From assembly GCA_964016885.1 (NCBI GenBank), contig OZ024744.1, positions 124,682,001-124,746,000 on the forward strand: a stretch of DNA of 64,000 nucleotides, read 5' to 3'. Shown here in pieces: positions 1 to 64,000 of the stretch. The translations under genes were made by a program, and so were the position numbers. The notes beneath the pieces are model-generated. The model searched no databases. It was given only the letters and a program-made list of their open reading frames with translations, and was not told the DNA's origin. Within the stretch, counting starts at the first letter, position 1. Each line of letters starts with the position of its first letter. The DNA comes from Eledone cirrhosa (lineage: Eukaryota).

Positions 1-3000
1 CTCAGCCCCAACTTAACTTAGCCCCAACTTAAATTAACCCCAACTTAATTTAACCCCAACTCAACTTAACCCCAACTTAAGTTGACCCCAACTTAAATTA
101 AACCCAACTTAACTTAACCCCAACTTAACTTAACCACAACTTAATTTAAACCCAACTTAACTTAACCCCAACTTAACTTATCCCCAACTTAACTAATCCC
201 CAACTTAACCTAACCCCAACTTAACTTAACCCCAACTTAAATTAACCCCAACTTAATTTAACCCCAACTTAACCTAACCCAAACTTAACCTAACCCCAAC
301 TTAACTTAACCCCAACTTAATTTAACCCCAACTTAACTTAACCCCAGCTTAACTTAAAGCCAACTTAACTTAACCCCAACTTAACTTAACCCTAACTTAA
401 CTTAACACCGACTTAACTTAACCCCGACTTAACTTAACCCCAACTTAACTTAACCCCAACTCAACTTAACCCCAACTTAACTTAACCCCAACTTAATTTA
501 ACCCCAAATTAACCCAAACTTAACTTAACCCCAACTTAACTGAACCACAACTTAACTTAACCCAAAATTAACTTAACCCCAACTTAACTTAACCCCAACT
601 TAACTTAATCCCAACTTAACTGAGCCCCAACTTAACTTAGCCCCAACTTAAATTAACCCCAACTTAATTTAACCCCAACTCAACTTAACCCCAACTTAAG
701 TTGACCCCAACTTAAATTAAACCCAACTTAACTTAACCCCAACTTAACTTAACCCCAACTTAACTTAGCCCCAACTTAACTTAGCCCCAACTTAACTTAG
801 CCCCAACTTAACTTAACCACAACTTAACTTAACCTCAACTTAACCCCAACTTAACTTAACCCCAACTTAACTTAACCCCAACTTAAATTAACCCCAACTT
901 AACATAACCTCAACTTAAATTAACCCCAACTTAACTCAACCTCAACTTAACTTAACCCCAACTTAACTTAACCCCAACTTAACTTAACCCCAACTTAAAA
1001 TAACCTCAACTTAAATTAACCCCAACTTAACTCAACCCCAACTTAACTTAACCCCGACTTAACTTAACCCCAACTTAACTTAACCCCAACTTAACTTAAC
1101 CGCAACTTAACTCAAACCCAACTTAAGTTAACTCCAACTTAACTTAACCCCAACTTCACTCAACCCCAACTTAACTTAACTCCAACTTAACTTAACTCCA
1201 ACTTAACTTAACCACAAAGTTAAATTAACCCCAATTTAAATTAACCCCAACTTAACTTAACCCCAACTTAACATAACCACCACTTAAATTAACCCCAACT
1301 TAACACCAACTTAACTTAACCCCAACTTAAATTAACCCCAACTCTACTTAACCCCAACTTAACTTAACCCCAACTTAACATAACCCCAACTTAAATTAAC
1401 CCTAACTTAACTTAACCCCAACTTAACTTAACCCCAACTTCAGTCAACCCCAACTTAACGTACACCCAACTTAACTCAGCCCCAACTTAACTTAGCCCCA
1501 ACTTGAAGTAACCCCAACTTAACTCAACCCCAACTTAACTTAACCCCAACTTAACTTCACCCCAACTTAACTCAACCCCAATTTAACTCAACCCCAACTT
1601 AACTCAACCCCAACTTAACTTAACCCCAACTTAACTTAACCCTAACTTAACTTAACACCGACTTAACATAACCCCGACTTAACTTAACCCCAACTTAACT
1701 TAAACCCAACTTAGCTTATCCCCAACTTAACTTATCCCCAACTTAACCTAACCCCAACTTAACTTAACCCCAACTTAATTTAACCCCAACTTAATTTAAC
1801 CCCAACTTAACTTAAACCCAACTTAACTTAACCCCAACTTAAATTAACCCCAACTGAACTTAACCCCAACTTAAATTAACCCCAACTTAACTTAACCCCA
1901 ACTTAACTTAACCCCAACTTAAATTAACCCCAACTTAACATAACCTCAACTTAAATTAACCCCAACTTAACTCAACCCCAACTTAACTTAACCCCGACTT
2001 AACTTAACCCCAACTTAACTTAACCCCAACTTAACTTAACCGCAACTTAACTTAAACCCAACTTAAGTTAACCCCAACTTAACTTAACCCCAACTTCCCT
2101 CAACCCCAATTTAAATTAACCCCAACTTAAGTTAACCCCAACTTAACATAACCACCACTTAACTTAACCCCAACTTAACACCAACTTAACTTAACCCCAA
2201 CTTAACTTAACCCCAACTCTACTTAACCCCAACTTAACTTAACCCCAACTTCACTCAACCCCAACTTAACTTACACCCAACTTAACTTAACCCCAACTTA
2301 ATTTAACCCCAACTTAACTTAACCCCAACTTAACATAACCACCACTTAACTTAACCCCAACTTAACTTAACCCCAACTTAACTTACCCCCAACTTAACTT
2401 ACCCCCAACTTAATTTAACCCCAACTTAACCTAACCCAAACTTAACCTAACCCCAACTTAACTTAACCCCAACTTAATTTAACCCCAACTTAACCTAACC
2501 CAAACTTAACCTAACCCCAACTTAACTTAACCCCAACTTAATTTAACCCCAACTTAACTTAACCCCAGCTTAACTTAAAGCCAACTTAACTTAACCCCAA
2601 CTTAACTTAACCCTAACTTAACTTAACACCGACTTAACTTAACCCCGACTTAACTTAACCCCAACTTAACTTAACCCCAACTTAACTTAACCCCAACTTA
2701 ACTTAACCCCAACTTAACTTAACCCCAACTTAATTTAACCCCAAATTAACCCAAACTTAACTTAACCCCAACTTAACTGAACCACAAATTAACTTAACCC
2801 AAAATTAACTTAACCCCAACTTAACTTAACCCCAACTTAACTTAACCCCAACTTAACTTAGCCCCAACTTAACTTAGCCCCAACTTAACTTAGCCCCAAC
2901 TTAACTTAACCACAACTTAACTTAACCTCAACTTAAACCCAACTTAACTTAACCCCAACTTAAATTAACCCCAACTTAAATTAACCCCAACTTAAGATAA

Positions 3001-6000
3001 CCTCAACTTAAATTAACCCCAACTTAACTCAACCCCAACTTAACTTAACCCCGACTTAACTTAACCCCAACTTAACTTAACCCCAACTTAACACCAACTT
3101 AACTTAACCCCAACTTAACTTAACCCCAACTCTACTTAACCCCAACTTAACTTAACCCCAACTTAACATAACCCCAACTTAAATTAACCCTAACTTAACT
3201 TAACCCCAACTTAACTTAACCCCAACTTCACTCAACCCCAACTTAACTTACACCCAACATAACTTAACCCCAACTTAATTTAACCCCAACTTAACTTAAC
3301 CCCAACTTAACATAACCACCACTTAACTTAACCCCAACTTAACTTAACCCCAACTTAACTTACCCCCAACTTAATTTACCCCCAACTTAACTTAACCCCA
3401 ACTTAAGTTAAGCCTAACTTAACTTAACCCCAACTTAACTTAACTCCGACTTTGGGGTTAAGTTAAGTTGGGGTTAAGTTAAGTTGGGGTTAAGTCAAGT
3501 TGGGGTTAAGTTAAGTTGGGGGTAAGTTAAGTTGCGTGTGAGTTAAGTTGGGGTTAAGTCAAGTTGGGGTTAAGTTAAGTCGGGGTTAAGTTAAGTCGGG
3601 GTTAAGTTAAGTCGGGGTTAAGTTAAGTTAGGGTTAAGTTAAGTTGGGGTTAAGTTAAGTTGGGGTTGAGTTAAGTTGGGGTTGAGTGAAGTTGTGGTTA
3701 CGTTAAGTTGGGGTTGAGTGAAGTCGGGGTTAAGTTAAGTTGGGGTTAAGTTAAGTTGGGGTTAACCCCAACTTAACCTAACCCCAACTTAACTTAACCC
3801 CAACTTAACTTAACCCCAACTTAATTTAACCCCAGCTTAACTTAACCCCAACTTAATTTAACCCCAACTTAACTTAACCCCAACTTAACTTAAACCCAAC
3901 TTAACTTAACCCCAACTTAGCTTATCCCCAACTTAACTTATCCCCAACTTAACCTATCCCCAACTTAACTTAAACCAACTTAACTTAACCCCAACTTAAC
4001 TTAACCCCAACTTAACTGAACCCCAACTTAACTTAACCCCAACTTAAATTAACCCTAACTTAACTTAACCCCAACTTAACTTAACCCCAACTTAACTTAA
4101 CCCCAACTTAATTTAACCCCAGCTTAACTTAACCCCAACTTAATTTAACCCCAACTGAACTTAATCCCAACTTAAATTAACCCCAACTTAACTTAACCCC
4201 AACTTAACTTAACCCCAACATAAATTAACCCCAACTTAACATAACCTCAACTTAAATTAACCCCAACTTAACTCAACCCCAACTTAAATTAACCCCGACT
4301 TAACTTAACCCCAACTTAAGTTAACCCCAACTTAACTTAACCCCAACTTAATTTAACCCCAACTTCACTCAACCCCAACTTAATTTAACCCCAACTTAAC
4401 TTAACCCAAACTTAACTTAACCACAAAGTTAACTTAACCCCAATTTAAATTAACCCCAACTTAAGTTAACCCCAACTTAACATAACCACCACTTAACTTA
4501 ACCCCAACTTAACCCCAACTTAACTTAACCCCAACTTAACACCAACTTAACTTAACCCCAACTTAACTTAACCCCAACTCTACTTAACCCCAACTTAACT
4601 TAACCCCAACTTCACTCAACCCCAACTTAACTTACACCCGACTTAACTTAACCCCAACTTAATTTAACCCCAACTTAACTTAACCTCAACTTAACATAAC
4701 CACCACTTATCTTAACCCCAACTTAACTTAACCCCAACTAAACTTACCCCCAACTTAACTTACCCCCAACTTAACTTAACCCCAACTTAAGTTAAGCCTA
4801 ACTTAACTTAACCCCAACTTAACTTAACTCCGACTTTGGGGTTAAGTTAAGTTGGGGGTAAGTTAAGTTGGGTGTGAGTTAAGTTGGGGTTCAGTCAAGT
4901 TGGGATTAAGTTAAGTTGGGGTTAAGTTAAGTTGGGGTTAAGTTAAGTTGGGGTTAAGTTAAGTCGGGGTTAAGTTTAAGTCGGGGTTAAGTTAAGTTAG
5001 GGTTAAGTTAAGTTGGGGTTAAGTTAAGTTGGGGTTGAGTTAAGTTGGGGTTGAGTGAAGTTGGGGTTAAGTTAAGTTGGGGTTGAGTGAAGTTGGGGTT
5101 AAGTTAATTGGGGTTAAGTTAAGTTGGGGTTAACCCCAACTTAACCTAACCCCAACTTAACTTAACCCCAACTTAATTTAACCCCAGCTTAACTTAACCC
5201 CAACTTAACCTAACCCCAACTTAACTTAACCACAACTTAACTTAACCCCAACTTAACTTAACCCCAACTTAACTGAACCCCAACTTAACTTAACCCCAAC
5301 TTAAATTAACCCCAACTTAACTTAAACTCAACTTAACTAACCCCAACTTAACTTAACCCCAACTTAACTTAACACCAATTTAACTTAACCCCAACTTAAC
5401 TTAACCCCAACTCGACTTAACCCCAACTTAACTTAACACCAACTTAACATAACCCCAACTTAAATTAACCCTAACTTAACTTAACTCCAACTTAACTTAA
5501 CCCCAACTTCACTCAACCCCAACTTAACTTACACCCAACTTAAGTTAACCCCACTTAATTTAACCCCAACTTAACTTAACCCCAACTTAACATAACCACC
5601 ACTTAACTTAACCCCAACTTAACTCAACCCCAACTTAACTTAACCCTAACTTAACTTAACCCCAACTTAACCCCAACTTAACTTAACCCCAACTTAACTT
5701 ACCCCCAACTTAACTTACCCCCAACTTAACTTAACCCCAACTTAAGTTAAGCCTAACTTAACTGAACCCCAACTTAACTGAACTCCGACTTTGGGGTTAA
5801 GTTAAGTTGGGGTTAAGTTAAGTTGGGTTTACGTCAAGTTGTGGTTAAGTTAAGTTGGGGGTAAGTTAAGTTGGGTGTGAGTTAATTTGGGGTTAAGTCA
5901 AGTTGGGGTTAAGTTAAGTTGGGGTTAAGTTAAGTTGGGGTTTAAGTTAAGTTGGGGTTAAGTTAAGTCGGGGTTAAGTTAAGTCGGGGTTAAGTTAAGT

Positions 6001-9000
6001 CAGGGTTAAGTTAAGTTGGGGTTAATTTAAGTTGGGGTTGAGTTAATTGGGGTTGAGTGAAGTTGGGGTTAATTTAAGTTGGGGTTGAGTGAAGTTGGGC
6101 TTAAGTTAAGTTGGGGTTAAGTTAAGTTGGGGTTAACCCCACTTAAACTAACCCCAACTTAACTTAACCCCAACTTAACATAACCCCAACTTAAATTAAC
6201 CCCAACTTAACTTAAACTCAACTTAACTAACCCCAACTTAACTTAACCCCAACTCGACTTAACCCCAACTTAACTTAACCCCAACTTAACATAACCCCAA
6301 CTTAAATTAACCCTAACTTAACTTAACACCAACTTAACTTAACCCCAACTTAACTTAACCCCAACTTAATTTAACCCCAGCTTAACTTAACCCCAACTTA
6401 ATTTAACCCCAACTGAACTTAATCCCAACTTAAATTAACCCCAACTTAACTTAACCCCAACTTAACTTAACCCCAACTTAAATTAACCCCAACTTAACAT
6501 AACCTCAACTTAAATTAACCCCAACTTAACTCAACCCCAACTTAAATTAACCCCGACTTAACTTAACCCCAACTTAAGTTAACCCCAACTTAACTTAACC
6601 CCAACTTAACTTAACCCCAACTTCACTCAACCCCAACTTAATTTAACCCCAACTTAACTTAACCCCAACTTAACTTAACCACAAAGTTAACTTAACCCCA
6701 ATTTAAATTAACCCCAACTTAAGTTAACCCCAACTTAACATAACCACCACTTAACTTAACCCCAACTTAACCCCAACTTAACTTAACCCCAACTTAACAC
6801 CAACTTAACTTAACCCCAACTTAACTTAACCACAACTCTACTTAACCCCAACTTAACTTAACCCCAACTTCACTCAACCCCAACTTAACTTACACCCAAC
6901 TTAACTTAACCCCAACTTAATTTAACCCCAACTTAACTTAACCTCAACTTAACATAACCACCACTTATCTTAACCCCAACTTAACTTAACCCCAACTTAA
7001 CTTACCCCCAACTTAACTTAACCCCAACTTAAGTTAAGCCTAACTTAACTTAACCCCAACTTAACTTAACTCCGACTTTGGGGTTAAGTTAATATGGGGG
7101 TAAGTTAAGTTGGGTGTGAGTTAAGTTGGGGTTAAGTCAAGTTGGGATTAAGTTAAGTTGGGGTTAAGTTAAGTCGGGGTTAAGTTTAAGTCGGGGTTAA
7201 GTTAAGTTAGGGTTAAGTTAAGTTGGGGTTAAGTTAAGTTGGGGTTGAGTTAAGTTGGGGTTGAGTGAAGTTGGGGTTAAGTTAAGTTGGGGTTGAGTGA
7301 AGTTGGGGTTAAGTTAAGTTGGGGGTAAGTTAAGTTGGGGTTAACCCCAACTTAACCTAACCCCAACTTAACTTAACCCCAACTTAATTTAACCCCAGCT
7401 TAACTTAACCCCAACTTAACCTAACCCCAACTTAACTTAACCACAACTTAACTTAACCCCAACTTAACTTAACCCCAACTTAACTGAACCCCAACTTAAC
7501 TTAACCCCAACTTAAATTAACCCCAACTTAACTTAAACTCAACTTAACTAACCCCAACTTAACTTAACCCCAACTAGACTTAACCCCAACTTAACTTAAC
7601 ACCAACTTAACATAACCCCAACTTAAATTAACCCTAACTTAACTTAACTCCAACTTAACTTAACCCCAACTTCACTCAACCCCAACTTAACTTACACCCA
7701 ACTTAAGTTAACCCCACTTAATTTAACCCCAACTTAACTTAACCCCAACTTAACATAACCACCACTTAACTTAACCCCAACTTAACTCAACCCCAACTTA
7801 ACTTAACCCTAACTTAAGTTAACCCCAACTTAACCCCAACTTAACTTAACCCCAACTTAACTTACCTCCAACTTAAATTACCCCCAACTTAACTTAACCC
7901 CAACTTAAGTTAAGCCTAACTTAACTGAACCCCAACTTAACTGAACTCCGACTTTGGGGTTAAGTTAAGTTGGGGTTAAGTTAAGTTGGGTTTACGTCAA
8001 GTTGTGGTTAAGTTAAGTTGGGGGTAAGTTAAGTTGGGTGTGAGTTAAGTTGGGGTTAAGTCAAGTTGGGGTTAAGTTAAGTTGGGGTTAAGTTAAGTTG
8101 GGGTTTAAGTTAAGTTGGGGTTAAGTTAAGTCGGGGTTAAGTTAAGTCGGGGTTAAGTTAAGTCAGGGTTAAGTTAAGTTGGGGTTAATTTAAGTTGGGG
8201 TTGAGTTAAGTTGGGGTTGAGTGAAGTTGCGGTTAATTTAAGTTGGGGTTGAGTGAAGTTGGGGTTAAGTTAAGTTGGGGTTAAGTTAAGTTGGGGTTAA
8301 CCCCACTTAAACTAACCCCAACTTAACTTAACCCCAACTTAACATAACCCCAACTTAATTTAACCCCAGCTTAACTTAAGCCCAACTTAATTTAACCCCA
8401 ACTTAACTTAACCCCAACTTAACTTAAACCCAACTTAACTTAACCCCAACTTAACTTATCCCCAACTTAACTTATCCCCAACTTAACCTAACCCCAACTT
8501 AACTTAACCCCAACTTAACTTAACCCCAACTTAATTTAACCCCAACTTAACTTAACCTAAACTTAACTTAACCCCAACTTAAATTAACCCCAACTTAACT
8601 TAACCCCAACTTAAATTAACCCCAACTTAACTTAACCCCAACTTAACTTAACCCCAACTTAACTTAACCCCAACTTAAAATAACCTCAACTTAAATTAAC
8701 CCCAACTTAACTCAACCCCAACTTAACTTAACCCCGACTTAACTTAACCCCAACTTAACTTAACCCCAACTTAACTTAACCGCAACTTAACTCAAACCCA
8801 ACTTAAGTTAACCCCAACTTAACTTAACCCCAACTTCACTCAACCCCAACTTAACTTAACTCTAACTTAACTTAACTCCAACTTAACTTAACCACAAAGT
8901 TAACTTAACCCCAATTTAAATTAACCCCAACTTAACTTAACCCCAACTTAACATAACCACCACTTAAATTAACCCCAACTTAACACCAACTTAACTTAAC

Positions 9001-9518
9001 CCCAACTTAAATTAACCCCAACTCTACTTAACCCCAACTTAACTTAACCCCAACTTAACATAACCCCAACTTAAATTAACCCTAACTTAACTTAACCCCA
9101 ACTTAACTTAACCCCAACTTCAGTCAACCCCAACTTAACGTACACCCAACTTAACTCAGCCTCAACTTAACTTAGCCCCAACTTGAAGTAACCCCAACTT
9201 AACTCAACCCCAACTTAACTTAACCCCAACTTAACTTAACCCCAACTTAACTCAACCCCAATTTAACTCAACCCCAACTTAACTCAACCCCAACTTAACT
9301 TAACCCCAACTTAACTTAACCCTAACTTAACTTAACACCGACTTAACATAACCCCGACTTAAATTAACCCCAACTTAACTTTAACCCAACTTAACTTAAC
9401 CCCAATTTAGCTTATCCCCAACTTAACTTATCCCCAACTTAACCTAACCCCAACCTAACTTAACCCCAACTTAATTTAACCCCAACTTAATTTAACCCCA
9501 ACTTAACTTAAACCCAAC
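1..9518. repeat. 16-bp satellite array (CCCCAACTTAACTTAA)n with five inverted blocks and higher-order structure
   Basis: Continuous 16-bp period with point variants. G-strand blocks at ~3451-3763, 4835-5131, 5790-6134, 7077-7342 and 7953-8298. Confidence 0.97.
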
Positions 9519-9718
9519 NNNNNNNNNNNNNNNNNNNNNNNNNNNNNNNNNNNNNNNNNNNNNNNNNNNNNNNNNNNNNNNNNNNNNNNNNNNNNNNNNN
9601 NNNNNNNNNNNNNNNNNNNNNNNNNNNNNNNNNNNNNNNNNNNNNNNNNNNNNNNNNNNNNNNNNNNNNNNNNNNNNNNNNNNNNNNNNNNNNNNNNNNN
9701 NNNNNNNNNNNNNNNNNN
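9519..9718. other. Assembly gap (200 N)
   Basis: Run of exactly 200 N; round size suggests a scaffolding placeholder. Confidence 0.99.
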
Positions 9719-10149
9719 TTCCTTTATTCGTCCACGCCTTCCCGCTTCGATCGCGAGAAAGTAATCAATCTGTTTTGTGTGTGTGTCTGTGTGTGATACA
9801 AATTTGTTTTCTTAATTTGATAACCATGAATTGTTTCAACACCGGCCCTTTTAAGGGCCACTTATATTTTCAATAATCAGTTTAAATGGGTTGCACCGTA
9901 GCCACTTGGTAATACACTGCAAATCTCCCGTCAATCTATGAAGGTTTTGTAGTAGATTAGATCAAAACACAATCAGCAAGACAGTAATGGAATGAATAAT
10001 ATAAACATTTGTTTATAATTAAAGCCTTAAGATGTCCCTCCCTCCCTCCCTTCCTCCCTTCCTTCCTTCCTTCCTTCCTTCCTTACGATATACACTTTAA
10101 TAACATTGAAACTTATTTAATAAGTTTAAATTTTAAACACTTTTTATTC

Positions 10150-10285
10150 AGACGTACCGCGATAAGTAACTAGATATGTTCTAACGAATAATCCGCGATG
10201 TGGCGAGGATTACCGCGATAGGAAATTAGATACGTTCCAAAGAAATATCCGCGAAAAGTGAACCGCGATATAGCGGGTTCACCAG
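10150..10285. mobile_element. Possible Tigger/pogo-like MITE end with repeated CCGCGA(T) motifs
   Basis: Five CCGCGA motifs ending in GAACCGCGATATAGCGGGTTC. Family call is from remembered similarity only. Confidence 0.3.
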
Positions 10286-10346
10286 CCAGTGTATTACTGG
10301 TACTTTATTTTATCGACCCCCATAAGGATGAAAGGCAAAGTTAACT
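10286..10346 (-). mobile_element. SINE central-domain fragment
   Basis: TACTGGTACTTTATTTTATCGACCCC..AAGGATGAAAGGCAAAGTTAAC is the reverse complement of the SINE core at 26005-26065. Confidence 0.75.
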
Positions 10347-10447
10347 GTGCAATAACAAAGGGAGATAACCTCGTCTTTTTTTTTTTACGGAGTTATTTCC
10401 CTTTAAATTTTATCTATTACTTATGATGATACAATTTAATCAGTTCT

Positions 10448-10571
10448 TAGCTGTCGAGACACTGCATCCTTTAAAACCTCCATGGAACAAGCTACCTGCA
10501 ACAGTTGTTAGCTGTCGAGACACTGCATCTTTTAAAACCTCCATGGAACAAACTACCTGCATCAGTTGTTA
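10448..10571 (+). repeat. Tandem dimer (~61 bp) derived from the 3' end of a CR1 ORF2
   Basis: Encodes WNKLPATVVSCRDTASFKT, nearly the C-terminus (WNKLPASIVSCRDTASFKT) of the ORF at 28320-31085. Confidence 0.85.
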
Positions 10572-10632
10572 GGGTCTGAGTTCAAATCACGCCGAGGAGG
10601 TTAACTTTGCCTTTCATCCTTACGGGGTCGGT
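10572..10632 (+). mobile_element. SINE fragment (B-box-like segment plus central domain)
   Basis: GGTCTGAGTTCAAATCACGCCGAGG..TTAACTTTGCCTTTCATCCTTACGGGGTCG, same as 25982-26037. Confidence 0.75.
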
Positions 10633-10840
10633 CGGAAAACGAACCATTCCCGGTTCGCTTTCGAAGCGGGTTTCCGAAAACAGCGCTTCTCTCGACCGGG
10701 CCCGTCGTCCGCTCGGCGGTGGTTTTCATCGTCCCAGGCACGGCTAACAGGCGGAGACGGGACAAACGCGCGTGTTCCTTTTTTTATCAGCCGCAGCGCC
10801 GTTCGTATATATGCTTAGGTTGTTTTTTTTTTAAATATCC

Positions 10841-11070
10841 TAAGTTAAGTTGGGGCTAAGTTAAGTTGGGGCTAAGTTAAGTTGAGGTTAAGTTGAGTTG
10901 GGGTTAAGTTAAGTGGGGGTTAAGTTAAGCTGGGGTTAAGTTAAGTTGAGGTTAAGTTAAGTTGGGGTTAAGTCAAGTTGGGGTTAAGTTAAGTTGGGGT
11001 TAAGTTAGGTTGGGGTTAAGTTAGGTTGGGGTTAAGTTAAGTTGGGGTTAAGTTAGGTTGCGGTTAAGTT
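10841..11070 (-). repeat. Short block (~14 units) of the same 16-bp satellite, G-strand orientation
   Basis: (GGGGTTAAGTTAAGTT)n; paralog at 49485-49714. Confidence 0.95.
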
Positions 11071-14000
11071 ACATTCGCCGCCGGACTTCAGCTTCCTCAT
11101 TTAGCATGGGCAGTTTTTCTTGAAAATCACACCACACACAGCAAATGTGTCCCCGCACATGTACCAGTAATTACAGATCGATTCCGGTGAAAATTCACTG
11201 AAAACGGGCCATCCGGCCCTGTGCGTCGATCGTGGGCCGGCCGGATGTTGACGGATCGATGTGTAATTAGAAGTACATGTGCGGACACTCATTGGCTGTG
11301 CGTGGTATGCATTTCAGCAAGATATCTCCGTAACATCAAGAGTTATGGCTGTGGAGGCACACCTAGTCAATCGCTTCGCGATATTGTTTACGTTTGACTA
11401 GGTGTGCCTCCACAGCCACAACTCTTGATGTTACGGAGATATCTTGCTGAAATGCATACCGCGCACAGCCAATGAGTGTCCGCACATGTACTTCTAATTA
11501 CACATCGATCCGTCAACATCCGGCCGGCCCACGATCGACGCACAGGGCCGGATGGCCCGTTTTCAGTGAATTTTCACCGGAATCGATCTGTAATTACTGG
11601 TACATGTGCGGAGACACATTTGCTGTGTGTGGTGTGATTTTCAAGAAAAACTGCCCATGCTAAATGAGGAAGCTGAAGTCCGCCGGCGAATGGTGTGCTT
11701 CGAAGAAAACTAATTCGAAAATGACCGTTTGCAGGCGGAGTAACCTTTTCGATCGTGGGCCAGCCGCCCGTGGTGGGATCCATCTGTAATTACTGGTACA
11801 TGTGCGGACATACATTTGCTGTGTGTGGTGTGATTTTCAAGAAGAACTGCCCATGCTAAATGAGGAAGCTGAAGTCCGCCGGCGAATGGTGTGCTTCGAA
11901 GAAAACTAATTCGAAAATGACCGTTTGCAGGCGGGGTAACCTTTTCGATCGTGGGCCAGCCGCCCGTGGTGGGATCCATCTGTAATTACTGGTACATGTG
12001 CGGACACACATTTGCTGTGTGTGGTGTGATTTTCGAGAAAGACTGCCCATGCTAAATGAGGAAGCTGAAGTCCGCCGGCGAATGGTGTGCTTCGAAGAAA
12101 ACTAATTCGAAAATGACTATTTGCCGGCGGAATCACCTTTTCGGTCCTGGTCCGGCCGGATCTTGCCGGATCGATCGGAAATTTGTGGACCATGTTCGGA
12201 AGGCCATTGTGCATGTGTGGTGAAAAAAATTTGTGTCGAAATCTTCTCGGAAAATAACGGATCGCCGGCGGAGATTGCCATTTCGATCGTGGGCCGGCCG
12301 GATCTTGTCGGATCGATTCGGACATATGTGCATCGTGTTCGCAAGGCCCTTGTCTATGTGTGGTGTGATTTTCATAAAGAAATTCCGAAAAACCCAGTTT
12401 TAAATCTGATTTCGCCAAAGAATTTTGGCTATCAGATCGGGTTGAAAGGTATGGTTTCAGGTCGATCTGAAAGTCTAAAATGGAATTCACTCGGTTAGCT
12501 AACTATTGATATATCGGAGATATCTTTCTGAAAATCACACCACACACTCCCAATGAGTGTCTGCACATGTACCAGTAATTACAGATGGATCCCACCACGG
12601 GCGGCCGGCCCACGATCGAAAAGGTTACTCCGAAGCACACCATTCGCCGGCGGAATTCATTTAGCATGGGCAGTTTTTCTCGAAAATCACACCACACACA
12701 GCCAATGAGTGTCCGCACATGTACCAGTAATTACAGATGGATCCCACCACGGGCGGCTGGCCCACGATCGAAAAGGTTACTCCGCCTGCAAACGGTCATT
12801 TTCGAATTCGTTTTCTTCGAAGCACACGATTCGCCGGCGGACTTCAGCTGCCTCATTTAGCATGGGCAGTTTTTCTCGAAAATCACACCACACACAGCAA
12901 ATGTGTGTCCGCACATGTACCAGTAATTACAGATCGATTCCGGTGAAAATTCACTGAAAACGGGCCATTCGGCCCTGTGCGTCGATCGTGGGCCGGCCGG
13001 ATGTTGACGGATCGATGTGTAATTAGAAGTACATGTGCGGACACTCATTGGCTGTGCGTGGTATGCATTTCAGCAAGATATCTCCGTAACATCAAGAGTT
13101 ATGGCTGTGGAGGCACACCTAGTCAAACGTAAACAAGCTCTGGAGCGTATACGCTTCGCGATTTTGTTTACGTTTGACTAGGTGTGCCTCCACAGCCACA
13201 ACTCTTGATGTTACGGAGATATCTTGCTGAAATGCATACCACGCACAGCCAATGAGTGTCCGCACATGTACTTCTAATTACACATCGATCCGTCAACATC
13301 CGGCCGGCCCACGATCGACGCACAGGGCCGGATGGCCCGTTTGCAGTGAATTTTCACCGGAATCGATCTGTAATTACTGGTACATGTGCGGACACACATT
13401 TGCTGTGTGTGGTGTGATTTTCACGAAAAACTGCCCATGCTAAATGAGGAAGCTGAAGTCCGCCGGCGAATGGTGTGCTTCGAAGAAAACTAATTCGAAA
13501 ATGACCGTTTGCAGGCGGAGTAACCTTTTCGATCGTGGGCCAGCCGCCCGTGGTGGGATACATCTGTAATTACTGGTACATGTGCGGACACACATTTGCT
13601 GTGTGTGGTGTGATTTTCGAGAAAGACTGCCCATGCTAAATGAGGAAGCTGAAGTCCGCCGGCGAATGGTGTGCTTCGAAGAAAACTAATTCGAAAATGA
13701 CTATTTGCCGGCGGAATCACCTTTTCGGTCCTGGTCCGGCCGGATCTTGCCGGATCGATCGGAAATTTGTGGACCATGTTCGGAAGGCCATTGTGCATGT
13801 GTGGTGAAAAAAATTTGTGTCGAAATCTTCTCGGAAAATAACGGATCGCCGGCGGAGATTGCCATTTCGATCGTGGGCCGGCCGGATCTTGTCGGATCGA
13901 TTCGGACATATGTGCATCGTGTTCGCAAGGCCCTTGTCTATGTGTGGTGTGATTTTCATAAAGAAATTCCGAAAAACCCAGTTTTAAATCTGATTTCGCC

Positions 14001-17000
14001 AAAGAATTTTGGCTATCAGATCGGGTTGAAAGGTATGGTTTCAGGTCGATCTGAAAGTCTAAAATGGAATTCACTCGGTTAGCTAACTTTTGATATATCG
14101 GAGATATCTTTCTGAAAATCACACCACACACTCCCAATGAGTGTCTGCACATGTACCAGTAATTACAGATGGATCCCACCACGGGCGGCCGGCCCACGAT
14201 CGAAAAGGTTACTCCGAAGCACACCATTCGCCGGCGGAATTCATTTAGCATGGGCAGTTTTTCTCGAAAATCAGACCACACACAGCCAATGAGTGTCCGC
14301 ACATGTACCAGTAATTACAGATGGATCCCACCACGGGCGGCTGGCCCACGATCGAAAAGGTTACTCCGCCTGCAAACGGTCATTTTCGAATTCGTTTTCT
14401 TCGAAGCACACGATTCGCCGGCGGACTTCAGCTGCCTCATTTAGCATGGGCAGTTTTTCTCGAAAATCACACCACACACAGCAAATGTGTGTCCGCACAT
14501 GTACCAGTAATTACAGATCGATTCCGGTGAAAATTCACTGAAAACGGGCCATTCGGCCCTGTGCGTCGATCGTGGGCCGGCCGGATGTTGACGGATCGAT
14601 GTGTAATTAGAAGTACATGTGCGGACACTCATTGGCTGTGCGTGGTATGCATTTCAGCAAGATATCTCCGTAACATCAAGAGTTATGGCTGTGGAGGCAC
14701 ACCTAGTCAAACGTAAACAAGCTCTGGAGCGTATACGCTTCGCGATTTTGTTTACGTTTGACTAGGTGTGCCTCCACAGCCACAACTCTTGATGTTACGG
14801 AGATATCTTGCTGAAATGCATACCACGCACAGCCAATGAGTGTCCGCACATGTACTTCTAATTACACATCGATCCGTCAACATCCGGCCGGCCCACGATC
14901 GACGCACAGGGCCGGATGGCCCGTTTGCAGTGAATTTTCACCGGAATCGATCTGTAATTACTGGTACATGTGCGGACACACATTTGCTGTGTGTGGTGTG
15001 ATTTTCGAGAAAGACTGCCCATGCTAAATGAGGAAGCTGAAGTCCGCCGGCGAATGGTGTGCTTCGAAGAAAACTAATTCGAAAATGACCGTTTGCAGGC
15101 GGAGTAACCTTTTCGATCGTGGGCCAGCCGCCCGTGGTGGGATACATCTGTAATTACTGGTACATGTGCGGACACACATTTGCTGTGTGTGGTGTGATTT
15201 TCGAGAAAGACTGCCCATGCTAAATGAGGAAGCTGAAGTCCGCCGGCGAATGGTGTGCTTCGAAGAAAACTAATTCGAAAATGACTATTTGCCGGCGGAA
15301 TCACCTTTTCGGTCCTGGTCCGGCCGGATCTTGCCGGATCGATCGGAAATTTGTGGACCATGTTCGGAAGGCCATTGTGCATGTGTGGTGAAAAAAATTT
15401 GTGTCGAAATCTTCTCGGAAAATAACGGATCGCCGGCGGAGATTGCCATTTCGATCGTGGGCCGGCCGGATCTTGTCGGATCGATTCGGACATATGTGCA
15501 TCGTGTTCGCAAGGCCCTTGTCTATGTGTGGTGTGATTTTCATAAAGAAATTCCGAAAAACCCAGTTTTAAATCTGATTTCGCCAAAGAATTTTGGCTAT
15601 CAGATCGGGTTGAAAGGTATGGTTTCAGGTCGATCTGAAAGTCTAAAATGGAATTCACTCGGTTAGCTAACTTTTGATATATCGGAGATATCTTTCTGAA
15701 AATCACACCACACACTCCCAATGAGTGTCTGCACATGTACCAGTAATTACAGATGGATCCCACCACGGGCGGCCGGCCCACGATCGAAAAGGTTACTCCG
15801 AAGCACACCATTCGCCGGCGGAATTCATTTAGCATGGGCAGTTTTTCTCGAAAATCACACCACACACAGCCAATGAGTGTCCGCACATGTACCAGTAATT
15901 ACAGATGGATCCCACCACGGGCGGCTGGCCCACGATCGAAAAGGTTACTCCGCCTGCAAACGGTCATTTTCGAATTCGTTTTCTTCGAAGCACACGATTC
16001 GCCGGCGGACTTCAGCTGCCTCATTTAGCATGGGCAGTTTTTCTCGAAAATCACACCACACACAGCAAATGTGTGTCCGCACATGTACCAGTAATTACAG
16101 ATCGATTCCGGTGAAAATTCACTGAAAACGGGCCATCCGGCCCTGTGCGTCGATCGTGGGCCGGCCGGATGTTGACGGATCGATGTGTAATTAGAAGTAC
16201 ATGTGCGGACACTCATTGGCTGTGCGTGGTATGCATTTCAGCAAGATATCTCCGTAACATCAAGAGTTATGGCTGTGGAGGCACACCTAGTCAAACGTAA
16301 ACAAGCTCTGGAGCGTATACGCTTCGCGATTTTGTTTACGTTTGACTAGGTGTGCCTCCACAGCCACAACTCTTGATGTTACGGAGATATCTTGCTGAAA
16401 TGCATACCACGCACAGCCAATGAGTGTCCGCACATGTACTTCTAATTACACATCGATCCGTCAACATCCGGCCGGCCCACGATCGACGCACAGGGCCGGA
16501 TGGCCCGTTTGCAGTGAATTTTCACCGGAATCGATCTGTAATTACTGGTACATGTGCGGACACACATTTGCTGTGTGTGGTGTGATTTTCGAGAAAGACT
16601 GCCCATGCTAAATGAGGAAGCTGAAGTCCGCCGGCGAATGGTGTGCTTCGAAGAAAACTAATTCGAAAATGACTATTTGCCGGCGGAATCACCTTTTCGG
16701 TCCTGGTCCGGCCGGATCTTGCCGGATCGATCGGAAATTTGTGGACCATGTTCGGAAGGCCATTGTGCATGTGTGGTGAAAAAAATTTGTGTCGAAATCT
16801 TCTCGGAAAATAACGGATCGCCGGTGGAGATTGCCATTTCGATCGTGGGCCGGCCGGATCTTGTCGGATCGATTCGGACATATGTGCATCGTGTTCGCAA
16901 GGCCCTTGTCTATGTGTGGTGTGATTTTCATAAAGAAATTCCGAAAAACCCAGTTTTAAATCTGATTTCGCCAAAGAATTTTGGCTATCAGATCGGGTTG

Positions 17001-17263
17001 AAAGGTATGGTTTCAGGTCGATCTGAAAGTCTAAAATGGAATTCACTCGGTTAGCTAACTATTGATATATCGGAGATATCTTTCTGAAAATCACACCACA
17101 CACTCCCAATGAGTGTCTGCACATGTACCAGTAATTACAGATGGATCCCACCACGGGCGGCCGGCCCACGATCGAAAAGGTTACTCCGAAGCACACCATT
17201 CGCCGGCGGAATTCATTTAGCATGGGCAGTTTTTCTCGAAAATCACACCACACACAGCCAATG
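11071..17263. repeat. Fold-back array: 196-bp CpG-rich monomers organised into 1584-bp palindromic higher-order units
   Basis: ORF track repeats every 1584 bp (12121, 13705, 15289) and mirrors about centres ~11382, 13150, 14734 and 16318. Monomer period 196 (11783 vs 11979). Confidence 0.95.
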
Positions 17264-17308
17264 GGTTTAAAATACTCACCGTTTGATTTGGAAAAACTTA
17301 AAATGCTC

Positions 17309-17341
17309 ACATATATATGTGTATGTATTTATCTATGCATG

Positions 17342-17387
<46 letters not shown>

Positions 17388-17865
17388 TATGTATTTATCT
17401 ATGTATTTATCTATATGCATGGATATATATATATATATATATATATTTATCTATGTATTTATCTATATGCATGGATATATATATATATATATATGTATTT
17501 ATCTATGCATGTATGAATATATAAAATATATATATATATATATGTGTGTATGTATTTATCTATGCATGTATGAATATATAAAATATATATATATATATAT
17601 ATGTATGTATTTATCTATGCATGTATATATATATAAAATATATACATAAATATATATATATATGTATTTATCTATGCATGTGTGCATACATATATATATA
17701 TATATGTATTTATCTATACATGTATGTATATATATATATATACATATATAAGTATTTATCTATACATGTATGTATATATATATATACATATATATGTATT
17801 TATCTATACATGTATGTATATATATATATATATATATGTATATAAGTATTTATCTATACATGTAT

Positions 17866-17898
<33 letters not shown>

Positions 17899-17930
17899 AG
17901 TATTTATCTATACATGTATGTATATATAAA
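17309..17930. repeat. (TA)n compound minisatellite with recurring TGTATTTATCTAT(G/A)CATG spacer
   Basis: Direct reading. Confidence 0.9.
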
Positions 17931-18019
17931 ATATTGTCATGTTTACAAAAATATTTTTCTAATATCGTGTTTAATATTTTCTATTGTCGTCTGCTTCTCT
18001 TCTCACGTGGTTACTTACT

Positions 18020-18390
18020 CTCTCACCCTCTCTCTCTTTCCCCTCTCATACAACCCCTTCTTTCTCTTTCTTTCCCCTCTCACACAACCTCTTCTTTCTC
18101 TCTCTTTTTGCCAGTCCCTTCTCTCACTCTCTCTCCCTCTTCCTTTTTTATCTCTTTCTTTCTGTCTCTGTTTCCCTCCTATAGACATTCTCTCTCTCTC
18201 TTTCTGCTCTCACTCAGCCTTCTCTCTCTTTCCCCTCTCACACAGTCTTCTCTCTCTCTCTTTCCCCTCTCACACAGCATTCTCTCTCTCTCTCTCTCTC
18301 TTTCCCCTCTCACACAGCATTCTCTCTCTCTCTCTCTCTTTATTTCCCCTCTCACACAGCCTTCTCTCTCTATCTATCTATCTCTCTCTC
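18020..18390. repeat. (CT)n compound repeat with recurring TTTCCCCTCTCACACAG
   Basis: Direct reading. Confidence 0.85.
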
Positions 18391-19389
18391 TGGAGATTTT
18401 TTAACACAAAGTCACACAAGGATTAGAAAAATGGCGATAATCACTTTGAAAGTAACAATTATGCAATAAATAGTTGTTATTGCCACGTCTCGTATCCTCC
18501 TTTGGCAATGTGTAAAATGTTAGCGAGATCGAGTGAACAATACACAAGTTATAATACTTTACAGACGGGACTTATACAGTAGATGTAGCAAAATGCGTAG
18601 ATTACGATTCTTGAGACGAGATTAAAATATACGATTATGGGATACTTTAAGAAGACGAGTAGATGTTTGAGTAGATTTAGCTGCTTTTTCTAGCATTTTT
18701 AGTTATACTTTGAAGCACATTTTTTTTGTTACTATTATATTAAAAGTTATCTGGTTACGTTATTTGACTGGTATTTCTAGCATTTTACAAGGACCACGTG
18801 TGTGTTTTATTTAAGGAAGATCTAGTTGTTATTTCTGATATTTTCTTCATCAAGTTAGTTGCTATTTCCTGCATCCTCTTGAAGACAAGAAATAATAATG
18901 AATTAGCTGCTGTTTCTAGTAGGTTCTATGGTAGTGATGAGCGTGGGAGGGAGGTTTGACTGCTATTTTTAGCAGGTTCTAAGGCATTGAGGTTTATGTT
19001 TTACGAGAGATTTGGCTGTTATTTCTAACATGTTATAATGGAGAGAGAGAGAGAGTATAAGATATACAGAGAGAGGGAGTATAAGATATAGAGAGAGGGG
19101 AAACGGCCGATGTTTACGTTGAGAAAACCTAATAAAATGTTATAAATGGGTTTATAAAGAATAGAATGAGATAAACAAGACAAAGTTAGATAAAATAAAT
19201 CAGCTGTAAGGATATTATACGATATATTTATAATATTTTAATATATTTTTCCTGGTCGTCTGCTGCCATTGATAGAGAGAGGAGTGGTGGGAGGTAGCCA
19301 TAACAACCGTGGTAGCAGCACTGAGGTTTGTTTTTAAAGAAGTGAATACAAGAAAAACAAGCAACTAAGAATATTAATCTCTTAAACCC

Positions 19390-19995
19390 TTCAAGATGTG
19401 TATGACAAGAAAGAAGACGTTTTAGAGTCGTATGACATAGATGATAACTGGAAATTCTTACGTGACAACTTACTGCAGGCTACTGAAGAAACTTGTGGCT
19501 GGAGCAGAGCTCCGACCAGACAGAGAGTGACCTGGTGGTGGGACAACACGGTAGATAAGGCCATTAGAGACAAAAGACTAGCATGGAACACTTGAAAAAA
19601 TGGTGGGAGTAGAGACCGATACACAGCTGCTAAGAGAGAAGCTAGACGTCAGATGTACTTAGCACGCACGGAGGCTGAGAGTAGGAGGTTTGCCAATGTT
19701 CTGTGATGGGAAGATCAGAGGCGTGCGGTGTTCCACATTGCAAGGCATGGTGTCAGTGTAAATCAGGATGTTGTTGGAGATAAGTGTATCCGGAATGATG
19801 CCAGTGTACTTGGTGTCACGAATGATCAAAAAAAGGAGGCCTGGAAATATCATTATGAGAGGCTGATGAATTGTGGAGAATGAATGGGAGAGAGGGAAAC
19901 TATCCCCAGTAGACCCAACAGAGGGACCAGCTATTGAGATTGGGAAATATAGGGTACAAGAGGCAATTAAGGAAATGAAGAATGGCAAGGCTACA
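19390..19995 (+). mobile_element. Degenerate RTE-clade LINE fragment (region between endonuclease and RT)
   Basis: Peptides WKFLRDNLLQATEETCGW..TWWWD and PTEGPAIEI..AIKEMKNGKA, with stops and frameshifts. Confidence 0.8.
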
Positions 19996-20000
19996 TTTAA

Positions 20001-20221
20001 CCCTTTAGCATTTAAACCAGCCATACCTAGCCAGAATACTCTCACATCTTTCTGTTCAAACCAGCCATAACTGGCCACTCATACTGACGTTAAGGTATTG
20101 TTCTCAATATAAATAATATCAAAATCTCATAGATTCGATATTATATGAGATAATTATGTAAGATAAAGCCTTTACCACAAAAATACAATAGTATATATAG
20201 AGTAATAAAAATGCTAAAGGG
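20001..20221. mobile_element. piggyBac-like MITE (copies at 23676-23896 and 56404-56624)
   Basis: 13-bp terminal inverted repeats CCCTTTAGCATTT / AAATGCTAAAGGG, flanked by TTAA (left) and TAAA (right). Confidence 0.75.
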
Positions 20222-20519
20222 TAAAAGTAGCTTATTATTTTGTGAGCTCTTGCTACTTATTGCTCTTGTGCATCAAGAACATACACAGCTTACATTTTGT
20301 TGCTAATCTCACTGAGATCCAACTACATCTCTTGTTTATCCATAGTTTGGAATTTCTACCTACTCCTTTCCTTTAGAATGATCAAGGCCATTTTCTTGTG
20401 GGGATCTAGGCCCTGTTTTCCTTTCTATTTTGCCAAGTTATCTTACATCACTTTCATTCTAGACCATGCTTCCAGGTTTGGAATTTCTCCTCTAATTTTA
20501 CCACAGATTAAGTGACAAG

Positions 20520-22200
20520 GGTTCAATCATGTGCATACAGGAGTTCCCATGGACAGCCAGTAATATGTAATAGCCTGCAGGATGATAATAAACAGAAGAG
20601 GGTTAATTACAGAGCCCTGATAGAGGGTTAATAACAGAGCCCTGATAGACTTGTTCACTCAACTCCTCACTATAGCCATCATTACTTTTAACCTTACTGA
20701 CTGCTCCTCCATACATGGCTTTTACTGCTCTCACAAGCCACTCATATACCCCTAGTTTTCTAAGTTATACACCAGATTAGGGAAGGGGGAAGTCTCACAG
20801 AAGCTCTCTCTGGGTCAACAAATGCCAAGTAGAGGGGCTTATTTTAGCTAGGTACTACTCTTGCAGTTGCCACACAAGGAAGAGGACATCAGTGGTACTT
20901 TTACCTGGCACAAATCCAAACTTCATCTCATCTAGGTTAACTTGGTCCCTAATCAGCTGTGTTATAAATCTAACACCTTCATGAAGTGGTCCATCTAATA
21001 TCTCTATAGTTTTCTAGCTCTAGTACATCTCCTTTGCCCTTGTAGCAGTTGATGATGATGATACTACACCATTTATTTGGTATGACACCATTTTGTATTA
21101 CATGCTGTACGATACCAGTGGTTAAGATGTGACCCACCATCCCAGATACTTTCAGTATCTCAGCAACTATCACCAATGGACAAGATACTTTCTCTGTCTT
21201 CATATCCTTAATTACCTTACTTCATATCCTTAATTACCTTACTGCTTACTTGTATGGCTGGACCCTCTGTTGGGCCCACTTTCCGTAGACTATCTTCCTC
21301 CCATGCATTCTCCTCATTCAGTAATCTTTCATAAAGGCATTTCCATGTTACAAAGGTTGGCTGAAAAGTTCATAGACTATCAATGATAGCATGATGCTAG
21401 AGCTGTGAAATCTTGCCTGCATTAATTTCAACTCTTCTTATTAATAACTGCATTGTTTCCTTCCAGGGACTATGTTGAAAAATAAACCTCATTTGGTCAT
21501 TCCATGAGTGTATCTTGGTCTGCCTATGAACTTTTCAGCTGACCCTATTCAGCATCAGTGAGCCCAAATGCCCCATTATCATCCTGGACACACTTTACCC
21601 CAACATCACAATTTGCCCTCACACACTGCCTCACAATCCTGAACATCTCATGTATTTCATCCTCACATCATAAAACCAACTGAAATTATATATTCTCTGC
21701 TTCCCTCCTTGCAAAGAATACTTCTTGCCTAGCTTCCTGTAGTGTACCCTCCAGCTGCCTCCATTCTGCCATTATTCCATGCCTGTCTCTTGGCCTTAAC
21801 TGTCTCATCTACCCTAGTGTTTCACCACCAAGATACTCTCCTCTCTGAAGCCCTGCTCCAGCCACAGATCTAGTTTGACACCTTCAGCAAAGGTTCTTTA
21901 AGGAACTCCCACTGTTCCCCTATATTGTATGTTTCTATTTGTTCTTCCTTACTGTTGTAAAGATCAAACAAAATATCTCTAAATTTGGAACTGGCTGAGG
22001 GGTCCTTTAACTTCCATATCCTTCTCCTCCAAGTTGCCCTCAGTCTTCAAGTTCATCTAAGTCTATGAAATCACTAACTACTGGGTTATGTTGGGAGGTG
22101 CATTCTTCCCCAGGGGGTGGGGATTGTGTGTTTACAAATGTCAATATCTCATCTTCTGGTGAGGATAAAAATCTGACTGGCATGCTCCTCTGACCAATAG
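20520..22200 (-). mobile_element. Degenerate RTE-clade LINE, RT N-terminal region (copies ~24195-25875 and ~56923-58603)
   Basis: IVAEILK..IPNKW..INCYKGKGD..ENYR followed by FGFVPGKSTTD and YLAFVD motifs on the minus strand; disrupted. Confidence 0.82.
21349..21547. mobile_element. Tc1/mariner-like MITE nested in the RTE fragment; inverted relative at ~33270-33415
   Basis: Imperfect terminal inverted repeats GGTTGGCTGAAAAGTTCATAG / CTATGAACTTTTCAGCTGACC, beginning after TA. Confidence 0.65.
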
Positions 22201-22260
22201 GTGTTGAAGTGGTTGTCGGGTAAACGTTAAGACCCTCTGATATACATATATATATATATA

Positions 22261-22315
22261 TACTAGCAGTGGTACCCGGCGTTGCACGGGATAACGTATT
22301 TCGGAACGCGGGCCG
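22261..22315 (-). mobile_element. Helitron-like 3' terminus abutting (TA)n
   Basis: Minus strand reads CCCGTGCAACGCCGGG-TACCACTG-CTAG-T: GC hairpin, short spacer, then CTAG, the canonical Helitron 3' signature. Confidence 0.65.
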
Positions 22316-22599
22316 CCATCTTCCACTTCAGCCGGTCGCCCTAAAGTGTTGGCTATTCAGTCTACTTGAGGCCAGTTGGTGAGGGGGGGTAAAGCTTTCA
22401 GTGTGCTACTACCCTCACGGTCAAATAGAAAGGGAGAGGAAGAAAAGTCAGCGTTAATATCGTGCTACACGTTTGAAAGGTTGGATGACCTTAGAGTTCA
22501 CCAGGGTGGGGGGTTCTAAAAGTATCTATCTTGGTATTTTATCTTAGAAGTAATCATTACAGAGTGTACTGGGTGTATTTTAGTGGGCAGTAATTCCAT

Positions 22600-23350
22600 A
22601 AAGAACACAGTATAATCTGTGGACACAAGCCTTGCAGTGTGATTACAGGCAGGTTAATGGGAAAGATAGATTATATATGTGACATGATGTACATGAGAAG
22701 TGAGGACACAGACCACACATGAAATAGATTCCTACAACTGTCAGGGAGGCTCCCTAGAATTACAGATGACATATTTCAATATCTCGGTGATCAAGTTAGC
22801 AGTGGAGGAAGAATCTCTAAAAGTGTAATACCCAGGATAAGGACAGGCTGGAAGAAGTTTAGAGTACTGTTCCATCTGTTGACAACAAAGGGCTTCTCTC
22901 TCAGAATGGAGGCTAGACTGCTTGATACTTATGTGTGGTCTGCAATCTACACCCCAGCCATGCCCCTTCCACTACCACTCCTTAGCTATTTCTCTCCATT
23001 AATACTCCTCACATTTCAAGCAGTTTTCTCATCTCAATGAAAGAAAAATATTGGGCTCAAGAGAAGTCTTCAGTTATGCCATGGTGTGGCAACCTCCCTA
23101 GGGTTGGGCAGAGTGTAAATGAGAGTGAAATTAGGTATGAGAGGGATCAGATGCAGTATACAAGAGAGTAGATTACATTGGTATGGTCATGTGATGGGTA
23201 TAAAGGATGACAGCTGTATAAAAATGTGCTGGGCAATCAAAGTTGATGGAAGTTATGAAGGCGGAAGACCTAGGATGACCTGGGATGAGGTGATAAAAGA
23301 TGACTTTGCACAATTGCAACTCTCAAAAACAATGACACAGGATAGAGATC
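22600..23350 (+). mobile_element. Degenerate RTE-clade LINE 3' region
   Basis: FQYLGDQ..RTGWKKF and RLHWYGHVM..GRPRMTWDEVI, typical of the RTE C-terminus. Confidence 0.82.
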
Positions 23351-25949
23351 TTATTTATGTTTATTTACGTTTAGCGTAATCGATTTGTTTTCGATTTGTT
23401 TCCATATCACCACGCGTTTTATTTCATAGTCATAGTTATCAAGTTAGAAAACAAATGAAGTTCAGGGGGCCGACACTACCGACTTTCTTAAAGAAAAACA
23501 ATTTAACGCGGGTAACTACAAGATAGGCATCAGTAGTAGTAGCTCCCTAAACTGTTTCCATCCCATTCTCACTCAGGCTACTGTACCTTCAGAACACCCA
23601 CCTCCACTGTTAATTTGGTTAATTAAGTTAACAGAAATTATGAACCGGTTTCTACAGAGCCTTCTGGACATTTAACCCTTTAGCATTTAAACCAGCCATA
23701 CCTAGCCAGAATACTCTCACATCTTTCTGTTCAAACCAGCCATAACTGGCCACTCATACTGACGTTAAGGTATTGTTCTCAATATAAATAATATCAAAAT
23801 CTCATAGATTCGATATTATATGAGATAATTATGTAAGATAAAGCCTTTACCACAAAAATACAATAGTATATATAGAGTAATAAAAATGCTAAAGGGTAAA
23901 AGTAGCTTATTATTTTGTGAGCTCTTGCTACTTATTGCTCTTGTGCATCAAGAACATACACAGCTTACATTTTGTTGCTAATCTCACTGAGATCCAACTA
24001 CATCTCTTGTTTATCCATAGTTTGGAATTTCTACCTACTCCTTTCCTTTAGAATGATCAAGGCCATTTTCTTGTGGGGATCTAGGCCCTGTTTTCCTTTC
24101 TATTTTGCCAAGTTATCTTACATCACTTTCATTCTAGACCATGCTTCCAGGTTTGGAATTTCTCCTCTAATTTTACCACAGATTAAGTGACAAGGGTTCA
24201 ATCATGTGCATACAGGAGTTCCCATGGACAGCCAGTAATATGTAATAGCCTGCAGGATGATAATAAACAGAAGAGGGTTAATTACAGAGCCCTGATAGAG
24301 GGTTAATAACAGAGCCCTGATAGACTTGTTCACTCAACTCCTCACTATAGCCATCATTACTTTTAACCTTACTGACTGCTCCTCCATACATGGCTTTTAC
24401 TGCTCTCACAAGCCACTCATATACCCCTAGTTTTCTAAGTTATACACCAGATTAGGGAAGGGGGAAGTCTCACAGAAGCTCTCTCTGGGTCAACAAATGC
24501 CAAGTAGAGGGGCTTATTTTAGCTAGGTACTACTCTTGCAGTTGCCACACAAGGAAGAGGACATCAGTGGTACTTTTACCTGGCACAAATCCAAACTTCA
24601 TCTCATCTAGGTTAACTTGGTCCCTAATCAGCTGTGTTATAAATCTAACACCTTCATGAAGTGGTCCATCTAATATCTCTATAGTTTTCTAGCTCTAGTA
24701 CATCTCCTTTGCCCTTGTAGCAGTTGATGATGATGATACTACACCATTTATTTGGTATGACACCATTTTGTATTACATGCTGTACGATACCAGTGGTTAA
24801 GATGTGACCCACCATCCCAGATACTTTCAGTATCTCAGCAACTATCACCAATGGACAAGATACTTTCTCTGTCTTCATATCCTTAATTACCTTACTTCAT
24901 ATCCTTAATTACCTTACTGCTTACTTGTATGGCTGGACCCTCTGTTGGGCCCACTTTCCGTAGACTATCTTCCTCCCATGCATTCTCCTCATTCAGTAAT
25001 CTTTCATAAAGGCATTTCCATGTTACAAAGGTTGGCTGAAAAGTTCATAGACTATCAATGATAGCATGATGCTAGAGCTGTGAAATCTTGCCTGCATTAA
25101 TTTCAACTCTTCTTATTAATAACTGCATTGTTTCCTTCCAGGGACTATGTTGAAAAATAAACCTCATTTGGTCATTCCATGAGTGTATCTTGGTCTGCCT
25201 ATGAACTTTTCAGCTGACCCTATTCAGCATCAGTGAGCCCAAATGCCCCATTATCATCCTGGACACACTTTACCCCAACATCACAATTTGCCCTCACACA
25301 CTGCCTCACAATCCTGAACATCTCATGTATTTCATCCTCACATCATAAAACCAACTGAAATTATATATTCTCTGCTTCCCTCCTTGCAAAGAATACTTCT
25401 TGCCTAGCTTCCTGTAGTGTACCCTCCAGCTGCCTCCATTCTGCCATTATTCCATGCCTGTCTCTTGGCCTTAACTGTCTCATCTACCCTAGTGTTTCAC
25501 CACCAAGATACTCTCCTCTCTGAAGCCCTGCTCCAGCCACAGATCTAGTTTGACACCTTCAGCAAAGGTTCTTTAAGGAACTCCCACTGTTCCCCTATAT
25601 TGTATGTTTCTATTTGTTCTTCCTTACTGTTGTAAAGATCAAACAAAATATCTCTAAATTTGGAACTGGCTGAGGGGTCCTTTAACTTCCATATCCTTCT
25701 CCTCCAAGTTGCCCTCAGTCTTCAAGTTCATCTAAGTCTATGAAATCACTAACTACTGGGTTATGTTGGGAGGTGCATTCTTCCCCAGGGGGTGGGGATT
25801 GTGTGTTTACAAATGTCAATATCTCATCTTCTGGTGAGGATAAAAATCTGACTGGCATGCTCCTCTGACCAATAGGTGTTGAAGTGGTTGTCGGGTAAAC
25901 GTTAAGACCCTCTGATATACATATATATATATATACTAGCATGGTACCC

Positions 25950-26095
25950 ATGCTTTCCAGCATAGAGTTACGTCTCTTTATGGTCTGAGTTCAAATCACG
26001 CCGAGGTTAACTTTGCCTTTCATCCTTACGGGGTCGATAAAATAAAGCACCAGTAATGTACTGGGGTCGATTTAATCGACTTTCCCCTCCTCTGC
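25950..26095 (+). mobile_element. tRNA-type SINE (copy at ~58678-58823)
   Basis: B-box-like GAGTTCAAAT then GCCTTTCATCCTTACGGGGTCGATAAAATAAAGCACCAG. Resembles the abundant Octopus SINE core from memory; degenerate relatives at ~37390-37460 and ~40810-40900. Confidence 0.75.
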
Positions 26096-26132
26096 CAAAT
26101 GACACACACATGCATGGTTCGGGGGAACCTAC

Positions 26133-26168
<36 letters not shown>

Positions 26169-27047
26169 GTAGGTCACTGGTTGAGTCGGTATTAACCACA
26201 GTAACTAAGGTACTCAATACATATTAGATATAGGTGTCTTTCTAATTGCTGGCCTTGTTCATAAGGTATACACAAGTATGATGTGTGTCTGTTTAACTGT
26301 ACGTGTGAAAACATCGCGAAATTGCGCCTTTTAATATTTGAATATAAACAGTTAAAAAATAATTATTTTAGTAATTTTTAAATATCGATAATGTGTATAT
26401 AAATATTAGAAATCAATTTAATTAGTTCAGTAACATTACTCGGAGTTAAGATAAACCTTCATTTGAAGAAATTCGAGATTTGACCAAATAAATAGATTAT
26501 GTGATCAATAAAAAAAATATGTATACGCGCTTGAACGACGGGTTGCAGACAGTCAGGCATACAGACACATATTTTAAAGCGTGCGACGTTAAAAGTCTTA
26601 CTCTCTCTCTTTTTAGATAGATAGACTTAATTAAAGCAGTTTCACTCTCTCTATATTTCATCAGCTCCCTCTCTCTTAAATTGAAAGATTCATTAAGGCT
26701 GAAATAATCTAAACAGTAACATCATGTTTCGCCAGCTCTAGCTTGCGTCCAGAGATATACACACACATATATATATATTTTTTTTGTTATCGAGTTGAGC
26801 TTTGCCAAGCATAGAATTCCAAATTTGACCATCTCCACTGAAAATGTTCGTGAAATAGTCTTTAAGAAGCAATTTAATTTTTTCCAACTGAAACTGTAAG
26901 TATTTTAAAATTTATTTCAACATGGTCTTAAAAGATTGTTGGCTTTTTTTAAATTCATAACTATTTACTATGAAATATAAATTATTAAATCCAATTTATT
27001 TGATAACCATGATTTGATTTTATAATTACCTGAATCACGTTAACATG

Positions 27048-27090
<43 letters not shown>

Positions 27091-27348
27091 GTGTGTGTAT
27101 ATATATATATATATAATAATTGTTTCTACGTTACGCAGTGTATTACTGGTACTGTATTTTACGATATTAAATATTAAATATTAACTATTAGATATTAAAT
27201 ATTAAATATTAGATATTAGATATTAAATATTAAATATTAAATATGATATCCCTGAAATATATATAATGAAATAAATATGGTTTTATAAATGTAATTTCCA
27301 TTTGTTTAATATCAAATATATATATATATATATATGTATTTATGTATA

Positions 27349-27416
<68 letters not shown>

Positions 27417-27643
27417 GCAGACACAGACACAGAATATCGTATATATCACACACACACAATTAAGACTTGACGTGTTGCAGACAGCCAGACATACAGAGAG
27501 ATATTTTAAAGCGTGCGACCTTAAATGCCTTACTCTTTCTCTTATCAAAAGAGAAAGAGTAATGCTAACACTTACGTCTACTTCACGCTCTCTTGAACCG
27601 TTACAGAAATTGCATCACATCTAATTATAACTTTGTACGTTTG

Positions 27644-28046
<403 letters not shown>

Positions 28047-28319
28047 ATAATAATAATAATGAAATGATTGTGTACAGTGCTCAGGTGCACTACAACTCAT
28101 CAAAGGTGCATGTATAGTACATAGAATAATGTACAAATGTCAGGAAAATAAACAGTGTATGAGTCATGATATAATAACAATAACAATAATGAAATATTGT
28201 GCACTGCCCAGGTGCACCACAACCCATCAAAAAAGTGCATGTACAGTACATAGGGCAATGCACAAACATCAGTAAAATGAACAGTGCACACATGTGTGCA
28301 TGTGTATGGAAGGGGCACA

Positions 28320-31085
28320 TCAGGTGTAGTTTTGGCGTATTTCGGGAAGCATGAGTGTCTTAAAGGATGCAGTGTCTCGGCAGCTAACAATTGACGCAGG
28401 CAGTTTGTTCCATGTTTCAGCAACTCTGAGCGTGAAAAAATGTCTGCGAAAGTCATGGGAGCTGTGCTGTTTTCTTATCTTGTAGGCATGTCCACGTGTG
28501 TTAGACACATGGAGATCAAAGAGGCGCTCAGGGTTGCAGTTGGCGAGATGGTTAAAAACTTTGTGGGTATTCACCAAGTCCACTGCCAGATGTCGGAGCT
28601 TCAATGAATCCATGCCCAGGGAAGCAAGGCGTTCAGAGTATGGTAGGTGTCTGATGGAGGGTATGCGCTTGGTTGCACGTCTCTGAACAGCTTCCAGGAG
28701 GTCAATGTTCCGAGCAAGATAGGGGTTCCAGACTGATGATGCGAATTCCAAGTGTGGTCGCACCATAGCTGTATACAGTTTTAAATAGATGGCTGGAGAG
28801 CGGCTAACAAAGGTCTTGCTGAGTGATGCCAAGACACCCTCGGCCTTCTTGACAATCTTAGAGACATGCTTTGTCCAACGCAAATCGTTGCCGACAGTAA
28901 TGCCCAGGTCACGTTCACAAGAGGACTTTTTGATGTCAGTGTTGTGGAGGGAGTATGTGGACGCTGGATTTTTCCTTCCAAAATGCATGGTGGTACACTT
29001 GTCCACAGCCAGCTTCAGTTGCCAGTCTGTGATCCATTGCTGCATTGTGTCCAGGTCTGATTTTAGGAAAGAGTTGTAAATTTCAGGATCAGTCCTTTTG
29101 ATTTCAAGGTACAGCTTGATGTCATCTGCATATTTTAGTACCGTGGCATTCTGTAAGTTGGCATCTATGTCATTAATATATGCCACAAACAAAAGAGGAC
29201 CAAGAACAGATCCCTGTGGTACACCAGATGACATCTCATATGGTGAAGAATGCTGTCCTAGAACCGTGACTACTTTCCTTCGGCTGAGAATGAAGGATTT
29301 CAGCCAGTCGAAAAGATCATCCCTCACACCCATTGCAGAGAGTTTTGCCATAAGTCTTTTGTGTGGCACAGAATTAAAAGCCTTAGCAAAGTCAAGGTAA
29401 ACAACATCCACCCATGAGCCGCTGTCAGTGATCCGGGTGATGTCCTCAAGGAACTCGATAAGCTGATCACAGCAGCTGGAGTTAGGGATAAATCCAAACT
29501 GTGAGGGCCGGATGAGGCTGTGAGAGCTCCAGAAGTTCCAAAGTGTTTCTCTGACACAGGATTCCATCAGTTTGGCCATACAGCTAGTAAGACTGACTGG
29601 ACGATAGTTGACAGGTGACATGCGGTTGCCCTTTTTGAACAGGGGAATGACACTGGCAGTTTTCCACTGCTCCGGAGTAGCACCATTGCTGAGACAGTAT
29701 TGAAAGAAAAAAGAAAGCTGGCGCAAAAGGAAATCCCCGCCACGTTTGAGAAGCAGGTATGTCACACCATCAAGACCAGGGGAGGCATAGTTGCGCTTAT
29801 TCTTAAGGTGACGTCGCAACATTGCAGGTGTAAATTCCATAGTTGTTATGGAATTTGATGTTAGAGATGGTGGAGATGGTACATTCTGGTTTTCAACAGT
29901 AAAAATACTTGCATAGCACTCAGCAATGAGTTCTGCGCATTCCTTGGGATCGTCAGTGATCTGGCTTGTGTGGGGATTGCGAAGAGGACCAACTGGAGAG
30001 TGAGGTCTCTGCTTTGAATGAACATATTTCCAGAACACCTTACTGTCAGGATTGGTTGCGATGCACTGTTCAAATTCAAGCACTGCCTTCTTTGTCACTT
30101 GCTTGAGATGGTTAGAAGATTTATTCCGCTTTTTTCTGTTGGCATCTGATCTATGCAGTTTATATTCCCGTTCAGCGTTCCGACGTTCTTTCCTGGCAAG
30201 TCGGACTGCTGAAGTTTCCCAGATTGCACTTTTGGGGTGGTTATTTTTCCGCTTCCGTGGCACTGATGCTGCACACGCTATCCATATTGAGTCCAGGATG
30301 CTCTGGAGTATAGAGTTCACATCTCCAGAGTTATACATCTCATGCCAGTTTGGGCGCTGTAGCTCAGTGCAGTACAAGTTCCAATCCGCCCTCTTCCAAT
30401 CAAAGCAAGCAGATTGGAGATGGCTCTGGTTTTTGTTGCTGCCCTCAAGTGCCAGATTGGCAATGATCATAGCATGATCAGAGTCGCCTAGAGGTTCCTC
30501 AGTAGTACAACTGATAACCACTTCAGGAGTAGTGGTGAAGATCAGGTCCAAAGTGTTGTCACCTCTTGTTGGAGAGGTGACTACTTGTGACCAGTTTGAG
30601 TCCAGCACTAGTTCAAGGAAATCGTTTGCACCCTGTGGCCAACGAAAGGTTTCCCAATCGATCTCAGGATGATTGAAGTCACCTGCAATAAACACATAAG
30701 TGGCTGTTTTCTTGGCAGCAACTCTGAGGATATCGCAAAGCTGTGTGTCCTGATGGTAGTTTGGGGGGCGATAAACAACACCAAGCAGAAGTGTTGACAT
30801 GGTCATACGTATGTCACAGAAAAAAACTTCTTCCTGTGATTCGTTCAAATCAACGCAAGGAATTACCGAAAAGTTTGAACGAACGTAGACCATCACACCA
30901 CCACCACGGCGGTTAATGCGGTCCTTGCGGAAAAGGTTGTACCCAGTAATGGTGAAAACCCCATCACAGAGTAAGGAATGTGCCCATGTTTCCGTGACTG
31001 TGATGAAGTCAGGGTCGATGCTTCTGACGTAGGATTCGAACAGATGTATCTTGTTGCATAAACTGCGAGCATTTAAGGACAACAA
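28320..31085 (-). CDS. CR1-clade ORF2: apurinic-like endonuclease plus reverse transcriptase, 921 aa (frame open upstream to 31193)
   Basis: EN motifs NARS, TETW, VYRPP, GDFN, LDL, SDH. RT motifs NYRPVSLTS, QFGF, YLDFAKAF, GVPQGSVLGP, YADD. CR1-type C-terminus RPHLEFASSVWNP..VQRRATK..TRGH..WNKLP. Confidence 0.95.
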   Translation of the reverse strand: MLSLNARSLCNKIHLFESYVRSIDPDFITVTETWAHSLLCDGVFTITGYNLFRKDRINRRGGGVMVYVRSNFSVIPCVDLNESQEEVFFCDIRMTMSTLLLGVVYRPPNYHQDTQLCDILRVAAKKTATYVFIAGDFNHPEIDWETFRWPQGANDFLELVLDSNWSQVVTSPTRGDNTLDLIFTTTPEVVISCTTEEPLGDSDHAMIIANLALEGSNKNQSHLQSACFDWKRADWNLYCTELQRPNWHEMYNSGDVNSILQSILDSIWIACAASVPRKRKNNHPKSAIWETSAVRLARKERRNAEREYKLHRSDANRKKRNKSSNHLKQVTKKAVLEFEQCIATNPDSKVFWKYVHSKQRPHSPVGPLRNPHTSQITDDPKECAELIAECYASIFTVENQNVPSPPSLTSNSITTMEFTPAMLRRHLKNKRNYASPGLDGVTYLLLKRGGDFLLRQLSFFFQYCLSNGATPEQWKTASVIPLFKKGNRMSPVNYRPVSLTSCMAKLMESCVRETLWNFWSSHSLIRPSQFGFIPNSSCCDQLIEFLEDITRITDSGSWVDVVYLDFAKAFNSVPHKRLMAKLSAMGVRDDLFDWLKSFILSRRKVVTVLGQHSSPYEMSSGVPQGSVLGPLLFVAYINDIDANLQNATVLKYADDIKLYLEIKRTDPEIYNSFLKSDLDTMQQWITDWQLKLAVDKCTTMHFGRKNPASTYSLHNTDIKKSSCERDLGITVGNDLRWTKHVSKIVKKAEGVLASLSKTFVSRSPAIYLKLYTAMVRPHLEFASSVWNPYLARNIDLLEAVQRRATKRIPSIRHLPYSERLASLGMDSLKLRHLAVDLVNTHKVFNHLANCNPERLFDLHVSNTRGHAYKIRKQHSSHDFRRHFFTLRVAETWNKLPASIVSCRDTASFKTLMLPEIRQNYT

Positions 31086-31141
31086 TTTGTACCCTGCTCG
31101 CAGTCTATGATGGTGTGTAGAGGGTGGCAGGTTGTTCTGGT

Positions 31142-31296
31142 TTAGTTTCCCAGAGTTGTAGCAGTTTTTACATTGCCAGTTATTGTGGGTAGATCACACT
31201 CAGACCAGCTGGTATCTCTCTTCCACGTTTCACCCGCCTTGACAAACCTCCAGATCTGCCCATCATCACGCAGACTGAAACTTTCATCTTGTGCTG
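31142..31296 (-). pseudogene. C-terminal remnant of CR1 ORF1 (AQDESFSLRDDGQIWRF...TLGN*)
   Basis: Open frame immediately upstream of and overlapping ORF2, ending in GGA AAC TAA; cut by the 5' truncation. Confidence 0.6.
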
Positions 31297-31359
31297 TATA
31301 TATATATATATACACACGTGTGTGTGTATTTATGTATATATATATATATACACACACAC

Positions 31360-31401
<42 letters not shown>

Positions 31402-31516
31402 GTGTGTGTGTGTATATATATTTATATATATATACACACACGTGTGTGTATATATATATATATATATACACGTGTGTGTGTATTTATATATATATATATA
31501 TACACACACACGTGTG

Positions 31517-31547
<31 letters not shown>

Positions 31548-31567
31548 GTGTGTGTATATATATATAT

Positions 31568-31935
31568 CTGTCTCTCTCCCTGTCTCTCACTCTCCCTCTA
31601 TCCCCCCTCTCTCTCTCTGTCTCTCTCTCCCCCCCCTCTCTCTCTCTAGTAGTAGAGAGAGACAAAGAGAGAGAGATATAAACGTATAACCCTAACCAAA
31701 CCCTAACCCAACCCTAACCCCAACCCTAACCCTAACCTAACCCTAACCCATCTCTCTCTCTCTCTCACCCCCTCTCTCTCTCTCTAGTAGTAGAGAGAGA
31801 GACAAAGAGAGAGAGAGATATAAACGTATAACCCTAACCCAACCCTAACCTCTCTCTCTCTTCTCTCTCTCTCTCTCCCCTCTCTCTCTCTATTCCCCCC
31901 TCTCTATTTCCCCCCCCCCCTCTCTCTCTAGTAGT

Positions 31936-31966
<31 letters not shown>

Positions 31967-32050
31967 TATAAACGTATAACCCTAACCCAACCCTAACCCT
32001 AACCCAACCCCAACCCTAACCCATCTCTCTCTCTCTCTCTCTCTCTCTCT
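31568..32050. repeat. Composite minisatellite: (CT)n-CTAGTAGTAG-(AG)n-ATATAAACGTATAA-(CCCTAA)n
   Basis: 3 units here and 5 units in the paralog at 60690-61392. Confidence 0.88.
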
Positions 32051-32174
32051 TTGTTTTTAACATTGTTTTGTTTTTCTTTTCTTTTCTTATTCAGATGACA
32101 AACGGCAGAGGATACAACAGAAGAAAAGAACAAAGATAATTATTATTATTATTACTATTATTATTTGTTTTATT

Positions 32175-32770
32175 ATAATCAAAATATGCTGTTAGTTAGA
32201 TCTGCATTGCGTACATTTTATATAATTTATGCCAGTTCCTTTTCTGCATATCGAACATGGCCATTTCCCTGACGGAATAGAGTTTTGTCCTCTTTCGTGA
32301 CACAAAGTACAGCCAGCGGCATCATTGCGGACAGACTTAATCCCGAATTGCACTGACACACTGCCTCGCAATACGGAACACCGCACGTCTTTGATCTTCT
32401 TCCCGTCGATCAGCCTCCTTGCCATGCTAAGTACACCTGACGTCTAGCTTCTCTCTTAGCGGCGGCTTTATATTCTTCTCTACTCCCACTAATTTTCCAA
32501 GCATTCCATGCTAGCCTTTAGTCTCCAATGGCCCGATCTACCGTGCTGTCCCACCACCATGTCACTCTCTGTCTGGTTGGAACTCTGATCCAGCCACAAG
32601 TTTAATCAGTAGCCTGCAATAAGTTGTCACATAAGAAAATCGAGTTCTCATGTATGTCATACGACTGTGAATCGTCTTCTTTTTCGTCATACACATATTG
32701 AAGGGCTTTCCTAAATTTCTATTTTAGTGAAATCTCTTTTAGCTTCCAGACCTTTCTTTTTTCCACATCT
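32175..32770 (-). mobile_element. Rearranged RTE LINE fragments
   Basis: SGKWPCSICRKGTGINYIKCTQC, and 32440-32710 matches the reverse complement of ~19390-19660. Partly duplicated at 34100-34478. Confidence 0.72.
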
Positions 32771-32994
32771 TCCTGTATGTCTCAATCATACCTGGAGCTG
32801 TCCAACATGACCATTGAAATCCCCTGCTAGCATAACGATGTCTCCGTCCTGTCATTGTGGCTGTTTGTAAAAATTGCTTGTAAATGAAGTCTTTCTTTTC
32901 TTTACCTAGCAGAAGCAATTAACACTAACCCAACTGTAACACTAACCCTAACACTAACTTATGCAGGCCTAGGTAAAGACAAGAAAGATAAAAC

Positions 32995-33235
32995 AAGGAG
33001 TGATGCTTCTTGAATTTTGTGATGCAAGTGTTTTAACCATTTGCAAAACCAACTTCCACAAACCTGCCTCACTGCCGCCTAATAACCTACAAATCAGGCA
33101 AGCACAGAAGCCGGATTTCTCGGTAGTTAGGCAGCGAGACAGACAGATGGGGTGTGAAGTACCAGGGTGTGCCCCGGGGAGGAATGTTTCCCACAGCGTG
33201 GGTTGGTTGTTGGTGATGTCTCGGTTATCTTGAGA
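32995..33235 (+). mobile_element. RTE endonuclease fragment
   Basis: LLEFCDASVLTICKTNFHK resembles the RTE endonuclease LLxF..L.I.NT.F.K motif. Confidence 0.55.
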
Positions 33236-33608
33236 CGGAGTGAGACGTGCAGGAATACTCTCACGGAATCGCCAAATGAGGTTTATTTTTCAACATAGTC
33301 CCTGGAATGAAACAATGTGGTTATTAAGAAGAATTGAAATTAATGTAAGATTTCACAGATCTATGATCAATCCTTCACAGTCAGCTTACAAAGTTTTCAG
33401 CCAAACCTTGTGTATTTCCAACATTTCAAACCCTATCTAGGACTACATTATCTAATGTACAGTACAGTAGTTAGTATTAGTGGCTATCAGACATAGTGTA
33501 TCTAAATGCAACATTTTTAACATTGTTTTTTTTTTCTTTTCTTTTCTTTTCTTTTCTTATTCAGATGACAGACGGCAGAGGATACAATAGAAGAAAAGAA
33601 CAATGATA

Positions 33609-34029
33609 ATTATTATTATTATTATTGTTGTTATTCCTTGAATCTCAGTCATTGATGTTGGTTAACTGGAAAGTCCGTTGGAATGAATATCAAGCCACTA
33701 CCTGCAGCCTCAGATATTCAGGACGTATCGGAGGGTTCTTGCTGTTCCAAGCAAGCATGCCTTTTGAAGCGTTCCAAAAAGCGTGAAGGGGCCGATTTTC
33801 TTTAACCATCCCTGGAAACTTTTGGAGATGGACAAAAAACTGGAACACAATAGACCTGACCTGGTGGTTGTGGACAAAGAAAAAAGATCGTGTCTGATTG
33901 TGGATGTGGCCTGCCCGTTCAACACGAGAGTGCAAGAGAAGGAGAGGGAGAAAATTAACCGATACCAGGACCTAAAGTGGGAGGTGAAAAGGATTTGGAA
34001 CTTCCATGAAGTCAAAGTGATCCCGATTG
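33609..34029. mobile_element. Short internally inverted R4/Dong-like non-LTR insertion (restriction-like endonuclease C-terminus) in (TTA)n
   Basis: Plus strand: HNRPDLVVVDK..IVDVACP..EREKINRYQDL..VIPI. Minus strand: LQKACLLGTARTLRYVLNI*, short UTR and (TAA)n tail. Confidence 0.85.
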
Positions 34030-34073
<44 letters not shown>

Positions 34074-34479
34074 TATTATTTGTTTTATTATAATCAAAAT
34101 ATGCTGTTAGTTAGATCTGCATTGTGTACATTTTATATAATTTATGCCAGTTCCTTTTCTACATATCGAACATGGCCATTTCCCTGACGGAATAGAGTTT
34201 TGTCCTCTTTTCTACTCATCAACACTCATTCGTGACACAAAGTACAGCCAGCGGCATCATTGCGGACAGACTTAATCCTGATTTGCACTGACACACTGCC
34301 TCGCAATACGGAACACCGCACGTCTTTGATCTTCTTCCCGTCGATCAGCCTCCTTGCCATGCAAAGTACACCTGACGTCTAGCTTCTCTCTTAGCGGCGG
34401 CGGCTGTATATTCTTCTCTACTCCCACTAATTTTCCAAGCATTCCATGCTAGTCTTTAGTCTCCAATGGCCCGATCTAC

Positions 34480-34625
34480 AGTTTCTGTCTCAACTCGTCT
34501 ATGCTTGGTCGTTCCCGCACATTGACATTGCACATCCAACGGAGCATGCTTGCTTCATTTCTCTCCAGCCGTCGCATGTCCTCTGCAGTTGCTGCCCGTG
34601 TCTCACTACCATGCAGCATCGCGCA
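34480..34625 (-). mobile_element. RTE LINE C-terminal fragment
   Basis: MLHGSET..RLERNEASMLRWMCNV..ELRQKL. Confidence 0.8.
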
Positions 34626-34665
34626 TCTAAACCTGGCCCTTACCCTAACCCCAACCTCTTTGGTT

Positions 34666-35507
34666 TTCGTTTTCTCGACGGCTAGCCGCATTTCGTGATC
34701 CGCCTTTCGATTGCGCTTCCGTCGCGGCAAAAGAATTGCCTTTCCAGACCGCCGTCGCCCGACCGGACCCATGATAGAAGACGTTCGTTACCGTTGGAGC
34801 AACGCAAATTACTCCTCGGTTGACGCCAAAAACGAACGCCTTCCCGCCTCGCGCCGCCTTCTCCTCGCCGACCCTCGGCCTCGACGATTAGCCACTTTCC
34901 GTCACAGCAGTAGATACGCGTCCGTCGTAATAGCCGTCATTTTAACGCAGGAGAAACGCCTAATTGCCCTGCACCGCGTTTGACGGCGATCTACGACGGC
35001 GACGATGCGCGCACTCTTCCTTGCTGCGACGAAGGTTTCGGCTTTTCGTCGTGGACCCGGTCAGGTCATGCCGCTGACCTCGCGTTACGGCGACGCGAGA
35101 AGACGTTCGTTACCGCTGGAGCAACGCAAATTACTCCTCGGTTGACGCCAAAAACGAACGCCTCGCGCCGCCGCTTCCTCCTCGGCCTCGACGATTAGCC
35201 GCTTTCCGTCACAGCAGTAGATACGCGTCCATCGTAATAGCCGTCATTTTAACGCAGGAGAAACGCCTTGACGACGATATACGACGGGTCGACGACGCGC
35301 GCACTCTTTCTGCTGCGACGAAGGTTTTGGCTTTTCGTTGTGGACCCGGTCGGGTCATGCCTCTGACCTCGCGTTGCGTCGCCACCGCCGCGGCGGGCTT
35401 GGGTTTAGCCGTAGCTACCCTCGTTTTGCCAACGGCGACGCGAGAAGACGTTCGTTACCGCTGGAGCAACGCAAATTACTCCTCGGATGAGGCCAAAAAC
35501 GAACGCT
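34666..35507 (+). repeat. GC-rich block homologous to the 18S-upstream (ETS-like) region, internally duplicated, no rRNA downstream
   Basis: Shares GAAGACGTTCGTTACCGCTGGAGCAACGCAAATTACTCCTCGG and CCGTCACAGCAGTAG..GTAATAGCCGTCATTTT with 41648-42720. Confidence 0.8.
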
Positions 35508-35585
35508 GAAGAGATATTGTCCATGGATATCGGGAATTTTACCCGCCCTAGATAGATAGATAGATAGGGATGTATGTATGTATGT

Positions 35586-35627
<42 letters not shown>

Positions 35628-36006
35628 GTATGTATCTTTCTCATTCTCTCTGTATGTATGTATGTATGTATATATATATAATTATATATTTATAGACATC
35701 CTGAAAGCTTTTTAAATGTCTGAGAGATTGGCTAAATATGTTTTGCAGGTATGACCAGTAAGAGAGAGGTAAGTTATTTCAAAACAATTCTTTGACCATT
35801 ATTTTAAGGTACTATCTCAGTGTATTTTTAAATTGACCTCTTGATAGGATGAAATGACCTGTATAATTTTTTTCATATTTAGATGGAATAGAAGAAAAAC
35901 AAGAAAAATGAAATGAATTCAAACAGAAAATATACACCAATGCCAATGGAGGTATGATTTCAGTTTAATCTTAACCTAATGACCACTTTACAGAGTGTAC
36001 TGGATA

Positions 36007-36083
<77 letters not shown>

Positions 36084-36569
36084 AGGAAGCTCCAACCGTT
36101 AAGGTTGTCTTTCCATTTATTAATATATTGTGTATTTACTCCACTAAACTGTTGAGTGCTTTATATCAGTTATAAAAAAATTTCAGCTTGTTGAATCCCA
36201 AAATAGTTGTTGAAACAGCCACAGCTCAGCCGTCGGGGTCCTGAATATTTATCATATATATATACGTATGAGTGTGTGTGTTTTGAGAATTAATAATTAT
36301 ATAAACAAGTTTGTAATGAACAATTTATTTCTTATCAAAACTGTATAAACATGATATTATTTACAGTAAGAATAACAATAATAATGATGGTTTCTAGTAA
36401 AGGTGGAAGGCCAGTAATTTGGGGGAGGGGAAAGTTGATTAAATCGAAGAGAGAAAGAAAGAAAAAACAGAACGGGAAGGAGAGGGGATGGCAAGAGGTC
36501 CGGTGTCGCAGGAGAGAGGGGAGGGTGGTTGAGCTTTGAGTCTAGGGCAAGAGGGCAGAAATGCTGCGC

Positions 36570-37020
36570 CCCACGGATAAGACGGCAAAAATATTCTCGC
36601 GGACGATGGCCAGAGATACCCAATGCAACAACCACCCAACCTCGCGGTGTTCCCTCCTCAGATGGGCTGCTGACTCTCCGATCTTTTGGAGGAGCTCGGC
36701 AGTACAAGGTCCAAGTACTCCTGGGGTCTCGACGTTGACTGGTGCAGAGAGGAAGTGGCCGGACAATCCTCGGTATTTGTTTATTTTACGTTCTTCTGCG
36801 AGGTGGGCTGCGATGCCGGGGTTTGTGACCGAAACGACTTGGAAACGAAGTTGTAGGCGGAGATTGTGTCGTAGCTGGTGGTGTCCCAGATGAGGGACCT
36901 ACGTCCTTCGAATGGGAAGAGAGTGATTCCGTCGGGGCGCTTGCCATCTCCGGGACCTGTTGGCCCCAGTTGTGATGGGAAGCCAGCTGCGTCCAGGCTT
37001 CTTCTCAATATGTCGTTGAC
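36570..37020 (-). mobile_element. Degenerate CRE-like non-LTR retrotransposon, restriction-like endonuclease C-terminus
   Basis: DGKRPDGITLFPF..LIWDTT, then after a frameshift VETPGVLGP..VSLAIVREN. Confidence 0.78.
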
Positions 37021-37574
37021 AACGACGTGTATCTATTCAATAATTATTTGAATATTGAAATTTTAGGTTTAACTACCTTTTAAACCAAATACATTAAGAA
37101 AGGCATGACCAACACCACATCATTTTTATTTCTATTTTGAAAGTAGGTTTATAAGTATTAAATTTCAGTAGATTCTTATATCCTTCATGGTGGTCTGGTG
37201 GGAGATACGAGAGATGGTGGAGGTTCTGGTCTGGGGTTCAATCCTGCTCAGGAGATACTCTAAGGGGGTTCATACTAAACTTCTTCAGTGTTTCTTATCT
37301 CTAGAGACAAATATATATACATAAGGTAATCTGGTAAAGTTGTTAGAACATCACATAGAATTCTTTGTAGTATTTTTTCCAGTTCTTCAATCTGAGTTCA
37401 ACTTTACTTTTCTTCCATTCGGGGTTGATAATAACGTACCAGTCAAATACTAGGGGTTAATTCTTCCTCTATATCTCTTTCTCACTCTCTGTCTGTTTTA
37501 TTAAGACCTGGAGAGGTGATGTACTCTACCAGGTTTTATAATGAGTGATGGGGTCATACCTGCCTGCTACACCT

Positions 37575-37895
37575 CTGTGTACTAAGTGTAGCATATTATA
37601 TCCTTGTTCAGGGCCTTCCTGACATTACTGTGTACTAAGGGTAGCATTTTATATCCTTGTTCAGGGCCATCTTAACATTGCTGTGTACTAAGTGTAGCAT
37701 ATTATATCCTTGTTCGGGGCCTTCCTGACATTAGTGTGTACTGAGTGTAGATTTTAACATCCTTGTTCTGGGCCTTCCTAACATTACTGTGTACTGAGTG
37801 TAGATTTTAACATCTTTGTTCAGAGCCTTCCTTACATTACTGTGTACTAAGTGTAGCATTTCATATACTTGTTCTGGGCCTTCCTAACGTTACTG
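37575..37895. repeat. 53-bp minisatellite, ~6 copies
   Basis: CTGTGTACTAAGTGTAGCAT..CCTTGTTC..GGCCTTCCT..CATTA at 37575, 37628 and onward. Confidence 0.9.
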
Positions 37896-37899
37896 TGGA

Positions 37900-38670
37900 A
37901 ATAGTAGTTTATATCCAATATGTAATATAGATATGGATTCTACAGGACTAAAACTCATTAATATGAGGGGTATTAGTAGATTATATGCCATATTTAATAG
38001 AGAAATGGCTTCTACAAGACTAAAACTCATTAATATGAGGGGTATTACAGTTTATATGCCATATTTAATACAGAAATGGCTTCTAAAGGACTAGAACTCT
38101 TTAAATTGAATAAAATAGTAGTATATATCCTATGTTTAATACAGAAATGCCTTCTAAAGGACTCATTAATATGAGGGTATTAGTAGATTATATAACATAT
38201 TTAATACAGAAATGGCTTTTAAATTCAGGGACTCGTTAATTTGATGGAAATAGTAGTGTCTATGCAATATTTAATACAGAAATAGCTTCTACAGGACTAA
38301 AACTAATTAATATGAGGGGTATTAGTAGTATATGTGCCATATTTAATACAGAGATGGCTTCTAAATGGAGGTATCTCATTAATTCGATTGAAATGGTAGT
38401 GTATATGCAATATTTAATACAGAAATAGCTTCTACAAGAATAAAACTCATTAATATGAAGGTTATTATTACATTATATGCCATATTTAATACAGAAATCG
38501 GTTCTAAAGGACTAGAACTCTTTAATTCAAATCAAATAGTAGTATAAAGCAATATTTACTACAGAAATGGCTTCTACAAGACTAAAAATCCTTAATATGA
38601 GGGGTATTGTTAGATTATATACCATATTTAATACAGAAATGGCTTCTAAATGAAGAAATCTCTTTAATTC
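37900..38670. repeat. ~70-bp AT-rich minisatellite, ~11 diverged copies
   Basis: Recurring ATATTTAATACAGAAATGGCTTCTA..GACTAAAACTCATTAAT. Confidence 0.85.
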
Positions 38671-39333
38671 GATAGTAATAGTAATAATAATAATAGTAAT
38701 AGTAATAATACAGCCAATTTTCCACGCAATACTTTTAGTTAGCACCCCGAACGCATAATTGGGAATATAATCACTTATTTCCTAATGTTTGTTGAGTGAG
38801 TTGGGAAAAAAAACTTGGGAAATATATTTTCAGGGTCTCAAAATCTTAAAGAGAAAAAAAAGTCCTGTGGAAGGTAGCAAAACAATTAGGAAGAAAATGG
38901 TTTGAAGTTGGTTGGTGAGTATAAGATTACAGTATCTTGTTGATTTCTATAAAGTTTACTTTTAACTGAATTGGTAAAAATGGATAAATTAGAAGACACA
39001 ATATAATAACTAATATTGTCTTCTAAAACAGGGAATAAAAATATGTTGGTGTATTGGGGGGGGGGGGGGGGGGGTAAACATGTGAGTTAATGGGAATGTT
39101 TTTGTTTGTTTTTATTGAAACATATTCAATCTACAGATAGGTTGTTATAGTTATTTAGTCTCGGGTCTGCCATTATCTGCAGATTTATAATTGAGGGGTG
39201 TTCCAGGTGTGACCACCCTACATTATTCCTAGAGATTGTTACTCCTTCATTCTTCAGTCATCTTGGTCTTCTTATGAGATGGTGGTGTAGTCTTATTTAT
39301 TGTTAAGGTTATGGTCTTCCTTTGTCCACACTC

Positions 39334-39375
<42 letters not shown>

Positions 39376-39639
39376 AAAGGCTTCCTTCTCTGGAAAAAGA
39401 TGATTTAATATTCACAACCATCTGTCTAATTGTTTTCTGATGAGAATAAAGTTAATCTTGCTTGTATGTCTACCTGATCAAATGACTGGCTGATATCTTG
39501 AAGTCATTTACACCACAGAACTGTAGGAGTCTTGATCCCTCAAGCCATACCTCTAGCCATCATGTACTCCAAAAGAGTCTCACCTTGGTGCTACTCAACA
39601 TGTCCATTAAATTTAGCAGCAAGGATGCCCTCTTCTTAG

Positions 39640-40400
39640 TGAGAGACAACTACAAGAGAGGTTCTTAGAGAAGAATAAGCCACTATAGTTAACTTTTGTT
39701 GACATAGAGAACCCCGATCTGTCATCTGGTGGTCCTTAAGGAAACTAGGTGTAGGGGAATGGCTTGTGAGGACAGTGCAAGCTATGTACAAGGGTGCTGT
39801 CAGTAAAGTGAGAGGAGGAATTCCAGAAACAAAGTAGGTGTACATCAGGGTTCGGTCCTCAGTCCGCTCTTGTTCATTATAGTCCTCCCTCCCTCCCTCC
39901 CTCCCTCCCTCCAAGCCATAACAGAGGAGGAGTAGTTTAAGACTGGATGCCCATGGGAACTTCTCTATGCTGACGATCTGGTTCTTATAGCAGAATCAGT
40001 AGAGGAGCTAGCTAGAGAATAAATTCTGGCTATGGAAACAGCAGTAGTTGGAATCAAGAAGACTGAGAGTGAACCTAGCTAAGACAAAAGTGTTTATAAG
40101 TAGAAGAGAGGACAAAACTCTGATTCTGTCAGGGAAATGGCCATGTTCGATATGTAGGAAAGGAGTTGGCATAAATTCTATGAAATGTAGTACGCAATGC
40201 AGATCTTGGCTACACAAGAGATGTAGTGGGATAGCAGGAAAACTGACTGACAGGTAGGGAGAAATACGTATGCAGTAGATGTACAGGGAAATTTGACAGA
40301 GATTGCAGTGATAGACACATTTTTCAAATGCAGGTGGGATCTATAGAGGGAGTTGATAGCTTCTGATACCTAGGTGATCAGATTAGTAAGGGAGGAGGGT
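39640..40400 (+). mobile_element. Degenerate RTE LINE: RT core plus cysteine-rich insert
   Basis: IWWSLRKLGV.EWLV, VHQGSVLSPLLF, LLYADDLVL, VNLAKTK, KWPCSICRKGVG..WLHKRCSG; interrupted by (CCCT)n. Confidence 0.85.
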
Positions 40401-40930
40401 GATATAAAATATATTGTTATCATGACTGTCTTTATTATTTAAATTACCTCTGTCTATTTACAGATTTTACAGAGTGTACTGGGTGCTTTTATGATGAGAG
40501 CAGCAACTCTATACGATTTTACAGAGTGTACTTGGTGCTTTTATCATGGCACATGGCAGCAGCAGCGGCAGCAACTACGATTTTACAGAGTGTACTTGGT
40601 GCTTTTTACTCTGACATCAGCACTGAGGAAGTTGTCATATTTTCAGCTAAATTAATGAGTAGAAAAACCAAGTTTCTGCTACAAAAAATTCTCAGATTCA
40701 AGGGAGACATTCAGTTTAAGTATGGTATACTGTCACTAAGGCAGCAAATTGGCAGAGTCGCTAGAATATCAGATAGCATTCTTTACATTATTTGTTTCAG
40801 CTCTCTGTTCTCTCAATTCAAATCCTGCTCAGGTCAACTTTGCCTTTCATCCATACAAAATAGATTAATAAAAGTACCAGTGTATTACTGGGGTCAATTC
40901 TTCTTCTAACTCTTCTGCACTTCCATTCTC

Positions 40931-40998
<68 letters not shown>

Positions 40999-41199
40999 AT
41001 GCTTCTTTAGAACACATCTGCTGTATTCAGACCTGGAGCGGAGATGGGCTCCACCAAGTTTTAAAAATTGCCCTTTAAGCGCTGTATGTCAATATGGTGC
41101 CCCTATGATTCCCTCCCTCAGGAGTTATGGGACCATAGATACTGTCAATTGTAAAGAATAACAGAGATATTCAGTGCTAGTGTGGTGTTCTGTCAGTTG

Positions 41200-41425
41200 T
41201 GGAGATTGATGAATCTAAACAGAAATATCAACAGCACTTTTCATTTCTGAGTAACACATTTGTTACCAAGTGCTGCATGGCTGGAATGAAAATCAGTGCT
41301 GTGAAAACCAAGACATTCATCCTCTCAAGGAAGCTTGTGCAGTGCACTCTACATGTAAATGGAGTCCCACTGAAGCAGGTAGAAAAGTTCATGTATCTCG
41401 AAGCTGTGTTCACGAGTGATGACAG
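41200..41425 (+). mobile_element. RTE-like RT C-terminal fragment from a different subfamily
   Basis: GMKISAVKTK..LHVNGVPLKQVEKFMYL. Confidence 0.6.
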
Positions 41426-41559
41426 AGACGGCAAAGGCACAACACACAACAGAAGAAAAGAACAATGACAATTATTATTATTATTATTATTATTATTTGT
41501 TTTATTAGTTTTATTATAATAAAAATTGTGCTGTTAGTTTGCTTGCTATACCATCATGT

Positions 41560-41647
41560 ACCCTAACCCTAAACCTAACCCCAACTCCAACTCTGACCCT
41601 AAACCTAACCCCAACCCCAACCCCAACCCTAACCCTAACCCTAACCC
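41560..41647. repeat. Degenerate telomere-like hexamers (CCCTAA/CCCCAA)
   Basis: About 14 hexamers directly upstream of the 169/172-bp repeats. Confidence 0.8.
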
Positions 41648-42400
41648 ACGATAGAAGACGTTCGTTACCGCTGGAGCAACGCAAATTACTCCTCGGTTGA
41701 CGCCAAAAACGAACGCCTTCTCGACGGCTAGCCGCATTTCGTGATCCGCCTTTCGATTGCGCTTCCGTCGCGGAAAAAGAATTGCCTTTATAGGCCGCCG
41801 CCGCCCGACCGGACCCACGATAGAAGACGTTCGTTACCGCTGGAGCAACGCAAATTACTCCTCGGTTGACGCCAAAAACGAACGCCTTCTCGACGGCTAG
41901 CCGCATTTCGTGATCCGCCTTTCGATTGCGCTTCCGTCGCGGAAAAAGAATTGCCTTTATAGGCCGCCGCCGCCCGACCGGACCCACGATAGAAGACGTT
42001 CGTTACCGCTGGAGCAACGCAAATTACTCCTCGGTTGACGCCAAAAACGAACGCCTTCTCGACGGCTAGCCGCATTTCGTGATCCGCCTTTCGATTGCGC
42101 TTCCGTCGCGGAAAAAGAATTGCCTTTATAGGCCGCCGCCGCCGCCCGACCGGACCCACGATAGAAGACGTTCGTTACCGCTGGAGCAACGCAAATTACT
42201 CCTCGGTTGACGCCAAAAACGAACGCCTTCTCGACGGCTAGCCGCATTTCGTGATCCGCCTTTCGATTGCGCTTCCGTCGCGGAAAAAGAATTGCCTTTA
42301 TAGGCCGCCGCCGCCGCCCGACCGGACCCACGATAGAAGACGTTCGTTACCGCTGGAGCAACGCAAATTACTCCTCGGTTGACGCCAAAAACGAACGCCT
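41648..42400 (+). repeat. 169/172-bp GC-rich tandem repeat upstream of 18S (ETS/IGS-like subrepeat), 4 full copies plus a partial
   Basis: Periods 169, 169, 172, 172, differing by one GCC; lies ~360 bp upstream of the 18S 5' end. Confidence 0.88.
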
Positions 42401-42759
42401 TCCGGTTCGGGCGACGTAAAAGTCTGTAGCCTTTTCGCCGATCCTCGACGATTATCCGCCTTCCGAACAACCGCCTTTCCGCCGTCACAGCAGTAGGTAC
42501 TCGTCCGTCGTAATAGCCGTCATTTTAATGCAGGAGAAACGCCTAAATGCACTGCGATTGACGACGATCTACGACGCGCTTACTCTTCCTTGCTGCGACG
42601 AAGGTTTCGTTCGGCTTTTCGTCGTGGACCCGGTCAGGTCATGCCGCTGATCTCGCGTTGCGTCGTTACCGCTGGAGCAACGCAAATTACTCCTCGTTTA
42701 ACGCCAACATCGAACGCGCTTCGGTTCTCGGTCGTCGTTGTTTTGTTTCGTGCGGAAGA

Positions 42760-42945
42760 TACCTGGGTGATCCTGCCAGTAGTCATATGCTTGTCTCAAA
42801 GCTTAAGCCATGCAAGTGGAAGTTCATGCCGTAAACGAAAATGGTGAAACCGCGAATGGCTCAGGAACCGGATCTAATCCTCGGGACCGTATTCCTCACC
42901 GCGAGGAGAGGATAACTGTGGCAATTCTAGAGCTAATACATGCAA
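42760..42945 (+). pseudogene. 18S rRNA 5' end fragment
   Basis: TACCTGGGTGATCCTGCCAGTAGTCATATGCTTGTCTCAAAGCTTAAGCCATGCA; GGTGAAACCGCGAATGGCTCA; GGATAACTGTGGCAATTCTAGAGCTAATACATGC, all near-universal eukaryotic SSU motifs. Confidence 0.93.
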
Positions 42946-45900
42946 TTGAGATCGGAGAGGGAGCGATCCGTCTGCTTGATTCCGATAACGAACGAGACAT
43001 TCGTATCCGAAAGAACGTTTGTCTGGAAACTGGTGCAGTCAGTGAGTCGAAAAAAAAATATCTCGGTGGTAGTAGCAAATATTCGAACGAGACATTCGTA
43101 TGCGAAAGAACGTTTGTCGGTGGTAGTAGCAAATATTCGAACGAGACATTCGTATGCGAAAGAACGTTTGTCGGTGGTAGTAGCAAATATTCGAACGAGA
43201 CATTCGTATGCGAAAGAACGTTTGTCTGGAAGTGGCGATCCATGCCCGGTGGATAGTTGGTTCCGGGTTTTACTATGATTGTTGCAAAACAGAAACTTAA
43301 AGGGATTGACAGAATTTGCGATTCCGGAGAGGGGGCGATCCGTCTGCTTGATTCCGATAACGAACGAGACATTCGTATCCGAAAGAACGTTTGTCTGGAA
43401 ACTGGTGAGTCAGTGAGTCGAAAAAAAAAATATCTCGGTGGTAGTAGCAAATATTCGAACGAGACATTCGTATGCGAAAGAACGTTTGTCGGTGGTAGTA
43501 GCAAATATTCGAACGAGACATTCGTATGCGAAAGAACGTTTGTCGGTGGTAGTAGCAAATATTCGAACGAGACATTCGTAGGCGAAAGAAAAATATCTCG
43601 GTGGTAGTAGCAAATATTCGAACGAGACATTCGTATTCGAAAGAACGTTTGTCTGGAAGTTGCGATCCATGCCCGGTGGATAGTTGGTTCCGGGTTTTAC
43701 TATGATTGTTGCAAAACAGAAACTTAAAGGGATTGACAGAATTTGCGATTCCGGAGAGGGGGCGATCCGTCTGCTTGATTCCGATAACGAACGAGACATT
43801 CGTATCCGAAAGAACGTTTGTCTGGAAACTGGTGAGTCAGTGAGTCGAAAAAAAAAATATCTCGGTGGTAGTAGCAAATATTCGAACGAGACATTCGTAT
43901 GCGAAAGAACGTTTGTCGGTGGTAGTAGCAAATATTCGAACGAGACATTCGTATGCGAAAGAACGTTTGTCTGGAAGTGGCGATCCATGCCCGGTGGATA
44001 GTTGGTTCCGGGTTTTACTATGATTGTTGCAAAACAGAAACTTAAAGGGATTGACAGAATTTGCGATTCCGGAGAGAGGGCGATCCGTCTGCTTGATTCC
44101 GATAACGAACGAGACATTCGTATCCGAAAGAACGTTTGTCTGGAAACTGGTGCAGTCAGTGAGTCGAAAAAAAAATATCTCGGTGGTAGTAGCAAATATT
44201 CGAACGAGACATTCGTATGCGAAAGAACGTTTGTCGGTGGTAGTAGCAAATATTCGAACGAGACATTCGTATGCGAAAGAACGTTTGTCTGGAAGTGGCG
44301 ATCCATGCCCGGTGGATAGTTGGTTCCGGGTTTTACTATGATTGTTGCAAAACAGAAACTTAAAGGGATTGACAGAATTTGCGATTCCGGAGAGGGGGCG
44401 ATCCGTCTGCTTGATTCCGATAACGAACGAGACATTCGTATCCGAAAGAACGTTTGTCTGGAAACTGGTGAGTCAGTGAGTCGAAAAAAAAAATATCTCG
44501 GTGGTAGTAGCAAATATTCGAACGAGACATTCGTATGCGAAAGAACGTTTGTCGGTGGTAGTAGCAAATATTCGAACGAGACATTCGTATGCGAAAGAAC
44601 GTTTGTCGGTGGTAGTAGCAAATATTCGAACGAGACATTCGTAGGCGAAAGAAAAATATCTCGGTGGTAGTAGCAAATATTCGAACGAGACATTCGTATT
44701 CGAAAGAACGTTTGTCTGGAAGTTGCGATCCATGCCCGGTGGATAGTTGGTTCCGGGTTTTACTATGATTGTTGCAAAACAGAAACTTAAAGGGATTGAC
44801 AGAATTTGCGATTCCGGAGAGGGGGCGATCCGTCTGCTTGATTCCGATAACGAACGAGACATTCGTATCCGAAAGAACGTTTGTCTGGAAACTGGTGAGT
44901 CAGTGAGTCGAAAAAAAAAATATCTCGGTGGTAGTAGCAAATATTCGAACGAGACATTCGTATGCGAAAGAACGTTTGTCGGTGGTAGTAGCAAATATTC
45001 GAACGAGACATTCGTATGCGAAAGAACGTTTGTCGGTGGTAGTAGCAAATATTCGAACGAGACATTCGTATGCGAAAGAACGTTTGTCTGGAAGTGGCGA
45101 TCCATGCCCGGTGGATAGTTGGTTCCGGGTTTTACTATGATTGTTGCAAAACAGAAACTTAAAGGGATTGACAGAATTTGCGATTCCGGAGAGAGGGCGA
45201 TCCGTCTGCTTGATTCCGATAACGAACGAGACATTCGTATCCGAAAGAACGTTTGTCTGGAAACTGGTGAGTCAGTGAGTCGAAAAAAAAATATCTCGGT
45301 GGTAGTAGCGAATATTCGTATGCGAAAGAAAAGATCTCGGTGGTAGTAGCAAATATTCGAACGAGACATTCGTAGGCGAAAGAAAAATATCTCGGTGGTA
45401 GTAGCAAATATTCGAACGAGACATTCGTATGCGAAAGAACGTTTGTCGGTGGTAGTAGCAAATATTCGAACGAGACATTCGTATGCGAAAGAACGTTTGT
45501 CGGTGGTAGTAGCAAATATTCGAACGAGACATTCGTATGCGAAAGAACGTTTGTCTGGAAGTGGCGATCCATGCTCGGTGGATAGTTGGTTCCGGGTTTT
45601 ACTATGATTGTTGCAAAACAGAAACTTAAAGGGATTGACAGAATTTGCGATTCCGGAGAGGGGGCGATCCGTCTGCTTGATTCCGATAACGAACGAGACA
45701 TTCGTATCCGAAAGAACGTTTGTCTGGAAACTGGTGAGTCAGTGAGTCGAAAAAAAAATATCTCGGTGGTAGTAGCAAATATTCGAACGAGACATTCGTA
45801 TGCGAAAGAACGTTTGTCGGTGGTAGTAGCAAATATTCGAACGAGACATTCGTATGCGAAAGAACGTTTGTCTGGAAGTGGCGATCCATGCCCGGTGGAT

Positions 45901-47680
45901 AGTTGGTTCCGGGTTTTACTATGATTGTTGCAAAACAGAAACTTAAAGGGATTGACAGAATTTGCGATTCCGGAGAGGGGGCGATCCGTCTGCTTGATTC
46001 CGATAACGAACGAGACATTCGTATCCGAAAGAACGTTTGTCTGGAAACTGGTGAGTCGAAAAAAAAATATCTCGGTGGTAGTAGCAAATATTCGTATGCG
46101 AAAGAAAAGATCTCGGTGGTAGTAGCAAATATTCGAACGAGACATTCGTAGGCGAAAGAAAAATATCTCGGTGGTAGTAGCAAATATTCGAACGAGACAT
46201 TCGTATGCGAAAGAACGTTTGTCGGTGGTAGTAGCAAATATTCGAACGAGACATTCGTATGCGAAAGAACGTTTGTCGGTGGTAGTAGCAAATATTCGAA
46301 CGAGACATTCGTATGCGAAAGAACGTTTGTCTGGAAGTGGCGATCCATGCCCGGTGGATAGTTGGTTCCGGGTTTTACTATGATTGTTGCAAAACAGAAA
46401 CTTAAAGGGATTGACAGAATTTGCCATTCCGGAGAGGGGGCGATCCGTCTGCTTGATTCCGATAACGAACGAGACATTCGTATCCGAAAGAACGTTTGTC
46501 TGGAAACTGGTGAGTCAGTGAGTCGAAAAAAAAATATCTCGGTGGTAGTAGCAAATATTCGAACGAGACATTCGTATTCGAAAGAACGTTTGTCTGGAAG
46601 TTGCGATCCATGCCCGGTGGATAGTTGGTTCCGGGCTTTACTATGATTGTTGCAAAACAGAAACTTAAAGGGATTGACAGAATTTGCGATTCCGGAGAGG
46701 GGGCGATCCGTCTGCTTGATTTCGATAACGAACGAGACATTCGTATCCGAAAGAACGTTTGTCTGGAAACTGGTGAGTCAGTGAGTCGAAAAAAAAAATA
46801 TCTCGGTGGTAGTAGCAAATATTCGAACGAGACATTCGTATGCGAAAGAACGTTTGTCGGTGGTAGTAGCAAATATTCGAACGAGACATTCGTATGCGAA
46901 AGAACGTTTGTCGGTGGTAGTAGCAAATATTCGAACGAGACATTCGTATGCGAAAGAACGTTTGTCTGGAAGTGGCGATCCATGCCCGGTGGATAGTTGG
47001 TTCCGGGTTTTACTATGATTGTTGCAAAACAGAAACTTAAAGGGATTGACAGAATTTGCGATTCCAGAGAGAGGGCGATCCGTCTGCTTGATTCCGATAA
47101 CGAACGAGACATTCGTATCCGAAAGAACGTTTGTCTGGAAACTGGTGAGTCAGTGAGTCGAAAAAAAAATATCTCGGTGGTAGTAGCAAATATTCGAACG
47201 AGACATTCGTATGCGAAAGAACGTTTGTCTGGAAGTGGCGATCCATGCTCGGTGGATAGTTGGTTCCGGGTTTTACTATGATTGTTGCAAAACAGAAACT
47301 TAAAGGGATTGACAGAATTTGCGATTCCGGAGAGGGGGCGATCCGTCTGCTTGATTCCGATAACGAACGAGACATTCGTATCCGAAAGAACGTTTGTCTG
47401 GAAACTGGTGAGTCAGTGAGTCGAAAAAAAAATATCTCGGTGGTAGTAGCAAATATTCGTATGCGAAAGAAAAGATCTCGGTGGTAGTAGCAAATATTCG
47501 AACGAGACATTCGTATGCGAAAGAAAAATATCTCGGTGGTAGTAGCAAATATTCGAACGAGACATTCGTATTCGAAAGAACGTTTGTCTGGAAGTTGCGA
47601 TCCATGCCCGGTGGATAGTTGGTTCCGGGCTTTACTATGATTGTTGCAAAACAGAAACTTAAAGGAATTGACAGAATTTT
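42946..47680 (+). repeat. rRNA-derived mosaic satellite: 13 units of 263-467 bp with a variable 54-bp sub-repeat
   Basis: Unit markers at 43257, 43684, 44002, 44320, 44747, 45119, 45586, 45903, 46362, 46625, 46997, 47260, 47619. Contains 18S motifs (TTCCGATAACGAACGAGAC, GAAACTTAAAGG.ATTGAC) and a 28S motif (GGTGGTAGTAGCAAATATTC). Confidence 0.9.
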
Positions 47681-47699
47681 CGAATCGACATCAACTCGG

Positions 47700-48060
47700 C
47701 TACGGCTATCCCGTCGAGTACGAGAGTATCGCGGGATCAGAGCAACGGTTTGCTAGGCTGCCTCTGAGCGATAACGGCTGAACGCCTCCTCTAAGCCGGA
47801 ACCCTAGCCGGACCCGAGTTGTTTTTCGACAAGCGTCTCGACCTTCTTAAGGCCCATGCCTTAGTTTGGCGATTGCCGTCCGTTCGCCGACGGCGGCAGC
47901 GTCAGCGGAAATGCCATTCTGTGACGACTACGACGATTCGTCGTCGTCGTCGTCCATTCGATTTCCTGAAAGAGATAGAGACTAAAGTGATCAAATTGTT
48001 CGGAGTTACGTGCTTAGTAGAGCAGCTACCACACTGCAATCTATTGAGAGTTTTCTGACG
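47700..48060 (+). pseudogene. 28S rRNA 3'-terminal remnant
   Basis: AGTACGAGAG, CTGAACGCCTC..TAAG and TAGAGCAGC....CTGCAATCTATTGAGAGT occur in the order of conserved LSU 3'-end motifs. Confidence 0.75.
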
Positions 48061-49484
48061 AACGATACAATCCGCCCACGTGGCGCCAGAAAGGGAGAAG
48101 AAAAGAAAAGTTAGACGCCGCCGATCGATCGGTTCGTTGTTTTACGTGTACACAGCTTGTGTGTGTGTCTGTATGTGATACAAGCCGCCTATCCGTCTTC
48201 CAAGTAAGTTTTGTGTGTAGACTGCGGAAAGAAATCCAATCCGCCGTCTAGGCGGTTCTGCCGCCGACCCATACTTTTGCGAGTCGCTCCCGGGAAAGAC
48301 AGGCGGCAAGACGGCGTGTATACACGACGCCTTCCGTCTTCCGCCTCGAACCCGGGCAAACGTTCCTTTATTCGTCCACGCCTTCCCGCTTCGATCGCGA
48401 GAAAGTAATCAATCTGTTTTGTGTGTGTGTCTGTGTGTGATACAAATTTGTTTTCTTAATTTGATAACCATGAATTGTTTCAACACCGGCCCTTTTAAGG
48501 GCCACTTATATTTTCAATAATCAGTTTAAATGGGTTGCACCGTAGCCACTTGGTAATACACTGCAAATCTCCCGTCAATCTATGAAGGTTTTGTAGTAGA
48601 TTAGATCAAAACACAATCAGCAAGACAGTAATGGAATGAATAATATAAACATTTGTTTATAATTAAAGCCTTAAGATGTCCCTCCCTCCCTCCCTTCCTC
48701 CCTTCCTTCCTTCCTTCCTTCCTTCCTTACGATATACACTTTAATAACATTGAAACTTATTTAATAAGTTTAAATTTTAAACACTTTTTATTCAGACGTA
48801 CCGCGATAAGTAACTAGATATGTTCTAACGAATAATCCGCGATGTGGCGAGGATTACCGCGATAGGAAATTAGATACGTTCCAAAGAAATATCCGCGAAA
48901 AGTGAACCGCGATATAGCGGGTTCACCAGCCAGTGTATTACTGGTACTTTATTTTATCGACCCCCATAAGGATGAAAGGCAAAGTTAACTGTGCAATAAC
49001 AAAGGGAGATAACCTCGTCTTTTTTTTTTTACGGAGTTATTTCCCTTTAAATTTTATCTATTACTTATGATGATACAATTTAATCAGTTCTTAGCTGTCG
49101 AGACACTGCATCCTTTAAAACCTCCATGGAACAAGCTACCTGCAACAGTTGTTAGCTGTCGAGACACTGCATCTTTTAAAACCTCCATGGAACAAACTAC
49201 CTGCATCAGTTGTTAGGGTCTGAGTTCAAATCACGCCGAGGAGGTTAACTTTGCCTTTCATCCTTACGGGGTCGGTCGGAAAACGAACCATTCCCGGTTC
49301 GCTTTCGAAGCGGGTTTCCGAAAACAGCGCTTCTCTCGACCGGGCCCGTCGTCCGCTCGGCGGTGGTTTTCATCGTCCCAGGCACGGCTAACAGGCGGAG
49401 ACGGGACAAACGCGCGTGTTCCTTTTTTTATCAGCCGCAGCGCCGTTCGTATATATGCTTAGGTTGTTTTTTTTTTAAATATCC

Positions 49485-49714
49485 TAAGTTAAGTTGGGGC
49501 TAAGTTAAGTTGGGGCTAAGTTAAGTTGAGGTTAAGTTGAGTTGGGGTTAAGTTAAGTGGGGGTTAAGTTAAGCTGGGGTTAAGTTAAGTTGAGGTTAAG
49601 TTAAGTTGGGGTTAAGTCAAGTTGGGGTTAAGTTAAGTTGGGGTTAAGTTAGGTTGGGGTTAAGTTAGGTTGGGGTTAAGTTAAGTTGGGGTTAAGTTAG
49701 GTTGCGGTTAAGTT
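49485..49714 (-). repeat. 16-bp satellite block, copy 2
   Basis: Same sequence as 10841-11070. Confidence 0.95.
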
Positions 49715-52700
49715 ACATTCGCCGCCGGACTTCAGCTTCCTCATTTAGCATGGGCAGTTTTTCTTGAAAATCACACCACACACAGCAAATGTGTGTCCGC
49801 ACATGTACCAGTAATTACAGATCGATTCCGGTGAAAATTCACTGAAAACGGGCCATCCGGCCCTGTGCGTCGATCGTGGGCCGGCCGGATGTTGACGGAT
49901 CGATGTGTAATTAGAAGTACATGTGCGGACACTCATTGGCTGTGCGTGGTATGCATTTCAGCAAGATATCTCCGTAACATCAAGAGTTATGGCTGTGGAG
50001 GCACACCTAGTCAAACGTAAACAAGGTCTGGAGCGTTTACGCTTCGCGATTTTGTTTACGTTTGACTAGGTGTGCCTCCACAGCCACAACTCTTGATGTT
50101 ACGGAGATATCTTGCTGAAATGCATACCGCGCACAGCCAATGAGTGTCCGCACATGTACTTCTAATTACACATCGATCCGTCAACATCCGGCCGGCCCAC
50201 GATCGACGCACAGGGCCGGATGGCCCGTTTTCAGTGAATTTTCACCGGAATCGATCTGTAATTACTGGTACATGTGCGGAGACACATTTGCTGTGTGTGG
50301 TGTGATTTTCAAGAAAAACTGCCCATGCTAAATGAGGAAGCTGAAGTCCGCCGGCGAATGGTGTGCTTCGAAGAAAACTAATTCGAAAATGACCGTTTGC
50401 AGGCGGAGTAACCTTTTCGATCGTGGGCCAGCCGCCCGTGGTGGGATCCATCTGTAATTACTGGTACATGTGCGGACATACATTTGCTGTGTGTGGTGTG
50501 ATTTTCAAGAAGAACTGCCCATGCTAAATGAGGAAGCTGAAGTCCGCCGGCGAATGGTGTGCTTCGAAGAAAACTAATTCGAAAATGACCGTTTGCAGGC
50601 GGGGTAACCTTTTCGATCGTGGGCCAGCCGCCCGTGGTGGGATCCATCTGTAATTACTGGTACATGTGCGGACACACATTTGCTGTGTGTGGTGTGATTT
50701 TCGAGAAAGACTGCCCATGCTAAATGAGGAAGCTGAAGTCCGCCGGCGAATGGTGTGCTTCGAAGAAAACTAATTCGAAAATGACTATTTGCCGGCGGAA
50801 TCACCTTTTCGGTCCTGGTCCGGCCGGATCTTGCCGGATCGATCGGAAATTTGTGGACCATGTTCGGAAGGCCATTGTGCATGTGTGGTGAAAAAAATTT
50901 GTGTCGAAATCTTCTCGGAAAATAACGGATCGCCGGCGGAGATTGCCATTTCGATCGTGGGCCGGCCGGATCTTGTCGGATCGATTCGGACATATGTGCA
51001 TCGTGTTCGCAAGGCCCTTGTCTATGTGTGGTGTGATTTTCATAAAGAAATTCCGAAAAACCCAGTTTTAAATCTGATTTCGCCAAAGAATTTTGGCTAT
51101 CAGATCGGGTTGAAAGGTATGGTTTCAGGTCGATCTGAAAGTCTAAAATGGAATTCACTCGGTTAGCTAACTATTGATATATCGGAGATATCTTTCTGAA
51201 AATCACACCACACACTCCCAATGAGTGTCTGCACATGTACCAGTAATTACAGATGGATCCCACCACGGGCGGCCGGCCCACGATCGAAAAGGTTACTCCG
51301 AAGCACACCATTCGCCGGCGGAATTCATTTAGCATGGGCAGTTTTTCTCGAAAATCACACCACACACAGCCAATGAGTGTCCGCACATGTACCAGTAATT
51401 ACAGATGGATCCCACCACGGGCGGCTGGCCCACGATCGAAAAGGTTACTCCGCCTGCAAACGGTCATTTTCGAATTCGTTTTCTTCGAAGCACACGATTC
51501 GCCGGCGGACTTCAGCTGCCTCATTTAGCATGGGCAGTTTTTCTCGAAAATCACACCACACACAGCAAATGTGTGTCCGCACATGTACCAGTAATTACAG
51601 ATCGATTCCGGTGAAAATTCACTGAAAACGGGCCATTCGGCCCTGTGCGTCGATCGTGGGCCGGCCGGATGTTGACGGATCGATGTGTAATTAGAAGTAC
51701 ATGTGCGGACACTCATTGGCTGTGCGTGGTATGCATTTCAGCAAGATATCTCCGTAACATCAAGAGTTATGGCTGTGGAGGCACACCTAGTCAAACGTAA
51801 ACAAGCTCTGGAGCGTATACGCTTCGCGATTTTGTTTACGTTTGACTAGGTGTGCCTCCACAGCCACAACTCTTGATGTTACGGAGATATCTTGCTGAAA
51901 TGCATACCACGCACAGCCAATGAGTGTCCGCACATGTACTTCTAATTACACATCGATCCGTCAACATCCGGCCGGCCCACGATCGACGCACAGGGCCGGA
52001 TGGCCCGTTTGCAGTGAATTTTCACCGGAATCGATCTGTAATTACTGGTACATGTGCGGACACACATTTGCTGTGTGTGGTGTGATTTTCACGAAAAACT
52101 GCCCATGCTAAATGAGGAAGCTGAAGTCCGCCGGCGAATGGTGTGCTTCGAAGAAAACTAATTCGAAAATGACCGTTTGCAGGCGGAGTAACCTTTTCGA
52201 TCGTGGGCCAGCCGCCCGTGGTGGGATACATCTGTAATTACTGGTACATGTGCGGACACACATTTGCTGTGTGTGGTGTGATTTTCGAGAAAGACTGCCC
52301 ATGCTAAATGAGGAAGCTGAAGTCCGCCGGCGAATGGTGTGCTTCGAAGAAAACTAATTCGAAAATGACTATTTGCCGGCGGAATCACCTTTTCGGTCCT
52401 GGTCCGGCCGGATCTTGCCGGATCGATCGGAAATTTGTGGACCATGTTCGGAAGGCCATTGTGCATGTGTGGTGAAAAAAATTTGTGTCGAAATCTTCTC
52501 GGAAAATAACGGATCGCCGGCGGAGATTGCCATTTCGATCGTGGGCCGGCCGGATCTTGTCGGATCGATTCGGACATATGTGCATCGTGTTCGCAAGGCC
52601 CTTGTCTATGTGTGGTGTGATTTTCATAAAGAAATTCCGAAAAACCCAGTTTTAAATCTGATTTCGCCAAAGAATTTTGGCTATCAGATCGGGTTGAAAG

Positions 52701-53544
52701 GTATGGTTTCAGGTCGATCTGAAAGTCTAAAATGGAATTCACTCGGTTAGCTAACTTTTGATATATCGGAGATATCTTTCTGAAAATCACACCACACACT
52801 CCTAATGAGTGTCTGCACATGTACCAGTAATTACAGATGGATCCCACCACGGGCGGCCGGCCCACGATCGAAAAGGTTACTCCGAAGCACACCATTCGCC
52901 GGCGGAATTCATTTAGCATGGGCAGTTTTTCTCGAAAATCACACCACACACAGCCAATGAGTGTCCGCACATGTACCAGTAATTACAGATGGATCCCACC
53001 ACGGGCGGCTGGCCCACGATCGAAAAGGTTACTCCGCCTGCAAACGGTCATTTTCGAATTAGTTTTCTTCGAAGCACACCATTCGCCGGCGGACTTCAGC
53101 TTCCTCATTTAGCATGGGCAGTTTTTCTCGAAAATCACACCACACACAGCAAATGTGTGTCCGCACATGTACCAGTAATTACACATCGATTCCGGTGAAA
53201 ATTCACTGAAAACGGGCCATTCTGCCCTGTGCGTCGATCGTGGGCCGGCCGGATGTTGACGGATCGATGTGTAATTAGAAGTACATGTGCGGACACTCAT
53301 TGGCTGTGCGTGGTATGCATTTCACTAAGATATCTCCGTAACATCAAGAGTTATGGCTGTGGAGGCACACCTAGTCAAACGTAAACAAGGTCTGGAGCGT
53401 TTACGCTTCGCGATTTTGTTTACGTTTGACTAGGTGTGCCTCCACAGCGACAACTCTTGATGTTACGGAGATATCTTGCTGAAATTCATACCACGCACAG
53501 CCAATGAGTGTCCGCACATGTACCTGTAATTACACATCGATCCG
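49715..53544. repeat. Fold-back array, copy 2 (palindrome centres ~50038, 51818, 53402)
   Basis: Same 196-bp monomer and 1584-bp unit; centre spacings 1780 (1584+196) and 1584. Confidence 0.95.
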
Positions 53545-53633
53545 ACGACGGACAGAGTATTCGGTTTATTTTCTTGACATATTTCTTTACATATTGTCCA
53601 GGCATGCACTTTTTCCATGATTAGTTCTGTTGA

Positions 53634-53687
53634 CGGCCCGCTTTCCAAAATACCTTATCCTGTGCAACGCCGGGTACCACTGCTAGT
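53634..53687 (+). mobile_element. Helitron-like 3' terminus abutting (TA)n
   Basis: CCTGTGCAACGCCGGG-TACCACTG-CTAG-T; diverged reverse complement of 22261-22315. Confidence 0.65.
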
Positions 53688-53905
53688 ATATATATGTGTA
53701 TGTATATATATATATATATATTGGTAAACGGAATAGAAAATTGTGACAAATTGTTCACAGTGAAAAATAGTTTAATTAGGAATAAGTTATAATTAGTAAT
53801 AGTATTGGTTAGTATTAAGTTTTGGTTTTAAGTTTTACCGGTTGCGCATTTCTAATGCTTTTCAAAAATAATTTTGAGATAGAGCGTCCGTGATGTTTGC
53901 TCTGA

Positions 53906-53947
<42 letters not shown>

Positions 53948-54097
53948 AACAGTAGAAAGGAAAAAGATTTTTTCAGTAGAAATTGCTGAAGAGATTCTTT
54001 CAGTGTAATTTCAAAACATTAATTTATTTATAAAGTGGATATTTCCACATTTAATAATGGCACTGGGTTCAGCATTATATACATTGTCAATTGTGGA

Positions 54098-54360
54098 TTC
54101 TACTTTTGGCACAAGGGCTGCAATTATCCAGTACATTAGTGGTACTTTATTATTTATACAAATAATAATTGTTTCTACTTTTGGCACAAGGGCAGCAATT
54201 ACCCAGTACATTACTGGTACTTTATTATTTATACAAATAATAATTGTTTCTACTTTAGGCACAAGGTCAGCAATTACCCAGTACATTACTGGTACTTTAT
54301 TATTTATACAAATAATAATTGTTTCTACTTTAGGCACAAGGTCAGCAATTACCCCAGTAC
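54098..54360. repeat. 75-bp tandem repeat (~3.5 copies) containing SINE core sequence
   Basis: 25-aa periodicity in the overlapping ORFs; unit contains CCAGTACATTACTGGTACTTTATT. Confidence 0.85.
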
Positions 54361-54490
54361 TTTATTTTATCGACCCCGTAAGGATGAAAGAAAAGTTAAC
54401 CTCAACGGGATTTGAACTCAGTCTGTAAAGGGAGGTAACTGCTGGAAAGCATGGCGTCCGACCCTCTACCGATACTGCCAATCCACCCAT
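54350..54490 (-). mobile_element. SINE 5' half
   Basis: TTTTATCGACCCCGTAAGGATGAAAG..ATTTGAACTCAG..CTGGAAAGCATGG is the reverse complement of 25949-26045. Confidence 0.75.
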
Positions 54491-54803
54491 TACAAAGGGG
54501 AAGAAAAATTAATTTTCACATAAATATTGAGAGAGGAGAATTGAGTTGTCTGTCTTGTCTGTTGTCTCTGTTAATTCTTTGGTTTTGACTGGTGTTGGGG
54601 GAGAGGAGTAGAAGGGCGGGGGTAGAAGGAGGGGTGAATGAGGGGGGGGGGCATAAGGAGGGAGGGATTAGAAGAAGGAGGAGGGTGATGGAGGGGGGGG
54701 GGGGGTAGAATGAGGGGGTAGAAGAAGGAGGAGGCAGGGGATAGGTGTGGTGGCAGACTGTTGTGAAAGTCCCTTTCAAGAATTGCTACAAGGGCTGGGA
54801 TTG

Positions 54804-64000
<9,197 letters not shown>

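Follow-up and report, generated by a model that had tools for sequence, protein, structure and literature searches.

A tandem array of long inverted repeats in the spacer of a derelict animal rDNA unit

The fold-back array described here belongs to the spacer of an animal rDNA unit that is derelict and has been duplicated in tandem, and the array occurs twice in the window (the whole 64-kb stretch of DNA that was analysed), at minisatellite scale, with four hairpins in one copy and three in the other. With somewhat better than even confidence, it can be viewed as a complex higher-order satellite which would have been made by fold-back replication error; most likely it is a by-product of such errors, devoid of a selected role. 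A preliminary description of copy 1 had recognized the hairpins, their loop and the stepwise unit lengths, yet it overlooked both the second copy and the rDNA context, and several of its anatomical details required revision.

Anatomy of the array

The arms of hairpins 2 and 3 (Table 1) are 97-98% complementary over 480 nt (12 of 480 positions mismatched) and lie 27 nt apart, and a perfect 12-bp palindrome at 13144-13155 forms the centre of the hairpin 2 loop. Arms of 480 bp, attributed previously to every unit, are found in two of the four hairpins of copy 1 and in three of the seven in the window. The remaining hairpins are shorter: hairpin 1 is reduced by the array start and by the loss of 24 nt from its tip, as compared with array copy 2, and the near-perfect arms of hairpin 4 cover about 343 nt. 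In the latter hairpin, identity is 96-100% per 50 nt out to 300 nt from the tip, and beyond a step at about 343 nt it amounts to 188/275 (68%) up to the wide spacers. The arms are 96-100% alike near the tip and then drop stepwise to about 68%; the alignment of these outer halves scores 194, and no score among 500 shuffles exceeded 72.5.

Tip-to-tip spacings in copy 1 are 1780, 1584 and 1584, and spacer-to-spacer distances are 1584, 1584 and 1388, which bears out the proposed variation in exact 196-bp steps; it is the number of 196-bp subunits in the right arm, from one to three, that gives the 1388/1584/1780 series. The loop is common to six tips, two of which carry a two-base variant, while the seventh tip is partly deleted. 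All seven hairpins carry the same A/G difference between their arms, 36 nt from the loop, in agreement with the earlier remark that arm mismatches are conserved across copies. The long arms and the recurrent loop constitute long inverted subunits with conserved inversion sites. A tandem higher-order organization is likewise evident, since whole units differ from one another by only 0-5 nt in 1388-1584, versus 48-98% pairwise identity among the nine related subunits of the 1584-bp unit; one unit is even identical over 1584 nt between copies 1 and 2.

As a whole, the unit consists of related 143-196-bp subunits arranged as an inverted dimer, in which the orientation changes four times, rather than twice as first reported, and a core of about 60 nt is conserved in all nine subunits. 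The notion of a unit built from 196-bp monomers applies to two near-identical 196-mers (94%), but the other subunits are 143-152 bp long or re-arranged. The wide spacer measures about 96 nt rather than about 125 bp, and the palindrome GTTAGCTAAC, placed within it by the preliminary description, sits at its edge, off the symmetry axis. The spacer contains small hairpins (z -3.2, 3/200 shuffles). Palindromes of at least 6 bp are enriched in the 196-mer (9 versus 2.65 expected, 1/1000 shuffles), an enrichment that the same test did not detect in the LINE or the 169-bp repeats. Folding of 121 nt around one tip gave z = -16.4, with none of 200 shuffles as stable, and a single 149-nt subunit stretch taken by itself did not fold in any unusual way (z +1.0). 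The CpG richness noted earlier holds with respect to the flanks (observed/expected 1.16 versus 0.34-0.48), but the rDNA-like parts of the window are richer still (1.48-1.83).

Comparison of arms across the hairpins revealed that left arms resemble the right arms of other hairpins at least as closely as that of their own hairpin, and that similarity is higher among arms of the same side than between opposite sides, which fits recent tandem copying of one ancestral hairpin. The comparison gives no sign of the active upkeep implied by the earlier view of a "maintained" element, nor does it support ongoing arm-to-arm conversion. At one position, 260 nt away from the tip, the two arms of 4/6 hairpins agree, but the change there corresponds to a CpG transition.

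A stop-free minus-strand frame of 274 codons (13490-14314) exceeds most controls (1/500 dinucleotide shuffles; 9 and 4 of 500 Markov samples). It was rejected as a gene on account of stops in 3/6 units and a low ESM Atlas score (recognition 878, best hit 0.76). No family was recovered in a Pfam scan of three array frames.

Table 1. Coordinates of the array, its hairpins and the neighbouring features in the window
Feature	Position	Strand	Remarks
16-bp satellite	6..9518	.	unit as in the 10841..11071 block, mainly opposite strand
Assembly gap, 200 N	9519..9718	.	conceals sequence preceding copy 1; 1.35 kb upstream of array
16-bp repeat, 14 copies	10841..11071	+	directly before array copy 1; also 49485-49715
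Fold-back array copy 1	11072..17263	.	four tips, four wide spacers
Hairpin 1	11072..11692	.	left arm cut by array start; ~293 nt paired
Tandem 196-bp subunits (example, 2.9 copies)	11586..12158	+	one to three copies in the right arm
Hairpin 2	12657..13643	.	arms 12657-13136 and 13164-13643, loop 13137-13163
Nested inner inverted pair per arm (example)	12870..13078	.	~12870-12938 vs 13011-13078; 56/69 identical
Wide spacer, ~96 nt	13988..14083	.	also 12404-12499, 15572-15667, 16960-17055
Hairpin 3	14241..15227	.	arms 14241-14720 and 14748-15227, loop 14721-14747
Hairpin 4 (1388-bp basic unit)	15668..16960	.	loop 16305-16331
169-bp GC/CpG-rich repeats	41644..42402	+	upstream of 18S start
18S rRNA gene 5' end	42760..42960	+	Rfam RF01960, 109.6 bits, model 1-191 of 1831
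Tandem repeats, 54-bp and 263-467-bp periods	42950..47690	+	replace body of rRNA genes
28S rRNA gene 3' end	47690..48072	+	Rfam RF02543, 61.6 bits, model 3005-3399 of 3401
Fold-back array copy 2	49716..53544	.	loops 50025-50051, 51805-51831, 53389-53415

The second copy and its rDNA surroundings

The second array lies within a duplication of 5182 columns and 99.2% identity (9719-14876 = 48363-53544), and 83% of 48363-64000 has counterparts upstream with an identity of at least 95%. The right flanks of the two copies differ, each copy stopping at a different point inside the array, and all four array ends, including both ends of copy 1, are cut within subunits.

The order of features is 18S start, 28S end and array, with 1.64 kb between the 28S 3' end and copy 2, so that copy 2 occupies the position downstream of the 28S 3' end that is expected of spacer sub-repeats. 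It is this 28S end, together with the 18S 5' end upstream, on which the assignment to an rDNA spacer is based. The adjacency counts as one independent observation, since copy 1 is a duplicate whose upstream sequence falls in the assembly gap. The only rDNA unit in the window is internally deleted; the tandem repeats that replace the gene bodies presumably retain rRNA-like motifs, and two sampled stretches of them gave no Rfam hit. By their position, the 169-bp repeats would be 5' ETS-like. The best match of the array subunit profile outside the arrays, in a comparison which included the ETS-like repeats and the 3' spacer, had an E value of 1.6, and the true Pol I promoter is probably absent from the window. 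SINE-like pieces are present between the 28S end and the array, and the array may thus be a later insertion into junk.

The adjacent 16-bp satellite shares the fold-back design: the block at 6..9518 includes five inverted blocks of 231-327 bp with recurring junctions, and the same design is seen at 19 microsatellite palindromes, which points to a shared mutational process. A simple local inverted triplication is not demonstrated in this satellite, since the inverted blocks match their immediate flanks (0.46-0.76) no better than they match distant blocks (0.77-0.91) in an ungapped, register-sensitive comparison.

Origin of the array and alternative explanations

The history that we infer begins with a subunit of about 145 bp, rich in short palindromes, which would have become repeated. 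Old fold-back template switches at the short palindromes may then have produced the inverted dimer, whose outer halves now share about 68% identity, as well as the nested inverted pair (now 81%). A more recent fold-back at the tight tip would have used one arm as the template for rewriting about 340 nt of the other, and the return of copying to the template at a homologous subunit would account for the drop from 98% to 68%. Unequal exchange could subsequently have changed the number of 196-bp subunits and amplified the unit in tandem, and the whole rDNA macro-unit of about 33-39 kb would finally have been duplicated. The inverted-dimer anatomy with its identity step and the nine related subunits support replication fold-back, and CpG is undepleted in the array, as in the rDNA parts of the window. 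Small inverted triplications from replication errors have a median spacer of 30 bp in the available text of one study (PMC13334657), to which the 27-nt tip loop is close. The palindrome probably acts as a fragile site, and has probably persisted by virtue of its imperfect tip and the young age of its copies.

The anatomy is also compatible with a foldback element of the Tetris/Rehavkus type, and the foremost alternative, which is nevertheless unlikely, is a head-to-tail tandem of a non-autonomous, Mutator-like foldback DNA transposon. One element would then begin with a right arm and end with the left arm that follows (e.g. 13164-14720), with the 27-nt loop as the junction, the arms as long terminal inverted repeats and the internal 196-bp repeats variable in number. 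Tetris is described as combining ~220-bp repeats, variable in number, with an outer flanking domain that matches them at ~80% over a short stretch (PMC4079207), and Rehavkus as carrying tandem repeats inside inverted termini (PMC12581902), both according to the portions available. The array agrees in its 480-nt terminal inverted repeats at 97-98%, in the 1-3-fold variation of the 196-mer and in the tip-proximal subunit that shares 56/69 nt with the repeat core. However, no target duplication was observed at either array, where the sequences up to 25 nt from the ends have no word in common longer than 4-5 nt, a weak test for 8-10-bp duplications given that the ends are truncated. Moreover, the truncation itself falls inside subunits at every end, no dispersed copy is present elsewhere in the 64-kb window, transposase families are lacking in the three frames scanned, and the supposed middle is itself composed of diverged inverted subunits.

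Two further proposals assign the array to functional rDNA. In the broader one, which is quite unlikely, kilobase palindromes would be a regular part of active rDNA spacers, possibly in octopods: 1-kb cruciform-capable dyads behind each 28S gene would serve as a fork barrier or recombination switch, driving inverted rDNA amplification and decay, seeding the adjacent fold-back satellite and providing, through Pol I read-through, long dsRNA for ADAR. If so, dyad satellites of the Tribolium type would extend beyond beetles and be linked to rDNA. In the narrower one, distinctly improbable as well, the array would be a part of a working spacer carried along here in a pseudogene unit, its palindromic sub-repeats binding a dimeric factor or extruding a cruciform and acting as a Pol I enhancer, a terminator/fork barrier or an origin. 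The array does follow a 28S end, with a T-run and the 14 copies of the 16-mer just ahead, its nine subunits keep their conserved core, and its sub-repeat number varies, as is typical of rDNA spacers. Yet the window holds no intact rDNA unit, the profile comparison showed no likeness of the array to the ETS-like region, and its arms give no sign of upkeep.

It is very unlikely that the array is a hairpin-RNA locus, in which read-through transcription would yield a duplex of about 500 bp, to be ADAR-edited or diced, as the preliminary description had suggested. A long hairpin or cruciform is possible in principle by fold prediction, 12600-13700 being predicted to form a single long stem (-1027 kcal/mol), and the position downstream of the 28S end would be within reach of Pol I read-through. 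Any long inverted repeat, however, folds in this manner, and the upstream rRNA unit is broken. The arm mismatches show no G-U bias: counted as G-U on the plus strand, G-U on the minus strand and other, they amount to 2+2+8, 3+1+8 and 2+2+8 in three non-independent hairpins, i.e. 8 of 12 per hairpin are non-wobble on either strand. The Rfam scan of 9700-14300 returned nothing at threshold, with miRNA and sRNA hits below it besides a histone stem-loop, and no tRNA was found. The canonical endo-siRNA route is reported as lost in molluscs in the portion available of PMC11114477, which is relevant only if the host is a mollusc.

A sequencing or assembly artefact, whether by fold-back reads or by repeats mis-joined or expanded beside a gap, is hardly credible. 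The 200-N gap lies close upstream of copy 1, one unit is identical between the two copies, and consensus errors may account for the number of copies and for the 24 nt lost at one tip; nevertheless, the arm difference fixed in 7/7 hairpins, the outer halves only 68% alike, the recurrence of the loop with its two-base variant and the two loci with unlike right flanks all uphold the earlier judgement that this is not a simple read fold-back artefact. Least conceivable of all is the relic of a hairpin-ended replicon (a rolling-hairpin viral or linear-plasmid concatemer) that had inserted into the spacer, which would suit the alternation of tight and wide junctions, the imperfect palindrome through the tip and the branched small hairpins in both other loops, but for which there is no coding capacity, no match among 50,697 phage and 72,556 plasmid records and none for a 30-nt core in GTDB genomes.

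Comparison with known systems

The foldback elements Tetris (Drosophila virilis) and Rehavkus, in their available descriptions, resemble the array in their long inverted repeats, variable internal repeats of about 200 bp and lack of coding capacity. They differ in that the array has no target duplication, no intact border ends and no dispersed copy in the window, and in that its inverted arms face each other over 27 nt, in tandem. Satellite arrays in rDNA spacers are known from Lepidoptera (AuSat, IiSat and PxSat; PMC10257491) and from tomato, where an IGS-derived satellite has lost rRNA coding sequence (PMC2679016). As far as the accessible text of these two reports goes, they share with the present array the variable-length arrays of ~250-bp repeats that spread past intact rDNA, but are tandem arrays for which a long inverted dimer is not mentioned. 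Small inverted triplications and ODIRA, as partially available (PMC13334657, PMC10766183), are one-off de novo events, each creating two new junctions, whereas here the product has become fixed and has been amplified, and of its junctions just a single tight one is recent. In the freely accessible literature covered, no such unit was found in a cephalopod or an rDNA spacer, although the repeat libraries that accompany cephalopod genome papers may contain this repeat.

The fold-back design is real and rare, but beetle satellites of this kind are already on record. On the descriptions available, the closest precedent is the 1061-bp major satellite of Tribolium brevicornis, with its two inverted subunits of about 470 bp (Mravinac et al. 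2005, via PMC13081366 and PMC12581902). Both systems have tandem units of more than 1 kb, with 480-nt arms in a 1584-bp unit in the present case. The beetle satellite is centromeric and occurs on all chromosomes, in contrast to 4 + 3 hairpins in an rDNA spacer, and the array differs further, by description rather than by sequence, in that the orientation switches four times per unit and the arms consist of segments of two ages. According to the same two partial sources (PMC13081366, PMC12581902), TmSat2/MAD2 of T. madens (704 bp) and TAUD2 of T. audax are, like the array, derived wholly from one short subunit, with an ancestral length of about 110 bp versus about 145 bp here; the inversion-site loops of T. 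freemani TfSat01 span 9-27 bp; and dyads appear in Tribolium and in the array at three levels, namely short palindromes, a unit-level dyad and conserved inversion sites. Tribolium, however, exhibits multi-kilobase macro-dyads in megabase arrays, while the present arrays span 4-6 kb and the unit dyad is dominant.

Long dyads within satellite units are uncommon according to the available text of a 2026 paper, in which the T. brevicornis case of about 470 bp is the largest reported and Tribolium is the only genus with documented dyads at the level of the array (PMC13081366). The array is so far a structural curiosity. Nevertheless, its arms are as long as those of T. brevicornis and enclose a loop of 27 nt, and conserved inversion sites are also present, on a smaller scale of about 300 bp, in the neighbouring 16-bp satellite. 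Combining arm segments of old and of recent origin within a single unit, the array offers a compact, datable case of dyad origin and ties satellite dyads to decaying rDNA.

Hairpins, arms and subunits

The fold-back satellite (the array) contains genuine hairpins, with 480-nt arms that are 98% complementary and 27 nt apart at 12657-13136/13164-13643 and 14241-14720/14748-15227. The preliminary description gave such arms to every unit of the first copy, where two of the four hairpins have them in full: hairpin 1 is truncated where the array begins and is without 24 nt at its tip (the tight loop between arms), either a true loss or a consensus error, and hairpin 4 pairs near-perfectly over ~343 nt. 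Spacing in this copy is 1780, 1584 and 1584 nt from tip to tip, and 1584, 1584 and 1388 nt between wide spacers, the other symmetry centre of the unit. The loop centre is a 12-bp perfect palindrome in four of the seven tips, a one-base variant in two and partially deleted in one; the 121 nt round one tip fold with z = -16.4.

Each 1584-bp unit contains nine occurrences of a ~60-nt core, arranged + + + - | + - - - -, and there are thus four orientation switches per unit rather than the two first described. Subunits of 196 bp (196-mers) do occur, as had been claimed, yet the nine subunits span 143-196 bp with 48-98% pairwise identity; by a weak alignment, the 196-mer looks like a ~143-mer that may carry a diverged internal duplication of ~53 bp. 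A whole inverted dimer makes up the 1388-bp unit. Compared across the tip in 50-nt steps, its two sides are 96-100% identical up to 300 nt; identity falls at ~343 nt and from there to the ~96-nt wide spacer is ~68%. These outer halves agree at 188 of 275 aligned positions (score 194; the best of 500 shuffles reached 72.5), and a further inverted pair is nested inside each arm (56/69 identical). Palindromes of at least 6 bp number nine in the 196-mer against 2.65 expected (1/1000 shuffles), and other parts of the unit have 13 (5.4 expected) and 17 (7.4 expected); the sequence directly behind the 28S end is mildly enriched (17/1000), and no enrichment was found in the retrotransposon (LINE) or the 169-bp repeats upstream of the 18S start. 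The stop-free frame across the wide spacer gave no family match.

In the 295 nt beside the tip of hairpins 2, 3, 4 and 6 (hairpin 1, with its tip loss, and hairpin 7, with no full right arm, were left out), left arms lie 0-1 nt from each other, right arms 0-3 nt, and left from right 4-6 nt. Left arms match their own partners no better than they match the other right arms, and the proposal of a maintained element is not sustained. Units differ by 0-5 nt, and the pattern fits the recent spread in tandem of a single hairpin that already had ~2% divergence between its arms. Hairpin 5, which opens the second copy, is slightly more symmetric (three arm differences), and one site is equal across the tip in four of six hairpins, although that site is a CpG transition in copies that are not independent of one another. 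Each of the four array ends breaks off within a subunit, and the two right ends do so at different positions, which fits fragility.

Ribosomal DNA setting

Features of the window
Feature	Position	Strand	Remarks
16-bp satellite	6-9518		9.5 kb
Histone 3' stem-loop	9839-9883; 48483-48527		36.6 bits, above Rfam threshold; 0.4 kb past 28S end
Array, copy 1	11072-17263		hairpins 1-4
Stop-free frame	13490-14314	-	274 codons (253 from first Met); spans wide spacer; open in 3/6 units
Macro-unit blocks in changed order	19993-26167 vs 54804-58895		one 2.3-kb block three times at >=99.8%
(CA)n-CG-(TG)n palindromes	27082-28030; 31313-31545; 59840; 60464-60660		19, embedded in (TA)n runs
Endonuclease-RT LINE	28320-31193	-	open 957-codon frame; first macro-unit only, absent from second
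CT run, short purine-rich motif, telomere-like repeats	31600-32050; 60690-61390		recurring module
Degenerate (TAACCC)n tracts	31687-32023; 34620-34660; 41560-41647; 60950-61370		two directly before ETS-like sequence
Fragment akin to C-terminus of RT-bearing proteins	33768-34187; 63106-63522	+	joined to (ATT)n run
Collapsed rDNA unit	41644-48072		169-bp ETS-like repeats, 18S 5' end, ~4.7 kb of tandem repeats, 28S 3' end
18S 5' end	42760-42960		109.6 bits; upstream of copy 2
28S 3' end	47690-48072		61.6 bits; upstream of copy 2
Array, copy 2	49716-53544		hairpins 5-7

The second copy of the array lies within a 99.2% duplication (9719-14876 at 48363-53544). Since 83% of 48363-64000 recurs upstream at an identity of at least 95%, the region is a macro-unit of about 33-39 kb repeated in tandem. 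In the collapsed rDNA unit, tandem repeats of ~4.7 kb in all, presumably rRNA-like, replace the gene body between the 18S start and the 28S end; two samples of them gave no recognised rRNA in Rfam. A 23-nt motif is present 37 times in this unit, which looks like a satellite expanding from rRNA sequence. The second copy begins 1.64 kb past the 28S end and is preceded by 14 copies of a 16-mer; its position therefore makes the array part of the spacer of a derelict rDNA unit. This adjacency counts as one independent observation only, because the first copy begins near a 200-N gap. That the array is a regular, active part of the rDNA spacer is unlikely.

The array was also described as CpG-rich for the window, which holds against most flanks (observed/expected 1.16, undepleted, versus 0.34-0.68) but not against the rDNA-like parts (1.48-1.83). 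In Octopus bimaculoides, repeats are described as mostly unmethylated and satellites as somewhat more methylated (PMC9476566); CpG richness alone is thus little informative if the host is an octopod.

The histone stem-loop is either a chance match or an orphan histone 3' end; 47600-48520 on the plus strand contains no stop-free frame longer than 99 codons. Two of the (TAACCC)n tracts are placed as if telomere repeats had capped broken rDNA units that fused afterwards.

Neighbouring repeats

The 16-bp satellite contains five inverted blocks of 231-327 bp, spaced 876-1384 nt apart and 91-99% identical to each other, each bounded by a recurring imperfect junction and a spacer-less palindromic junction. 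On a small scale it resembles the array-level dyads reported from Tribolium only. It shows a telomere-like strand bias, and its 16-mer also occurs in the spacer before both arrays. The (CA)n-CG-(TG)n palindromes are microsatellite-scale fold-backs. Three unrelated fold-back repeats in one window would suggest a mutational habit and not a purpose.

The LINE differs between the macro-units through either recent insertion or loss. The named relatives of its protein are distant animal proteins, and judged by the LINE and these relatives the window is animal DNA. We take the fragment joined to the (ATT)n run to be R4/Dong-like, and the SINE-like repeats of the window are presumably octopod.

Origin and known counterparts

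Behind a 28S end lie tandem copies of an inverted dimer whose arms are of two ages. The older inversions would have arisen where replication switched templates at short palindromes; more recently, folding back at the tight tip may have re-copied ~340 nt before rejoining the template at a homologous subunit. Unequal exchange could afterwards have altered the number of 196-mers and multiplied the unit, with duplication of the macro-unit coming last. We regard this history as moderately probable. Replication errors are reported to generate small inverted triplications with a median spacer of 30 bp (PMC13334657), and inverted amplicons to arise through switches at short inverted repeats (PMC10766183).

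The main rival has foldback elements of the Tetris or Rehavkus type arrayed in tandem. Long inverted repeats with a variable internal repeat match well with such elements as described (PMC4079207, PMC12581902), yet neither target duplications nor intact borders nor dispersed copies are seen in the 64-kb window, and we hold this reading to be improbable. A working rDNA spacer element is doubtful, and a hairpin-RNA locus is very unlikely; the arm mismatches show no G-U bias. All seven hairpins carry the same fixed arm difference 36 nt from the loop, in agreement with the reported conservation of arm mismatches across copies, and a sequencing or assembly artefact is scarcely credible; a viral relic is least credible of all. 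The fold-back first described is real and was partly mis-described, and no function has been demonstrated.

Our literature search, covering main texts from mostly non-subscription journals, found no published description of an inverted dimer on the kilobase scale within rDNA spacers, or of a cephalopod satellite of this kind. Satellite arrays in rDNA spacers are reported from moths (PMC10257491) and tomato (PMC2679016). In Tribolium, the accounts describe a 1061-bp T. brevicornis satellite of two ~470-bp inverted subunits, a ~600-bp dyad within the 704 bp of T. madens TmSat2, and ~700-bp inverted subrepeats in T. audax TAUD2 (PMC13081366, PMC12581902), units for which the term "complex higher-order repeats" is used (PMC5737470). 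The array is best filed among the dyad higher-order repeats of Tribolium type, here placed in a derelict rDNA spacer; with these inverted-subunit satellites it shares the build of its unit, a likeness of architecture.

Follow-up and report, generated by a model that had tools for sequence, protein, structure and literature searches.

A scrambled 18S/28S/ITS1 tandem repeat in Eledone cirrhosa, probably a promoterless and silent derivative of rDNA

The window analysed here is a 64,000-nucleotide stretch of the Eledone cirrhosa assembly GCA_964016885.1 (contig OZ024744.1, positions 124,682,001 to 124,746,000), which contains an assembly gap at 9519–9718. It carries an rDNA-derived cassette that is real and larger than an earlier note on this DNA described, in which 13 mosaic units (4,730 bp) lie between an 18S head of 191 nt and a 28S tail with deletions. 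The cassette and its borders, in window positions, are composed as follows.

41560 to 41647, + strand: degenerate telomere-like (TAACCC)n tract, to which the cassette 5′ border is joined via a common ACCC
41644 to 42402, + strand: 5′ETS-derived repeat of 169–172 bp, 4.5 copies, 93–95% identical
42443 to 42759, + strand: 5′ETS remnant with ~0.8 kb deleted
42760 to 42950, + strand: 18S head (nt 1–191), with 4 substitutions and indels relative to the true gene
42951 to 47680, + strand: mosaic VNTR, 13 units of 263–467 bp
47688 to 48075, + strand: 28S 3′ end, with three deletions (26, 33 and 15 nt) and a mutated segment that we take to be the sarcin-ricin loop
48159 to 48414, + strand: 3′ETS/IGS remnant, stopping ~100 bp before the first spacer promoter-like motif
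48444 to 48527, + strand: piece of a dispersed large palindrome that matches the histone 3′ stem-loop model RF00032

The true 18S 5′ end and 28S 3′ end that had been reported around the 13 units were both confirmed. The head at 42760–42950 is 94.5% identical to the genome's own 5′ETS end and 18S 1–191, and the tail at 47688–48075 matches RF02543 (E = 6e-13). Short repeats bound all three tail deletions, two of which take out a predicted hairpin. The number of internal 54–55 bp subunits varies from one mosaic unit to the next. The R2-site region is absent from the cassette, and no match to 5.8S was found in it. Its borders adjoin the telomere-like tract and the palindromic repeat; the window's RF00032 piece is 95% identical to the dispersed palindrome. 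A histone 3′ end (RF00032 at 48483) was rejected, as many of the best genome matches are inverted pairs 90 bp apart, and no histone-like ORF was found among frames of at least 120 aa. Protein coding in the mosaic was also set aside, its frames being stop-to-stop repeat frames only.

The minimal mosaic unit is 263 nt long, and 193 of these nucleotides belong to seven out-of-order sense pieces when compared with the genome's own rDNA, four from 18S, two from 28S and one from ITS1. Two further short pieces (9 + 11 nt, 20 nt together) are inverted ITS1. In the first unit the pieces are arranged as follows.

42953 to 42998, + strand: 18S:581–592 joined to 18S:2042–2080 at the 5-nt microhomology GGAGC
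43000 to 43018, + strand: ITS1:289–307 (19/19)
43017 to 43025, − strand: inverted ITS1:372–380, 9 nt, a likely templated insertion
43046 to 43056, − strand: inverted ITS1:309–319, 11 nt, in part an A-run, a likely templated insertion
43060 to 43098, + strand: 28S:2083–2121 (38/39), the core of the 54-bp subunit
43233 to 43250, + strand: 28S:1396–1413 (17/18)
43253 to 43313, + strand: 18S:1843–1896 with one altered block, joined to 18S:1976–1986 at the 6-nt microhomology ATTGAC
43319 to 43333, + strand: 18S:575–589, which opens the next unit

Exact matches of 19, 23 and 34 nt occur in the unit, versus at most 14 nt in 300 unit shuffles; matches of 9–10 nt (28S:1071, 1751, 1900 and 3758) were at chance level by shuffling and were excluded from all counts. 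rRNA variants of this species recur in the pieces, whose divergence from true rRNA is similar to that of the head (1–2 changes per 39 nt versus 4 per 188). A check run on the species' own rDNA, including an uninterrupted true unit, supported the earlier claim that the pieces are non-adjacent and found them non-collinear: the order runs backwards, for instance, from 28S:2121 to ITS1:289 and from 18S:1986 to 18S:575. The mosaic unit showed no folding signal (z = −0.25).

Several details of the first description require revision. CATTCGTAT and TGCGAAAG, which had been read as 18S, are instead a 19/19 match to ITS1:289–307, and ITS is therefore recognisable. The pieces are not all sense, given the 9- and 11-nt inverted ITS1 pieces. 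What was taken for a 1063-bp higher-order repeat is a duplication, 855 bp long and identical, that is local rather than array-wide; unit order varies between cassettes. The pieces 28S:1396–1413 and 18S:575–592 had been missed, as had the 59-fold repetition of the cassette.

The assembly holds 59 cassettes, 44 of them on one chromosome (C28), mostly 30–50 kb apart. They contain 2–53 units each (28 of the 59 examined), in an order that is not the same between cassettes, and one unit-to-unit junction is present in 667 exact copies. The head and tail anchors are common to all 28 complete cassettes examined; in C18 the tail is cut short. On C28, no true 18S marker and no gene-type promoter motif were found. 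The array thus consists of head-to-tail homogenised monomers, homologous to 45S and amplified outside the canonical rDNA arrays. The cassette lies in a 30–50 kb macro-unit made up of LINE sequence, simple repeats and further bits of rDNA, and neighbouring macro-units, LINE included, are 94–99.6% identical in long blocks. Between-copy variation amounts to 0–0.95 columns per 100 nt in the rDNA-derived flanks and 0–1.16 in the non-rDNA flanks. Two further rDNA-derived features of the macro-unit lie in the window.

34671 to 35506, + strand: second 5′ETS mosaic, rearranged, without the derived TATAGG
49280 to 49485, + strand: separate fragment of 28S:691–895, with a second instance at 10636–10841

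The cassette has diverged 2–9% from true rDNA. No intermediate forms were found among the 16 dispersed rDNA stretches compared, and the cassette allele was found in none of 20 true or orphan rDNA loci. Orphan rDNA copies elsewhere carry five internal deletions with a like tendency to be bounded by short repeats.

We considered whether the mosaic could result from misassembly or from library preparation, for example through chimeras formed in PCR or from primers, or could be an rRNA gene that is divergent yet collinear. The gap within the window would be in keeping with misassembly, and several of the pieces may coincide with widely used primer regions. However, the 59 cassettes differ in unit order, the pieces bear the species' own rRNA variants, and their order is non-collinear with an uninterrupted true unit. 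The mosaic unit was also recovered in contigs of four runs from four studies, one of which may be the assembly's own source, and in one of the four, the public, DNA-like run X19, a contig spans the terminal junction without any difference from the assembly. The read-derived contigs and the piece map have already largely refuted this alternative, which we regard as exceedingly improbable. In X19, the depth of the cassette is ~1:1 with that of the true rDNA alleles. In runs X22–X24, which carry other organism codes, the unit is present without fixed differences, and in X23 and X24 there is little coverage outside the high-copy unit; these runs therefore give no demonstration of cross-species conservation. 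The earlier proposal of a satellite born from scrambled rRNA is supported by the non-collinear pieces, the 667 exact junction copies and the read-derived contigs.

The junctions give clues to how the unit arose. All four firmly mapped junctions show microhomology (5, 10, 4 and 6 nt), lengths that random joins within the same pre-rRNA reach with p = 0.007, 0.00015, 0.022 and 0.003; the ITS1:289–307 piece is reached via the 10-nt 18S/28S and then the 4-nt 28S/ITS1 microhomology. The inverted ITS1 pieces originate at most 75 nt from the sense ITS1 piece, and two such inverted matches were obtained in 0.015% of 20,000 shuffles of the linker and never with the other rDNA windows examined. SD-MMEJ, as outlined in PMC2943611, predicts microhomology joins and templated insertions. 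Both above-chance microhomology and locally templated insertions were found here, the inserts being short and one of them partly an A-run.

We consider it fairly probable that the cassette derives from rDNA, has no promoter, and acquired a core of tandemly repeated, scrambled 18S/28S/ITS1 pieces, likely through microhomology-mediated repair of broken rDNA, before being amplified into a probably silent satellite. Serial template switches or end-joins of the SD-MMEJ, Pol-theta or MMBIR type, at microhomologies of 4–10 nt, would have reduced ~9 kb of unit (reference numbering, 1.24-kb R2-like insert included) to a chimera of ~263 bp, in which local snap-back would have added copied ITS1 segments. 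Slippage and unequal exchange would then have multiplied the chimera, together with its 54-bp subunit, to give a VNTR of 2–53 units between the fixed head and tail. The cassette may have been amplified as a passenger of the 30–50 kb unit, giving a macrosatellite of at least 44 copies that would since have evolved unconstrained and without an abundant transcript.

Alternatively, the chimera could have been made at the RNA level, by an R2 reverse transcriptase that jumped between pre-rRNA fragments, with the cDNA replacing the rDNA core before amplification. One 28S copy in the genome contains an R2-like ORF of 995 aa, whose best PDB match is an R2 protein (E = 1.6e-114); the seven main pieces are all sense and lie within pre-rRNA, ITS1 included; and PMC3414825 documents R2 template jumping to small RNAs in vivo. 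On the other hand, a plain jump on sense RNA could not have produced the two inverted ITS1 pieces, and the internal 4–10 nt microhomologies would be easier to reconcile with annealing than with end-to-end jumps. The cassette borders showed neither R2 sequence nor a poly(A) tail nor an R2-site junction, and for its own deleted elements the account in PMC3414825 favours DNA recombination. We find this RNA-level route improbable.

True units contain 11 copies each of a Pol I promoter-like motif, of which 18 gene-type copies exist genome-wide, none of them on C28; we infer that it is a promoter from its repetition, its position and a plant motif in PMC6589552. This motif and its region are absent from the cassette macro-unit, and the sequence upstream of the cassette is 5′ETS-derived, corresponding to sequence downstream of the inferred start site. 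Because the 169-bp repeats derive from the 5′ETS, they were ruled out as inherited spacer promoters. Each of the 169–172 bp repeats carries the derived TTTATAGG, where true units have TTTACAGA or TTTTCAGA; the TATAGG thus gained in the four upstream repeats (41789–42299) resembles the true start motif. In a weak test using contigs only, with uncertain coverage of this species, no run recorded as RNA contained more than 0.04 of the words. The suggestion that the array lies inside its own Pol I-read transcription unit accordingly finds no support, given the missing motif, the 5′ETS origin of the upstream sequence and, weakly, the RNA runs. Variants among units affect 20 of 139 rRNA-matching columns versus 12 of 55 others (Fisher p = 0.28), and frequent variants 10 versus 5 columns (p = 0.77), both at low power in a young array. 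Compared with a functional 45S gene, the cassette shows no promoter-like region and no 5.8S match, its order is scrambled and the putative sarcin-ricin loop is mutated. It is probably a silent satellite.

The choice of pieces is nevertheless biased. Five of the seven sense pieces fall in windows with conservation of at least 0.8, as ~16% of windows do (p = 0.002), and four of six do so (p = 0.008) after removal of the piece used to choose the comparison loci. A shared-word bias was rejected as the cause, as it acts in the opposite direction, and so was a bias in predicted local structure or unpaired regions (p = 0.69 for RNA, 0.48 for DNA). The enrichment in conserved rRNA leaves some weight to a role as an rRNA mimic or small-RNA source. 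Transcription might start in the TATAGG repeats, come from read-through or proceed on the opposite strand, and the array might be kept for rRNA-matching small RNAs or as a multimeric decoy for factors that recognise conserved rRNA motifs, such as snoRNPs or silencing complexes, tuning rDNA output or silencing inserted units. Two mechanistic causes of the conserved-core enrichment having been tested and rejected, such a role would also accord with the head and tail fixed in 28 cassettes, the ~1:1 depth in X19, the derived TATAGG in four upstream repeats, and the R2-site insert in most assembled true units, which would supply a motive for rDNA silencing. Yet the true promoter region is missing, no RNA-recorded run holds the stretch (weak test), frequent variants strike rRNA-matching positions, the unit gives no structure signal, the pieces are about as diverged from true rRNA as the head, and the enrichment concerns 6–7 pieces and was spotted post hoc. 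We consider maintenance of this kind unlikely, and give the same low weight to the idea of a dummy rDNA array, as numerous as the true genes, in which universally conserved rRNA motifs form a VNTR whose transcript, a multimeric rRNA mimic or a precursor of small RNAs, would regulate or silence rDNA, such as the many R2-inserted units. The R2 target site (28S ~3700) was rejected as a decoy piece, since it is not among the pieces.

Some observations sit uneasily with the probable silent satellite. A depth close to that of true rDNA is unexpected for a passenger, and the conserved-rRNA bias, the fixed anchors (28 of 28) and the gained TATAGG also speak against it.

Our literature search found no description of such a cassette architecture, and none on cephalopod 18S length. 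The tomato IGS satellite (PMC2679016) and As51 of characiform fishes (PMC13170303) are likewise tandem, homogenised, 45S-descended and located outside canonical arrays; as described there, they stem from intergenic-spacer subrepeats, with the coding sequence eliminated in tomato. In contrast, the Eledone monomer is an 18S, 28S and ITS1 chimera set between an 18S head and a 28S tail, within a cassette that is itself repeated. A coding-core rather than spacer origin sets the cassette apart from the rDNA-derived satellites found in print. Displaced human rDNA pseudogenes, in the account of PMC5381670, are similarly non-functional and off the main arrays, as are orphans in this genome, but decay in place to random sequence, whereas the cassette is scrambled, 2–9% diverged and recently amplified; its backward jumps do not fit the collinear decay of a displaced unit. 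The short microhomologies and local templated insertions of SD-MMEJ/Pol-theta junctions (PMC2943611) resemble those of the cassette, although such junctions are known as single scars, while here a satellite monomer would have formed from a chain of joins. R2 SIDEs together with R2/R1 hybrid SIDEs (PMC3414825), and SINE28 (PMC10946416), are also short, internally deleted or chimeric, and born at the rDNA locus, and one SIDE contains ITS1 sequence (PMC3414825). SIDEs, however, retain the ends of the retroelement and target the R1/R2 site, and SINE28 copies are dispersed; retroelement sequence is absent from the cassette, which has spread in tandem.

With ~60 assembled cassettes and more than 660 units bearing conserved 18S and 28S motifs, the array would be expected to bias rDNA copy-number estimates, FISH and rRNA-primer assays in this species. 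Silent or not, it is an unusually legible record of the birth of a satellite: each join in the monomer can be followed back to the parent gene, and one array displays amplification at two nested levels. If the bias towards conserved motifs reflects selection, the array would represent a new kind of rDNA-regulating locus.

The cassette, a gutted copy of rDNA, carries a true 18S 5' end and a 28S 3' end, as the earlier note had proposed, and between them lies a mosaic of 4,730 bp made up of 13 units. Its parts are as follows, with rRNA positions numbered on a reference true rDNA unit.

42716-42950: head, with 94.5% identity to the end of the 5'ETS plus 18S 1-191
47688-48108: tail, matching the 28S 3' end
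Minimal unit (263 bp), first part: 18S:2042-2080, ITS1:289-307, a 40-nt linker, 28S:2083-2121, a second ITS1:289-307
Minimal unit, second part: 28S:1396-1413, 18S:1843-1896 (one block altered), 18S:1976-1986, 18S:575-592, then restart
Inverted ITS1:372-380 and ITS1:309-319: both within the 40-nt linker

Sense pieces account for 193 of the 263 nt, and the unit contains exact runs of 19, 23 and 34 nt, as compared to at most 14 nt in 300 shuffles. The piece order is not collinear with true rDNA, so the objection that the segments are collinear in the species' own rRNA fails. The unit is indeed stitched from non-adjacent rRNA pieces, but these are not all in sense, as the linker holds two inverted ITS1 pieces; nor is the ITS unrecognisable, since ITS1:289-307 is present. 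The 28S and ITS1 block makes up a 54-bp subunit whose number varies, and the supposed 1063-bp higher-order repeat is actually a single identical duplication of 855 bp.

In the 3.0-Gb assembly, full-length RF01960 matches lie outside the window on C2, C4, C12 and C25, and a true-18S marker matches 23 times on eight contigs and never on C28, the contig of the window. The reference is one C12 unit, comprising an 18S of 2,876 nt, a great length reminiscent of coleoid cephalopods, a 5.8S and a 28S of 6,342 nt, whose numbering past ~3700 takes in a 1,240-nt insert. No paper on the length of 18S in cephalopods was found. All seven source segments are also present letter for letter in a single uninterrupted true unit. 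The R2 site is interrupted in most assembled true 28S copies, in many by an insert of ~1.2 kb; only one of 40 scored matches (C12:25175744) spans an intact site, and one more bears a small scar.

28S:3700-4938 of the reference unit (C12, L018): ~1.2-kb R2-site insert
L172:3952-6936 (C10:26688000 onward): R2-like reverse transcriptase ORF, 995 aa, carried by a 3.8-kb insert that occupies the R2 site in one orphan copy of 28S

Given the patches that it has in common with a longer R2-like element, the ~1.2-kb insert looks like a non-autonomous, SIDE-like derivative. Two orphan rDNA deletions on C2 (L175, 114.06 Mb; L162, 7.58 Mb) are broken at 28S:2120 and rejoined at ITS1:322, at or beside mosaic-piece borders; these breaks, two of ten orphan breakpoints, are possibly recurrent fragile sites. 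Isolated copies of 18S nt 1-411 on C3 (L164, 291.16 Mb) and C6 (L171, 98.23 Mb) share the same ends and are 100% identical.

The phenomenon is larger than the earlier note reported. The head junction occurs 59 times in the assembly (44 on C28, a single one on C18 and the other 14 on unplaced contigs), its reversed control does not occur there, and one unit-to-unit junction is found 667 times. The C28 cassettes span 124.72-126.45 Mb. In the 28 complete cassettes examined, out of 59, the units number 2-53 (median 16), and their order varies from cassette to cassette. Each C28 cassette is embedded in a macro-unit, mostly 30-50 kb, together with a LINE ORF, simple repeats, a second 5'ETS mosaic and a scrap of 28S:691-895; neighbouring macro-units are 94-99.6% identical over long blocks.

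Window 28320-31193, minus strand: LINE ORF, endonuclease and reverse transcriptase, 957 aa; the block recurs in the next macro-unit
Window 1-9518, with stretches L035 and L036: 16-bp satellite CCCCAACTTAACTTAA, at least 29 kb preceding the array
Window 11072-17263 and 49716-53544: ~1.58-kb repeat built from 196-bp units, direct and inverted
Window 48444-48527 and 9800-9883, and stretches L176 and L179: dispersed large palindromic repeat
C18:6722132-6731227 (L033): sole C18 cassette, 23 units, tail truncated

Short islands of the 16-bp satellite also occur within each macro-unit. The arms of the palindromic repeat, which is frequent on C18 at 4.9-12.7 Mb, score above the Rfam histone 3' stem-loop cut-off. 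In the C18 cassette, the 169-bp repeat, a 5'ETS-derived element found upstream of the head, starts afresh 2.8 kb past the truncated tail.

Six public sequencing runs of unrecorded kind (four studies, four organism codes) contain 0.48-0.65 of the words searched, and the remaining 18 of 24 run rows, five of them recorded as RNA, contain 0.04. Four of the six were compared over window 47290-49480, through contigs only. One X19 contig crosses the terminal junction with zero differences, providing read-derived support, and X19 may be the source of the assembly itself. Contig depth in X19 is 4,062-4,107 for cassette-specific sequence, 4,085-4,090 for the non-rDNA flank and 4,128-4,244 for true-28S-allele contigs, picked out by alignment. 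Because the depth is even across the non-rDNA flank and true rRNA is not in excess, X19 appears to be a DNA-like run. The ratio of cassette to true rDNA in X19 is near 1:1, contig depth being no copy number, and is not firm, since true alleles are apparently rarer in X22 (5.9/42.6 at one site). X23 and X24 cover chiefly the high-copy unit. It is very unlikely that the mosaic is an artefact.

The four firmly mapped junctions, to which the count was restricted, show microhomologies of 5, 10, 4 and 6 nt. When 200,000 joins were drawn at random within this pre-rRNA, these lengths were attained with probabilities of 0.007, 0.00015, 0.022 and 0.003, respectively. Both inverted pieces originate no more than 75 nt from the sense ITS1 piece; a pair of inverted matches of at least 9 nt arises in 0.015% of 20,000 shuffles, while a single match is common, being seen in 2.6% of shuffles and in 9% of other windows. 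Microhomology with locally templated inserts is the signature of SD-MMEJ (PMC2943611). The tail bears three deletions, each between short repeats, two of which take out a predicted hairpin, and the 5' border of the cassette meets a telomere-like tract via ACCC. The unit probably arose by template switching at the DNA level, and unequal exchange would then have acted at both the unit and the macro-unit levels. An RNA route, with an R2-like reverse transcriptase jumping templates, is possible, given the R2-like ORF inside a 28S copy and the in vivo template jumps by R2 (PMC3414825), but the inverted pieces and the internal microhomologies disfavour it. We consider that the cassette is probably a product of error-prone repair, and silent.

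In true units, TATATAGGG occurs ten times in ~710-bp spacer repeats and once ~2.2 kb ahead of the 18S. This layout, and agreement with the plant Pol I start motif (PMC6589552), suggest that TATATAGGG serves as a spacer and gene promoter motif. A genome-wide motif search found 18 gene-type copies, none of which is on C28 and 15 of which precede a true 18S marker by 1.6-2.4 kb, and the 390-bp promoter region matches the macro-unit only in a 33-bp spacer word, downstream of the tail; both observations speak against the proposal that Pol I may still read the array. The cassette starts at ~ETS:217, within the putative transcribed region. In the 169-bp repeats, TTTACAGA is altered to TTTATAGG, whose six-letter likeness to the start motif, pointing towards transcription, may be due to chance. 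The tail has a mutated loop, which we take to be the sarcin-ricin loop, and the unit folds no better than shuffled sequences. The cassette could be found in none of the five recorded RNA rows, a weak test. It thus seems improbable that the cassette is a transcribed rRNA mimic.

Column-variation tests, of low power, gave no sign of constraint on the unit or flanks. The unit comparison drew on 301-323 units, taken from 23 complete cassettes plus an open one; in it 20 of 139 rRNA-matching and 12 of 55 other columns are variable (p 0.28), and frequent variants number 10 and 5, respectively (p 0.77). Across 24-27 copies, the truncated C18 copy being left out of the tail and flank comparison, variable columns per 100 nt range over 0-0.95 in rDNA-derived and 0-1.16 in non-rDNA flanks. 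When scored against 79 metagenome rDNA loci, five of the seven pieces fall within windows whose conservation is at least 0.8 (expected per piece 13-18%; p 0.002), as do four of six (p 0.008) minus the locus-selecting piece and with the R2-like insert masked. Shared words are rarer in conserved windows, not commoner, and the pieces are no more unpaired than average; neither candidate cause therefore explains the bias. The bias counts against the silent-satellite reading, and may stem from small numbers, post hoc choice or selection.

The cassette differs from IGS-derived satellites (PMC2679016, PMC13170303) and from a collinear rDNA pseudogene (PMC5381670). A functional rDNA unit and an R2 SIDE were rejected as identities. 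A review published in 2024 that deals with rDNA and mobile elements (PMC10946416) holds no such case in the parts examined, and no element of the same architecture was found in the literature searched, which lay mostly outside subscription journals and excluded supplements with their possible repeat lists; this accords with the earlier note. The non-collinear pieces, the 667 junction copies and the features expected of an rDNA-derived satellite bear out its proposal of a new satellite born from scrambled rRNA: the cassette is real, and is a new form of rDNA-derived satellite.
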